Source: Amphiscolops sp. MND2022
Lineage: Eukaryota
DNA length: 64,000 bases
Assembly (NCBI GenBank): GCA_964187785.1
Contig: OZ076409.1
Span: 70,992,001-71,056,000, forward strand
Direction of reading: 5' to 3'
The notes beneath the pieces were generated by a model that saw nothing but the letters and a program-made list of their open reading frames with translations, was not told the origin of the DNA and ran no database searches. The translations under genes were made by a program, and so were the position numbers. Below are positions 1 to 64,000 of the stretch, piece by piece; position 1 is the stretch's first letter, and each line of letters starts with the position of its first letter.

Positions 1-569
1 TCCGGGGTAAATTTTTTAACGGTCCAGCTTATCTTTGCCATTTTTTCGAAAATGTACATGCCTAAAGGCCTCCCCCTGGCCGAATTTACTCCCAGCAAAC
101 CCATTTGGCCCTAAATACGGAGTTTCAGCGTTCCAGCATTCCGGGGCGGAAAGTTGTGGGACTTGGAAAAATTTCAAAATTTTTTCAAAAAATTTTTTCC
201 CGTTTTCCGGGCCCCCCAATGAAGGGGAACGACCCCCCCAACCAGTATTTTGAGTGAATTCATGTGGAACGCCCATGTTTGGAGGAGAAAAATGCCGTTT
301 AGAACATCTTTTTATCTTAACTTGACATTGACTTATGACGTTTTGAATGTGATGTTAGGATATATGAAGCATGTTAAAAGTTGAAGTTTTGAGTCTTTAT
401 CTCATCGGAAAACCATTGAGATACAAGCAGTTTTGCTAAAAACGATTTTCATTGTAGGTTAGCAGAGTATTAGTACACTTTGATGTCATTTGAGTATTTT
501 TTTCTTCTATATAATAACTGTTTTTATGTATTTATTCCAATTTATCTCATCTTTTAACATCAAGCAGTT

Positions 570-612
570 GAGTACATTTCATCTCCCTTTCGGGGGAGAT
601 GAGAATGTACTC
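570..612 (+). other. Internal long hairpin of short units GAGTACATT.CATCTCCC...GGGAGATGAGAATGTACTC (representative)
   Basis: Imperfect inverted repeat with an ~18-bp stem, present in every complete short unit about 260 bp before the end. Confidence 0.85.
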
Positions 613-803
613 GCTAAAAACCTAATGCTATGGCGCCAATGTTTGGATGGGAAGTTTTCTATGCTTTGAAAAAATTTATTTTTAATTACTTGATTTTTTA
701 AAACAATAATTAACATGAAGTACATTACTTGCTCCTACTACTACTACCACCATACATCTCTAACGTCAACGCCCCCTGCTTGCATCAACGCCCCATCGTC
801 CGT

Positions 804-823
804 GGGCATGCCGAGGCATGCCC
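804..823 (+). other. 3' subterminal hairpin GGGCATGCC-GA-GGCATGCCC (representative; precedes all 37 junctions)
   Basis: Perfect 9-bp inverted repeat, extendable by CGTC/GACG; about 39-54 nt upstream of CTAG in the copies measured. Analogous to the Helitron 3' hairpin. Confidence 0.9.
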
Positions 824-873
824 TTCGACGACGTATGCCAATTGCCCAGTGCCACGCAGTCTTTCCCCGCTAG

Positions 874-2162
874 GTGCCGGTGTTTTTTTACACAATGGGG
901 GAAGTTGCGCGGTTGGGGAGGGTCCCTGACGCGCTTCCGTGGTATCGGGTCTTTCAACCGATGAAAACGACATAAAAAATTGGGATCTCGTAAACTAGCC
1001 ATACGATTTGGCTGAAATTTGGCACACGTACCCCCCTCGGCACGGTGAAGATGATTCCCTACTGACGTTTTGCTCGCTAAACATTTTTTGTTGACCAAAA
1101 TAACGGTTTTTGGGGTAAAATTTTCAACTTTTTTTAAATTTCATCTTATATCTCGCCACGGGTACACGCTAGCGCTTCCAAACCTTGCTGACGAAAGTTT
1201 GCAAACTGTCTCAGGAATGCTGTGTGAAATTTTCAGCTCAATCGGACCTAAACTCGAGGAGATATAGCGTTTTTCCGGAGCGGGGGGGTTTCATTTTTCT
1301 AACGGTCCAGCTTATCTTTGCCATTTTTTCGAAAATGCACTCGCCTAAAGGCCTCCCCTGGCCGGTTTTATTCCCAGCAAAACCATTTGGCCCTAAATAC
1401 GGAGTTTCAGCGTTCCAGCATTCCCGGGCGAAAAGTTGTGGGACTTAGAAAATTTCAAAAATTTTCAAAAATTTTTTTTTCCGTTATTTGGGCCCCCAAA
1501 GTGGGGGAAAAGACCCCCAAACCAGTAAAGCAAGTGAATGCATGTGCAAAGCCCTTGTTTAGAGGAGAAAAATGCCGTTTAGAACGTCTTTTTATCTTGG
1601 CTCAACGTTGACTTATGACGTTTTGAAGGTGATGTTTGGAGGTGTAAAGCACGTGAATAGTAAACGTTATGAGTATTTATCTGATCTGAAAGCCATTGAG
1701 ATGCAATATGGTTTGCTCAGAACGTAATTCATGGCAGTTTGGCAATCAATCAACACCCTTTGTTGTCGTTTGACATATTTTTTTGTTGTTATAATAAAAA
1801 ATTTTGTGTATTTATTCATTTTTTTCTCATCAAATAACTTGAAACAGTTGAGTACATTCCATCCCCCCTTCCGGGGGAGATGAGAATGTACTCGCAAAAA
1901 GCACCGAACTACGGCCCTTACCTTCCCGAGCTACGCAGTATAAGGATTACATATTGGTTCCGACATTTTCATAGAGTTATATCTTGGTAATCTGTCTGGA
2001 TATGCCGAAAAATCAGCACGTGCCTTTTAATACCAAGTTGCTCACAACAACAATTCTTTTATATCAACGCCCCCATATTTATCAACGCCCCCCGTCCGTG
2101 GGCATGCCGAGGCATGCCCTTCGACGACGTATACCAAGATATGCGTTAACGCGTTAGCCTAG
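874..2162 (+). mobile_element. Short non-autonomous unit (1289 bp), head H1 + tail T2
   Basis: Between CTAGGTG junctions; head GTGCCGGTGTTTTTTTACAC; tail contains GCAAAAAGCACCGAAC. Confidence 0.85.
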
Positions 2163-5100
2163 GTGCGGGGGGGTAACCCCTACAAAGATATTTGAGGATT
2201 CGGGTAGGGTCCTGAATCCGAGTTCAGTGCTGCCAGCTATCGTTAGGGATTTGAGAAAATTTTGCCGATCTCGTGATCTAACCGTAGGATTTTAAAGTTG
2301 GAGCGGCCCCCACCAGATTTTCCAAAGTTATTCGCCCCCCATCGGGTTCCAGCGTGATTGAAATATTTTGACGGGGTACACGGGCGACCGTTAGGGGTCA
2401 TTTTGGGGGTAAAATTTATATCCGGTCGCATAACTTTTTTCCTGTTGGTTTAAAACTTTGGGACCCTGCTAAAAGTTTCTTGACCGTGTTGCAGTGGCTC
2501 CGGAGGTCCAAACCAAATTTTTCTATCTTGAAGCTATCTCCAAGTACCCCCCCGCCCAAACCGTTATTTTTCCGGAAACGCCGGTTTTTGACCCGGAAGG
2601 AGTCGTCTGAGCGCGGGGTCGTTAGGTGATGTATTGGGGACGGCCTTGAGACGAAGCGGGGGACATGTAGTTTGCCGACCCCAGATTACCCCCCGGACGG
2701 GAAATGACCGTTATTTGAGCGGGAAAAATGCCCCCCTCCACGTTTTACCGCTATTTCCGGTGTGAAGGAGTGGGAGTAGCGCGTCGGGTGTTATATATCA
2801 AAAGTAGGTTTAGACAAGGACCTATCAGAAACATGTAGTTTTGGACCCCCTGGTCCAACCCGTTAGCAGGAAATGGGGCTTCCGCCTCCTTTTTTTACTG
2901 CTAAAACCGTAAAATGGGCATTGAGGGGTAAATATCTCGTGAACGCGTGGAGCTACAGTGTCCATCACTACTACAAGGTTTCATACCCATGATATGGTGC
3001 CTTCAGGGGGGCAAACAGATTTCCGCTATCTATCACCGTTACGGACTTGGCCCCCCAGCCTAACCGCTATGTGACCGGAAATGTCACTTTTTGAGCCCAA
3101 AGGGTCGGTCCCAGCCGGGGAACGTTAGGTAACTTATTGTAGTGCTATTTGAGACGAGTTGGGGGATATAGTTTCAGTCACCCCCCGTTACCCCTTAGGA
3201 CCGGAAATGACCGTTATGTGGGTAAAATTGCAATTTTTATACTTTTTCAAGTGTATTTAGGTGCGGAAGGAGTGGTAATAGGTGCTTGGACACTATATGA
3301 AGGAAGGGAGGACGTGAGGCGAGCATTCGAAAATAACCGTTATGTTGACCCTAAAGAACCCCTGGTACCGGAAGTGACCCGTAATGGTCAAATTTCGTGT
3401 TTTTAGGGTACAAATGTTTGGTGTTTTATGGATAACAGTACCTATTAGGTGTTTCGACGGTCTGCAATCGTGAACATAGTTATGAAACCTTGTGGGGGGT
3501 AACGGTATATAGCACCGGATGTCCAAACCGTTGGAGACAGGATAAGTTTTTTGGTTTTAAAATGTCTTTCGGCCTACTTTTGTCGACTATTATGGACTAT
3601 TTTTGGAAAATACAGGTTTTCCATATATTTGCAGAGACTCCGAAACCTCAACCAACATAACCGTTACCTGATGATAGCCTTTCAAGTTGGCCTGGTGTCA
3701 ACTTGGAAGGGCTATCCTTCAAAAATCATTAATCAAGTGTGTTTTTGAGTATGTTTGTATTACTTTAGAATCAATTAGAGCTTCAAGAAAAGTTTGCCAA
3801 CGACAAAAACTATGTCGTGATGATTCCATTATTAGAATATTAGTTAACAAAATGTTGATAAAGTTGATTTTTTACATTTCAAAAGTGTCCCAAATGCCAG
3901 AAAACCTCTTTACCAAACAAATGGTATTGATTGAATTGTATATAACAGCTAATAAAAGTTCAAATTGAATATTACGTTTCATTATGGAAGCTGAAATGTC
4001 ATATTATAGTTTAATTAACGTCAACGCCACATAGTTTACATCAACGCCCACCGTCTGTGGGCATGCCGAGGCATGCCCTTCGACGACGTATACCAAATTC
4101 CCTCAACACAACACCCCCGAGCGCGTTAGCAGCTAGGTGCGGGGGGGAAACCCCATCCCTTATCTTGGAGGATTCGGGTAGGGTCCTGAATCCGAGTTCA
4201 GTGCCGCCAGCTCTCAGTAGAAATCTGGGCATTTTTTTGCGATCTCGTGATCTAACCATAGGATTTTAAAGTTGGAGCGGCCCCCACCAGATTTTCCAAA
4301 GTTATTCGCCCCCCACCGGGTTCCAGCAAGATTGAAATATTTTGTCGGGGTACACGGGCGACCGTTAGGGGTCATTTTGGGGGTAAAATTTATATCCGGT
4401 CGCATAACTTTTTTCCTGTTGGTTTAAAACTTTGGGACCCTGCTAAAAGTTTCTTGACCATGTTGCAGGGGCCCCGGAGGTCCAAACCAAATTTTTCTAT
4501 CTTGAAGCTATCTCCAAGTACCCCCCCGCCCAAACCGTTATTTTTCCGGAAATGCCGGTTTTTGACCCGGAAGGAGTCGTCTGAGCGCGGGATCGTTAGG
4601 TGATGTTTTGGGGACGGCCTCGAGACGAAGCGGGGGATATATAGTTTGCCGACCCCAGTTTACCCCCCGGACGGGAAATGACCGTTATTTGAGCGGGAAA
4701 AATGCCCCCCTCCACGTTTTTCCGCTATTTCCGGTGTGAAGGAGTGGGAGTAGCGCTTCGGGTGCCATATATCAAAAATAAGTTTAGACAAGGACCTATC
4801 GGAAACATGTAGTTTGGGACCCCCTGGTCCAACCCGTTAGCGGGAAATGGGGCTTCCGCCTCCTTTTTTTACTGCTAAAACCGTAAAATGGGCATTGAGG
4901 GGTAAATATCTCGTGAACGCGTGGAGCAATCGTGTCCATCACTACTACAAGGTTTCATACCCATGATATGGTGCCTTCAGGGGGGCAAACAGATTTCCGC
5001 TATCTATCACCGTTACCGACTTGGCCCCCCAGCCTAACCGCTATGTGACCGGAAATGTCACTTTTTGAGCCCAAAGGGTCGGTCCCAGCCGGGGAACGTT

Positions 5101-8100
5101 AGGTAACTTATTGTAGTACTCAATGAGACGAGTTGGGGGATATAGTTTCAGTCACCCCCCGTTACCCCTTGGGACCGGAAATGACCGTTATGTGGGTAAA
5201 ATTGCAATTTTTATACTTTTTCAAGTGTATTTAGGTGCGGAAGGAGTGGTAATAGGTGCTTGGACACTATATGATGTAATGGAGGTCGTGAGGAGAGCAT
5301 TCGGAAATAACCGTTATGTTGACCCCAAAGTCCCCCTGGTACCGTTAACGACCGGAAATGGCCAAATTTTGTGTCTATTGGGTACAAATGTTTCGTATTT
5401 TATGGATAAAAGTACCTGGAAGGTGTTTTAAAGGCCTCCAGAAGTGAAAATAGTCATGAAACCTTGTGGGGGTTAACGGTATATAGCACCGGAAGTCCAA
5501 ACCGTTGGTCACAGAATAGGTTTTTTGGTTTCAAAATGTCTTTAGGCATAGTTTTGTGGGTTGAATCGTCATAATATCAACTAACACGGACTTTTTTCGG
5601 AAATAAAAATTTTTCACATTAGTTTCAGGGACCTCCAATGCTTCAGTCAACATAACCGTTACATTTTGATAGCCTTTCAAGTTGACCTGGTGTCAACTTG
5701 GAAGGGCTATCCTTCTAAAATCGTTAATCAAGAGTGTTTTTGGGTAGGTATATGTTGCATTAGTACCAATTAGAGCTTCATCAACAGTTTGCCAACGGCA
5801 AAAACGATGTCGTGATAATTCCGTTATAAAAATATTAGTTAACAAATTGTTTTCAAAGTTGATTTTTTCCATTAAAAATGTGTCCTAATGCCACCAAATT
5901 GAATAAAATAATAAATGGTATTGACTAAAACTAAACAACAATGAAAAAGAAGATCAACATTTTTATTAGGTCTCATTATGGAAGCTGAAACCTCACGTTT
6001 TAGTTTAATTAACGTCAACGCCACATACTTTACATCAACGCCCACCGTCTGTGGGCATGCCGAGGCATGCCCTTCGACGACGTATACCAAACAACCTCCA
6101 TATCTACACCCACCCGCGGTAGCAGCTAGGTGCGGGGGGGAAACCCCATCCCTTATCTTGGAGGATTCGGGTAGGGTCCTGAATCCGAGTTCAGTGCCGC
6201 CAGCTCTCAGTAGAAATCTGGGCATTTTTTTGCGATCTCGTGATCTAACCATAGGATTTTAAAGTTGGAGCGGCCCCCACCAGATTTTCCAAAGTTATTC
6301 GCCCCCCACCGGGTTCCAGCGTGATTGAAATATTTTGTCGGGGTACACGGACGACCGTTAGGGGTCATTTTGGGGGTAAAATTTATATCCGGTCGCATAA
6401 CTTTTTTCCTGTTGGATTAAAACTTTGGGACCCTGCTAAAAGTTTCTTGACCGTGTTGCGGGGGCTCCGGAGGTCCAAACCAAATTTTTCTATCTTGAAG
6501 CTATCTCCAAGTACCCCCCCGCCCAAACCGTTATTTTTCCGGAAACGCAGGTTTTTGACCCGGAAGGAGTCGTCTGAGCGCGGGGTCGTTAGGTGATGTA
6601 TTGGGGACGGCCTTGAGACGAAGCGGGGGATATTTAGTTTGCCGACCCCAGTTTACCCCCCGGACGGGAAATGACCGTTATATGAGCGGGAAAAATGCCC
6701 CCCTCCACGTTTTACCGCTATTTCCGGTGTGAAGGAGTGGGAGTAGCGCGTCGGGTGTTATATAACAAAAGTAGGTTTAGACAAGGACCTACCGGAAACA
6801 TGTAGTTTGGGACCCCCTGGACCAACCCGTTAGCGGGAAATGGGGCTTCCGCCTCCTTTTTTTACTGCTGAAACCGTAAAATGGGCATTGAGGGGTAAAT
6901 ATCTCGTGAACGCGTGGAGCAATCGTGTCCATCACTACTACAAGGTTTCATACCCATGATATGGTGCCTTCAGGGGGGCAAACAGATTTCCGCTATCTAT
7001 CACCGTTACCGACTTGGCCCCCCAGCCTAACCGCTATGTGACCGGAAATGTCACTTTTTGAGCCCAAAGGGTCGGTCCCAGCCGGGGAACGTTAGGTAAC
7101 TTATTGTAGTGCTAATTGAGACGAGTTGGGGGATATAGTTTCAGTCACCCCCCGTTACCCCTTGGGACCGGAAATGACCGTTATGTGGGTAAAATTGCAA
7201 TTTTTATACTTTTTCAAGTGTATTTAGGTGCGGAAGGAGTGGTAATAGGTGCTTGGACACCATATGATGTAATTGAGGTCGAGAGGAGAGCATTCGGAAG
7301 TAACCGTTACGTTGACCCCAAAGTCCTCCTGGTACCGTTAATGAACGTAAATGGCCAAATTTTGTGTTTATAGGGTACAAATGTTTGGTATTTTATGGAT
7401 AAAAGTACCTGGAAGGTGTTTTAAAGGCCTCCAGAAGTGAACATAGTCATGAAACCTTGTGGGGGGTAACGGTATATAGCACCGGAAGTTCAAACCGTTG
7501 GTCACAGAATAGGTTTTTTGGTTTCAAAATGTCTTTAGGCATAGTTTTGGGGGTTGAATCGTCATAATATCAACTAATACGGACTTTTTTCGGAAATAAA
7601 ATTTTTTCACATTAGTTTCAGGGACCTCCAATGCTTCAGTCAACATAACCGTTACATTTTGATAGCCTTTCAAGTTGACCTGGTGTCAACTTGGAAGGGC
7701 TATCCTTCTAAAATCGTTAATCAAGAGTGTTTTTGGGTAGGTATATGTTGCATTAGTACCAATTAGAGCTTCATCAACAGTTTGCCAACGGCAAAAACGA
7801 TGTCGTGATAATTCCGTTATAAAAAAATTAGTTAACAAATTGTTTTCAAAGTTGATTTTTTCAATGTAAAATGTGTCTTGATTCCACCAAATTGAATAAA
7901 ATAATAAATGGTATTGACTAAAACTAAATAACAATGAAAAAGAAGATCAACATTTTAATAGGTCTCGTTATGGAAGCTGAAACGTCAAATTATAGTTTAA
8001 TTAACGTCAACGCCACATACTTTACATCAACGCCCACCGTCCGTAGGCATGCCGAGGCATGCCTTTCGACGACGTATACCAAATTCCACCCACACAACAC

Positions 8101-11100
8101 CCCCGAGCGCGGTAGCAGCTAGGTGCGGGGGGGAAACCCCATCCCTTATCTTGGAGGATTCGGGTAGGGTCCTGAATCCGAGTTCAGTGCCGCCAGCTCT
8201 CAGTAGAAATCTGGGCATTTTTTTGCGATCTCGTGATCTAACCATAGGATTTTAAAGTTGGAGCGGCCCCCACCAGATTTTCCAAAGTTATTCGCCCCCC
8301 ACCGGGTTCCAGCGTGATTGAAATATTTTGACGGGGTACACGGGCGACCGTTAGGGGTCATTTTGGGGGTAAAATTTATATCCGGTCGCATAACTTTTTT
8401 CCTGTTGGATTAAAACTTTGGGACCCTGCTAAAAGTTTCTTGACCGTGTTGCGGGGGCTCCGGAGGTCCAAACCAAATTTTTCTATCTTGAAGCTATCTC
8501 CAAGTACCCCCCCGCCCAAACCGTTATTTTTCCGGAAACGCAGGTTTTTGACCCGGAAGGAGTCGTCTGAGCGCGGGGTCGTTAGGTGATGTATTGGGGA
8601 CGGCCTTGAGACGAAGCGGGGGATATATAGTTTGCCGACCCCAGTTTACCCCCCGGACGGGAAATGACCGTTATATGAGCGGGAAAAATGCCCCCCTCCA
8701 CGTTTTACCGCTATTTCCGGTGTGAAGGAGTGGGAGTAGCGCTTCGGGTGCCATATATCAAAAATAAGTTTAGACAAGGACCTATCGGAAACATGTAGTT
8801 TGGGACCCCCTGGACCAACCCGTTAGCGGGAAATGGGGCTTCCGCCTCCTTTTTTTTACTGCTAAAACCGTAAAATGGGCATTGAGGGGTAAATATCTCG
8901 TGAACGCGTGGAGCAATCGTGTCCATCACTACTACAAGGTTTCATACCCATGATATGGTGCCTTCAGGGGGGCAAACAGATTTCCGCTATCTATCACCGT
9001 TACCGACTTGGCCCCCCAGCCTAACCGCTATGTGACCGGAAATGTCACTTTTTGAGCCCAAAGGGTCGGTCCCAGCCGGGGAACGTTAGGTAACTTATTG
9101 TAGTACTCAATGAGACGAGTTGGGGGATATAGTTTCAGTCAACCCCCGTTACCCCTTGGGACCGGAAATGACCGTTATGTGGGTAAATTTGCAATTTTTA
9201 TACTCTTTGAAGTGTATTTAGGTGCGGAAGGAGTGGTAATAGGTGCTTGGACACTATATGATGTAATGGAGGTCGTGAGGAGAGCATTCGGAAATAACCG
9301 TTATGTTGACCCCAAAGTCCCCCTGGTACCGTTAACGACCGGAAACGGCCAAATTTTGTGTCTATTGGGTACAAATGTTTGGTATTTTATGGATAAAAGT
9401 ACCTGGAAGGTGTTTTAAAGGCCTCCAGAAGTGAACATAGTCATGAAACCTTGTGGGGGGTAACGGTATATAGCACCGGAAGTCCAAACCGTTGGTCACA
9501 GAATAGGTTTTTTGGTTTCAAATTGTCTTTAGGCATAGTTTTGTGGGTTGAATCGTCATAATATCAACTAATACGGACTTTTTTCGGAAATAAAATTTTT
9601 TCACATTAGTTTCAGGGACCTCCAATGCTTCAGTCAACATAACCGTTACATTTTGATAGCCTTTCAAGTTGACCTGGTGTCAACTTGGAAGGGCTATCCT
9701 TCTAAAATCGTTAATCAAGAGTGTTTTTGGGTAGGTATATGTTGCATTAGTACCAATTAGAGCTTCATCAACAGTTTGCCAACGGCAAAAACGATGTCGT
9801 GATAATTCCGTTATAAAAATATTAGTTAACAAATTGTTTTCAAAGTTGATTTTTTCCATTAAAAATGTGTCCTAATGCCACCAAATTGAATAAAATAATA
9901 AATGGTATTGACTAAAACTAAATAACAATGAAAAAGAAGATCAACATTTTTATTAGGTCTCATTATGGAAGCTGAAACCTCACGTTTTAGTTTAATTAAC
10001 GTCAACGCCACATACTTTACATCAACGCCCACCGTCTGTGGGCATGCCGAGGCATGCCCTTCGACGACGTATACCAAACAACCTCCATATCTACACCCAC
10101 CCGCGGTAGCAGCTAGGTGCGGGGGGGTAACCCCAACAAATATATTGGAGGATTCGGGTAGGGTCCTGAATCCGATTTTAACTCTAATAGCTATCGATAG
10201 GAAATCTTGCAAAAATTTCGGGATCTCGTGATCTAACCATAGGATTTTAAAGTTGGAGCGGCCCCCACCAGATTTTCCGAAAATTAGCGCCCCCCACCGG
10301 GTTCCAGCGTGATTGAACTATTTTGACGGGGTACACGGGCGACCGTTAGGGGTCATTTTGGGGGTAAAATTTATATCCGGTCGCATAACTTTTTTTCTGT
10401 TGATTTAAAACTTTGGAACCCTGCTAAAAGTTTCTTGACCGTGTTGCAGGGGCCCCGAAGGTCCAAACCAAATTTTTCTATCTTGAAGCTATCTCCAAGT
10501 ACCCCCCCGCTCAAACCGTTATTTTTCCGGAAACGCAGGTTTTTGACCCGGAAGGAGTCGTCTGAGCGCGGGGTCGTTAGGTGATGTATTGGGGACGGCC
10601 TTGAGACGAAGTGGGGGACAAGTAGTTTGCCAAACTCAATTTACCCCCCGGACGGGAAATGACCGTTATATGAGCGTGTAAAATGCCCCCCTCCACGTTT
10701 TACCGCTATTTCCGGTGTGAAGGAGTGGGAGTAGCGCGTCGGGTGTTATATAACAAAAGTAGGTTTAGACAAGGACCTATCGGAAACATGTAGTTTGGGA
10801 CCCCCTGGACCAACCCGTTAGCGGGAAATGGGGCTTCCGCCTCCTTTTTTTAGTGCTAAAACCGTAAAATGGGCATTGAGGGGTAAATATCTCGTGAACG
10901 CGTGGAGCAATCGTGTCCATCACTACTACAAGGTTTCATACCCATGATATGGTGCCTTCAGGGGGGCAAACAGATTTCCGCTATCTATCACCGTTACCGA
11001 CTTGGCCCCCCAGCCTAACCGCTATGTGACCGGAAATGTCACTTTTTGAGCCCAAAGGGTCGGTCCCAGCCGGGGAACGTCAGGTAACTTATTGTAGTAC

Positions 11101-12087
11101 TCAATGAGACGAGTTGGGGGATATAGTTTCAGTCACCCCCCGTTACCCCTTGGGACCGGAAATGACCGTTATGTGGGTAAAATTGCAATTTTTATACTTT
11201 TTCAAGTGTATTTAGGTGCGGAAGGAGTGGTAATAGGTGCTTGGACACTATATGAGGTAAGGGAGGACGTGAGGCGAGCATTCAGAAATAACCGTTATGT
11301 TGACCCTAAAGTCCCCCTGGTACCGTAAACGACCGGAAATGGTCAAATTTTGTGTCTATTGGGTACAAATGTTTTGTATTTTGTAGATAAAAGTATCTAT
11401 TAGGTGTTTCGACGGTCTACAGTAGTGAACATAGTCATGAAACCTTGTGGGGGGTAACGGTATATAGCACCGGAAGTCAAACCGTTGGAGACAGCTTAGG
11501 TTTTTTGGTTTTAAAATGTCTTTCGGCGTAATTTTTTTGACTCTTGTGGACTATTTTTAAAAATTAAAGTTTTTCCATATAGTTTCAGAGACTCCGAAAC
11601 CTCAACCAACATAACCGTTACCTTATGATAGCCTTTCAAGTTGGCCTGGTGTCAACTTGGAAGCGCTATCCTTCTGAAATCGTTAATCAAGAGTGTTTTT
11701 GGGTAGGTATATATTGCATTAGTACCAATTAGAGCTTCATCAACAGTGTATCAACGACAAAAACTATGCCGTCATGATTCCGTTATTAGAATCATAGTGA
11801 GCAAATTGTTGAAAAAATGGTTTTTTCCATACAAAATGTGTCCTAAATGCCAGGAAACCTATTTACCTAACAAATGGTATTAATTGGAATGTTTGTAACA
11901 GATTTATAAAAGTTCAAATTGAATATTACATTTCATTATGGAAGCTGAAACGTCATATTTTAGTTTAATTAACGTCAACGCCACACACTTTACATCAACG
12001 CACACCGTCTGTGGGCATGCCGAGGCATGCCCTTCGACGACGTATACCAAATACATACCCAAACGACGCCCGTACATCCCGGGCTAG
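2163..12087 (+). mobile_element. Five tandem long non-autonomous units (1974, 1993, 1993, 1994, 1971 bp)
   Basis: Junction CTAGs end at 4136, 6129, 8122, 10116, 12087; head GTGCGGGGGGG. The body is unrelated to the short units apart from terminal signals. Confidence 0.88.
3673..3716 (+). other. Internal long hairpin of long units GATAGCC..CAAGTTG...CAACTTG..GGCTATC (representative)
   Basis: Imperfect inverted repeat in all 8 long units, about 420 bp before the end. Confidence 0.8.
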
Positions 12088-13358
12088 GTGCCGGGATTTT
12101 CTATTCGACAAGTTTGCGCGCCTTGGGGAGGGTCCCTTTGCGCGCTTTAAGATCCAGGTGTTTCCAACTCCTAAACGGGCATGTGATTTCGACGATCTCC
12201 TAAACTAGCCATACGATTTGGCTGAAATTTGGCACACGTACCCCCCTCGGCACGGTGAAGATGATTCCCTACTGACGTTTTTCCCGCTAAACATTTTTTG
12301 TTGACCAAAATAACGGTTTTTGGGGTAAATTTTTGAACTTTTTTTAAATTTCATCTTATATCTCGCCACGAGTACACGCTAGCGCTTCCAAACCTTGCTG
12401 ACGAAAGTTTGCAAACTGTCTCAGGAATGCTGTGTGAAATTTTCAGCTCAATCGGACTTAAACTCGAGGAGATATAGCGTTTTTCCGGAGCGGGGGGGTT
12501 TCATTTTTCTAACGGTCCAGCTTATCTTTGCCATTTTTTCGAAAATGCACTCGCCTAAAGGCCTCCCCTGGCCGGTTTTATTCCCAACAAAACCATTTGG
12601 CCCTAAATACGGAGTTTCAGCGTTCCAGCATTCCCGGGCGAAAAGTTGTGGGACTTAGAAAAGTTCAAAAATTTTCAAAAAAAATTTTTTCCGTTATTTG
12701 GGCCCTCAAAGTGGGGGAAAAGACCACCCAACCAGGAAAGCAAGTGAATGCATGTGGAAAGCCCTTGTTTAGACGAGAAAAATGCCGTTTAGAACGTCTT
12801 TTTATCTTAACTTGACATTGACTTTTGTCGTTTTGAAGGTGACCGTTAGATACGGAAAATTGATGTTTTGAGTATTTATCCCATCTGAAAGCCATTGAGA
12901 TACAACATGTTTTGCTCAAAACGTGTTTCATTGCAGTTTCGCTGTCCATTATCACCCTTTGGTGTCTTTTCACGTAATTTTCGTTTCTATAATAACAATT
13001 TTTTTGTGTATTTATTCATTTTTTTCTCATCAAATAACTTGAAACAGTTGAGTACATTCCATCTCCCTTCCCGGGGGAGATGAGAATGTACTCGCTAAAG
13101 GTCAGGAACTACGGACTATATCTTCCACAACACAAAAGGGATTGCAAATGGTTTCAGTTTGTCGCAGAAAACTTCTTTTTGCCCTCTGTGACTCGACAAA
13201 ATGAACGTTTCTTACTTACTTTGAAACTCAGCATACCACAACTCATCTCTAACGTCAGCGCCCCCCTACTTGCATCAACGCCCACCGTCCGTGGGCATGC
13301 CGAGGCATGCCCTTCGACGACGTATACCAAGATATACCTGGAGCGCGGTAGCCGCTAG
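12088..13358 (+). mobile_element. Short non-autonomous unit (1271 bp), head H3 + tail T3
   Basis: Head GTGCCGGGATTTTCTATTCG; tail GCTAAAGGTCAGGAAC...GAGCGCGGTAGCCGCTAG. Confidence 0.85.
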
Positions 13359-15903
13359 GTGGCCGGAAATTTTTTTTTTCATCAAAATCTTTGCCATTGG
13401 GGGAGGGGCCCCGGATGGCCAGTAGTACGGGATAGCTTCCTACCAAATCCAGGCGGAAAAAACGTGATTTTGGAAACTAGCCGTCAGAATTTGCTCAAAT
13501 TTTGCATACGGCTTCCTATAACAATCCTAAGAACTAATCCCTACTGGCATTTTGCCCGAAAAACGCAAAAAGTTGGTCAAAATCTTAGTTTTTTGGTCAA
13601 AAAATGGCGTTTTTTCGAAAAATTTTTTTTTCAGAGACAATTACTCGGAACTGGTTCACCTAGCGCAAAAACGCCTAGCTGATTTATTGTTGGGCACTTC
13701 ATGAGGAGTGTGTATACAAATTTTCGTCCAAATCGGATGAAAGTTGATTGAGAAATAACTGAAAATTTGAGGCATTTTTTTGGAAATTTTTGAAATCCCA
13801 GTCTATCTCTGCCGTTTTTTGCCCAGATTTTTTTCCAGACACTCTCCTAAAGACCTCCCCTGGCCGGTTTACCTCCCAGCAAAACCATTTGGCCCTAAAT
13901 ACGGAGTTTCAGCATTCCAGCAAACCCCGGGTAAAAAATAAATGACTTAGAAATTTTTCGAAAATTTTTCAAAATTTTTTTTTTCAAATTCAGGCCTCCT
14001 AAAGTCAAGAAACTTCCACACAACTAGGATTGCAAGTGATAGCATGTGGAAAGTGCTTGAATAGACGAGAAAAATGAGCTATTATACGACTCTGTAGCTT
14101 AACCTGACGTTGACTTATGATAGTTTTAGTGTGAACTTCGTATGTGCTGAAAAAATCAAAGAAACCTAAAAGTCTTTTAAAAGTAATCAGAATACGTCCA
14201 ATGAACCACAGAGCTGTTAAATTGCCGTTGTGCAGTGGAGCAACACCATTTAGAGTGTTTTGACCCATTTTGATAAGTTTTGATACCGTCTTGTTCATCT
14301 GATAGCACAAAACAGTTGAGTACATTCCATCTCCCCCCTTGTGGGGGAGATGAGAATGTACTCGCTAAAAGTCAGGTACTATAGCACCCATTTTGTTTTA
14401 TTCGACGCTAGTGATGCTATTGCACACGAATACAATAGTTTTGTCAAATAATGTTTAAGATGATGAATCTTACTATACCTTTAGTGTACGTTAACCTACT
14501 ACTACAACATCGCATCCGTAACGTCAACGCCACATACTCGCATCAACGCCCACCGTCCGTGGGCATGCCGAGGCATGCCCTTCGACGACGTATGCCAAAT
14601 AGCGCCACAGGGCGCAAACTTGTCCGCTAGGTGGCCGGAAATTTTTTTTTTTTCAGCAAAATCTTTGCCATTGGGGGAGGGGCCCCGGATGGCCAGTAGT
14701 ACGGGATAGCTTCCTACCAAATCCAGGCGGAAAAAACGTGATTTTGGAAACTAGCCGTCAGAATTTGCTCAAATTTTGCATACGGCTTCCTATAACAATC
14801 CTAAGAACTAATCCCTACTGGCATTTTGCCCAAAAAACGCAAAAAGTTGGTCAAAATCTTAGTTTTTTGGTCAAAAAATGGCGTTTTTTCGAAAAAATTT
14901 TTTTTCAGAGACAATTACTCGTAACTGGTTCACCCAGCGCAAAAACGCCTAGCTGATTTATTGTTGGGCACTTCATGAATGGTGCGTATACAAATTTTCG
15001 TCCAAATCGGATAAAAGTTGATTGAGAAATAATTGAAAATTTGAGGCATTTTTTTGGAAATTTTTGAAATCCCAGTCTATCTCTGCCGTTTTTTGCCCAG
15101 ATTTTTTTCCAGACACTCTCCTAAAGACCTCCCCTGGCCGGTTTACCTCCCAGCAAAACCATTTGCCCCTAAATACGAAGTTTCAGCGTTCTAGCATTCC
15201 CGGGCGAAAAGTTGTGGGACTTAGAATAAATTTTTCGAAACGCAAAATGTGTAAAGTCAACTTCAGGCCTCCCAAAGTCAAGGAACTTCCACACAACTAG
15301 GATTGCAAGTGGATGCATGTGGAAAGTGCTTGAATAGACGAGAAACATTAGCTATTATACGACTCTGTAGCTAAACCTGACGTTGACTTATGATAATTTT
15401 AGTGTGAGCTTCGTATGTGCTTAAAAAATCAGAAAAACCTAAAAGTCTTTTTAAGGTAATCAGGATACGACCAATCAACCCCGGAGCTGTTATATTGCCG
15501 TTGTGTAGTAGAACAACACCATTTAGAGTGTTTTGACCCATTTTGACAAGTTTTGATACAGTCTTGTTCATCCAATAGCACAAAACAGTTGAGTACATTC
15601 CGTCTCCCCCCTTGTGGGGGAGATGAGAATGTACTCGCTAAAAGTCAGGTACTATAGCGCCCATTTTGTTTTTTTTTCGACGCTAGTGATGCCATTGCAC
15701 ACGAATACAATAGTTTTGTCGAATCATGTTTGACATGATGAATCTTACTTTACCTTTAGTTTACGTTTACTTTACTACTACATCGCAGCCCTAACGTCAA
15801 CGCCACATACTCGCATCAACGCCCACCGTCCGTGGGCATGCCGAGGCATGCCCTTCGACGACGTATGCCAAATAGCGCCACAGGGCGCAAACATTCCCGC
15901 TAG
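13359..15903 (+). mobile_element. Two short units (1272, 1273 bp), head H4 + tail T4
   Basis: Head GTGGCCGGAAATTTT; internal junction CTAG at 14627-14630. Confidence 0.85.
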
Positions 15904-18900
15904 GTGGCCGTGTCTTTTCGACGTGCTTTTGCATTGAGGAGTGGGTAGGGCCCCGCGACGACCTAGAAGAATTGGATGCTCACCGAAACGTGCAGAATTC
16001 TACGAGATCTCATAGTTTGAGCCATACGATTTTTCTGAAATTTGGCATGTGGCCTGGAATTGGTGAGTAGGTAAAACGTGTAGGAGGTGATTTTTCCCAA
16101 ATTCCACTGTGAGACGAGATATGGGCAAATAACGGTCCCAAAAATGGCAAAAATCCACTTTTTTCAACTTTGTCAGCCCATATCTCGTTCCCAGGTGCCC
16201 GGAGCGGGACGCGTTAAGCTGATTATAAACTCTAGGGTGTTGAGGCTGTACGGAGAAGTCAGGCCCGTTCCGATCGGACTTGTAGTCTTGGAGAAATAAC
16301 GGTATTTTTGGGGAACCTTTTCTAACGGTCCAGCTTATCTTTGCCATTTTTTCGAAAATGTACTCGCCTAAAGGCCTCCCCCTGGCCGAATTTACTCCCA
16401 GCAAAACCATTTGGCCCTAAATACGGAGTTTCAGCGTTCCAGCATTCCCGGGCGAAAAGTTGTGGGACTTGGAAAATTTTCAAAAATTTTCAAAAAATTT
16501 TTTTTTCGTTTTCCGGGCCCCCAATGAAGGGGAAACGACCCCCCAACCAGTAATTTGAGTGAATTCATGTCAAAAGCCCTTGTTTTGACGAGAAAAATAC
16601 CGTTTAGAACATCTTTTTATCTTGACTCAACGTTGACTTATGACGTTTTGAATGTGATGTAAGGATGTAGGAGGCATGTGAAAAGTTGATGTTTTGAGTC
16701 TTTATCTCATTTGAAAGCGGTTGAGATGCAAGCTGTCCTGCTCAAAACGTCTTTCGTTGTAATTTTCCAGTGCACCAATACCCTTTGGTGTCATATAATT
16801 ATACTTTTCGTCGATATATTAACAATTTTAATGTTTTTATTCCAATTTTTATTATCTTATAACTCAAAACAGTTGAGTACATTTCATCTCCCTTTCGGGG
16901 GAGATGAGAATGTACTCGCTAAAGACCTAGCGCCATGACCAAAAGTTTGAAACCCGCGTTTTTTATCTTCTTACAGACTTGTTTTTGTATTTTTTCAGAA
17001 TTTTTTAAAAATTAATATACTTGAAATACATTACTTGACTTTACTACTACATTCCACCTCCAACGTCAACGCCCCCCTGCTTGCATCAACGCCCACCGTC
17101 CGTGGGCATGCCGAGGCATGCCCTTCGACGACGTATGCCAAATGCCCAGTGCCACGCAGTCATTATCGCTAGGTGGCCGTGTCTTTTCGACGTGCTTTTG
17201 CATTGAGGAGTGGGTAGGGCCCCGCGACGACCTAGAAGAATTGGATGCTCACCGAAACGTGCAGAATTCTACGAGATCTCATAGTTTGAGCCATACGATT
17301 TTTCTGAAATTTGGCATGTGGCCTGGAATTGGTGAGTAGGTAAAACGTGTAGAAGGTAATTTTTCCCAAATTCCACTGTGAGAGGAGATATGGGCAAATA
17401 ACGGACCCAAAAATGGCAAAAATGCACATTTTTCAACTTTGTCAGCCAATATCTCTTTCCCAGGTGCCCGTAGCGTTCCGCACGTGGACATCAATATTGC
17501 TCAGCGCTGTTGGAGGAGTGCGTGGACAAATTTTGGTTTAAATCGGACTTAAACTTGACGAGAAATTAACGGTTTTTTGGGCGTTTCCGGGGTAAATTTT
17601 TTAACGGTCCAGCTTATCTTTGCCATTTTTTCGAAAATGTACATGCCTAAAGGCCTCCCCCTGGCCGAATTTACTCCCAGCAAACCCATTTGGCCCTAAA
17701 TACGGAGTTTCAGCGTTCCAGCATTCCGGGGCGGAAAGTTGTGGGACTTGGAAAAATTTCAAAATTTTTTCAAAAATTTTTTTTCCCGTTTTCCGGGCCC
17801 CCAATGAAGGGGAACGACCCCCCAACCAGTATTTTGAGTGAATTCATGTGGAACGCCCATGTTTGGAGGAGAAAAATGCCGTTTAGCACATCTTTTTATC
17901 TTAACTTGACATTGACTTATGACGTTTTGAATGTGATGTTAGGATATATGAAGCATGTTAAAAGTTGAAGTTTTGAGTCTTTATCTCATCGGAAAACCAT
18001 TGAGATACAAGCAGTTTTGCTAAAAACGATTTTCATTGTAGGTTAGCAGAGTATTAGTACACTTTGATGTCATTTGAGTATTTTTTCTTCTATATAATAA
18101 CTGTTTTTATGTATTTATTCCAATTTATCTCATCTTTTAACATCAAGCAGTTGAGTACATTTCATCTCCCTTTCGGGGGAGATGAGAATGTACTCGCTAA
18201 AAACCTAATGCTATGGCGCCAATGTTTGGATGGGAAGTTTTCTATGCTTTGAAAAAAGTTATTTTTAATTACTTGATTTTTTAAAACAATAATTAACATG
18301 AAGTACATTACTTGCTCCTACTACTACCACCATACATCTCTAACGTCAACGCCCCCTGCTTGCATCAACGCCCCATCGTCCGTGGGCATGCCGAGGCATG
18401 CCCTTCGACGACGTATGCCAAATGCCCAGTGCCACGCAGTCTTTCCCCGCTAGGTGGCCGTGTCTTTTCGACGTGCTTTTGCATTGAGGAGTGGGTAGGG
18501 CCCCGCGACGACCTAGAAGAATTGGATGCTCACCGAAACGTGCAGAATTCTACGAGATCTCATAGTTTGAGCCATACGATTTTGCTGAAATTTGGCATGT
18601 GGCCTGGAATTGGTGAGTAGGTAAAACGTGTAGGAGGTGATTTTTCCCAAATTCCACTGTGAGACGAGATATGGGCAAATAACGGTCCCAAAAATGGCAA
18701 AAATGCACTTTTTTCAACTTTGTCAGCCCATATCTCGTTCCCAGGTGCCCGGAGCGGGACGCGTTAAGCTGATTATAAACTCTAGGGTGTTGAGGCTGTA
18801 CGGGGAAGTCAGGCCCGTTCCGATCGGACCTGTAGTCTTGGAGAAATAACGGTATTTTTGGGGAACCTTTTCTAACGGTCCAGCTTATCTTTGCCATTTT

Positions 18901-21006
18901 TTCGAAAATGTACTCGCCTAAAGGCCTCCCCCTGGCCGAATTTACTCCCAGCAAAACCATTTGGCCCTAAATACGGAGTTTCAGCGTTCCAGCATTCCCG
19001 GGCGAAAAGTTGTGGGACTTGGAAAATTTTCAAAAATTTTCAAAAATTTTTTTTTTCGTTTTCCGGGCCCCCAATGAAGGGGAAACGACCCCCCAACCAG
19101 TATTTTGAGTGAATTCATGTGGAAAGCCCTTGTTTTGACGAGAAAAATACCGTTTAGAACATCTTTTTATCTTGACTCAACGTTGACTTATGACGTTTTG
19201 AATGTGATGTAAGGATGTAGGAGGCATGTGATAAGTTGATGTTTTGAGCCTTATCTCATATGAAAGCGGTTGAGATGCAAGCTGTCCTGCTCAAAACGTC
19301 TTTCGTTGTAATTTTGCAGTGCAACAATACCCTTTGGTGTCATATAAACATACTTTTTGTCGATATATTAACAATTTTAATGTATTTATTCCAATTTTTA
19401 TTATCTTATAACTCAAAACAGTTGAGTACATTTCATCTCCCTTTCGGGGGAGATGAGAATGTACTCGCTAAAGACCTAGCGCCATGACCAAAAGTTTGAA
19501 ACCCACGTTTTTTATCTTCTTACAGACTTGTTTTTGTATTTTTTCGGAATTTTTTAAAAATTAATATACTTGAAATACATTACTTGACTTTACTACTACA
19601 ACCCACCTCCAACGACAACGCCCCCCTGCTTGCATCAACGCCCACCGTCCGTGGGCATGCCGAGGCATGCCCTTCGACGACGTATGCCAAATGCCCAGTG
19701 CCACGCAGTCATTATCGCTAGGTGGCCGTGTCTTTTCGACGTGCTTTTGCATTGAGGAGTGGGTAGGGCCCCGCGACGACCTAGAAGAATTGGATGCTCA
19801 CCGAAACGTGCAGAATTCTACGAGATCTCATAGTTTGAGCCATACGATTTTTCTGAAATTTGGCATGTGGCCTGGAATTGGTGAGTAGGTAAAACGTGTA
19901 GAAGGTAATTTTTCCCAAATTCCACTGTGAGAGGAGATATGGGCAAATAACGGACCCAAAAATGGCAAAAATGCACATTTTTCAACTTTGTCAGCCAATA
20001 TCTCTTTTCCAGGTGCCCGTAGCGTTCCGCACGTGGACATCAATATTGCTCAGCGCTGTTGGAGGAGTGCGTGGACAAATTTTGGTTTAAATCGGACTTA
20101 AACGTGACGAGAAATTAACGGTTTTTTGGGCGTTTCCGGGGTAAATTTTTTAACGGTCCAGCTTATCTTTGCCATTTTTTCGAAAATGTACATGCCTAAA
20201 GGCCTCCCCCTGGCCGAATTTACTCCCAGCAAACCCATTTGGCCCTAAATACGGAGTTTCAGCGTTCCAGCATTCCGGGGCGGAAAGTTGTGGGACTTGG
20301 AAAAATTTCAAAATTTTTTCAAAAATTTTTTTTCCCGTTTTCCGGGCCCCCAATGAAGGGGAACGACCCCCCAACCAGTATTTTGAGTGAATTCATGTGG
20401 AACGCCCATGTTTGGAGGAGAAAAATGCCGTTTAGAACATCTTTTTATCTTAACTTGACATTGACTTATGACGTTTTGAATGTGATGTTAGGATATATGA
20501 AGCATGTTAAAAGTTGAAGTTTTGAGTCTTTATCTCATCGGAAAACCATTGAGATACAAGCAGTTTTGCTAAAAACGATTTTCATTGTAGGTTAGCAGAG
20601 TATTAGTACACTTTGATGTCATTTGAGTATTTTTTTCTTCTATATAATAACTGTTTTTATGTATTTATTCCAATTTATCTCATCTTTTAACATCAAGCAG
20701 TTGAGTACATTTCATCTCCCTTTCGGGGGATATGAGAATGTACTCGCTAAAAACCTAATGCTATGGCGCCAATGTTTGGATGGGAAGTTTTCTATGCTTT
20801 GAAAAAAGTTATTTTTAATTACTTGATTTTTTAAAACAATAATTAACATGAAGTACATTACTTGCTCCTACTACTACTACCACCATACATCTCTAACGTC
20901 AACGCCCCCTGCTTGCATCAACGCCCCATCGTCCGTGGGCATGCCGAGGCATGCCCTTCGACGACGTATGCCAAATGCCCAGTGCCACGCAGTCTTTTCC
21001 CGCTAG
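15904..21006 (+). mobile_element. Four short units with head H5 and alternating tails T5/T1 (1269, 1281, 1268, 1285 bp); ~2.55-kb higher-order dimer x2
   Basis: Head GTGGCCGTGTCTTTTCGACG; junction CTAGs end at 17172, 18453, 19721, 21006. Confidence 0.85.
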
Positions 21007-24000
21007 GTGCCGGGATTTTCTATTCGACAAGTTTGCGCGCCTTGGGGAGGGTCCCTTTGCGCGCTTTAAGATCCAGGTGTTTCCAACTCCTAAACGGGCA
21101 TGTGATTTCGACGATCTCCTAAACTAGCCATACGATTTGGCTGAAATTTGGCACACGTACCCCCCTCGGCACGGTGAAGATGATTCCCTACAGACGTTTT
21201 TCCCGCTAAACATTTTTTGTTGACCAAAATAACGGTTTTTGGGGTAAAATTTTCAACTTTTTTTAAATTTCATCTTATATCTCGCCACGGGTACACGCTA
21301 GCGCTTCAAAACCTTGCTGACGAAAGCTTGCAAACTGTCTCAGGAATGCGGTGTGAAATTTTCAGCTCAATCAGACTTGAACTCAGGGAGATATAGCGTT
21401 TTTCCGGAGCGGGGGGGTTTCATTTTTCTAACGGTCCAGCTTATCTTTGCCATTTTTTCGAAAATGTACTCGCCTAAAGGCCTCCCCTGGCCAAATTTAC
21501 TCCCAGCAAAACCATTTGGCCCTAAATACGGAGTTTCAGCGTTCCAGCATTCCCGGGCGAAAAGTTGTGGGACTTAGAAAAATTTCAAAATTTTTCAAAT
21601 TTTTTTTTCCGTTTTCCGCCCTCCCCCCCGAGGGGAAAGACCAACCAACCAGTAATTTGAGTGAATGCGTGTGGAAAGCCCTTGTTTAGAGGAGAAAAAT
21701 GCCGTTTAGAACGTCTTTTTATCTTGGGTCAACGTTGACTTATGACGTTTTGAAGGTGATGTTTGGAGGTGTGAAGCACGTGAAAAGTAAACGTTATGAG
21801 TATTTATCTGATCTGAAAGCCATTGAGATGCAACCTGTTTTGCTCAAAACGTAATTCATTGCAGTTTGGCAATCAATCAACACCCTTTGTTGTCGTTTGA
21901 CATACTTTTTTGTTGTTATAATAAAAAATTTTGTGTATTTTTTCATTTTTTTCTCATCAAATAACTTGAAACAGTTGAGTACATTCCATCCCCCCTTCCG
22001 GGGGAGATGAGAATGTACTCGCAAAAAGCACCGAACTACGGCCCTTACCTTCCCGAGCTACGCAGTATAAGGATTACATATTGGTTCCGACATTTTCATA
22101 GAGTTATATCTTGGTAATCTGTCTGGATTTGCCGAAAAATCAGCACGTGCCTTTTAATACCAAGTTGCTCACAACGACAATTCTTTTATATCAACGCCCC
22201 CATATTTATCAACGCCCCCCGTCCGTGGGCATGCCGAGGCATGCCCTTCGACGACCCGCACCAAAATATGCGTTAGCGCGGTAGCGGCTAGGTGCCGGGA
22301 TTTCTATTCGATAAAGTATGTGGCGCGTGTGGGTAGGGTCCCTGGCGCGCTCTTGGGTATGGTGTTCACCAGCTAGGAAATAGGGGTCGATTTTTCGGGA
22401 TCTCCTAAACTAGCCACACGATTTGGCTGAAATTTGGCACACGTACCCCCCTCGGCACGGTGAAGATGATTTCCTACTGACGTTTTTCCCGCAAAATTTT
22501 TTTTGTTGTCCAAAATAACGGTTTTTGGGGTAAAATTTTGAATTTTTTTTAAATTTTATCTTATATCTCGCCACCGGTTCACGCTAGCGCTTCAAAACCC
22601 TGCTAAAGAAAGCTTGCAAACTGTCTCAGGAATGCGGTGTGAAATTTTCAGCTCAATCGGACTTGAACTCGGGGAGATATAGCGTTTTTCCGGAGCGGGG
22701 GGGTTTCATTTTTCTAACGGTCCAGCTTATCTTTGCCATTTTTTCGAAAATGCACTCGCCTAAAGGCCTCCCCTGGCCGGTTTTATTCCCAGCAAAACCA
22801 TTTGGCCCTAAATACGGAGTTTCAGCGTTCCAGCATTCCCGGGCGAAAAGTTGTGGGACTTAGAAAAGTTCAAAAATTTTCAAAATTTTTTTTTCTGTTT
22901 TCCGCCCTCCCCCCCTAGGGGAAAAGACCCCCCAACCAGTAATTTGAATGAATTCATGTGGAAAGGCCTTGTTTAGAGGAGAAAAATGCCGTTTAGAACG
23001 TCTTTTTATCTTGGCTCAACGTTGACTTATGACGTTTTGAAAGTGATGTTTGGAGGTTTAAAGCACGTGAATAGTAAACGTTATGAGTATTTATCTGATC
23101 TGAAAGCCATTGAGATGAATATGGTTTGCTCAAAACGTAATTCATGGTAGTTTGGCAATCAATCAACACCCTTTGTTGTCGTTTGACATACTTTTTTGTT
23201 GTTATAATAAAAAAATTTTGTGTATTTATTCATTTTTTCTCATCAAATAACTTGAAACAGTTGAGTACATTCCATCCCCCCCTTCCGGGGGAGATGAGAA
23301 TGTACTCGCAAAAAGCACCGAACTACGGCCCTTACCTTCCCGAGCTACGCAGTATAAGGATTACATATTGGTTCCGACATTTTCATAGAGTTAAATCTTG
23401 GTAATCTGTCTGGATATGCCGAAAAATCAGCACGTGCCTTTTAATACCAAGTTGCTCACAACGACAATTATTTTATATCAACGCCCCCATATTTATCAAC
23501 GCCCCCCGTCCGTGGGCATGCCGAGGCATGCCCTTCGACGACGTATACCAAGATATGCGTTAACGCGTTAGCCTAGGTGGCCGTGTCTTTTCGACGTGCT
23601 TTTGCATTGAGGAGTGGGTAGGGCCCCGCGACGACCTAGAAGAATTGGATGCTCACCGAAACGTGCAGAATTCTACGAGATCTCATAGTTTGAGCCATAC
23701 GATTTTTCTGAAATTTGGCATGTGGCCTGGAATTGGTGAGTAGGTAAAACGTGTAGGAGGTGATTTTTCCCAAATTCCACTGTGAGACGAGATATGGGCA
23801 AATAACGGTCCCAAAAATGGCAAAAATGCACTTTTTTCAACTTTGTCAGCCCATATCTCGTTCCCAGGTGCCCGGAGCGGGACGCGTTAAGCTGATTATA
23901 AACTCTAGGGTGTTGAGGCTGTACGGTGAACTTGGGCCCGTTCCGATCGGACTTGTAGTCTTGGAGAAATAACGGTATTTTTGGGGAACCTTTTCTAACG

Positions 24001-24845
24001 GTCCAGCTTATCTTTGCCATTTTTTCGAAAATGTACTCGCCTAAAGGCCTCCCCCTGGCCGAATTTACTCCCAGCAAAACCATTTGGCCCTAAATACGGA
24101 GTTTCAGCGTTCCAGCATTCCCGGGCGAAAAGTTCTGGGACTTGGAAAATTTTCAAAAATTTTCAAAATTTTTTTTTTTCGTTTTCCGGGCCCCCAATGA
24201 AGGGGAAACGACCCCCCAACCAGTATTTTGAGGTAATTCATGTGGAAAGCCCTTGTTTTGACGAGAAAAATACCGTTTAGAACATCTTTTTATCTTGACT
24301 CAACGTTGACTTATGACGTTTTGAATGTGATGTAAGGATGTAGGAGGCATGTGATAAGTTGATGTTTTGAGTCTTTATCTCATATGAAAGCGGTTGAGAT
24401 GCAAGCTGTCCTGCTCAAAACGTCTTTCGTTGTAATTTTCCAGTGCACCAATACCCTTTGGTGTCATATAAACATACTTTTTGTCGATATATTAACAATT
24501 TTAATGTATTTATTCCAATTTTTATTATCTTATAACTCAAAACAGTTGAGTACATTTCATCTCCCTTTCGGGGGAGATGAGAATGTACTCGCTAAAGACC
24601 TAGCGCCATGACCAAAAGTTTGAAACCCACGTTTTTTATCTTCTTACAGACTTGTTTTTGTATTTTTTCGGAATTTTTTAAAAATTAATATACTTGAAAT
24701 ACATTACTTGACTTTACTACTACAACCCACCTCCAACGACAACGCCCCCCTGCTTGCATCAACGCCCACCGTCCGTGGGCATGCCGAGGCATGCCCTTCG
24801 ACGACGTATGCCAAATGCCCAGTGCCACGCAGTCATTATCGCTAG
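21007..24845 (+). mobile_element. Three short units (1285, 1285, 1269 bp): H3+T2, H3-variant+T2, H5+T5
   Basis: Junction CTAGs end at 22291, 23576, 24845. Confidence 0.85.
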
Positions 24846-27427
24846 GTGCCGGGATTTCTATTCGTTCAAGGATGTTGCGCGTGTGGGTAGGGCCCCTGGC
24901 GCGCTCTTTTATTTCGGGTACACCTACTCCAAATTCACGATGTGATTTCGACGATCTCGTAAACTAGCCACACGATTTGGCTGAAATTTGGCACACAGCT
25001 CCGTTGGAACATTGTAAGAACAAATCCCTACTGACGTTTTGCCCGCTAAACATTTTTTGTTGGTCAAAAATGCGATTTTCCGACAAAATTTTTGACTTTT
25101 TTTTCTTTTTCAACTCATATCTCGCCACAGGGTTACGCTAGCGCTTTGCAACCTATGATCCTTTTTTGTAGGGCATTGCATGTAGAACACGTATGCCAAA
25201 TTTGGTGGCGATCGGACTTAAACTCAGGGAGATATAACAATTTTTTAGGTGCATTTTTTGACATTTTTTGCTTTTGCTGATTTATCTTTGCCGTTTTTTG
25301 CCCAGATTTTTTTTGAGACACTCTCCTAAAGACCTCCCCTGGCCGGTTTACCTCCCAGCAAAACCATTTGGCCCTAAATACGAAGTTTCAGCGTTCTAGC
25401 ATTCCCGGGCGAAAAGTTGTGGGACTTAGAATAATTTTTTGGAAACGCAAAATGTGTAAAGTCAACTTCAGGCCTCCCAAAGTCAGGGAACTTCCACACA
25501 ACTAGGATTGCAAGTGGATGCATGTGGAAAGTACTGGGATAGACGAGAAAAATGAGCTATAGAACGACTCTGTAGCTTAACTTGACGTTGACTTATGACA
25601 ATTTTAGTGTGAGCTTGCTAAGGGGTCCGAAAGTCAAAAATTGAAAATTGAGTTATTCCAAAGCAAATACTCCTTTATATAGGCTAATTAGGTATCAGTA
25701 ACGTGAAACACGGTCGTACGGAGCGATTATTATCATAGGCGATACGGTTCGTTCAAAAAAATGTCCAAAAATTTTTTCTCTTTTTTCGTAGGTTTTTTGT
25801 CTAGGATTTTTTTCTTTGGTTTTTTCCTTAGGTTATAGGTGTAGGTTATAGATTAGGCTTTTTCTAAGGTCCTGTTTTGCTTTCCCTGTTCACTGCATAG
25901 TTTGTTTTTAGTGGCAGAAGAAGACGACGACGACCAAGCATACGAGTTTTTCTTTTTTTTCCTTGGGTTTTCTTCGGGTTAATGGCTATCCCGAAACCAG
26001 GTGCTCCTGCTCGAGGGCTTCTCGGGCGCTGGTTTCGTGTATGGGGCTTTCCCCCCCCAGTAGGTAACCTCTGCCCAAATTTTCAAACGTCCCTCGTAAT
26101 TCGCATTTTGCCGGTGTCTTTTTTTTACGGGCGTTTCGTCGAAAAAGATAGAATTTTTCTCGGAACCGGCAAAATCGGAAAATCAATCACAAAATAAACG
26201 ACGTCGAGAAATCAATCAGACTTAACGGCGTCCAGTTGCTACAAAGAAGAAGTACAGATTAACCATGCTTCAGTTTCAGGTGCCAATCAATCAAGCTCAA
26301 GATGTCTTTTTTTGTAACTTATTAAATAGTCCATAAAATTATGGAAATTAGGAAAATTTTCAAAGGTTGGTTTTTTTTTGAAATTTAATGCAACTTATTA
26401 ACATATGTGCCAAAGCTTTTGAAAGCATTAGGAGAAATCAATATAAAGTAAACCAATATGCAGTTTAACTGTTCTAACTTCCTTCAGTTTTAGTTCACAG
26501 ATGAAGATTCGCCGTAGCGATACGTAACGTTTTTTATCTAAATCGAATTTGCGGAGACTCAATCTGCCTATCGTTCGCACGGTCGTTATTGAGCATAAAT
26601 TACGCTCATTGAAAAAGTGCGTGATCAGCGTCGTTCAATTTTTACGTGTAATTATCATAGGTGCCCATATGTTAAATTGTAAGAATAGAGGTAATGGGTT
26701 TTCAAAATCCGGCTCATCAGAAGTTAGCTTGCGGCGTTATGCTGAAGGCCCTTCTGATGATGCTATGTCCCCCCTTTTTTAGTGGGTAACCTATGCCCAA
26801 ATTTTTTTCCAGCAATTTTTCCCAGCATTTTTGTTTTTTGTGAGTCTTAACCAAAATAATTTCTGATACATATTTTTGATTAAATATTACTTCTTAAAGT
26901 AGCTTTTCATTGAATGGTTTTAATACAATCAGAATTGTTTTTCCTTGTAAAGTTTTTTTGTAATATGAGTTTGTAACTGATGTACATGAGAATGAATTCC
27001 ACCAATAAAAGACTCGAAACCTCTTGTACTGTATGTTTGATGTATGTTTATTTTATACTGAGAGTCAAGTAGGACATTACGTCTCTCGATCAAATCATAG
27101 ATTTTCTTCGCTCTTTTATTTCGTTAATTGCTATTTTCCAAGTGGAACCGCTTCACACATTTGATTTTGCAAAGAAACATTGAACAAAGGTATTGTTTTA
27201 GCATATTTAGAATCAAAATTGAATTTTTCACGTTTGAAAGATTATAAGATTTACAAGTTCTCTGATTTTATCCATCGTCTAAAACTTGATTGACTCGATT
27301 TTGGTAATTGTTCCAGTGGCGCTTCAACTATTAATTCGATTTCATTAGCCAATTCGGTTGATCCGTATCAAATTTTAGTCCCAATGAGATACTGAAATGT
27401 TCAATTTCGTTTCATATTTTCAGGGAT

Positions 27428-30400
27428 ATGCCTCCAAGGAGAAATCGGAGTGTTAGAAACAAGTGCTCCCGGTGCCGTGTGTTTATCCCTCAGTCTTCGA
27501 CTTTGTGTGCCAGTTGTGCATCTTCCTCCGCCGAGGTAACTCATGACAACGAAGACAGCAGCAGTGTTTCTATACCCAACGAAGACAACCCTCGGAACAT
27601 AGTTTACCCTCCTCGTTGTACATTATGTGGATTACATGAACAGTCACAAGGCCAACTTTGTTGTTTTTGCTGTCCTGTTACTTTACCCGTTTGTACAGAT
27701 GCAGAATGTCAAAAGTGCCGAAGAATTACCTGTTCATCACTGAATTCAATTTCTATGGCAGATGTAAAGCAGACCGCGTTTGGTTGCCGATTACCGGGAG
27801 AAACATCTGATTTTGCAAGACTGTGCAACGAGTGTACTCATTACGCAACACATGGCTTCCGATCGCCATGGAGGAATATTTGGCCATGCGTCGTTTTAGA
27901 TTTCCTCAGTGGTAAATATAATGGAATTGCTGATGGAAAACCATTCCATAAAGTGTTGCCTACTTCTATTTTGGAACAATATCAACATCTGTTGCAGTTT
28001 AACACTGATGAAAAAGAGACTGTTTTTGCTGACCTGACACACAAACTGCTGGAATTCAAAAGTTTAAAACAAAACCTCAACATTGAAGGAGTGCAGAAAG
28101 CCCATAACAAGTACAGTTTTCCAGAAGTTCGCTGTCCTTTTGGTTGTACTGAGTTCGTTGGCGACACGGGATTAATACCCTTGCAATACTTTCTTCTGAC
28201 GTTAGACAAAAACTTTGCTTTTAACGGAATGAAGTGGAAAAGGCGATTACGTTGTGTTCGACCAGATTGGTTGACCCCATACAATCACAATGATGCCTTC
28301 AACGTAAGACCACACATTGTTGTCGACGAGAAACAAGGACTGTGTCTTGCAACCTGTAAATTCCACAACGGGGGATCGCACCAGTTTTTCGTCCATCCAC
28401 CTACAAATCCCACTGGCAGATTACCCTCGAAAAATGCAGATCGTCTTGGTCCAGCTACAGTTAGTTATAACTGCTACAAACCAAGCAAGCCCAATTTTTC
28501 CACTCACACCTTTTCAATGGGTGTGGCTAAGGGTAATTTCTCCGGAATTAGTTCGACCACAATTGCCTGTAAGCGAAGGTGGGATATCGCATTTGGTGAA
28601 GATGACGTCGTAAGAGAGTCTCTTTGTTCAAACAAACGACAGGATATAAAACCGCTGTTACAAAAACTTGTGCACAAAGGAGAGTTATCACAGAATCTCT
28701 TTGATAGCATTACATCAATTGAAGGTTTGCCTGACGATCAAACAATTCTGGAATGTTTGAAGACTGCTACATCCGTCCCTTTGGAGTTAGCTCTTGCATT
28801 AAAGAAAATTCAAGAAGAAGGATTAAATGTAAACTATTTTCCGGTATTCTCCCATCCTTTCACAAAATACGGATGTGATCCACCTGACACAGTTGTAAAC
28901 CAGTCAATGCCGAAATATTTATGGATTTATGCTGTAATGTTTGCTTTGAGTTGCAACTTCCATTTGTCTCTTTTGAAATTCATTTCAACAGATAGTGCCT
29001 TCAAAAATGTGTTCCATTTTATGCTGATTAATGATGGTAGACTGGCTGATAAAAAGAAACGAGAACTTGCAGAGTTCCTTCAACGTTATTCACAAGATCC
29101 TAGTTATGACATGGTTGACAGTTTGGAACAATTGCTAACAAACATATCTTTCGTCAAACACTTCAATGTAACTGACAGAGAAAGTGTTGAATCAATTTTG
29201 AAATCTCTGACCGATGACAAAATTGTAACTTTCATTACCAATGCAAGGAGAAGAGACGATGGTTACTTGCCGGATAGAGTGGTAACTACGAATGGGTCAA
29301 CATCATACGAACTACGATCAATTGCTGTCACTGAGGGCGGTAACGTAAAAACACTCGTTAGACATGGTAATGAATATAATTGTTGGTGGATATACTCTAC
29401 AGCTCATGAGACTCCATCAAAAATGGGTCTTGAAGATCTGGTGGAGATGAACAAATTTCATTCTAGTTGGTTGTCCTGCCATTACGAGATCATTGGTTCA
29501 GTTGACATGCAGAGAGAAAAATACCAGTACTTGGAATATTTAGGAGGCCAAGGACGATTCATTTGTGACGATCATCATGTCCCTCTTACAGTAGCCAGAA
29601 AAAATACTCCGACTCTTTGTTCGTTCAGTACCAGCTGTCAGCGAAAACCCGCTTGGAATTGCCCGTCGGAGAACTGCTTGTCGTCAGTCTGCCGTACTCA
29701 TTTCGCACAACACCAGCTTAGCAATGAACGTTTCTTTGTCAAATGCCCCACTTCAAATTGTGACGTTGTTCCTCCACATTCTGCTGAATGTTGTGATGAT
29801 GATGTAGTTGTTTCTGAACCCGAATCAGACTACGATGAATTTTCTTTTACAAATTTCACAACCGACACTGGTCATGTTGAAAATATGACAAATTGTTGTG
29901 CTACTGATTCTGGAGACATGCCGTCAGTCGTTGACAGTGTTGACACATCAATTCCTGCCCATATTTTGCTAAACACTGATTGTCATGTACTAGAAAGGAA
30001 GAACTACAGAATTGACTGTTCCAAAACAAGTTCTCGATTTTTACAAAACATTGTCGCAAGATCATCTGGTAACTCCATCCCTCTCATTTACCCTGACGCA
30101 GCACTCTTCCCTACACATTATTATCATGAACAGACGGACAATACTATTACTGGCGCTGTTCCGGCTCCTCTCTTTTGTGATAAACAGAGCAAACACTTTC
30201 TCTTTGCAAGCATTGAGGATCATAAGCGATCAGCTGTTCTGAACCCAAATCTTTTGCAATCAACCGACGTTAGAAGTATTCAGACATCTTTCGACACCGT
30301 GCTGAATAAACGTCTCACTTTTTCCGATACACGTTTGGTTCTCAATCGAGGATTCCAAGAAGTGACTGTGAAGACTTCCAAATCAATAACTCCAACTAAT

Positions 30401-33400
30401 CCAAAACTTCAATTTGATCATGCTGATTCTAGAGTACGCGTAAATGAATTGGCCGCATTGTTGTCTAAAGAACCTGCTACATTTTTTCTGACACTCACTT
30501 GTAACCAGAAATATCACTTTGGGGTAGCACCAATTTTTGAAGCTATTGAAAATCGATTCAACAGAAATAATAAACAAGAGTACGAGAGAGCAGTTCAAGC
30601 TGAGATGGTGCTACTAACAAGAGCTTGGTATAGATCAGCTGAAGCTTTAATGGAATGGATCGAAAAATCTCCCGACCAACCACTTGGAACTGTCACCAAA
30701 ATTTGGTATCGCTATGAGTTCCAGTCTACCAAAGGGAACTTACCGCACATTCATTGCGTCATATGGACAAAAGAAAGCAAAGCTGAATTACAACACAAGG
30801 TTTCATGCTCTGGATCATCAGCTTTATTCGAATTGAAAAAAATAGCAGCTGAAACAAATGTAATTAATAGTGATCAAGTTTTCGATTTGTGGACTCAACT
30901 GATGACAATCCAAACTCACTCCTGCGAAAAGGCAAACTATCGCTGTCACAAAATTGTCAAAGACGACGGGTCAACAATATGCAGAGTTCCCCGTTACCCG
31001 CATTCAAACCGATATTCCTGGAGAAAAGTCCCATCAAGCCATTCGGAAGAAGCATTGCAAGTTCTTCATTACCTTGACTTGGCCACACCCTCGAAGTCTC
31101 ATGACGATACCTTCGAAGTTTCAGAGAGTCTTCAAGGAGGCAAATTCGAATACCCAGCTTCAAGTGACGAGCACCTTTCCCCTTTTAACCCACTTGTTTT
31201 CATCATTACGATGTCTTCGCAAAACCTTCAATTGTGTGACGAATACTTATCTGCAAGGTATATTGCAAAATATGCAGCAGGGATCGAAGAACGAGCTGAT
31301 GCACGTGTTGATCCGGTTTCCTTCAATGAAATTAGAATTCACACTAAAGGAATTAATAATTCGAAAATTTCCAGTTGCCGTATCAAAGAAAAAAGTACAG
31401 ATAGAAAAACAATTGTTCAGATAATTCCTCTCGTTGAAACTGTTTGGTGGTTATTGAGTTTCAAATATGTTCACAGTTCTGTTTCCTTCGTTCATTTATC
31501 GACTCTTGAAAAGTCAGAACGAACGTCTTTCATCACACCCAGAAAAAATACAAACCCAACCCAGCCGTTACCTTTACATGTTACAAAAAGTTTCACTTTA
31601 CCACTGTCGCGCCAATTCACCCAATCACAGTTGTTGGTTTTAAAAGATTCTATGACAAGTGAGCATTCTAACTGCAAAATGACAGTTTTTAGCGGTAGGC
31701 CACCAGCGCTTTTGTGTGTTGATAACCCTCAACTGTATTTCACTTGGTTCAACAGAGTTAATATTCGGCATCCCCAGGATACATTGAATCATGATGTTAA
31801 CAATTCAAAATGGATAGACCTTTTCGGACGTGCTGTACACTTGAGACGTTGCTATCTTGATGACTTTTCCACTTATGTCAACAATCTCAGAAGAGAGGGA
31901 CATATCAACTTGTACCGATTCGATGAAGATACATCGATTTTGTTTCTACAAAACGACTGTTTGGGATTGAAAACAATAGACGATTCTCCAGTTCAAGTTG
32001 TGACATCAAACATTGTGCCAAATAATCGTCGAAAATTTTTGGTGCACTTTGTTCTATCTAACGGGAAGTTTGAGACAGAACCAGATCTATTCAATCATCC
32101 TAGCATGATGGAGGTTTTCATCAACTGCAAGTTACTGCCATCAAAAAGTTCTTATACACAACAAGATGCCTGTGATTTAGTGAAATTTTACGTTTTGTCG
32201 GAACTCAAATACCTTCCTGGGGCAAGCAGATCGTTCGATCGTCATTTGTTATGTTGTTACGACTTGATGACCAATCTTGTTCTTCATAACCAGATTCATT
32301 GCGAAGCTTTGCCCTCAACTCTTCATTCAGAAATAACCGAAAACGCTGAAATTGATTACATCCTCCACAGTAACGAAAAACGAGAGCGAAGTGTTCAAGG
32401 TTGCCTCTTAAATCCAGCTTTGATGCCATTGCAACCACACAAAGATTCTTTCGTCGCAGCCACCCGCAGTAACCCGTTTGTGTACAGTTTTCCGTTTCCT
32501 CGAGCTCCCGGACAGTCGGACGAATCAAACACTTTTCAACAACGTGTGTTCAACGGGTGCATTCAGAAATTGACTAACTTTATTGAAACAAAAGACGGTT
32601 TCGTAAAACATCAATTGTTTTTGGGGCGTCCGGGAAGCGGCAAAACACTCATCTGCACAATGATATATCTGGAAGCTGTGGCGAAAGGTCTCAATTGTGC
32701 AGTAACTTGTCTAAGTGGAGAGCGAGCCCAACAACTCGGTGGCGAACATGTCCACAAACTATTCAAGTTCAGAGTAAACAAAATACAGAATCCCGAAATA
32801 ATGGCTTCCCAGAGTTTGAAAAGTCTTCTCAAGGATGTCACAAGGTTCACTGAGCTGGAACGCCTTGACGTACTTTTTATTGATGAAGTGGGCCAGCTGA
32901 ATTCTGAATTGATGATAGCTATGGAAATTGTTCTACAATCTGTACGAGAAAACAAACTGCCAATGGGAGGAATCTTCACAATCCTAACAGGAGATCCGAA
33001 GCAATTGCGCCCTCCACAAGGATCATTGACATGGTTGTCACCGAAGATGCTGACAAATTTTGATTTCCACTACTTTAAACACTATGTTCGAGCAAAGCCT
33101 GGATTGTTGCGACAGATACTGACTAAATTAGATGAACTTGATATCAGCCCAATCGAAGCATCAAATATTGCAAAGGAAATTGTAGCCAATTGTAATATCC
33201 ATTCAACTTGGGACAATGTTGGTGACAACTTTGACATGCGTGTTTTCAGCACACGAGCCGCTGAAAAACAGGCTGTTACACATCATTTTGAAAAAATTCT
33301 GGCTGACCAAAGTTGTGTAAATGTTGTGTTAACTGCTAATGATGAAGTGAGTTCTACTGGTGCATCAATTTGGCGTCCGGCAGGTGACATTGAACAAAAA

Positions 33401-34411
33401 ATCATCGATTCCACATCCATCACTCCCCGACAACTGCTCTTGTATAAGAAAGCGCTTCTCAGATTTACAGCCAACCTCCCCAACATTCAGGCTAGGCAAG
33501 GACAATTGTGCCTAATTTTGGAAATACCAACCGAAACAGCATCTTCTCTGGACGTTTGGATTGCACCACCAGGTTGCCGGACCGTCACAAATTTCGACGA
33601 AAATAACCTCATTACATCTGGTTGGCGCAAAGTCTCTATTTCAAAAGTGTTTACACCTATAATGACTAACAACAACAAATTCCTAAGGAGATACTCTTTC
33701 CCTCTCAAGAACTATGTGGCATCCACTATTCACAAATGCATTGGTGACACGTTCCCAAAGATTGTTACCAAAGTTTCACTTACGGACAAACATTACAAAA
33801 TTTGGGAAAAAGAGCAACTTCTTGTGTTGTTGAGTAGAGTCAGTAAGCTCGACGACATAACGTTCGTAGGTGAAGAACACGAAATAGAATTAACTTTAAC
33901 TGCTGCCATTCAGCAAAAGTCCTGCTGGGGAACTTTCATCAATAACCTTCTGGAAAAATTGGCCTGTACTCCCTCTGACCTGACGCCGCCAACACTCAAC
34001 CTCCTTTCTTCAAATATTGTACCTTGGAACATTGTCTTACCCGAAGACAATGTAGGCTTTGTGTATCTTCTGGTAAGCACGAAGATTCCGAATGTTTATT
34101 TCATTGGAGAGGCTCTGGAAATTCGGCGAGAATTGAAAGTTATCAACTCTGGAAATGGCGCATCCGAAACACGCCCAATCGAACGAAGGCCATGGGCAAT
34201 CTTAGCATTTGCAACAGGTTTCAACACCGAAGATTCTTCCAGCAACAATACGCAAAGAAAATCGCTTGTATCGAAGATGAGAACGCAATTTACTTCCCTT
34301 GGATTAAACTTCACCACCGTGGAATTGTTTGAAACGTTCAAAGAATCAACGAGAACATATGCTGACGAACGTGATCTAAATTTGAGAGTTATCCAGTGTG
34401 GCAGTGTTTAG
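27428..34411 (+). CDS. Helitron-like RepHel transposase (2327 aa): Cys-rich N-terminus, HUH Y2 Rep, Pif1-like SF1B helicase, C-terminal GIY-YIG-like domain
   Basis: Uninterrupted ORF. HUH motif 1 FFLTLTCN (~30482), motif 2 YEFQ..GNLPHIHCVIW (~30710-30765), motif 3 YIAKY (~31259-31273). Helicase motifs: Walker A GRPGSGKT (~32624), Walker B FIDEVGQ (~32876), GDPKQLRP, ASTIHKCIGDT, VLLSRV. Many CxxC pairs at the N-terminus. Confidence 0.93.
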   Translation: MPPRRNRSVRNKCSRCRVFIPQSSTLCASCASSSAEVTHDNEDSSSVSIPNEDNPRNIVYPPRCTLCGLHEQSQGQLCCFCCPVTLPVCTDAECQKCRRITCSSLNSISMADVKQTAFGCRLPGETSDFARLCNECTHYATHGFRSPWRNIWPCVVLDFLSGKYNGIADGKPFHKVLPTSILEQYQHLLQFNTDEKETVFADLTHKLLEFKSLKQNLNIEGVQKAHNKYSFPEVRCPFGCTEFVGDTGLIPLQYFLLTLDKNFAFNGMKWKRRLRCVRPDWLTPYNHNDAFNVRPHIVVDEKQGLCLATCKFHNGGSHQFFVHPPTNPTGRLPSKNADRLGPATVSYNCYKPSKPNFSTHTFSMGVAKGNFSGISSTTIACKRRWDIAFGEDDVVRESLCSNKRQDIKPLLQKLVHKGELSQNLFDSITSIEGLPDDQTILECLKTATSVPLELALALKKIQEEGLNVNYFPVFSHPFTKYGCDPPDTVVNQSMPKYLWIYAVMFALSCNFHLSLLKFISTDSAFKNVFHFMLINDGRLADKKKRELAEFLQRYSQDPSYDMVDSLEQLLTNISFVKHFNVTDRESVESILKSLTDDKIVTFITNARRRDDGYLPDRVVTTNGSTSYELRSIAVTEGGNVKTLVRHGNEYNCWWIYSTAHETPSKMGLEDLVEMNKFHSSWLSCHYEIIGSVDMQREKYQYLEYLGGQGRFICDDHHVPLTVARKNTPTLCSFSTSCQRKPAWNCPSENCLSSVCRTHFAQHQLSNERFFVKCPTSNCDVVPPHSAECCDDDVVVSEPESDYDEFSFTNFTTDTGHVENMTNCCATDSGDMPSVVDSVDTSIPAHILLNTDCHVLERKNYRIDCSKTSSRFLQNIVARSSGNSIPLIYPDAALFPTHYYHEQTDNTITGAVPAPLFCDKQSKHFLFASIEDHKRSAVLNPNLLQSTDVRSIQTSFDTVLNKRLTFSDTRLVLNRGFQEVTVKTSKSITPTNPKLQFDHADSRVRVNELAALLSKEPATFFLTLTCNQKYHFGVAPIFEAIENRFNRNNKQEYERAVQAEMVLLTRAWYRSAEALMEWIEKSPDQPLGTVTKIWYRYEFQSTKGNLPHIHCVIWTKESKAELQHKVSCSGSSALFELKKIAAETNVINSDQVFDLWTQLMTIQTHSCEKANYRCHKIVKDDGSTICRVPRYPHSNRYSWRKVPSSHSEEALQVLHYLDLATPSKSHDDTFEVSESLQGGKFEYPASSDEHLSPFNPLVFIITMSSQNLQLCDEYLSARYIAKYAAGIEERADARVDPVSFNEIRIHTKGINNSKISSCRIKEKSTDRKTIVQIIPLVETVWWLLSFKYVHSSVSFVHLSTLEKSERTSFITPRKNTNPTQPLPLHVTKSFTLPLSRQFTQSQLLVLKDSMTSEHSNCKMTVFSGRPPALLCVDNPQLYFTWFNRVNIRHPQDTLNHDVNNSKWIDLFGRAVHLRRCYLDDFSTYVNNLRREGHINLYRFDEDTSILFLQNDCLGLKTIDDSPVQVVTSNIVPNNRRKFLVHFVLSNGKFETEPDLFNHPSMMEVFINCKLLPSKSSYTQQDACDLVKFYVLSELKYLPGASRSFDRHLLCCYDLMTNLVLHNQIHCEALPSTLHSEITENAEIDYILHSNEKRERSVQGCLLNPALMPLQPHKDSFVAATRSNPFVYSFPFPRAPGQSDESNTFQQRVFNGCIQKLTNFIETKDGFVKHQLFLGRPGSGKTLICTMIYLEAVAKGLNCAVTCLSGERAQQLGGEHVHKLFKFRVNKIQNPEIMASQSLKSLLKDVTRFTELERLDVLFIDEVGQLNSELMIAMEIVLQSVRENKLPMGGIFTILTGDPKQLRPPQGSLTWLSPKMLTNFDFHYFKHYVRAKPGLLRQILTKLDELDISPIEASNIAKEIVANCNIHSTWDNVGDNFDMRVFSTRAAEKQAVTHHFEKILADQSCVNVVLTANDEVSSTGASIWRPAGDIEQKIIDSTSITPRQLLLYKKALLRFTANLPNIQARQGQLCLILEIPTETASSLDVWIAPPGCRTVTNFDENNLITSGWRKVSISKVFTPIMTNNNKFLRRYSFPLKNYVASTIHKCIGDTFPKIVTKVSLTDKHYKIWEKEQLLVLLSRVSKLDDITFVGEEHEIELTLTAAIQQKSCWGTFINNLLEKLACTPSDLTPPTLNLLSSNIVPWNIVLPEDNVGFVYLLVSTKIPNVYFIGEALEIRRELKVINSGNGASETRPIERRPWAILAFATGFNTEDSSSNNTQRKSLVSKMRTQFTSLGLNFTTVELFETFKESTRTYADERDLNLRVIQCGSV

Positions 34412-34480
34412 TTCATTTGGGTTTACAAATATTACACTGTAGAAGTCTCTGAGAATGGACGATAGATGAAGCATGTGAGG

Positions 34481-34511
34481 TTGCCCCGGCCACGCAGTGA
34501 GCCGAGGGCAA
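34481..34511 (+). other. GC-rich hairpin downstream of the RepHel stop codon
   Basis: TTGCCC-CGGC-CAC-gca-GTG-a-GCCG-a-GGGCAA in an AT-rich context. Confidence 0.7.
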
Positions 34512-34970
34512 GCTTTATTCAAACTATAGATGAACATCCTTTTTTGTTGAAAAGTTCTTTGATTATACTTTGCCTTTGCTCATTTTTTCAACGTTCCTTT
34601 GTAAATATATACTGATAAAATTGTCACCCGTTGATAATATTACCAGTTGACACTGAAGTTGACACCAGTCAAGAAAAAAAATAATTATCTGACTGGAACA
34701 AAAAAAGACAAAAAAACAAGATGGCAAGATTGTTGAAACAGTTCAATTCTTCAACTTCGATAATCTTTTCCTTAACATATTTTTACCATCACGTGGAGGG
34801 AAATAGAAAAACATTTCTACAGTTAATTAGTTCGAAAGAGAAAAATTAGACAGTATTTAGACGCAGTAGTGATGTTGTACATCGAAAGAAATGAAAATGT
34901 GTCGAGAAACATAACTTTATTGTGTTTTTAGATAGCTTTGTCTTCAATCGAGACTGAAACAAGATTCAAA

Positions 34971-35892
34971 ATGCCCATCATTAATAAAGATTTGTCGGCA
35001 GATGAGGCAGCCACCAGAACAATCAGTAAATTAACAACGTGTGAACTCGATGAAGTGATGGAATCTAATGCAACGGATCGGAAGTACATGATTTGTACAT
35101 TGCTTTACGCCAAAAAATGTGTGAAATCAGTATCGTATTTTAAACTAACGAATGGACAAAAGCAAAAACAGGAGGCTACATTTAACCGTTTTGTCCTTCT
35201 GGGAGTGATCGGAAAAGAGAAAGTAATGGCAATATTTACCTACACCCAACTAGAAAGCGCGGAGTTGTTGCGTTACTGTTCTGCATTACAACCAGGAAAT
35301 GCGTGCGCCTTAATACGCCCTAAATTCGATAACAAGTATATGGGATCATCATCCACTACCCCAATCATACTAACTTCTGAGCCACTTGTGCCTCTGAACA
35401 TCAAGAATTACCCTGATGTCAGCTGTCCAAGAATTGTATCATCACCGGACTTTCAACATTTCTACATGAAAACGAAAGATTTGAAGCTCGATAATATAGA
35501 TGCCATTGGAAACGTGTGCAATGGGACCTTCTGCGATGGTCAACCGAAGGGCGACTGTCCTTGTTTAGAGGTCGACAACCGGAAAAGCAGCTGGATCATT
35601 ACTGCGGATGTGAAATGCAGTGGATTGTATCACTCATCAAAAATACGATCAAAACGATTGATAACGGTATTCGCTCCCAAATGTAAGTCGGCGGACCCTA
35701 ACAAAAGAGAATTTGATGTCCTTGATTTGGGCGATTGTATTGAAAACTGTGTTGAAGCAGTAAATGCCAAGAATGGATGGGAAATTTTCGGTTGGGTGAA
35801 ACCAAACGAATCTGCTCTAGAGTTTACAAACTATGAATGCGACCTACACATTATACATCTTCAACCTATCGAAATTACAGATGTAGAGTCAG
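34971..35892 (+). CDS. Second element gene, exon 1 (possible RPA-like OB-fold/zinc ssDNA-binding protein)
   Basis: Lies in ORF 34938-35948; first ATG at 34971 (caaaATG). Cys cluster CNGTFC-x7-CPC in a beta-rich sequence. Phase-1 donor G|GTAAAC at 35892/35893, after which the sequence becomes AT-rich and intron-like. Product assignment is inference only. Confidence 0.65.
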
Positions 35893-36182
35893 GTAAACCT
35901 AAACTTCAAATATTTATTTTTCCAGTTTTTACTTTCTTTTTTCGCTAAAGTTCTAAATAATTTTCGACCAAAATATGTCTAGCAGAATCAAAATATACAT
36001 TTTAACACAATCTCAAACACAACGTTTAGTGTTATTAACAATTGTTTTCGCAAAAGACATGAACATTAATTTCACCTTGAACTATTATTTTACAACTTGA
36101 GACTAAAACTTACAGTCTTTCTTTTTTTCCCAACGTTATTTTTAAGATGACCGATAATTGACAAATGATAAATATACTTCAG

Positions 36183-36361
36183 ATGCATACAAAGCCTTGC
36201 AGTATAAGTTGCCCGAAACATCTGCCCCAGAAGTCGAAATGCCCGTCATAGCAACTACATCAGGAACAGCTTCGGTTCCAGCAACAGCTCCAGCAACAGC
36301 TCCAGAAACAGCTCCAGCAACAGCTCCACCAGATGAACAAGCAGCTTCGGTTGAAAGATGA
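36183..36361 (+). CDS. Second element gene, predicted exon 2 (Pro/Ala/Thr-rich tail)
   Basis: Acceptor TTCAG|AT at 36182/36183 joins the phase-1 donor in frame with ORF 36158-36361 (..VES|DAYKALQY..), giving 366 aa in total. AATAAA at 36593-36598. Confidence 0.55.
36278..36325 (+). repeat. 12-bp coding tandem repeat (CCAGCAACAGCT)x4, encoding PATA/PETA
   Basis: Read directly; one copy has a single substitution. Confidence 0.85.
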
Positions 36362-36894
36362 AAATCGCATTATCAACTACGAAAAATGCAGAAATCAAGA
36401 GAAGTGACAATGAGCAAAAAACATTTATAGATTTAAAAATCTCGAAACATTTTGATTCAATAATGTTATAATGTGATCATAAAAAGATTGCAGAAAAAAT
36501 AATCTTGAAACCGGTAAAAGATTATAAATATCGTATTGTTATGTTCCTTTAGTTCATATTCTTGAAATAATGTTAATTTCTTATTTTCAAGAAATAAAAA
36601 TTCACTTTTTCGTTCCCACAAGAAACTTGAATAGAGTGTTCATAGAAAAAATACGTATGTTCATAGACTAGTCAATATTTTCAATACAAATATCTGAACT
36701 AGTCAAAATACTAATCTTTTCTTTGCTTTCACTCTGGTATGACATTTGCTAAACGTTTGGTCCTTACAACATACACATGACTAACGTCAACGCCACATAC
36801 TGTTACCAACGCCCACCGTCCGTAGGCATGCCGAGGCATGCCTTTCGACGACGTATGCCAAATACCATAAAACCGACGCGCACTCTCCCGCTAG

Positions 36895-39800
36895 GTGCCG
36901 GGATTTCTATTCGATAAAGTATGTGGCGCGCCTTGGGTAGGGTCCCTTGCGCGCTTTTGGGTATGGTGTTCACCAGCTAGGAAATAGGGGTCGATTTTTC
37001 GGGATCTCCTAAACTAGCCACACGATTTGGCTGAAATTTGGCACACGTACTCCCCTCGGCACGGTGAAGATGATTTCCTACTGACGTTTTTCCCGCAAAA
37101 TTTTTTTTGTTGTCCAAAATAACCGTTTTTGGGGGAAAATTTTGAACTTTTTTCAAATTTCATCTTATATCTCGCCACCGGTTTACGCTAGCGCTTCAAA
37201 ACCCTGCTAAAGAAAGCTTGCAAACTGTCTCAGGAATGCGGTGTGAAATTTTCAGCTCAATCGGACTCAAACTCAGGGAGATATAGCGTTTTTCCGGAGC
37301 GGGGGGGTTTCATTTTTCTAACGGTCCAGCTTATCTTAGCCATTTTTTCGAAAATGTACTTCGCCTAAAGACCTCCCCTGGCCGGTTTTATTCCCAGCAA
37401 AACCATTTGGCCCTAAATACGGAGTTTCAGCGTTCCAGCATTCCCGGGCGAAAAGTTGTGGGACTTAGAAAAGTTCAAAAATTTTCAAAAAAAATTTTTT
37501 CCGTTTTCCGCCCTCCCCCCCTAGGGGAAAAGACCCCCCAACCAGTAATTTGAGTGAATTCATGTGGAAAGGCCATGTTTAGAGGAGAAAAATGCCGTTT
37601 AGATTGTCTTTTTATCTTTATTCAACGTTGACTTATGACGTTTCGAAGGTGATGTTTGGAGGTGTGAAGCACGTGAAAAGTAAACGTTATGAGTATTTAT
37701 CTGATCTGAAAGCCAATGAGATGCAACCTGTTTTGCTCAAAACGTAATTCATATCAGTTTGGTAGTCAATCAACACCCTTTGTTGTCATTTGACATCTTT
37801 TTTTGTTGATATAAGAAAAAATTTCGTGTATTTATTCATTTTTTTCTCATCAAATAACTTGAAACAGTTGAGTACATTCCATCCCCCCTTCACGGGGGAG
37901 ATGAGAATGTACTCGCAAAAAGCCCCGAACTACGGCCCTTACCTTCCTGAGCTACGCAGTATAAAGATTGCATATTGGTTCCGACATTTTGATAGAGTTA
38001 TATCTTGGTAATCTGTCTGGGTATGCAGAAAAATCAGCACGTGCTTTTTTATACCAAGTTGCTCACAACGACGTTTATTTTATATCAACGCCCCCATATT
38101 TATCAACGCCCCCCGTCCGTGGGCATGCCGAGGCATGCCCTTCGACGACGTATACCAAGATATGTTCGAGCGCGTTAGCCTAGGTGCCGGGATTTCCATT
38201 CGATAAGGAATTCTGCGCGTGTGGGTAGGGCCCCTGGCGCGCTCCTGTGTTTTCGGTTTTCCTACTCCTAAATAGACCCCCTGAATTCCGGGATCTCCTA
38301 AACTATCCATACGATTTGGCTGAAATTTGGCACACGTACCCCCCTCGGCACGGTGAAGATGATTTCCTACTGACGTTTTTCCCGCTAAACATTTTTTGTT
38401 GACCAAAATAACGGTTTTTGGGGTAAAATTTTGAACTTTTTTTAAATTTCATCTTATATCTCGCCACGGGTACACGCTAGCGCTTCCAAACCTTGCTGAC
38501 GAAAGTTTGCAAACTGTCTCAGGAATGCTGTGTGAAATTTTCAGCTCAATCGGACTTAAACTCGAGGAGATATAGCGTTTTCCCGGAGCGGGGGGGTTTC
38601 AATTTTCTAACGGTCCAGCTTATCTTTGCCATTTTTTCGAAAATGCACTCGCCTAAAGGCCTCCCCTGGCCGGTTTTATTCCCAACAAAACCATTTGGCC
38701 CTAAATACGGAGTTTCAGCGTTCCAGCATTCCCGGGCGAAAAGTTGTGGGACTTAGAAAAGTTCAAAAATTTTCAAAAAAAATTTTTTCCGTTATTTGGG
38801 CCCTCAAAGTGGGGGAAAAGACCCCCCAACCAGTAAAGCAAGTGAATGCATGTGGAAAGCCCTTGTTTAGACGAGAAAAATGCCGTCTAGAACGTCTTTT
38901 TATCTTAACTTGACATTGACTTTTGTCGTTTTGAAGGTGACCGTTAGATACGGAAAATTGATGTTTTGAGTATTTATCCCATCTGAAAGCCATTGAGATA
39001 CAACATGTTTTGCTCAAAACGTGTTTCATTGCAGTTTCGCTGTCCATTATTACCCTTTGGTGTCTTTTCACGTAATTTTCGTTTCTATAATAACAATTTT
39101 TTTGTGTATTTATTCATTTTATTCTCATCAAATAACTTGAAACAGTTGAGTACATTCCATCTCCCTTCCCGGGGGAGATGAGAATGTACTCGCTAAAGGT
39201 CAGGAACTACGGTCTATATCTTCCACAACACAAATGGGATTGCAAATGGTTTCAGTTTGTCGCAGAAAACTTCTTTTTGCCCTCTGTGACTCGACAAAAT
39301 GAACGTTTCTTACTTACTTTGAAACTCAGCATACCACAACTCATCTCTAACGTCAGCGCCCCCCTACTTGCATCAACGCCCACCGTCCGTGGGCATGCCG
39401 AGGCATGCCCTTCGACGACGTATACCAAGATATACCTGGAGCGCGGTAGCCGCTAGGTGCCGGTGTTTTTTTACACAAAGGGGGATGTTGCGCGTGTGGG
39501 GAGGGTCCCTGACGCGCTCCCGGGATTTCGGATTTTTTAACCTTTACGTACCCATCAAAAATTTTGGGATCTCGAAAACTAGCCGTACGATTTGGCTGAA
39601 ATTTGGCACACGTACCCCCCTCGGCACGGTGAAGATGATTCCCTACTGACGTTTTGCTCGCTAAACATTTTTTGTTGACCAAAATAACGGTTTTTGGGGT
39701 AAAATTTTCAACTTTTTTTAAATTTCATCTTATAACTCGCCACGGGTACACGCTAGCGCTTCCAAACCTTGCTGACGAAAGTTTGCAAACTGTCTCAGGA

Positions 39801-42800
39801 ATGCTGTGTGAAATTTTCAGCTCAATCGGACTTAAACTCGAGGAGATATAGCGGTTTTCCGGAGCGGGGGGGTTTCATTTTTCTAACGGTCCAGCTTATC
39901 TTTGCCAATTTTTCGAAAATGCACTCGCCTAAAGGCCTCCCCTGGCCGGTTTTATTCCCAGCAAAACCATTTGGCCCTAAATACGGAGTTTCAGCGTTCC
40001 AGCATTCCCGGGCGAAAAGTTGTGGGACTTAGAAAAGTTCAAAAATTTTCAAAAAAAATTTTTCCGTTATTTGGGCCCCCAAAGTGGGGGAAAAGACCCC
40101 CCAACCAGTGAAGCAAGTGAATGCATGTGCAAAGCCCTTGTTTAGAGGAGAAAAATGCCGTTTAGAACGTTTTTTTATCTTGGCTCAACGTTGACTTATG
40201 ACGTTTTGAAGGTGATGTTTGGAGGTGTAAAGCACGTGAATAGTAAACGTTATGAGTATTTATCTGATCTGAAAGCCATTGAGATGCAATATGGTTTGCT
40301 CAAAACGTAATTCATGGCAGTTTGGCAATCAATCAACACCCTTTGTTGTCGTTTGACATACTTTTTTGTTGTTATAATAAAAAAATTTTGTGTATTTATT
40401 CATTTTTTTCTCATCAATTAACTTGAAACAGTTGAGTACATTCCATCCCCCCTTTCCGGGGGAGATGAGAATGTACTCGCAAAAAGCACCGAACTACGGC
40501 CCTTACCTTCCCGAGCTACGCAGTATAAGGATTACATATTGGTTCCGACATTTTCATAGAGTTAAATCTTGGTAATCTGTCTGGATATGCAGAAAAATCA
40601 GCACGTGCCTTTTAATACCAAGTTGCTTACAACGACAATTATTTTATATCAACGCCCCCATATTTATCAACGCCCCCCGTCCGTGGGCATGCCGAGGCAT
40701 GCCCTTCGACGACGTATACCAAGATATGCGTTAACGCGTTAGCCTAGGTGCCGGGATTACTATTCGTTCGAGTATGTGGCGCGTGTGGGTAGGGCCCCTG
40801 GCGCGCTCTTTTATTTCGGGTACACCTACTCCAAATTCACGATGTGATTTCGACGATCTCGTAAACTAGCCACACGATTTGGCTGAAATTTGGCACACGT
40901 ACCCCCCTCGGCACGGTGAAGATGATTCCCTACTGACGTTTTTCCCGCTAAACATTTTTTGTTGACCAAAATAACGGTTTTTGGGGTAAAATTTTCAACT
41001 TTTTTTAAATTTTATCTTATATCTCGCCACGGGTACACGCTAGCGCTTCCAAACTTTGCTGACGAAAGTTTGCAAACTGTCTCAGGAATGCTGTGTGAAA
41101 TTTTCAGCTCAATCGGACTTCAACTCGAGGAGATATAGCGTTTTTCCGGAGCGGGGGGGTGTCATTTTTCTAACGGTCCAGCTTATCTTTGCCATTTTTT
41201 CAAAAATGCACTCGCCTAAAGGCCTCCCCTGGCCGGTTTTATTCCCAGCAAAACCATTTGGCCCTAAATACGGAGTTTCAGCGTTCCAGCATTCCTGGGC
41301 GAAAAGTTGTGGGACTTAGAAAAGTTCAAAAATTTTCAAAAAATTTTTTTTCCGTTATTTGGGCCCTCAAAGTGGGGGAAAAGACCCCCCAACCAGTAAA
41401 GCAAGTGAATGCATGTGGAAAGCCCTTGTTTAGACGAGAAAAATGCCGTTTAGAACGTCTTTTTATCTTAACTTGACATTGACTTTTGTCGCTTTGAAGG
41501 TGACCGTTAGATACGGAAAATTGATGTTTTGAGTATTTATCCCATCTGAAAGCCATTGAGATACAACATGTTTTGCTCAAAACGTGTTTCATTGCAGTTT
41601 CGCTGTCCATTATCACCCTTTGGTGTCTTTTCACGTAATTTTCGTTTCTATAATAACAATTTTTTTGTGTATTTATTCATTTTTTTCTCATCAAATAACT
41701 TGAAACAGTTGAGTACATTCCATCTCCCTTCCCGGGGGAGATGAGAATGTACTCGCTAAAGGTCAGGAACTACGGACTATATCTTCCACAACACAAAAGG
41801 GATTGCAAATGGTTTCAGTTTGTCGCAGAAAACTTCTTTTTGCCCTCTGTGACTCGACAAAATGAACGTTTCTTACTTACTTTGAAACTCAGCATACCAC
41901 AACTCATCTCTAACGTCAGCGCCCCCCTACTTGCATCAACGCCCACCGTCCGTGGGCATGCCGAGGCATGCCCTTCGACGACGTATACCAAGATATACCT
42001 GGAGCGCGGTAGCCGCTAGGTGCCGGGATTTCTATTCGTTCGAGTATGTGGCGCGTGTGGGTAGGGCCCCTGGCGCGCTCTTTTATTTCGGGTACACCTA
42101 CTCCAAATTCACGATGTGATTTCGACGATCTCGTAAACTAGCCACACGATTTGGCTGAAATTTGGCACACGTACCCCCCTCGGCACGGTGAAGATGATTC
42201 CCTACTGACGTTTTTCCCGCTAAACATTTTTTGTTGACCAAAATAACGGTTTTTGGGGTAAATTTTTGAACTTTTTTTAAATTTCATCTTATATCTCGCC
42301 ACGAGTACACGCTAGCGCTTCCAAACCTTGCTGACGAAAGTTTGCAAACTGTCTCAGGAATGCTGTGTGAAATTTTCAGCTCAATCGGACTTAAACTCGA
42401 GGAGATATAGCGTTTTTCCGGAGCGGGGGGGTTTCATTTTTCTAACGGTCCAGCTTATCTTTGCCATTTTTTCGAAAATGCACTCGCCTAAAGGCCTCCC
42501 CTGGCCGGTTTTATTCCCAGCAAAACCATTTGGCCCTAAATACGGAGTTTCAGCGTTCCAGCAATCCCGGGCGAAAAGTTGTGGGACTTAGAAAATTTCA
42601 AAAATTTTCAAAAAATTTTTTTCCGTTAATTGGGCCCCCAAAGTGGGGGAAAAGACCCCCCAACCAGTAAAGCAAGTGAATGCATGTGCAAAGCCCTTGT
42701 TTAGAGGAGAAAAATGCCGTTTAGAACGTCTTTTTATCTTGGCTCAACGTTGACTTATGACCTTTTGAAGGTGATGTTTGGAGGTGTAAAGCACGTGAAT

Positions 42801-45800
42801 AGTAAACGTTATGAGTATTTATCTGATCTGAAAGCCATTGAGATGCAATATGGTTTGCTCAAAACGTAATTCATGGCAGTTTGGCAATCAATGAACACCC
42901 TTTGTTGTCGTTTGACATACTTTTCTGTTGTTATAATAAAAAATTTTGTGTATTTATTCATTTTTTCTCATCAAATAACTTGAAACAGTTGAGTACATTC
43001 CATCCCCCCCTTCCGGGGGAGATGAGAATGTACTCGCAAAAAGCACCGAACTACGGCCCTTACCTTCCCGAGCTACGCAGTATAAGGATTACATATTGGT
43101 TCCGACATTTTCATAGAGTTAAATCTTGGTAATCTGTCTGGATATGCAGAAAAATCAGCACGTGCCTTTTAATACCAAGTTGCTAACAACGACAATTATT
43201 TTATATCAACGCCCCCATATTTATCAACGCCCCCCGTCCGTGGGCATGCCGAGGCATGCCCTTCGACGACGTATGCCCAAGATATACCTGGAGCGCGGTA
43301 GCCGCTAGGTGCCGGGATTTCTATTCGATAAAGTATGTGGCGCGTGTGGGTAGGGTCCCTGGCGCGCTCTTGGGTATGGTGTTCACCAGCTAGGAAATAG
43401 GGGTCGATTTTTCGGGATCTCCTAAACTAGCCACACGATTTGGCTGAAATTTGGCACACGTACTCCCCTCGGCACGGTGAAGATGATTTCCTACTGACGT
43501 TTTTCCCGCAAAATTTTTTTTGTTGTCCAAAATAACGGTTTTTGGGGTAAAATTTTGAACTTTTTTAAATTTCATCTTATATCTCGCCACGGGTTTACGC
43601 TAGCGCTTCAAAACCCTTCTAAAGAAAGCTTGCAAACTGTCTCAGGAATGCGGTGTGAAATTTTCAGCTCAATCGGACTCAAACTCGGGGAGATATAGCG
43701 TTTTTCCGGAGCGGGGGGGTTTCATTTTTCTAACGGTCCAGCTTATCTTTGCCATTTTTTCGAAAATGCACTCGCCTAAAGGCCTCCCCTGGCCGGTTTT
43801 ATCCCCAGCAAAACCATTTGGCCCTAAATACGGAGTTGCAACGTTCCAGCATTCCCGGGCGAAAAGTTGTGGGACTTAGAAAAATTCAAAAATTTTCAAA
43901 AAAAATTTTTTCCGTTATTTGGGCCCCCAAAGTGGGGGAAAAGACCCCCCAACCAGTAAAGCAAGTAAATGCATGTGGAAAGCCCTTGTTTAGAGGAGAA
44001 AAATGCCGTTTAGAACGTCTTTTTATCTTGGCTCAACGTTGACTTATGACGTTTTGAAGGTGATGTTTGGAGGTGTAAAGCACGAGAATAGTAAACGTTA
44101 TGAGTATTTATCTGATCTGAAAGCCATTGAGATGCAATATGGTTTGCTCAAAACGTAATTCATTGCAGTTTGGCAGTCAATCATCACCCTTTGTTGTCGT
44201 TTGACATACTTTTTTGTTGTTATAATAAAAAATTTTGTGTATTTATTCATTTTTTTCTCATCAAATAACTTGAAACAGTTGAGTACATTCCATCCCCCCC
44301 CTTCCGGGGGAGATGAGAATGTACTCGCAAAAAGCCCCAAACTACGGCCCTTACCTTCCCGAGCTACGCAGTATAAGGATTACATATTGGTTCCGACATT
44401 TTCATAGAGTTATATCTTGGTAATCTGTCTGGATATGCACAAAAATCAGCACGTGCCTTTTAATACCAAGTTGCTTACAACGACAAATATTTTATATCAA
44501 CGCCCCCATATTTATCAACGCCCCCCGTCCGTGGGCATGCCGAGGCATGCCCTTCGACGACGTATACCAAGATATGCGTTAACGCGTTAGCCTAGGTGGC
44601 CGTGTCTTTTCGACGTGCTTTTGCATTGAGGAGTGGGTAGGGCCCCGCGACGACCTAGAAGAATTGGATGCTCACCGAAACGTGCAGAATTCTACGAGAT
44701 CTCATAGTTTGAGCCATACGATTTTTCTGAAATTTGGCATGTGGCCTGGAATTGGTGAGTAGGTAAAACGTGTAGAAGGTAATTTTTCCCAAATTCCACT
44801 GTGAGAGGAGATATGGGCAAATAACGGACCCAAAAATGGCAAAAATGCACATTTTTCAACTTTGTCAGCCAATATCTCTATTCCAGGTGCCCGTAGCCTT
44901 CCGCACGTGGACATCAATATTGCTCAGCGCTGTTGGAGGAGTGCGTGGACAAATTTTGGTTTAAATCGGACTTAAACTTGACGAGAAATTAACGGTTTTT
45001 TGGGCGTTTCCGGGGTAAATTTTTTAACGGTCCAGCTTATCTTTGCCATTTTTTCAAAAATGTACATGCCTAAAGGCCTCCCCCTGGCCGAATTTTCTCC
45101 CAGCAAACCCATTTGGCCCTAAATACGGAGTTTCAGCGTTCCAGCATTCCGGGGCGGAAAGTTGTGGGACTTGGAAAAATTTCAAAATTTTTTCAAAAAA
45201 TTTTTTTCCCGTTTTCCGGGCCCCCAATGAAGGGGAACGACCCTCCAACCAGTATTTTGAGTGAATTCATGTGGAACGCCCATGTTTGGAGGAGAAAAAT
45301 GCCGTTTAGCACATCTTTTTTATCTTAACTTGACATTGACTTATGACGTTTTGAATGTGATGTTAGGATATATGAAGCATGTTAAAAGTTGAAGTTTTGA
45401 GTCTTTATCTCATCGGAAAACCATTGAGATACAAGCAGTTTTGCTAAAAACGATTTTCATTGTAGGTTAGCAGAGTATTAGTACACTTTGATGTCATTTG
45501 AGTATTTTTTTCTTCTATATAATAACTGTTTTTATGTATTTATTCCAATTTATCTCATCTTTTAACATCAAGCAGTTGAGTACATTTCATCTCCCTTTCG
45601 GGGGAGATGAGAATGTACTCGCTAAAAACCTAATGCTATGGCGCCAATGTTTGGATGGGAAGTTTTCTATGCTTTGAAAAAAGTTATTTTTAATTACTTG
45701 ATTTTTTAAAACAATAATTAACATGAAGTACATTACTTGCTCCTACTACTACCACCATACATCTCTAACGTCAACGCCCCCTGCTTGCATCAACGCCCCA

Positions 45801-48800
45801 TCGTCCGTGGGCATGCCGAGGCATGCCCTTCGACGACGTATGCCAAATGCCCAGTGCCACGCAGTCTTTCCCCGCTAGGTGCCGGGATTTTCTATTCGAC
45901 AAGTTTGCGCGCCTTGGGGAGGGTCCCTTTGCGCGCTTTAAGATCCAGGTGTTTCCAACTCCTAAACGGGCATGTGATTTCGACGATCTCCTAAACTAGC
46001 CATACGATTTGGCTGAAATTTGGCACACGTACCCCCCTCGGCACGGTGAAGATGATTTCCTACTGACGTTTTTCCCGCTAAACATTTTTTGTTGACCAAA
46101 ATAACGGTTTTTGGGGTAAAATTTTTGATTTTTTTTAAATTTCATCTTATATCTCGCCACGGGTACACGCTAGCGCTTCGAAACCTCGCTGACGAAACCT
46201 TGCAAACTGTCTCAGGAATGCTGTGTGAAATTTTCAGCTCAATCGGACCTGAACTCGGGGAGATATAGCGTTTTTCCGGAGCGGGGGGGTTTCATTTTTC
46301 TAACGGTCCAGCTTATCTTTGCCATTTTTTCGAAAATGCACTCGCCTAAAGGCCTCCCCTGGCCGGTTTTATTCCCAACAAAACCATTTGGCCCTAAATA
46401 CGGAGTTTCAGCGTTCCAGCATTCCCGGGCGAAAAGTTGTGGGACTTAGAAAAGTTCAAAAATTTTTTTTAAAAAAATTTTCCGTTATTTGGGCCCTCAA
46501 AGTGGGGGAAAAGACCCCCCAACCAGTAAAGCAAGTGAATGCATGTGGAAAGCCCTTGTTTAGACGAGAAAAATGCCGTTTAGAACGTCTTTTTATCTTA
46601 ACTTGACATTGACTTTTGTCGTTTTGAAGGTGACCGTTAGATACGGAAAATTGATGTTTTGAGTATTTATCCCATCTGAAAGCCATTTAGATACAACATG
46701 TTTTGCTCAAAACGTGTTTCATTGCAGTTTCGCTGTCCAATTATCACCCTTTGGTGTCTTTTCACGTAATTTTCGTTTCTATAATAACAATTTTTTTGTG
46801 TATTTATTCATTTTTTTCTCATCAAATAACTTGAAACAGTTGAGTACATTCCATCTCCCTTCCCGGGGGAGATGAGAATGTACTCGCTAAAGGTCAGGAA
46901 CTACGGTCTATATCTTCCACAACACAAAAGGGATTGCAAATGGTTTCAGTTTGTCGCAGAAAACTTCTTTTTGCCCTCTGTGACTCGACAAAATGAACGT
47001 TTCTTACTTACTTTGAAACTCAGCATACCACAACTCATCTCTAACGTCAGCGCCCCCCTACTTGCATCAACGCCCACCGTCCGTGGGCATGCCGAGGCAT
47101 GCCCTTCGACGACGTATACCAAGATATACCTGGAGCGCGGTAGCCGCTAGGTGCCGGTGTTTTTTTACACAATGGGGAAAGTTGCGCGGTTGGGGAGGGT
47201 CCCTGACGCGCTCCCGGGATTTCGGATTTTTTAACCTTTACGTACCCATCAAAAATTTTGGGATCTCGAAAACTAGCCGTACGATTTGGCTGAAATTTGG
47301 CACACGTACCCCCCTCGGCACGGTGAAGATGATTTCCTACTGACGTTTTTCCCGCTAAACATTTTTTGTTGACCAAAATAACGGTTTTTGGGGTAAAATT
47401 TTCAACTTTTTTTAAATTTCATCTTATATCTCGCCACGGGTACACGCTAGCGCTTCCAAACCTTGCTGACGAAAGTTTGCAAACTGTCTCAGGAATGCTG
47501 TGTGAAATTTTTAGCTCAATCGGACTTAAACTCGAGGAGATATAGCGTTTTTCCGGAGCGGGGGGGTTTCATTTTTCTAACGGTCCAGCTTATCTTTGCC
47601 ATTTTTTCGAAAATGCACTCGCCTAAAGGCCTCCCCTGGCCGGTTTTATTCCCAGCAAAACCATTTGGCCCTAAATACGGAGTTTCAGCGTTCCAGCATT
47701 CCCGGGCGAAAAGTTGTGGGACTTAGAAAATTTCAAAAATTTTCAAAAAAATTTTTTTCCGTTATTTGGGCCCCCAAAGTGGGGGAAAAGACCCCCCAAC
47801 CAGTAAAGCAAGTGAATGCATGTGCAAAGCCCTTGTCTGAACGAGAAAAATGCCGTTTAGAACGTCTTTTTATCTTGGCTCAACGTTGACTTATGACGTT
47901 TTGAAGGTGATGTTTGGAGGTGTAAAGCACGTGAATAGTAAACGTTATGAGTATTTATCTGATCTGAAAGCCATTGAGATACAATATGGTTTGCTCAAAA
48001 CGTATTTCATTGCAGTTTGGCAATCAATACAACACCCTTTGTTGTTGTTTGACATACTTTTTTGTTGTTCTAATAAAAAATTTTGTGTATTTATTCATTT
48101 TTTTCTCATCAAATAACTTGGAACAGTTGAGTACATTCCATCCCCCCCTTCCGGGGGAGATGAGAATGTACTCGCAAAAAGCACCGAACTACGGCCCTTA
48201 CCTTCCCGAGCTACGCAGTATAAGGATTACATATTGGTTCCGACATTTTCATAGAGTTATATCTTGATAATCTGTCTGGATATGCCGAAAAATCAGCACG
48301 TGCCTTTTAATACCAAGTTGCTCACAACGACAATTATTTTATATCAACGCCCCCATATTTATCAACGCCCCCCGTCCGTGGGCATGCCGAGGCATGCCCT
48401 TCGACGACTCGCACCAAAATATGCGTTAGCGCGGTAGCCGCTAGGTGCCGGGATTACTATTCGTTCGAGTATGTGGCGCGTGTGGGTAGGGCCCCTGGCG
48501 CGCTCTTGTGTTTCGGGTTTTCCTACTCCTAAACCGCGTTCAGATTTTCGGGATCTCGTAAACTAGCCATACGATTTGGCTGAAATTTGGCACACGTACC
48601 CCCCTCGGCACGGTGAAGATGATTCCCTACTGACGTTTTGCCCGCTAAACATTTTTTGTTGACCAAAATAACGGTTTTTGGTGGAAAATTTTCAACTTTT
48701 TTTAAATTTCATCTTATATCTCGCCACAGGTTTACGCTAGCGCTTCAAAACCTTGCTGACGAAAGTTTGCAAACTGTCTCGGGAACGCTGTGTGAAATTT

Positions 48801-51800
48801 TCAGCTCAATCGGACTTGAATTCGGGGAGATATAGCGTTTTTCCGGAGCGGGGGGGTTTCATTTTTCTAACGGTCCAGCTTATCTTTGCCATTTTTTCAA
48901 AAATGTACTCGCCTAAAGGCCTCCCCTGGCCGGTTTTATTCCCAGCAAAACCATTTGGCCCTAAATACGGAGTTTCAGCGTTCCAGCATTCCCGGGCGAA
49001 AAGTTGTGGGACTTAGAATTTTTCAAAAATTTTCAAAAAATTTTTTTTCCGTTATTTGGGCCCCCAAAGTGGGGGAAAGCACCCCCCAACCAGTAAAGCA
49101 AGTGAATGCATGGGGAAAGCCCTTGTTTAGACAAGAAAAATGGCGTTTAGAATGTCTTTTTATCTTAACTTGACATTGACTTTTGCCGTTTTGAAGGTGA
49201 CCGTTAGATACAGAAAATTGATATTTTGAGTATTTATCCCATCTGAAAGCCATTGAGATACAACATGTTTTGCTCAAAACGTGTTTCATTGCAGTTCCGC
49301 TGTCCATTGACACCCTTTGATGTCTTTTGACGTAATTTTCTTTTCTATAATAACAATTTTTTTGTGGTTTTATTCATTTTTTTCTCATCAAATAACTTGA
49401 AACAGTTGAGTACATTCCATCTCCCTTCCCGGGGGAGATGAGAATGTACTCGCTAAAGGTCAGGAACTACGGTCTATATCTTCCACAACACAAAAGCAAT
49501 TGAAAATTGTTTCAGTTTGTCGCAGAAAACTTTTCTTTTTGCACTCAGTGACTCGGCAAAGTGAACGATTTTGACCCATATTGAATCTTACTTTACCACA
49601 ACTCATCTCTAACGTCAACGGCCCCCACACACATCAACGCCCCCCGTCCGTGGGCATGCCGAGGCATGCCCTTCGACGACGTATAGCAAAATATATTCGA
49701 GCGCGGTAGCCGCTAGGTGGCCGTGTCTTTTCGACGTGCTTTTGCATTGAGGAGTGGGTAGGGCCCCGCGACGACCTAGAAGAATTGGATGCTCACCGAA
49801 ACGTGCAGAATTCTACGAGATCTCATAGTTTGAGCCATACGATTTTTCTGAAATTTGGCATGTGGCCTGGAATTGGTGAGTAGGTAAAACGTGTAGGAGG
49901 TGATTTTTCCCAAATTCCACTGTGAGACGAGATATGGGCAAATAACGGTCCCAAAAATGGCAAAAATGCACTTTTTTCAACTTTGTCAGCCCATATCTCG
50001 TTCCCAGGTGCCCGGAGCGGGACGCGTTAAGCTGATTATAAACTCTAGGGTGTTGAGGCTGTACGGTGAACTTGGGCCCGTTCCGATCGGACTTGTAGTC
50101 TTGGAGAAATAACGGTATTTTTGGGGAACCTTTTCTAACGGTCCAGCTTATCTTTGCCATTTTTTCGAAAATGTACTCGCCTAAAGGCCTCCCCCTGGCC
50201 GAATTTACTCCCAGCAAAACCATTTGGCCCTAAATACGGAGTTTCAGCGTTCCAGCATTCCCGGGCGAAAAGTTCTGGGACTTGGAAAATTTTCAAAAAT
50301 TTTCAAAAATTTTTTTTTTCGTTTTCCGGGCCCCCAATGAAGGGGAAACGACCCCCCAACCAGTATTTTGAGTTAATTCATGTGGAAAGCCCTTGTTTTG
50401 ACGAGAAAAATACCGTTTAGAACATCTTTTTATCTTGACTCAACGTTGACTTATGACGTTTTGAATGTGATGTAAGGATGTAGGAGGCATGTGATAAGTT
50501 GATGTTTTGAGTCTTTATCTCATATGAAAGCGGTTGAGATGCAAGCTGTCCTGCTCAAAACGTCTTTCGTTGTAATTTTCCAGTGCACCAATACCCTTTG
50601 GTGTCATATAAACATACTTTTTGTCGATATATTAACAATTTTAATGTATTTATTCCAATTTTTATTATCTTATAACTCAAAACAGTTGAGTACATTTCAT
50701 CTCCCTTTCGGGGGAGATGAGAATGTACTCGCTAAAGACCTAGCGCCATGACCAAAAGTTTGAAACCCACGTTTTTTATCTTCTTACAGACTTGTTTTTG
50801 TATTTTTTCGGAATTTTTTAAAAATTAATATACTTGAAATACATTACTTGACTTTACTACTACAACCCACCTCCAACGACAACGCCCCCCTGCTTGCATC
50901 AACGCCCACCGTCCGTGGGCATGCCGAGGCATGCCCTTCGACGACGTATGCCAAATGCCCAGTGCCACGCAGTCATTATCGCTAGGTGGCCGGAAATTTT
51001 TTTTTCATCAAAATCTTTGCCATTGGGGGAGGGGCCCCAGATGGCCAGTAGTACGGGATAGCTTCCTACCAAATCCAGATGGAAAAAACGTGATTTCGGA
51101 AACTAGCCGTCAGAATTTGCTCAAAATTTGCATACGGCTTCCTATGACAATCCTAAGAACTAATCCCTACTGGCATTTTGCCCGAAAAACGCAAAAAGTT
51201 GGTCAAAATCTTAGTTTTTTGGTCAAAAAATGGCGTTTTTTCGAAAAAAATTTTTTTCAGAGACAATTACTCGTAACTGGTTCACCCAGCGCAAAAACGC
51301 CTAGCTGATTTATTGTTGGGCATTTCATGAGGAGTGCGTATACAAATTTTCGTCCAGATCGGAAAAAAATTGACTAAGTATTAGCCGGAATTCGGACGCA
51401 TTTTTTCGCAAATTTTTGAAAACCTAGTCTATCTCTGCCGTTTTTTGCCCAGATTTTTTTCCAGGTCCTCTCCTAAAGGCCTCCCCTGGCCGGTTTACTT
51501 CCCAGAAAAACCATTTGGCCCTAAATACGGAGTTTCAGCGTTCTAGCATTCCCGGGCGAAAAGATGTGGGACTTAGAAAAAATTCAAAATTTTTCAAAAA
51601 AATTTTTTTCGTTTTCCGGCCCCCCAATGAAGGGGAACGACCCCCCAACGAGGATTTTTGGTGAATTCACGTGGAAAGGCCTTGTTTTGTGGAGCAAATT
51701 GCCGTTTAGAGCGACTTTTTATCTTAACTTGACGTTGACCTCTGTCGTTTTGAATTTGATATTAGTATGTGTTGAGCATGTGAAAAGTTGATGATTTCAG

Positions 51801-54800
51801 TTGTTCTCTCGTGTTCAAACCATTGAGATACAAGCGGTAGTGATCAAAATGTGATTTATCGCAATTTGGTGGTGCTTTTGGTGTATTTTGATTCTTTTAA
51901 ATAAAAATTTGTTCTTTATATATTTGGTGTATTGATTCAAATGAACAAGAAACAGTTGAGTACATTTCATCTCCCCCCTTGTGGGGGAGATGAGGATGTA
52001 CCCGCTAAATGACACGCACAATGGCCCAATTTTATTTTTATGCGACGTTTTCTAGGCTTTTGCGCAAGCCCACTAAAATTTAGACTGGTTTCCTTTTCTT
52101 TTACTCCAAAATTTTCCGTACTAACCACCTTACCCACCACCAGCTCAACGTAACACCTGTAACGTCAACGCCACATACTCGCATCAACGCCCACCGTCCG
52201 TGGGCATGCCGAGGCATGCCCTTCGACGCCGTATGCCAAATAGCGCCACAGGGCGCAAACTTGTCCGCTAGGTGGCCGGAAATTTTTTTTTTCATCAAAA
52301 TCTTTGCCATTGGGGGAGGGGCCCCGGATGGCCAGTAGTACGGCATAGCTCCCTACGGAATCCAGGCGGAAAAAACGTGATTTCGGAAACTAGCCGTCAG
52401 AATTTGCTCAAATTTTGCATACGGCTTCCTATAACAATCCTAAGAACTAATCCCTACTGGCATTTTGCCCAAAAAACGCAAAAAGTTGGTCAAAATCTTA
52501 GTTTTTTGGTCAAAAAATGGCAATTTTTCGAAAAAAAATTTTTTCAGAGACGATTACTCGTAACTGGTTCACCCAGCGCAAAAACGCCTAGCTGATTTAT
52601 TGTTGGGCACTTCATGAGGAGTGCGTATACAAATTTTTGTCCAGATCGGAAAAAAAATGACTAAGTATTAGCCGGAATTCGGACGCATTTTTTCGCAAAT
52701 TTTTGAAAACCTAGTCTATCTCTGCCGTTTTTTGCCCAGATTTTTTTCCAGGTCCTCTCCTAAAGGCCTCCCCTGGCCGGTTTACTTCCCAGAAAAACCA
52801 TTTGGCCCTAAATACGGAGTTTCAGCGTTCTAGCATTCCCGGGCGAAAAGATGTGGGACTTAGAAAAAATTCAAAATTTTTCAAAAAATTTTTTTTTCGT
52901 TTTCCGGCCCCCCAATGAAGGGGAACGACCCCCCAACGAGGATTTTTGGTGAATTCACGTGGAAAGGCCTTGTTTTGTGGAGCTAATTGCCGTTTAGAGC
53001 AACTTTTTATCTTAACTTGACGTTGACGTCGTTTTGAATTTGATATTAGTATGTGTTGAGCATGTGAAAAGTTGATGATTTCAATTGTTCTCTCGTGTTC
53101 AAGCCATTGAGATACAAGCGGTAGTGATCAAAATGTGATTTATCGCAATTTGATGGTGCTTTTGGTGTATTTTGATTTTTTTAAATAAAAAGTTGTTCTT
53201 TATATATTTGGTGTATTGATTCAAATGAACAAGAAACAGTTGAGTACATTTCATCTCCCCCCTTGTGGGGGAGATGAGGATGTACCCGCTAAATGACACG
53301 CACAATGGCCTAATTTTATTTTTATGCGACATTTTCTAGGCTTTTGCGCAAGCCCACTAATATTTAGACTGGTTTCCTTCTTTTACTCCAAAATTTTCCG
53401 TACTAACCACCTTACGCACCACCAGCTCAACGTAACATCTGTAACGTCAACGCCACATACTCTCACTAACGCCCACCGTCCGTGGGCATGCCGAGGCATG
53501 CCCTTCGACGACGTATGCCAAATAGCGCCACAGGGCGCCCAATTTTGTCTAGGTGCCGGGATTTCTATTCGTTCGAGTATGTGGCGCGTGTGGGTAGGGC
53601 CCCTGGCGCGCTCTTGTGTTTGGGGGTTTCCTACTTCTAAATCACGTTCAGATTTCCGGGATCTCGTAAACTATCCATACGATTTGGCTGAAATTTGGCA
53701 CACGTACCCCCCTCGGCACGGTGAAGATGATTTCCTACTGACGTTTTTCCCGCTAAACATTTTTTGTTGACCAAAATAACGGTTTTTGGTGGAAAATTTT
53801 TGATTTTTTTTAAATTTTATCTTATATCTCGCCACGGGTCCACGCTAGCGCTTCCAAACCTTGCTGACGAAACCTCGCAAACTGTCTCAGGAATGCTGTG
53901 TGAAATTTTCAGCTCAATCGGACTCAAACTCGGGGAGATATAGCGTTTTTCCGGAGCGGGGGGGTTTCATTTTTCTAACGGTCCAGCTTATCTTTGCCAT
54001 TTTTTCGAAAATGCACTCGCCTAAAGGCCTCCCCTGGCCGGTTTTACTCCCAAAAAAACCATTTGGCCCTAAATACGGAGTTTCAGCGTTCTAGCATTCC
54101 GGGGCGAAAAGTTGTGGTACTTAGTAAATTTCAAAAATTTTCAAAAATTTTTTTTTCGTCATTTGGGCCCCCAAAGTGGGGGAAAAGACCCCCCAACCAG
54201 TAATTTGAGTGAATTCATGTGGAAAGGCCATGTTTAGCGGCGAAAAATGCTTTTTAGATCGTCTTTTTATTTTAACCTGTTGTTGACTTATGTTGTTTTG
54301 AAGGTGATGTTTGGATGTGTGAAGCATGTGAAAAGGTAATTTTTTGTGTCTTTATCTCTTCTAAAAGCCATTGAGATGCAATCTGTTTTGCTCAAAACGT
54401 AATTCAATGCAATTTGGCAGTCAATGAACACAATTTGGTGTCTTTTGTTATATTTTTCTGTTGATATAATAAAAAATTTTGTGTCTTTATTAATTTTTTT
54501 TAAATAAAATAACTTGAAACAGTTGAGTACATTCCATCCCCCCCTTCCGGGGGAGATGGAAATGTACTCGCTAAAAGCCGCGAACAAGAGCCCATACCTT
54601 CCTGCGCTACGCAGTATAAAGATTGCATGTTGGTTCCGACTTTTTGGTAGTGTTATATCTTGGTAATTTGACTGAATATGGAGAAAAATCAGCAAGTGCT
54701 CTTTTATAGCAAATTGCTGACAACGACAATTTTTTTATATCAACGCCCCCATATTCATCAACGCCCCCCGTCCGTGGGCATGCCGAGGCATGCCCTTCGA

Positions 54801-57404
54801 CGACGTATACCAAGATATACTCCCGAGCGCGGTAGCCGCTAGGTGCCGGTGTTTTTTTACACAAAGGGGGATGTTGCGCGTGTGGGGAGGGTCCCTTTGC
54901 GCGCTTTAAGATCCAGGTGTTTCCAACTCCTAAACGGGCATGTGATTTCGACGATCTCCTAAACTAGCCATACGATTTGGCTGAAATTTGGCACACGTAC
55001 CCCCCTCGGCACGGTGAAGATGATTCCCTACTGACGTTTTTCCCGCTAAACATTTTTTGTTGACCAAAATAACGGTTTTTGGGGTAAAATTTTCAACTTT
55101 TTTTAAATTTCATCTTATATCTCGCCACGAGTACACGCTAGCGCTTCCAAACCTTGCTGACGAAAGTTTGCAAACTGTCTCAGGAATGCTGTGTGAAATT
55201 TTCAGCTCAATCGGACTCAAACTCGAGGAGATATAGCGTTTTTCCGGAGCGGGGGGGTTTCATTTTTCTAACGGTCCAGCTTATCTTTGCCATTTTTTCG
55301 AAAATGCACTCGCCTAAAGGCCTCCCCTGGCCGGTTTTATTCCCAGCAAAACCATTTGGCCCTAAATACGGAGTTTCAGCGTTCCAGCATTCCCGGGCGA
55401 AAAGTTGTGGGACTTAGAAAAGTTCAAAAATTTTCAAAAAATTTTTTTTCCGTTACTTGGGCCCCCAAAGTGGGGAAAAAGACCCCCAACCAATAAAGCA
55501 AGTGAATGCATGTGCAAAGCCCTTGTTTAGAGGAGAAAAATGCCGTTTAGAACGTCTTTTTATCTTGGCTCAACGTTGACTTATGACGTTTTGAAGGTGA
55601 TGTTTGGAGGTGTAAAGCACGTGAATAGTAAACGTTATGAGTATTTATCTGATCTGAAAGCCATTGAGATGCAATATGGTTTGCTCAAAACGTAATTCAT
55701 TACAGTTCGGCAATCAATCAACACCCTTTGTTGTCGTTTGACATACTTTTTTGTTGTTATAACAAAAAATTTTGTGTATTTATTCATTTTTTTCTCATCA
55801 AATAGCTTGAAACAGTTGAGTACATTCCATCCCCCCTTCCGGGGGAGATGAGAATGTACTCGCAAAAAGCACCGAACTACGGCCCTTACCTTCCCGAGCT
55901 ACGCAGTATAAGGATTACATAATGGTTCCGACATTTTCATAGAGTTAAATCTTGGTAATCTGTCTGGATATGCAGAAAAATCAGCACGTGCCTTTCAATA
56001 CCAAGTTGCTTACAACGACAATTATTTTATATCAACGCCCCCATATTTATCAACGCCCCCCGTCCGTGGGCATGCCGAGGCATGCCCTTCGACGACGTAT
56101 ACCAAGATATACATAAGCGCGGTAGCCGCTAGGTGCCGGTGTTTTTTTACACAATGGGGGATGTTGCGCGGTTGGGGAGGGTCCCTGACGCGCTTCCGTG
56201 GTATCGGGTCTTTCAACCGATGAAAACGACATAAAAAATTGGGATCTCGTAAACTAGCCATACGATTTGGCTGAAATTTGGCACACGTACCCCCCTCGGC
56301 ACGGTGAAGATGATTCCCTACTGACGTTTTTCCCGCTAAACATTTTTTGTTGACCAAAATAACGGTTTTTGGGGTAAAATTTCCAACTTTTTTTAAATTT
56401 CATCTTATATCTCGCCACAGGTACACGCTAGCGCTTCCAAACCTTGCTAACGAAAGTTTGCAAACTGTCTCAGGAATGCTGTGTGAAATTTTCAGCTCAA
56501 TCGGACTTAAACTCGAGGAGATATAGCGTTTTTCCGGAGCGGGGGGGTTTCATTTTTCTAACGGTCCAGCTTATCTTTGCCATTTTTTCGAAAATGCACT
56601 CGCCTAAAGGCCTCCCCTGGCCGGTTTTATTCCCAGCAAAACCATTTGGCCCTAAATACGGAGTTTCAGCGTTCTAGCATTCCCGGGCGAAAAGTTGTGG
56701 GACTTAGAAAATTTCAAAAATTTTCAAAAATTTTTTTTCCGTTATTTGGGCCCCCAAAGTGGGGGAAAAGACCCCCCAACCAGTAAAGCAAGTGAATTCA
56801 TGTGCAAAGCCCTTGTTTGGACGAGAAAAATGCCGTTTAGAACGTTTTTTTATCGTAACTTGACATTGACTTTTGTCGTTTTGAAGGTGACCGTTAGATA
56901 CAGAAAATTGATATTTTGAGTGTTTATCCCATCTGAAAGCCATTGAGATACAAAATTTTTTGTTCAAAACGTGTTTCATTGCAGTTTCGCTGTCCATTAA
57001 CACCCTTTGGTGTCTTTTGACGTAATTTTCTTTTCTATAATAACAATTTTTTTGTGTATTTATTCATTTTTTTCTCATCAAATAAATTGAAACAGTTGAG
57101 TACATTCCATCTCCCTTCACGGGGGAGATGAGAATGTACTCGCTAAAGGTCAGGAACTACGGTCTTTATCTTCCACAACACAAAAGAGATTGCAAATTGT
57201 TTCAGTTTGTCGCAGAAAACTTCTTTTTGCACTCTGTGACTCGACAAAGTGAACGTTTCTTACTTACTTTGAATCTCACCATACCACAACTCATCTCTAA
57301 CGTCAACGCCCCCCACACACATCAACGCCCCCCGTCCGTGGGCATGCCGAGGCATGCCCTTCGACGACGTATAACAAAATATATTCGAACGCGGTAGCGG
57401 CTAG
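36895..57404 (+). mobile_element. Sixteen tandem short non-autonomous units (1269-1294 bp) of mixed head/tail types
   Basis: Junction CTAGs end at 38183, 39456, 40747, 42019, 43308, 44595, 45878, 47150, 48444, 49716, 50985, 52271, 53552, 54842, 56132, 57404. Confidence 0.88.
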
Positions 57405-60400
57405 GTGCGGGGGGGAAACCCCAACAAAATTTTTGGAGGATTCGGGTAGGGTCCTGAATCCGAGTTCAGTGCTGCCAGCTTTCGTTAAGAAAATTTGGAT
57501 AGGATTCGGGATCTCGTGATCTAACCATAGGATTTTAAAGTTGGAGCGGCCCCCACCAGATTTTCCGAAAATTAGCGCCCCCCACCGGGTTCCATACCCC
57601 GGAAAATTTTTTTCTGGCCACACGGGCGACCGTTAGGGGGTCATTTTAGGGGTAAAATTCATATTGGGCCACATAACTTTTTTTCTGTTGATTTAAAACT
57701 TTGGGACCCTGCTAAAAGTTTCTTGACCGTGTTGCAAGGGCTCCGGAGGTCCAAACCAAATTTTTCTAGCTTGAAGCTATCTCCAAGTACCCCCCCGCCC
57801 AAAACGTTATTTTTCCGGAAACGCAGGTTTTTGACCCGGAAGGAGTCGTCTGAGCGCGGGGTCGTTAGGTGATGTATTGGGGACGGCCTTGAGACGAAGT
57901 GGGGGACATGTAGTTTGTCAACCTCAGTTTACCCCCCAGACAGGAAATGACCGTTATATGAGCGGGAAAAATGCCCCCTTCCACGTTTTACCGCTATTTT
58001 CGGTGTGAAGGAGTGGAAGTAGCGCGTCGGGTGCCATATATCAAAAGTAGGTTTAGACAAGGACCTATCGGAAACATGTGGTTTGGGACCCCCTGGACCA
58101 ACCCGTTAGCGGGAAATGGGGCTTCCGCCTCCTTTTTTTACTGCTAAAACAGTAAAATGGGCATTGAGGGGTAAATATCTCGTGAACGCGTGGAGCTACG
58201 GTGTCCATCACTACTACAAGGTTTCATACCCATGATATGGTGCCTTCAGGGGGGCAAACAGATTTCCGCTATCTATCACCGTTACTGACTTGGCCCCCCA
58301 GCCTAACCGCTATGTGACCGGAAATGTCACTTTTTGAGCCCAAAGGGTCGGTCCCAGCCAGGGAACGTTAGGTAACTTATTGTAGTACTCATTGAGATGA
58401 GTTGGGGGACATAGTTTCAGTCACCCCCCGTTACCCCTTAGGACCGGAAATGACCGTTATGTGAGTAAAATTGCCATTTTTGTCCTATTTGAAGGGCATT
58501 TAGATGCGGAAGGAGCGGTAATAGGTGCTTGGACACTATATGATGATAGGGAGGACGTGAGGCGAGCTTTCGGAATTAACCGTTATGTTGACCCCAAAGT
58601 CCCCCTGGTACCGGAAGTGACCCGTTATGGTCAAATTTTGTGTTTAAAGTGTACAAATGTTTGGTGTTTTTTGGATAACAGTACCTATTAGGTGTTTCGA
58701 CGGTCTGCAGTCGTGAACATAGTCATGAAACCTTGTGGGGGGTAAAGGTATATAGCACCGGAAGTCCAAACCGTTGGAGACAGGATAAGTTTTTTGGTTT
58801 TAAAATGTCTTTCGGCCTACTTTTGTTGACTATTATGGACTATTTTTGAAAAATAAATTTTTTCCAAATAGTTTCAGAGACTCCGAAAACTCAACCAACA
58901 TAACCGTTACCTTATGATAGCCTTTCAAGTTGGCCTGGTGTCAACTTGGAAGGGCTATCCTTCAAAAATCATTAATCAAGTGTAATTTTGAGTATGTTTG
59001 TATTACTTTAGAATCAATTAGAGCTTCAAGAAAAGTTTGCCAACGATAAAAACTATGTCGTGATGATTCCTTTATTAGAATAATAGTTAACAAAATATTG
59101 ATAAAGTTGATTTTTTACACTTTAAATGTGTTCTAAATGCCAGAAAACCTCTTTACCAAACAAATGGAATTGATTGAATTGTATATAACAGCTAATAAAA
59201 CTTCAAATTGAATATTAGGTTTCATTATGGAAGCTGAAACGTCAAATTATAGTTTAATTAACGTCAACGCCACATACTTTACATCAACGCCCACCGTCCG
59301 TAGGCATGCCGAGGCATGCCTTTCGACGACGTATACCAAATTCCACCCACACAACACCCCCGAGCGCGGTAGCAGCTGGGTGCGGGGGGGAAACCCCAAC
59401 AAAATTTTTGGAGGATTCGGGTAGGGTCCTGAATCCGAGTTCAGTGCTGCCAGCTTTCGTTAAGAAAATTTGGATAGGATTCGGGATCTCGTGATCTAAC
59501 CATAGGATTTTAAAGTTGGAGCGGCCCCCACCAGATTTTCCGAAAATTAGCGCCCCCCACCGGGTTCCATACCCCGGAAAATTTTTTTCTGGCCACACGG
59601 GCGACCGTTAGGGGGTCATTTTAGGGGTAAAATTCATATTGGGCCACATAACTTTTTTTCTGTTGATTTAAAACTTTGGGACCCTGCTAAAAGTTTCTTG
59701 ACCGTGTTGCAGGGGCCCCGGAGGTCCAAACCAAATTTTTCTATCTTGAAGCTATCTCCAAGTACCCCCCCGCCCAAAACGTTATTTTTCCGGAAACGCA
59801 GGTTTTTGACCCGGAAGGAGTCGTCGGAGCGCGGGGTCGTTAGGTGATGTATTGGGGACGGCCTTGAGACGAAGTGGGGGACATGCAGTTTGCCAACCCC
59901 AGTTTACCCCCCGGACGGGAAATGACCGTTATATGAGCGGGAAAAATGCCCCCCTCCACGTTTTACCGCTATTTCCGGTGTGAAGGAGTGGGAGTAGCGC
60001 GTCAGGTGCCATATATCAAAAGTAGGTTTAGACAAGGATCTATCGGAAACATGTGGTTTGGGACCCCTTGGACCAACCCGTTAGCAGAAAATGGGGCTTC
60101 CGGCCCGTTTTTTTACGGTTAAAAACGGAAAATGGGCATTGAGGGGTAAATATCTCGTGAACGCGTGGAGCAATCGTGTCCATCACTACTACAAGTTTTC
60201 ATACCCATGATATGGTGCCTTCAGGGGGGCAAACAGATTTCCGCTATCTATCACCGTTACGGACTTGGCCCCCCAGCCTAACCGCTATGTGACCGGAAAT
60301 GTCACTTTTTGAGCCCAAAGGGTCGGTCCCAGCCGGGGAACGTTAGGTAACTTATTGTAGTACTCATTGAGACGAGTTGGGGGATACAGTTTCAGTCACC

Positions 60401-63359
60401 CCCCGTTACCCCTTGGGACCGGAAATGACCGTTATGTGGGTAAAATTGCAATTTTTGTGCTTTTTCGAGGGCATTTAGGTGCGGAAGGAATGGTAATAGG
60501 TGCTTGGACACTATATGATGATAGGGAGGACGTGAGGCGAGCATTCAAAAATAACCGTTATGTTGACCCCAAAGTCCCCCTGGTACCGGAAGTGACCCGT
60601 AACGGTCAAATTTTGTGTTTTTAGGGTACAAATGATTAGAATTTTATGGAAAAAAGTACCTGGTCGGTGTTTCAACGGCTTGCAGTAGTGAACATAGTCA
60701 TGAAACCTTGTGGGGGGTAACGGTATAAAGCACCGGAAGTCCAAACCGTTGGAGACAGGATAGGTATTTTGGTTTTAAAATGCCTATAAGCGTACTTTTG
60801 TGGGTTGAATCGTTTCAATATCGACTAATTTGGATATTTTTTTGACATTGAAGGTTTTTTCAATAGTTTCAGGGACCTCCAATGCTTCAATCAACATAAC
60901 CGTTACCTTATGATAGCCTTTCAAGTTGGCCTGGTGTCAACTTGGAAGGGCTATCCTTCGAAAATCGTAATTCAAGTGTGTTTTTGAGTACGTTTTTATT
61001 ACTTTAATATCAATTAGAGCCTAATCATTAGTTTGCCAACGACAAAAACTATGACGTGATGATACCGTTAGTAGAAGAATAGTTAACAATTTGTTGACAA
61101 AATTGATTTTTTGCATTTTAAATGTTTCCTAAATGCCAGGAAAACAATTTATCTAATGAATGGTACTGATTGAACCCAAGTATCATTTGAAAAAAAGTTA
61201 AACATTTTTTTTTCGTTTCATTATGGAAGCTGAAACCTCACGTTTTAGGTCACTTAACGTCAACGCCACATACTTTACATCAACGTCCGCCGTCTGTGGG
61301 CATGCCGAGGCATGCCCTTCGACGACGTATACCAATTACATATATATCTACACCCACCCGCGGTAGCAGCTAGGTGCGGGGGGGAAACCCCAACAAAATT
61401 TTTGGAGGATTCGGGTAGGGTCCTGAATCCGAGTTCAGTGCTGCCAGCTTTCGTTAAGAAAATTTGGATAGGATTCGGGATCTCGTGATCTAACCATAGG
61501 ATTTTAAAGTTGGAGCGGCCCCCACCAGATTTTCCGAAAATTAGCGCCCCCCACCGGGTTCCATACCCCGGAAAATTTTTTTCTGGCCACACGGGCGACC
61601 GTTAGGGGGTCATTTTAGGGGTAAAATTCATATTGGGCCACATAACTTTTTTTCTGTTGATTTAAAACTTTGGGACCCTGCTAAAAGTTTCTTGACCGTG
61701 TTGCAGGGGCCCCGGAGGTCCAAACCAAATTTTTCTATCTTGAAGCTATCTCCAAGTACCCCCCCGCCCAAAACGTTATTTTTCCGGAAACGCAGGTTTT
61801 TGACCCGGAAGGAGTCCTCGGAGTGCGGGGTCGTTAGGTGATGTATTGGGGACGGCCTTGAGACGAAGTGGGGGACATGCAGTTTGCCAACCCCAGTTTA
61901 CCCCCCGGACGGGAAATGACCGTTATATGAGCGGGAAAAATGCCCCCCTCCACGTTTTACCGCTATTTCCGGTGTGAAGGAGTGGGAGTAGCGCGTCGGG
62001 TGCCATATATCAAAAGTAGGTTTAGACAAGGACCTATCGGAAACATGTGGTTTGGGACCCCCTGGACCAACCCGTTAGCAGGAAATGGGGCTTCCGGCCC
62101 GTTTTTTTACGGTTAAAAACGGAAAATGGGCATTGAGGGGTAAATATCTCGTGAACGCGTGGAGCTACGGTGTCCTTCACTACTACAAGGTTTCATACCC
62201 ATGATATGGTGCCTTCAGGGGGGCAAACAGATTTCCGCTATCTATCACCGTTACGGACTTGGCCCCCCAGCCTAACCGCTAAGTGACCGGAAATGTCACT
62301 TTTTGAGCCCAAAGGGTCGGTCCCAGCCAGGGAACGTTAGGTAACTTATTGTAGTACTCATTGAGATGAGTTGGGGGACATAGTTTCAGTCACCCCCCGT
62401 TACCCCTTAAGACCGGAAATGACCGTTATGTGAGTAAATTTGCCGTTTTTGTCCTATTTGAAGGGCATTTAGATGCGGAAGGAGTGGTAATAGGTGCTTG
62501 GACACTATATGAGGTAAGGGAGGATATGAGGCGAGCATTCGGAAATAACAGTTATGTTGACCCCAAAGTCCCCCTGGTACCGTAAACGACCGGAAATGGT
62601 CAAATTTTGTGTTTCTAGGGCACAAATGTTTGGTTTTTTAAGCATTAAAGTACAGGTTAGGTGTTTCGACGTTCTGCAGTAGTGAACATAGTCATGAAAC
62701 CTTGTGGGGGGTAACGGTATACAGCACCGGAAGTCCAAACCGTTGGTCATAGAATAGGTTTTTGGTTACAAAATGTCTTCAGCCGTAGTTTTGTTGGTTG
62801 AATTGTCATAATATCAACTATTATGGACTTGTAATGGAAGTAAAATTTTTTCACATTAGTTTCAGGGACCTCCAATGTTTCAGTCAACATAACCGTTACA
62901 TTTTGATAGCCTGTCAAGTTGGCCTGGTGTCAACTTGGAAGGGCTATCCTTCTAAAATCGGTATTCACGAATGTTTTTGGGTAGGTATATACTGCATTAG
63001 TACCAATTAGAGCTTCATCAACAGTTTACCAACGACAAAAACTATGTCCTGATGATTCCGTTATTAGAATAAAAGTTAACAAATTTTTGAAAAAGTTGAC
63101 TTTTTACATTTCAAATGTGTCCTAAATGCCAGGAAACCTATTTAAATAACAAAAGGAATTGATTGAAACTAAATATTAGGTTAAAAAAAAGTTACTTCGT
63201 TCCGTTATGGAAGCTGAAACGTCATATAATAGTGTAATTAACGTCAACGCCACATACTTTACATCAACGCCCACCGTCCGTAGGCATGCCGAGGCATGCC
63301 TTTCGACGACGTATACCAAATTCCACCCACACAACACCCTCGAGCGCGGTAGCAGCTAG
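57405..63359 (+). mobile_element. Three tandem long non-autonomous units (1975, 1994, 1986 bp)
   Basis: Same family as 2163-12087 (distinct subvariant); junctions end at 59379 (CTGG), 61373, 63359. Confidence 0.88.
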
Positions 63360-64000
63360 GTGGCCGTGTCTTTTCGACGTGCTTTTGCATCGAGGAGTGG
63401 GTAGGGCCCCGCGACGACCTAGAAGAATTGGATGCTCACCGAAACGTGCAGAATTCTACGAGATCTCATAGTTTGAGCCATACGATTTTTCTGAAATTTG
63501 GCATGTGGCCTGGAATTGGTGAGTAGGTAAAACGTGTAGGAGGTGATTTTTCCCAAATTCCACTGTGAGACGAGATATGGGCAAATAACGGTCCCAAAAA
63601 TGGCAAAAATGCACTTTTTTCAAGTTTGTCAGCCCATATCTCGTTCCCAGGTGCCCGGAGCGGGACGCGTTAAGCTGATTATAAACTCTAGGGTGTTGAG
63701 GCTGTACGGTGAACTTGGGCCCGTTCCGATCCGACTTGTAGTCTTGGAGAAATAACGGTATTTTTGGGGAACCTTTTCTAACGGTCCAGCTTATCTTTGC
63801 CATTTTTTCGAAAATGTACTCGCCTAAAGGCCTCCCCCTGGCCGAATTTACTCCCAGCAAAACCATTTGGCCCTAAATACGGAGTTTCAGCGTTCCAGCA
63901 TTCCCGGGCGAAAAGTTGTGGGACTTGGAAAATTTTCAAAAATTTTCAAAAAAATTTTTTTTCGTTTTCCGGGCCCCCAATGAAGGGGAAACGACCCCCC
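63360..64000 (+). mobile_element. Partial (5' part) short unit, head H5
   Basis: Near-identical to the start of 23577-24845 and 49717-50985; the array continues beyond the window. Confidence 0.85.

Follow-up and report, generated by a model that had tools for sequence, protein, structure and literature searches.

Helitron-like elements of the HLE1 type, such as Helraiser and Xuan-Feng, encode a RepHel transposase with a Y2 HUH domain and a Pif1 helicase, have no terminal inverted repeat, and carry CTRG near the 3′ end with a hairpin upstream of it (PMC4778049, PMC5876387, PMC13286980). Helraiser transposes its top strand, forms precise circles in which the tail is joined to the head, cuts that junction again, and cannot dispense with its left end (PMC4778049, PMC5876387). 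In the available portions of the reports on Helraiser and Xuan-Feng, the hairpin that is dissected is the one at the right end, and an internal left-end hairpin is not described. For elements of the HLE2 type (Helitron2, Helentron, DINE-1, and FoHeli), a hairpin at the 5′ end is known, and FoHeli3–5 start with TGCCT and have a degenerate 5′ hairpin (PMC5148889, PMC4067079). Within HLE2, GIY-YIG has been reported in one moss family, and UCH in subgroups c and d as separate ORFs (PMC11417382).

Hairpins are general at the ends of elements mobilized by HUH enzymes (PMC10288648). The TnpA of IS608 binds an imperfect hairpin as a structure, 19 nt downstream of the left cut and 10 nt upstream of the right cut, and guide bases at the foot of the hairpin pair with the cut site (PMC3201880). 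A third clade of Helitrons in Paramecium has divergent RepHel proteins outside HLE1 and HLE2 that are encoded by large single ORFs (PMC13085455). Tandem arrays derived from Helitrons have been found in plants, Xenopus, and Hydractinia and are ascribed to rolling-circle replication (PMC12001565, PMC11934779).

Organization of the Array and Its Transposase

The window, which is the whole stretch of 64,000 nt that was analyzed, is one head-to-tail array of Helitron-like units with 37 junctions of the sequence CT(A/G)GGTG between positions 870 and 63362, and neither end of the array falls within it. The tail motif GGCATGCCGAGGCATGCC was found in 37 copies in the window, each of which is then followed by CT(A/G)GGTG(C/G). 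Units were delimited by cutting the junctions between CTRGG and TG, and the 36 whole units were determined to be 27 of 1.27–1.29 kb, 8 of 1.97–1.99 kb, and one of 12,049 nt. The transposase ORF is absent from the 35 short units, and in the autonomous unit it starts 2.58 kb downstream. The units all follow one another head to tail and have the same orientation as the RepHel ORF. The family labels A, B, P, C, and D were assigned in this analysis; H5 and "helper" (the autonomous unit) are taken from an earlier note on this DNA. The coordinates of the features are collected in Table 1.

Table 1. Features of the array and their positions in the window
Feature	Position	Strand	Remarks
Long internal tail hairpin (hairpin A)	570–612	+	~235–250 nt upstream of the tail hairpin; in the 1.27–1.29 kb units and L001
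Conserved right-end-like tail block	786–839	+	Contains hairpin GGGCATGCC-GA-GGCATGCCC (804–823); upstream of 37/37 junctions
Tail-to-head junction core, C(T/G)(A/G)GGTG	870–876	+	Putative nick and join site; bond ambiguous within 7 nt
Candidate proximal mini-hairpin, GTGT/ACAC	880–893	+	Tentative; GGGG/CCCC, GAAA/TTTC, GTC/GAC in other families
Unit 1 head hairpin (A type), GCGCG/CGCGC	907–934	+	3 × 3 internal loop, apical GGG/CCC, loop GAGGGT
Unit 1 arms, GCGCG and CGCGC	907–911, 930–934	+	
Apex, GGG-KAGGGN-CCY	915–926	+	37/37 heads and L001
Second head box, GATCTCGTAAACTAGCCATACGATTT	984–1009	+	63–70 nt after the apex; 37/37 heads and L001
C-family head hairpin, GGATTC/GAATCC	2196–2219	+	Contiguous with the apex (one G·T); closed by GA..GA
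B-type head hairpin, GCGCGC/GCGCGC	12116–12145	+	Same lineage as A and helper
D-family head hairpin, GCCAT/ATGGC	13393–13419	+	
H5 head	15936–15961	+	Apex plus T·G, G-C, tandem A·G/G·A, G-C, A·G/G·A; in register with the L001 stem
Autonomous unit ("helper"), 12,049 nt	24847–36895	+	Same junctions as the short units at both bounds
Autonomous-unit head hairpin	24877–24904	+	
RepHel, 2327 aa	27428–34411	+	HUH H1107/H1109, Y1278/Y1282; Pif1 Walker A 1733–1739

Elements of the HLE1 type have CTRR at the 3′ end and insert between A and T. At the junction the tail ends here in CTAG in 36 of the 37 cases and in CTGG in the other, and one more G may belong to the end. A relative recovered from metagenome contigs (L001, described below) has CGAG at this position. 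All 37 heads and L001 start with TG(C/G) after CNRGG, and the 5′-TC of HLE1 was not found within the 7-nt junction core of any of them. A family-specific hairpin was looked for in the last 43 nt of the tails and was found at P < 0.05 in 1 of 20 distinct tails. Conservation is concentrated in the tail, which carries a hairpin and CTRG, diversity is greater in the head, and the ORF is read toward the tail; this is the usual polarity of Helitrons (PMC11417382).

The minimum shared across the units is four blocks, namely the tail hairpin, the junction, the head hairpin, and the second head box. The 2-kb C family and the autonomous unit have in common the last 83 nt, as determined by BLAST, and the head blocks, as determined by alignment. 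The longest exact inverted match between head and tail was 5–8 nt in 36 of 36 units, which is the same as for random pairs, and the 5′ hairpin lies outside any inverted repeat. Hairpin A is absent from the C and autonomous units and is present in L001 at ~566–606. The C family has an unrelated long internal hairpin instead, at ~5668–5712.

Several further features were observed. A 40-nt block starting with ACCATTTGGCCCTAAATACG (1383–1423; ~25363–25403 in the autonomous unit and ~136–176 in L001) is kept in A, H5, D, the autonomous unit, and L001, against a background identity of ~70%. At 984–1024 the sequence GATCTC...GATTT..TGAAATTTGG has a roughly inverted partner, AAATTTTCAGCTCAATCGG...GAGATAT, at ~1225–1268, and this pair may resemble the conserved core of DINE-1-like elements. 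The short repeats ATTATCATAGG and AGT(A/G)GGTAACCT (25729/26651, 26059/26781) lie upstream of the RepHel ORF and are possible promoter or intron features. A second ORF of the autonomous unit (34938–35948, + strand, 336 aa) has no Pfam match and is possibly an exon of an accessory gene. There were no Rfam matches in the window at gathering scores, and a sigma-70 scan of the autonomous head region gave results at chance level and is not suited to a eukaryote.

In the transposase, a Y2 HUH Rep domain is fused upstream of a Pif1 helicase, the arrangement that identifies a Helitron-like element (RepHel). The Pfam matches to PF14214 (Helitron_like_N) and PF05970 (PIF1) scored 33.8 and 35.1 bits, respectively, both above the cutoff. 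Among 30 sequences, H1107, H1109, and Y1278 are invariant, and Y1282 is present in at least 90%. The Walker A motif is likewise conserved in the relatives. The model of the Rep region has a pLDDT of 79.7, and its only PDB match is Helraiser (7lcc; E = 2.7e-8, 16% identity). As a single sequence RepHel gave no match to Helraiser at E = 0.01, but the family profile does match. Using residues 800–1990 as the query, 333 cluster representatives were found at E = 1e-30 or better, and the relatives that carry an organism name are from Perkinsus olseni only, an alveolate like Paramecium. Close relatives of RepHel have 65–94% identity to it and distant ones 25–41%. Of the 18 relatives scanned, 10 have a Pfam match to GIY-YIG, and Slx1 structures are among the matches of the family profile (E = 1.8e-13). 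The C-terminal GIY-YIG-like region of the RepHel from the window (~34040–34300) differs from the family consensus at several positions of the motif, and for this reason no role at the hairpin is assigned to it. Residues 88–790 (27689–29797) were modeled with a pLDDT of 82 and have in part a fold like that of a USP deubiquitinase (E = 8e-5). Conserved Cys/His clusters flank this USP-like region. No Pfam match to DUF6570/APE was found in the window protein (E = 0.001) or in the 18 relatives (E = 0.01).

The elements in the window are Helitron-like but lack defining end features of both HLE1 and HLE2. They share with HLE1 the Y2 HUH and Pif1 domains of RepHel, the absence of a terminal inverted repeat, and a tail-to-head junction of the same form as the circle junction, and the CTRG of the window tails, with its upstream hairpin, may correspond to that of HLE1. 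They differ from HLE1 in that the heads start with TG (or GTG) rather than TC, the tail of L001 ends in CGAGG, and the tail hairpin ends ~40–55 nt before the junction, compared with 10–15 nt for the 16–20 nt hairpin of HLE1. The presence of a 5′ hairpin may be a likeness to HLE2. However, the HLE2 hairpin, as far as it is described, sits at the very end of the element and overlaps an asymmetric inverted repeat of 11–18 nt, whereas here it starts 28–36 nt inside the head, no head–tail repeat exceeds 8 nt (36 units), and DUF6570/APE was not matched in 19 proteins.

The likeness to IS608 is one of geometry only, with top-strand HUH chemistry and an imperfect palindrome downstream of the putative left cut, and the IS608 enzyme differs in being a Y1 dimer without a helicase. 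A guide of the IS608 type was sought at the foot of the hairpin and was not found, since the junction stays the same although the bases at the foot differ from one lineage to the next. With the third clade of Paramecium the elements share a divergent RepHel in a large single ORF, oriented and apparently targeted insertion, and end stem-loops with compensatory changes; the Paramecium elements differ in their telomeric-repeat targets, CCAA ends, ORFs of 9–10 kb, and right-end stem-loop, and GIY-YIG is absent from the main text of that report (PMC13085455). The arrays described from plants, Xenopus, and Hydractinia are concatemers or minisatellites, whereas at least four families alternate here at a 7-nt junction. 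In a search covering part of the literature, which does not establish absence from print, no report was found of a left-end hairpin that lies internally and has a fixed tip, or of a mixed-family junction array.

The Hairpin in the Heads

The motif GGGKAGGGNCC occurs 37 times in the 64 kb, always on the + strand and once per head, where shuffled sequences are expected to contain 0.14 copies. The earlier note had described this motif as a conserved loop. The tip is indeed fixed in sequence, but it is partly stem, with GGG paired to CC(C/T) in a 3-bp stem that leaves a true loop of 6 nt. The offset of 39–41 nt from the cut between CTRGG and TG that had been proposed applies to 33 of the 37 heads, with 37 nt in three and 43 nt in one; a range of 37–43 nt includes all 38 heads when L001 is counted. 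Identity between five lineages is 84% for the 12-nt core, 38% and 33% for the two 10-nt arms, and 31% and 26% for the wider flanks. The heads are not otherwise dissimilar, as had been thought, but homologous, and all 37 share with L001 the second box GAT(C/T)T..A(G/A/T)CC. A covariance model built from 15 heads gave 38 matches at E < 1e-4, all of them heads. It found no copy inside the units or on the minus strand, and six matches at E = 0.8–4.9 were taken as chance.

Every arm quoted in the earlier note was found in its place. An outer stem of 5–6 bp is present in 29 of the 37 heads (17 of the GCGCG group, 8 of C, and 4 of D). With the core fixed and the arms shuffled, the P values for stem length ranged from 5e-5 to 0.023 in six of seven heads, H5 being the other. 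When arms were swapped, 5–7 bp were formed within the GCGCG group (A, B, and helper) and 1–4 bp between lineages, compared with 5–6 bp for a head's own arms. Because the GCGCG, helper, and GCGCGC arms cross-pair, they are one lineage and were counted once, and the five family-specific stems of the earlier note come down to three lineages. The independent stems in the window are thus three, plus one failure (H5), and L001 adds a fourth. The stems of C and L001 end in the same A·G/G·A tandem. The proximal mini-hairpin was not significant, with P values from 0.04 to 1.0 over seven heads.

The folding of 43-nt pieces was compared with that of 200 dinucleotide shuffles of each. The z values for A, helper, C, B, D, L001, and H5 were determined to be −3.1, −2.5, −3.0, −2.9, −1.7, −3.2, and +1.0, respectively, and the DNA MFE of unit 1 (900–942) was −11.1. 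The expectation that the start of the head folds better than shuffled controls therefore holds locally and outside H5; over the first 75 nt of 24 distinct heads the effect is much weaker (z from +0.8 to −2.5). The top strand folds better than the bottom strand in six of six lineages, by a margin of only 0.2–2.1 kcal/mol for some heads, and the B head has no top-strand preference in the 75-nt folding. The G·T wobbles are located on the top strand.

Covariation was measured in 15 heads, which are L001 and 14 of the 37 window heads picked to cover the variants. In this set, from which the structure itself was derived and in which relatedness inflates the counts (the effective sample is about four independent stems), 77% of the cells pair and 19 cells change on both sides, and neither value was reached in 500 shuffles. 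Controls with slid partners gave 36–62% paired cells. One stem pair holds in all 15 heads as either C-G or G-C, and two apical pairs are invariant. Two of the five measures of covariation did not beat the shuffles (230/500 and 460/500).

L001 was the single match when metagenome contigs were scanned by the tail hairpin pattern alone, so that its head was not selected for. It spans the junction GCGAGG/TGC, is ~70–75% identical to the window units over internal blocks, and is sister to C and H5. Its core lies 38 nt downstream of the junction and is identical to that of C at 12 of 12 positions, and the 40 nt to the right of the core are 15% identical. In place of GGATTC/GAATCC of the C family, L001 has the stem GGCGC/GCGCC, which differs by two compensated pairs and one pair deleted from both arms. 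The hairpin of L001 folds better than 200 of 200 shuffles. No relatives were found in the viral contigs scanned, and of 18 candidate stretches in prokaryote genomes one was confirmed (L002), which is a fragment of the ORF, 2.5 kb long, and has no ends. This fragment (3–2510) is 34% identical to RepHel and lies on a contig of 2.5 kb in the metagenome-assembled genome of a bacterium, where it is most simply explained as eukaryotic contamination.

H5 accounts for 8 of the 37 heads. A weaker stem had been placed at 15941–15956; the position was found, but a Watson–Crick outer stem is absent (P = 0.80, z = +1.0), and outer Watson–Crick pairing amounts to only 2 bp. The arms of H5 match those of L001 in 8 of 10 and 7 of 10 bases and are the same motif rather than a different one. 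Tandem G·A pairs can be stable in DNA, and the register that contains them in H5 is not favored by the energy model (−0.9 vs −2.1 kcal/mol). H5 is the most homogeneous family, with 98.1–99.8% identity within each of two subtypes, and units U16 and U28 are 99.8% identical at a distance of 26 kb and with different neighbors. H5 heads follow non-H5 tails in five of eight cases. Since H5 heads have been joined without the canonical outer stem, a perfect lower stem is not required. We infer that the lower stem is helpful rather than indispensable, and that H5 works with its 5-bp tip and G·A-rich arms. The proposal of a structural signal downstream of the junction is supported by the conserved apex, the covarying arms, L001, and the top-strand folding, except that H5 has no canonical stem.

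Assembly of the Array and Role of the Hairpin

The two members of a neighboring pair differ in deep family in 14 of 36 cases. Neighbors of the same family were found in 22 of 36 pairs, compared with 10.7 expected, and this excess indicates that local duplication also shapes the array. The maximum identity between neighbors is 0.968 and none are identical, while distant units reach 0.998, as expected for the placement of single units. A pure concatemer origin is ruled out by the absence of identical neighbors. In the same-family runs at 2164–10117 and 15905–21007 the subtypes alternate in the order ABAB, which hints at duplication of dimers; in the H5 run the identity is 0.85 to the next neighbor and 0.98–0.99 to the next but one.

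Copy-painting of the 37 junction regions is noisy upstream of −100 through misalignment, and its results were therefore taken only from the head and the vicinity of the junction. By hand count, 20 switch intervals overlap CTRGGTG and 3 are at the hairpin, and the narrowest interval is exactly the 7 nt of CTRGGTG. The exchange of unrelated tails and heads within 7 shared nt points to joins made by an enzyme over homologous recombination or plain concatemers. The mixed families of the array and its near-identical distant units suggest the self-targeted insertion of single units. In a geminivirus origin, the nick is made within the loop of a hairpin. A nick of this kind was considered for the loop of the head hairpin, where K-AGG resembles K-AGG of the junction, and was rejected. 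None of the 37 junctions joins a tail to the loop, the T/G of the loop does not covary with the T/G of the junction, and the painted crossovers (3 there against 20 over the junction core) contradict it as well.

The earlier note had proposed a bipartite site that spans the junction. It can reasonably be inferred that the site extends across the junction, because the order of units changes at CTRGGTG, both sides carry conserved blocks, and the spacing is nearly fixed; it consists, however, of at least four conserved blocks and not two. We give an even chance to the reading that the hairpin acts on the top strand within a left-end origin read by RepHel and that each tail-to-head junction is both an origin and a target. 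Counting against this reading, precise cleavage of a single strand of Helraiser in vitro needs no more than 40 terminal nt (PMC4778049). The tip of the hairpin is fixed in sequence and its lower stem is fixed in pairing. In the mechanism that we envisage, the top strand would be opened and RepHel would bind the hairpin, recognizing the sequence of its tip and the shape of its stem. Binding would then license or position the HUH nick in CTRGGTG, as with the TnpA of IS608. The tail-to-head junction would reproduce the joined ends of a circular intermediate and could thereby serve as origin and target, and circles of any family with the shared blocks would join existing junctions to give a mixed array.

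It is rather unlikely that only the 12-nt core matters, as a box bound in duplex form by RepHel or a host zinc-finger protein, in an origin with separate nicking and binding sites, and with the arms kept complementary mechanically by template switching during rolling-circle copying, a process that repairs quasi-palindromes, rather than through selection on folding. Such a box would account for the invariance of the core, where covariation is expected of a purely structural element, and for the spread of H5 without a stem. Helraiser needs double-stranded donors (PMC5876387), and rolling-circle origins typically nick and bind at separate sites (PMC5714925, PMC10288648). However, the internal loops and G·T wobbles of the stems persist and have not been perfected, the distance from the junction ranges over 6 nt, which is more than half a helical turn, and the noncanonical cells at three consensus pairs are all of the G·A type. 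It is improbable that the hairpin acts in RNA or belongs to a promoter at the 5′ end of the element. The top strand folds as RNA with −14.5 to −18.9 kcal/mol in five of six lineages (−9.2 kcal/mol for H5), and G·U wobbles would fit equally well, but the position of the hairpin tracks the DNA junction, and it is found in 35 short units without a transposase ORF and far upstream of the ORF in the autonomous unit.

The location of the hairpin on the displaced top strand would also suit a priming signal for second-strand synthesis, similar to a single-strand origin and read by host replication proteins, and lagging-strand synthesis on the peeled strand has been proposed for Helraiser (PMC5876387). 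We regard this as very doubtful, because a priming signal could sit anywhere on the circle, yet the hairpin is held at nearly the same distance from the junction in 38 of 38 heads. A little more doubtful still is an element that runs opposite to its ORF, with the hairpin as a bottom-strand terminator ~30 nt before the 3′ end. Reversed ORFs occur in Paramecium clade B (PMC13085455) and in FoHeli4/5 (PMC5148889), and the right-end stem-loops of Paramecium show compensatory changes (PMC13085455), but the conserved tail and diverse head have the usual polarity (PMC11417382) and the top strand is the better folded one in every lineage. There is very little probability that the hairpin is a neutral relic of common ancestry, homogenized by gene conversion in the array. 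The heads are homologous and three painted crossovers fall in the core; nevertheless, the core of L001 is fully identical to that of C next to 40 nt that are not, and matched changes in the two arms are not created by conversion.

Implications for Helitron Biology

The array bears on how the left end of a Helitron is recognized by its transposase and on why some Helitrons pile up in arrays. The natural variants in this array form a mutational series, with four compensated stems, one G·A-rich stem, and a fixed 12-nt tip. They adjoin an intact-looking transposase, so that left-end recognition and self-targeting can be tested with short oligonucleotides. We tentatively suggest, as a possibility short of a probability, that the elements belong to a widespread and undescribed self-targeting lineage in which USP-like, Y2 Rep, Pif1, and Slx1-like GIY-YIG regions are encoded by one ORF. 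Its members would land on their own joined ends by means of the tail hairpin, the 7-nt junction, and the head hairpin, with the tip recognized by sequence and the stem by shape, and would build integron-like arrays to which non-autonomous families are added unit by unit. If self-targeting is true, RepHel would be a eukaryotic integrase that acts site-specifically on single strands, and its target, at ~250 nt, would be compact and portable. If the junctions are true targets, this would be a site-specific integrase for large cargo that is native to eukaryotes.

What the first reader, a model, noticed from the sequence alone, without database searches (positions are those of the whole stretch)
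34052..34411. SLX1-type GIY-YIG-like domain fused to the RepHel C-terminus, possibly catalytically altered
Seen: VGFVYLLVS..NVYFIGEA..IRRELKVINSGNGASET....RPWAILAFATGF. Known: this follows the SLX1-family pattern (VYLL...YVG.T....RR..QHN.G...GA..T....PW......GF); Helentrons typically carry an apurinic-type endonuclease in this position. The QHN His reads VIN here and I cannot place the catalytic Glu. Inference: a branched or hairpin DNA-binding or resolving module that could support junction-targeted integration.
Basis: partly seen in the sequence, partly recalled or inferred. Interest (0 to 1): 0.72.

Follow-up and report, generated by a model that had tools for sequence, protein, structure and literature searches.

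The report
Dead SLX1-type nuclease on Helitron transposase
A giant rolling-circle transposon enzyme ends in a DNA-cutting domain related to the repair nuclease SLX1 that has lost its cutting residues but is still conserved, and the element sits in a long chain of its own relatives joined at one exact sequence, which hints at a transposon that inserts into its own ends.

Summary
The last ~120 residues of an uninterrupted 2,327-aa Rep-Pif1 helicase ORF (27428-34411) form an SLX1/HIGLE-type GIY-YIG domain (family profile to Slx1 E 2e-14; model Z 10-11). The fusion marks a large Helitron-like clade: 111 of the 141 scorable relatives among the best 150 hits keep all five catalytic residues. Rep HUH/Y2 and helicase motifs are intact. 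All 12 scorable members of its 90% cluster share the dead site, yet the domain varies no more than Rep, so it looks like a retained pseudo-nuclease. Loss recurs across the clade, and some sister lineages truncate the domain. The element is one 12-kb unit among 36 head-to-tail units of several subfamilies, joined at CTAG|GTG in nearly shuffled order. Best reading: Rep inserts circles into existing junctions and the dead domain is a non-catalytic appendage; nothing shows that it does the targeting. It is not a Helentron. New variant of a known kind.

The parts
24846..36894 (+). Autonomous Helitron-like unit, 12,049 bp, from GTG to CTAG (exact nick inside the CTAGGTG core not fixed)
   Evidence: interior unique in the window, first ~770 and last ~130 bp shared with the other units
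27428..34411 (+). Uninterrupted ORF, 2,327 aa: Cys-rich N-terminus, HUH/Y2 Rep, Pif1-type helicase, GIY-YIG-like tail
30746..30754 (+). Rep HUH motif H1107-I-H1109, intact
   Evidence: both His in 36 of 36 full-length relatives
31259..31273 (+). Rep Y2 motif Y1278-x-x-K-Y1282, intact
   Evidence: Tyr in 36 of 36 and 35 of 36 relatives
32624..32887 (+). Helicase Walker A (K1739) to Walker B (D1819-E1820), intact
   Evidence: Pfam PIF1 E 1.3e-8; K and E in 36 of 36 relatives
34040..34408 (+). SLX1/HIGLE-type GIY-YIG domain (aa 2205-2327), pseudo-nuclease; no RING domain follows
34064..34066 (+). First motif Tyr (Y2213), kept
34100..34102 (+). Second motif Tyr replaced by Phe (F2225)
   Evidence: Tyr in 84% of aligned relatives; codon
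34130..34132 (+). Catalytic Arg replaced by Glu (E2235; column of Cg-Slx1 Arg36)
   Evidence: Arg in 82%; register
34142..34144 (+). Conserved His replaced by Ile (I2239)
   Evidence: His in 87%
34268..34270 (+). Metal-binding Glu replaced by Val (V2281; column of Cg-Slx1 Glu79)
   Evidence: Glu in 83%; gap-free match to closest relatives
34938..35948 (+). ORF2, ~320 aa, probable OB-fold single-strand DNA binding protein (weak support); possibly spliced near 35893
   Evidence: ESM Atlas features POT1/CTC1-like, recognition 1765, under the 2300 mark; homologues beside distant RepHel-GIY genes in 4 of 19 loci
24877..24904 (+). 5' subterminal stem-loop around a GG(G/T)AGGG(C/T)CC core; stem letters differ between subfamilies
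   Evidence: folding z-scores not significant
36824..36843 (+). 3' subterminal hairpin, present in all 37 unit ends
   Evidence: closing pair A-T instead of G-C in 4 of 37
36891..36897 (+). Downstream junction CTAG|GTG
24842..24848 (+). Upstream junction CTAG|GTG
874..63359 (+). Head-to-tail array of 36 complete units: 27 of 1.27-1.29 kb, 8 of 1.97-1.99 kb, 1 autonomous; it runs off both window ends

Best explanation
The tail is an SLX1-type GIY-YIG domain that is ancestral to a large clade of giant Helitron-like transposases. In most members it is an intact structure-specific nuclease that probably trims flaps or branched intermediates during rolling-circle transposition (inferred from homology). 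In this family it is a pseudo-nuclease: the active site is gone (shown by sequence) and the fold is still held by selection (shown at protein level only), most likely as a non-catalytic cap on the helicase end that may keep some DNA contact. Transposition is run by the intact HUH/Y2 Rep and the Pif1 helicase. They excise single units as circles with a CTAG|GTG junction, and Rep joins such a circle into an existing junction of the array, which is its own cleavage sequence (inferred). That route needs no second nuclease, so cutting activity could be lost.
For: Fold and family. Intact site in 111 of 141 scorable relatives. Four of five catalytic columns are replaced here and in all 12 scorable members of the 13-member 90% cluster. 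Arg to Glu and His to Ile each need at least two base changes, and sister families show part-way states, so the loss is old and not a sequencing error. Among 9 distinct full-length copies the domain has 22 of 127 variable sites, against Rep 106 of 640 (p 0.80), helicase 62 of 500 (p 0.15) and N-terminus 281 of 840 (p 0.0002). Rep and helicase motifs are intact. Two cluster members on contigs of other lengths differ by only 4 and 6 of 2,327 residues, which fits recent copying with a dead domain. Array: 37 of 37 junctions read CTRG|GTG; unit heads predict their own tails (adjusted MI 0.46-0.84, 0 of 5,000 permutations) but hardly the preceding tail (-0.01 to 0.10); linkage is 0.51 across the 57-nt conserved hairpin block and 0.16 across the 7-nt core. 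Helraiser cleaves its own plus-strand junction precisely in vitro (PMC5876387, passages).
Against: There are no synonymous-site data, so constraint rests on amino-acid counts among kin that may exchange sequence. The domain evolves somewhat faster on pairs that include this copy (1.46-1.88 times the helicase distance, against 1.31-1.83 among intact or one-change relatives). Sister lineages end inside the domain (P0003, P0153, P0173, the P0005 group) and some members of dead families lack it (P0202, P0203), so it is not essential. Intact sister families exist in the same close clade (P0169, P0002), so loss is not shown to follow array life. The near-identical copies may be alleles or other assemblies of one species. 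Unit order is not fully random (p 0.0055; 2-kb units form runs). The model was built from mostly intact homologues and does not show that the dead domain folds. No empty site, circle or transcript was seen.
Confidence: 0.55

Rival explanations
1. The dead domain is an active target selector: it still binds branched or hairpin DNA and steers Rep to the hairpin-flanked junctions of resident units.
For: Junctions are flanked by conserved hairpins on both sides. The columns of the Cg-Slx1 DNA contacts Arg35 and Arg38 keep basic residues, R2234 and K2237. The domain is as constrained as Rep. 19 of 33 altered copies share a contig length with another copy against 0 of 6 intact ones (Fisher p 0.02; contigs matched by length only, copies are kin).
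Against: Arg to Glu puts a negative charge in the phosphate pocket. The domain's net charge is 0 (15 K+R, 15 D+E) against +1 to +5 in six sister proteins. The Gln39 and His80 columns are not kept. Truncated lineages also sit on shared contigs (P0173).
Confidence: 0.17
2. The domain is a vestige in slow decay: its function lapsed or is supplied in trans by intact sister families or by host SLX1, and it persists only because little time has passed or because frayed ends destabilise the protein.
For: At least 14 state changes on the helicase tree (FastTree, many weak forks) and at least two origins of the dead state within the close clade (AU p 0.014). Several truncations. A GIY-YIG accessory nuclease helps but is not essential in the Tsy transposon (PMC10293859, passages).
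Against: No stop or frameshift in the domain in 12 of 12 cluster members, whose N-termini differ from this copy by up to 139 of ~840 residues. Variable sites are half as dense as in the N-terminus. Structural residues persist in dead rows: Asn 31 of 32, Pro 31 of 32, Phe 30 of 32 (biased, since hits were chosen by similarity).
Confidence: 0.18
3. The domain reading stands, but the array comes from rolling-circle concatemers of single units later mixed by homologous recombination, not from insertion into junctions.
For: Tandem Helitron arrays are attributed to rolling-circle replication in the literature (PMC5876387 and PMC5148889, passages). Runs of like units occur, and some units are chimeric.
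Against: Type switches fall mostly in a 7-nt core, while linkage holds across a 57-nt near-identical block 44-59 nt away, which recombination should prefer. Neighbouring units are often of different subfamilies.
Confidence: 0.2
4. The domain still cuts, with E2235 standing in for the lost metal-binding Glu.
For: Arg to Glu or Asp recurs in 11 of 32 dead rows. Migration of catalytic residues occurs in some pseudoenzymes (PMC10211241, start of the abstract in the search listing only).
Against: The second Tyr, the His and the Arg are also gone, and the rows with an acidic residue here share no other replacement.
Confidence: 0.04

Closest known systems
Helentrons (HLE2 with AP endonuclease; Thomas et al. 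2014, PMC4067079, passages)
   Same: A second nuclease domain is fused in frame to the helicase C-terminus; a separate RPA-like ORF; non-autonomous partners.
   Different: The nuclease is GIY-YIG, not Exo_endo_phos. No DUF6570, no asymmetric terminal inverted repeats, no T|T flanks; 3' end is CTAG; the nuclease is dead in this family.
Canonical Helitrons (HLE1; Helraiser, PDB 7lcc; PMC5876387, passages)
   Same: HUH/Y2 Rep plus Pif1 helicase; 3' hairpin and CTRR end; OB-fold-like gene downstream; precise end-to-end junctions without target duplication.
   Different: 5' end reads GTG, not TC. The hairpin lies 44-59 nt before CTAG. The protein does not hit Helraiser by phmmer at E up to 1, and the family helicase profile hits it only at E 4.5e-4, below bacterial Pif1. 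It carries a GIY-YIG tail.
HelenSM92 of Sphagnum magellanicum (HELIANO, PMC11417382; passages, section 22, legend of Fig. S8)
   Same: The one published Helitron-like family I found with a GIY-YIG domain.
   Different: Described as HLE2 with terminal inverted repeats and TT sites and treated as a single capture. Whether its GIY-YIG is in the RepHel frame or related to this clade could not be seen, because the figure is an image.
SLX1 / At-HIGLE structure-specific endonucleases (PDB 4xlg, 6seh, 7cq2, 7wme; PMC4407285, passages)
   Same: Nearest solved fold and sequence profile; the RPW, GF and FE..W motifs in the intact relatives.
   Different: No RING domain; fused to a transposase; 4 of 5 catalytic columns are lost in this copy.
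proto-Helentron of Phytophthora (PMC4067079, passages)
   Same: Non-TC 5' end with a 3' CTAG.
   Different: It starts with TT, carries DUF6570 according to HELIANO, and has no C-terminal nuclease.

Membership tests
GIY-YIG superfamily, SLX1/HIGLE type | GIY-YIG fold with SLX1-type motifs | tested here: met
   profile E 1.8e-14; Foldseek ranks 1-11; Z 10.0-10.8, rmsd 2.6-2.9, 104-108 aligned
GIY-YIG superfamily, SLX1/HIGLE type | Catalytic Tyr, Tyr, Arg, His, Glu | tested here: not met
   reads Y, F, E, I, V; met in 111 of 141 scorable relatives. Arg36 and Glu79 are named as active-site residues in PMC4407285; the roles of the two Tyr and the His are recalled.
SLX1 proper | C-terminal RING domain | tested here: not met
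   the ORF ends 46 residues after the Glu column
GIY-YIG superfamily, SLX1/HIGLE type | Binding or cleavage of branched DNA | not testable with these tools
   needs biochemistry
Helitron-like elements (all) | HUH/Y2 Rep upstream of a Pif1 helicase in one protein | tested here: met
   Pfam Helitron_like_N E 4.9e-8 and PIF1 E 1.3e-8; motifs intact
Helitron-like elements (all) | Non-autonomous partners sharing both ends; no target duplication | tested here: met
   35 short units share the ends and abut directly; no host flank was available
HLE1 | 3' hairpin and CTRR | tested here: met
   37 of 37 ends; spacing 44-59 nt, longer than the usual 10-15 nt (recalled)
HLE1 | 5' TC | tested here: not met
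   GTG follows CTRG in 37 of 37 junctions
HLE1 | Insertion between A and T | not testable with these tools
   no host flank or empty site in the window; no genome held
Helentron / HLE2 | C-terminal AP endonuclease | tested here: not met
   no Exo_endo_phos hit in this protein, in 11 relatives, 18 relatives or 3 loci; the position holds a GIY-YIG domain
Helentron / HLE2 | DUF6570 marker domain (HELIANO) | tested here: inconclusive
   not listed for any of the 33 RepHel proteins scanned; Pfam Rep models hit this clade weakly, so absence is soft
Helentron / HLE2 | Asymmetric terminal inverted repeats | tested here: not met
   longest inverted match between the first 150 and last 200 nt is 8 nt and internal
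HLE1 or HLE2 | Placement in a RepHel phylogeny with named references | not tested

The most novel reading that the evidence does not exclude
An unnamed branch of giant Helitron-like transposons carries an SLX1-type nuclease for inserting at dispersed sites. Some lineages switched to inserting into their own end junctions, built large mixed arrays, and repeatedly turned the nuclease into a non-cutting reader of branched or hairpin DNA that selects the target, a eukaryotic protein counterpart of pseudo-nuclease target selectors. A 7-nt junction with its hairpins would then be a portable landing pad for 12-kb cargo.
Probability: 0.15. Interest if true: 0.85.

Novelty: new variant of a known kind. 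Interest (0 to 1): 0.58.

Why it matters
The role of the extra nuclease on some Helitrons (the AP endonuclease of Helentrons) has only been hypothesised (PMC4067079). This clade gives an independent parallel with a different nuclease fold, and a natural series within one close group: intact (P0169, P0002), one residue lost (P0168, P0172), three lost (P0170, P0171), four lost (this family) and truncated (P0003, P0173). That series makes the question directly testable. The mixed array with exact CTAG|GTG switches also bears on how Helitron circles choose targets. If junction insertion is real, it is a sequence-specific integrase for large cargo without target duplication. The fusion itself is already in six earlier notes of this scan; what this window adds is the conserved dead state and the array.

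Tried and rejected
No genome is held, so empty sites and copy number could not be examined. No sequencing run was listed. A metagenome scan with the window's own protein found no relative among 206 candidates; a narrower family alignment found 19 loci and none among 38 viral candidates. Prokaryotic genome contigs were not scanned. The 3' hairpin pattern has no exact match in viral contigs. Do relatives form arrays? None of 8 loci compared with themselves showed unit-length tandem copies, and 1 of 8 (L007) had a GC-rich hairpin downstream of the ORF; downstream flanks were only 1.6-7.7 kb, so this is inconclusive. ORF2 folded alone failed (pLDDT 31), and it has no Pfam or PDB hit. Complex prediction of ORF2 with the GIY-YIG domain gave no verdict. 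W2284M was dropped as a sign of inactivation because intact close relatives also lack the Trp. The 14-16 departures from consensus in Rep and helicase were dropped as signs of decay because P0003 has as many and the motif blocks match. Decay of this single copy was rejected because the whole cluster shares the state. Literature searches that found no description of the clade or of a dead GIY-YIG on a Helitron. The library lacks most subscription papers and Repbase reports, and Fig. S8 of PMC11417382 is an image that I could not see.
Full report
Observation. Pfam places Helitron_like_N at 1001-1112 and PIF1 at 1729-1862. The last 136 residues alone reach GIY-YIG at 15.7 bits, E 0.019, under the curated cut-off, and PDB 1ywl at E 0.035. 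With relatives the signal is clear. A profile of 64 sequences hits four Slx1 sequences and At-HIGLE first, at E 1.8e-14 to 3e-11, ahead of the bacterial UPF0213 proteins. The AlphaFold2 model (pLDDT 91.5, pTM 0.84) matches Slx1 or HIGLE in Foldseek ranks 1-11, and VIA-align gives Z 10.8, 10.7 and 10.0 with the next chain at 6.6. The model rests on an alignment of mostly intact homologues.

The fusion is a clade feature. A phmmer search with the last 386 residues found 738 cluster representatives at E up to 0.001; the best 150 were returned. Of these, 141 cover all five catalytic columns: 111 read Y, Y, R, H, E, 3 have one change and 27 have two or more; 9 are incomplete. Pfam GIY-YIG passes its cut-off in 8 of 11 and 16 of 18 long relatives; the five that fail are all altered at the active site. 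All 36 relatives of 1,900 aa or more keep both HUH His, Walker A Lys and Walker B Glu. No AP endonuclease or DUF6570 was listed for any of 33 RepHel proteins scanned. The window's protein does not hit Helraiser (7lcc) at E up to 1. Nearly all relatives come unnamed from assemblies, so I cannot give a host range; earlier scan notes name Perkinsus, which I did not check.

The active site here is gone. Against the family consensus and the Slx1 alignment, this copy reads Y2213 (kept), F2225 (Tyr), A2229 (Thr), E2235 (Arg), I2239 (His), N2240 (kept) and V2281 (Glu). The Glu column is V2281 in the gap-free match to the closest relatives; an automatic full-length alignment put it at R2277, and neither is acidic. 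In Cg-Slx1, E79Q alone abolishes cleavage, and Arg36 is an active-site residue (PMC4407285, passages). The roles of the Tyr and His residues are recalled knowledge of the family. Rep and helicase motifs of this copy are intact, and its departures from consensus there (14 of 85, 16 of 75) are matched by its relative P0003 (16 of 85, 17 of 75).

The dead state is fixed and the domain is conserved. The 90% cluster of this protein has 13 members; 12 reach the domain and all 12 have A2229, E2235 and I2239, with F (11) or C (1) at 2225 and V (11) or L (1) at 2281. One is identical to the window's protein and two differ by 4 and 6 residues. Using 9 distinct full-length copies (three near-identical and two partial members left out), variable sites are 22 of 127 in the domain, 106 of 640 in Rep (p 0.80), 62 of 500 in the helicase (p 0.15) and 281 of 840 in the N-terminus (p 0.0002). 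This is protein-level evidence among kin; no synonymous rates were available. Against an essential role: P0003, P0153 and P0173 stop before the Glu helix, the P0005 group stops earlier, and P0202 and P0203 lack the domain. Distances in the domain relative to the helicase are slightly higher for pairs that include this copy (1.46-1.88) than among intact or one-change relatives (1.31-1.83).

Loss is stepwise and repeated. Close families (about 60% identical) show intact sites (P0169, P0002), Arg lost only (P0168, P0172), Tyr, Arg and His lost (P0170, P0171) and the four losses seen here. On a helicase-only FastTree of 155 rows (10 of 165 dropped for short coverage; 114 intact, 29 dead, 12 unscored) the state changes at least 14 times (many weak forks, no shuffled control, and some dead rows may be pseudogenes). 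On a 15-row Rep+helicase IQ-TREE, holding this family together with P0170 and P0171 is rejected (AU p 0.014). In 32 dead rows, structural residues persist (Asn 31, Pro 31, Phe 30, Gly 30), and Arg becomes Glu or Asp in 11 (rows were selected by similarity, which favours this pattern).

Setting. The whole window is a head-to-tail array. A hairpin occurs 37 times, all on one strand, and 44-59 nt after each comes CTAG|GTG (36) or CTGG|GTG (1); all 36 plus-strand CTAGGTG of the window are junctions. This gives 36 complete units: 27 of 1.27-1.29 kb, 8 of 1.97-1.99 kb and one of 12,049 bp (24846-36894) that holds the ORF and ORF2. Unit heads predict their own tails (adjusted mutual information 0.46-0.84; 0 of 5,000 permutations) but hardly the tail before them (-0.01, 0.08, 0.10; p 0.55, 0.09, 0.04). 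Sequence type stays linked across the 57-nt near-identical hairpin block (rho 0.51) and is mostly broken across the 7-nt core (rho 0.16, p 0.0055). So units are coherent, are exchanged at the core, and are only partly clustered by type. The ends are HLE1-like at 3' (hairpin, CTRR), non-canonical at 5' (GTG), and lack HLE2 inverted repeats. ORF2 has weak OB-fold features and has homologues beside distant RepHel-GIY genes in 4 of 19 metagenome loci, so it is a clade partner.

Mechanism. Shown: fold, dead site, intact Rep and helicase, family-wide fixation, array anatomy. From known biology: Helraiser forms circles with a precise end junction and cleaves that junction on the plus strand in vitro (PMC5876387, passages). 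Inferred: each array junction is the same substrate as a circle junction, so Rep can nick both and join an incoming unit there. This gives same-strand, exact, mixed arrays without a second nuclease. The ancestral SLX1-type nuclease probably trims flaps or branches at dispersed insertions and became dispensable. I put this at 0.55. The main rivals are a non-cutting target selector (0.17), slow decay or supply in trans (0.18), array mixing by recombination (0.2, which concerns the array and not the domain) and residual activity (0.04). One lead links loss to clustering: 19 of 33 altered copies share a contig length with another copy, against 0 of 6 intact ones (p 0.02). Contigs were matched by length only and the copies are kin, so this is weak. 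Whether distant intact relatives form arrays stayed open.

What is known. Helentrons carry an AP endonuclease at this position, with a hypothesised role in target nicking (PMC4067079, passages). HELIANO reports a captured GIY-YIG in one Sphagnum HLE2 family, HelenSM92, and does not list GIY-YIG among the domains named in its section on recurrent captures (PMC11417382: passages, section 22 and the Fig. S8 legend; the figure and Table S11 were not seen). Tandem Helitrons and self-insertions are described (PMC5148889, PMC5876387, passages). A third Helitron clade with telomere targeting is described in Paramecium (PMC13085455, passages). An accessory GIY-YIG helps but is not essential in Tsy (PMC10293859, passages). 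Passages of PMC9977147, PMC6431247, PMC3627910 and 10.64898/2026.09.17.752431 mention GIY-YIG without tying it to a RepHel. Searches found no account of this clade or of a dead GIY-YIG on a Helitron; Repbase and most subscription papers are outside the library. Six earlier notes of this scan report the fusion in other genomes, mostly as intact, and one reports mixed head-to-tail Helitrons at CTAG|TC; these are unchecked leads.

Verdict. Real feature; first reading partly right; new variant of a known kind; interest 0.58. The clade appears undescribed in the papers I could search but has been seen before in this scan. The new points are the conserved pseudo-nuclease, its graded series of relatives and the junction-exchanged array.

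Noticed in passing
window 874-63359: The whole window is a mixed head-to-tail array of 36 Helitron-like units of several subfamilies, exchanged at a 7-nt CTAG|GTG core; it may deserve study on its own as a self-targeting array or satellite.
   Followed up: partly
window 34938-35948: ORF2 has no Pfam or PDB hit, weak POT1/CTC1-like features and a conserved C-x-G-x-x-C-D...C-x-C motif; homologues accompany distant RepHel-GIY genes on either strand (L002, L003, L004, L007).
   Followed up: partly
window 35893-36146: Possible intron at the end of ORF2 (GT at 35893, AG at 36145), followed by a short Ala/Pro/Thr-rich frame with a 12-bp repeat at 36277-36328.
   Followed up: no
window hairpins at 8046, 36825, 59303, 63283: The closing pair of the 3' hairpin is A-T in these 4 of 37 copies and G-C in the rest, a compensatory change.
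   Followed up: no
window 24877-24904 and equivalents: A 5' subterminal stem surrounds a conserved GG(G/T)AGGG(C/T)CC core with different stem letters in different subfamilies; 3 of 9 pairs show a two-sided change in 8 copies, though folding z-scores are not significant.
   Followed up: partly
window 27428-29950 (aa 1-840): Long Cys/His-rich N-terminus with conserved Cys clusters in distant relatives and no Pfam family; it is the most variable part among copies of the family (33% variable sites).
   Followed up: no
L007:10351-10376: A distant relative with an intact-scoring GIY-YIG has the same order (RepHel-GIY, ORF2 homologue, GC-rich hairpin) with a CTAA about 50 nt later; no tandem unit follows in the 4 kb held.
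   Followed up: partly
proteins P0167-P0209 (contig lengths): Up to six autonomous copies from three families share one contig length, suggesting that arrays hold several autonomous families.
   Followed up: partly
protein P0043: A clade member carries an N-terminal OTU protease domain (E 7e-9) together with an altered GIY-YIG site.
   Followed up: no
L016 and L017:1842-2002: A second Rep fragment lies about 3 kb upstream of the intact RepHel-GIY gene, 84% identical to part of it, suggesting a decayed neighbouring copy.
   Followed up: no
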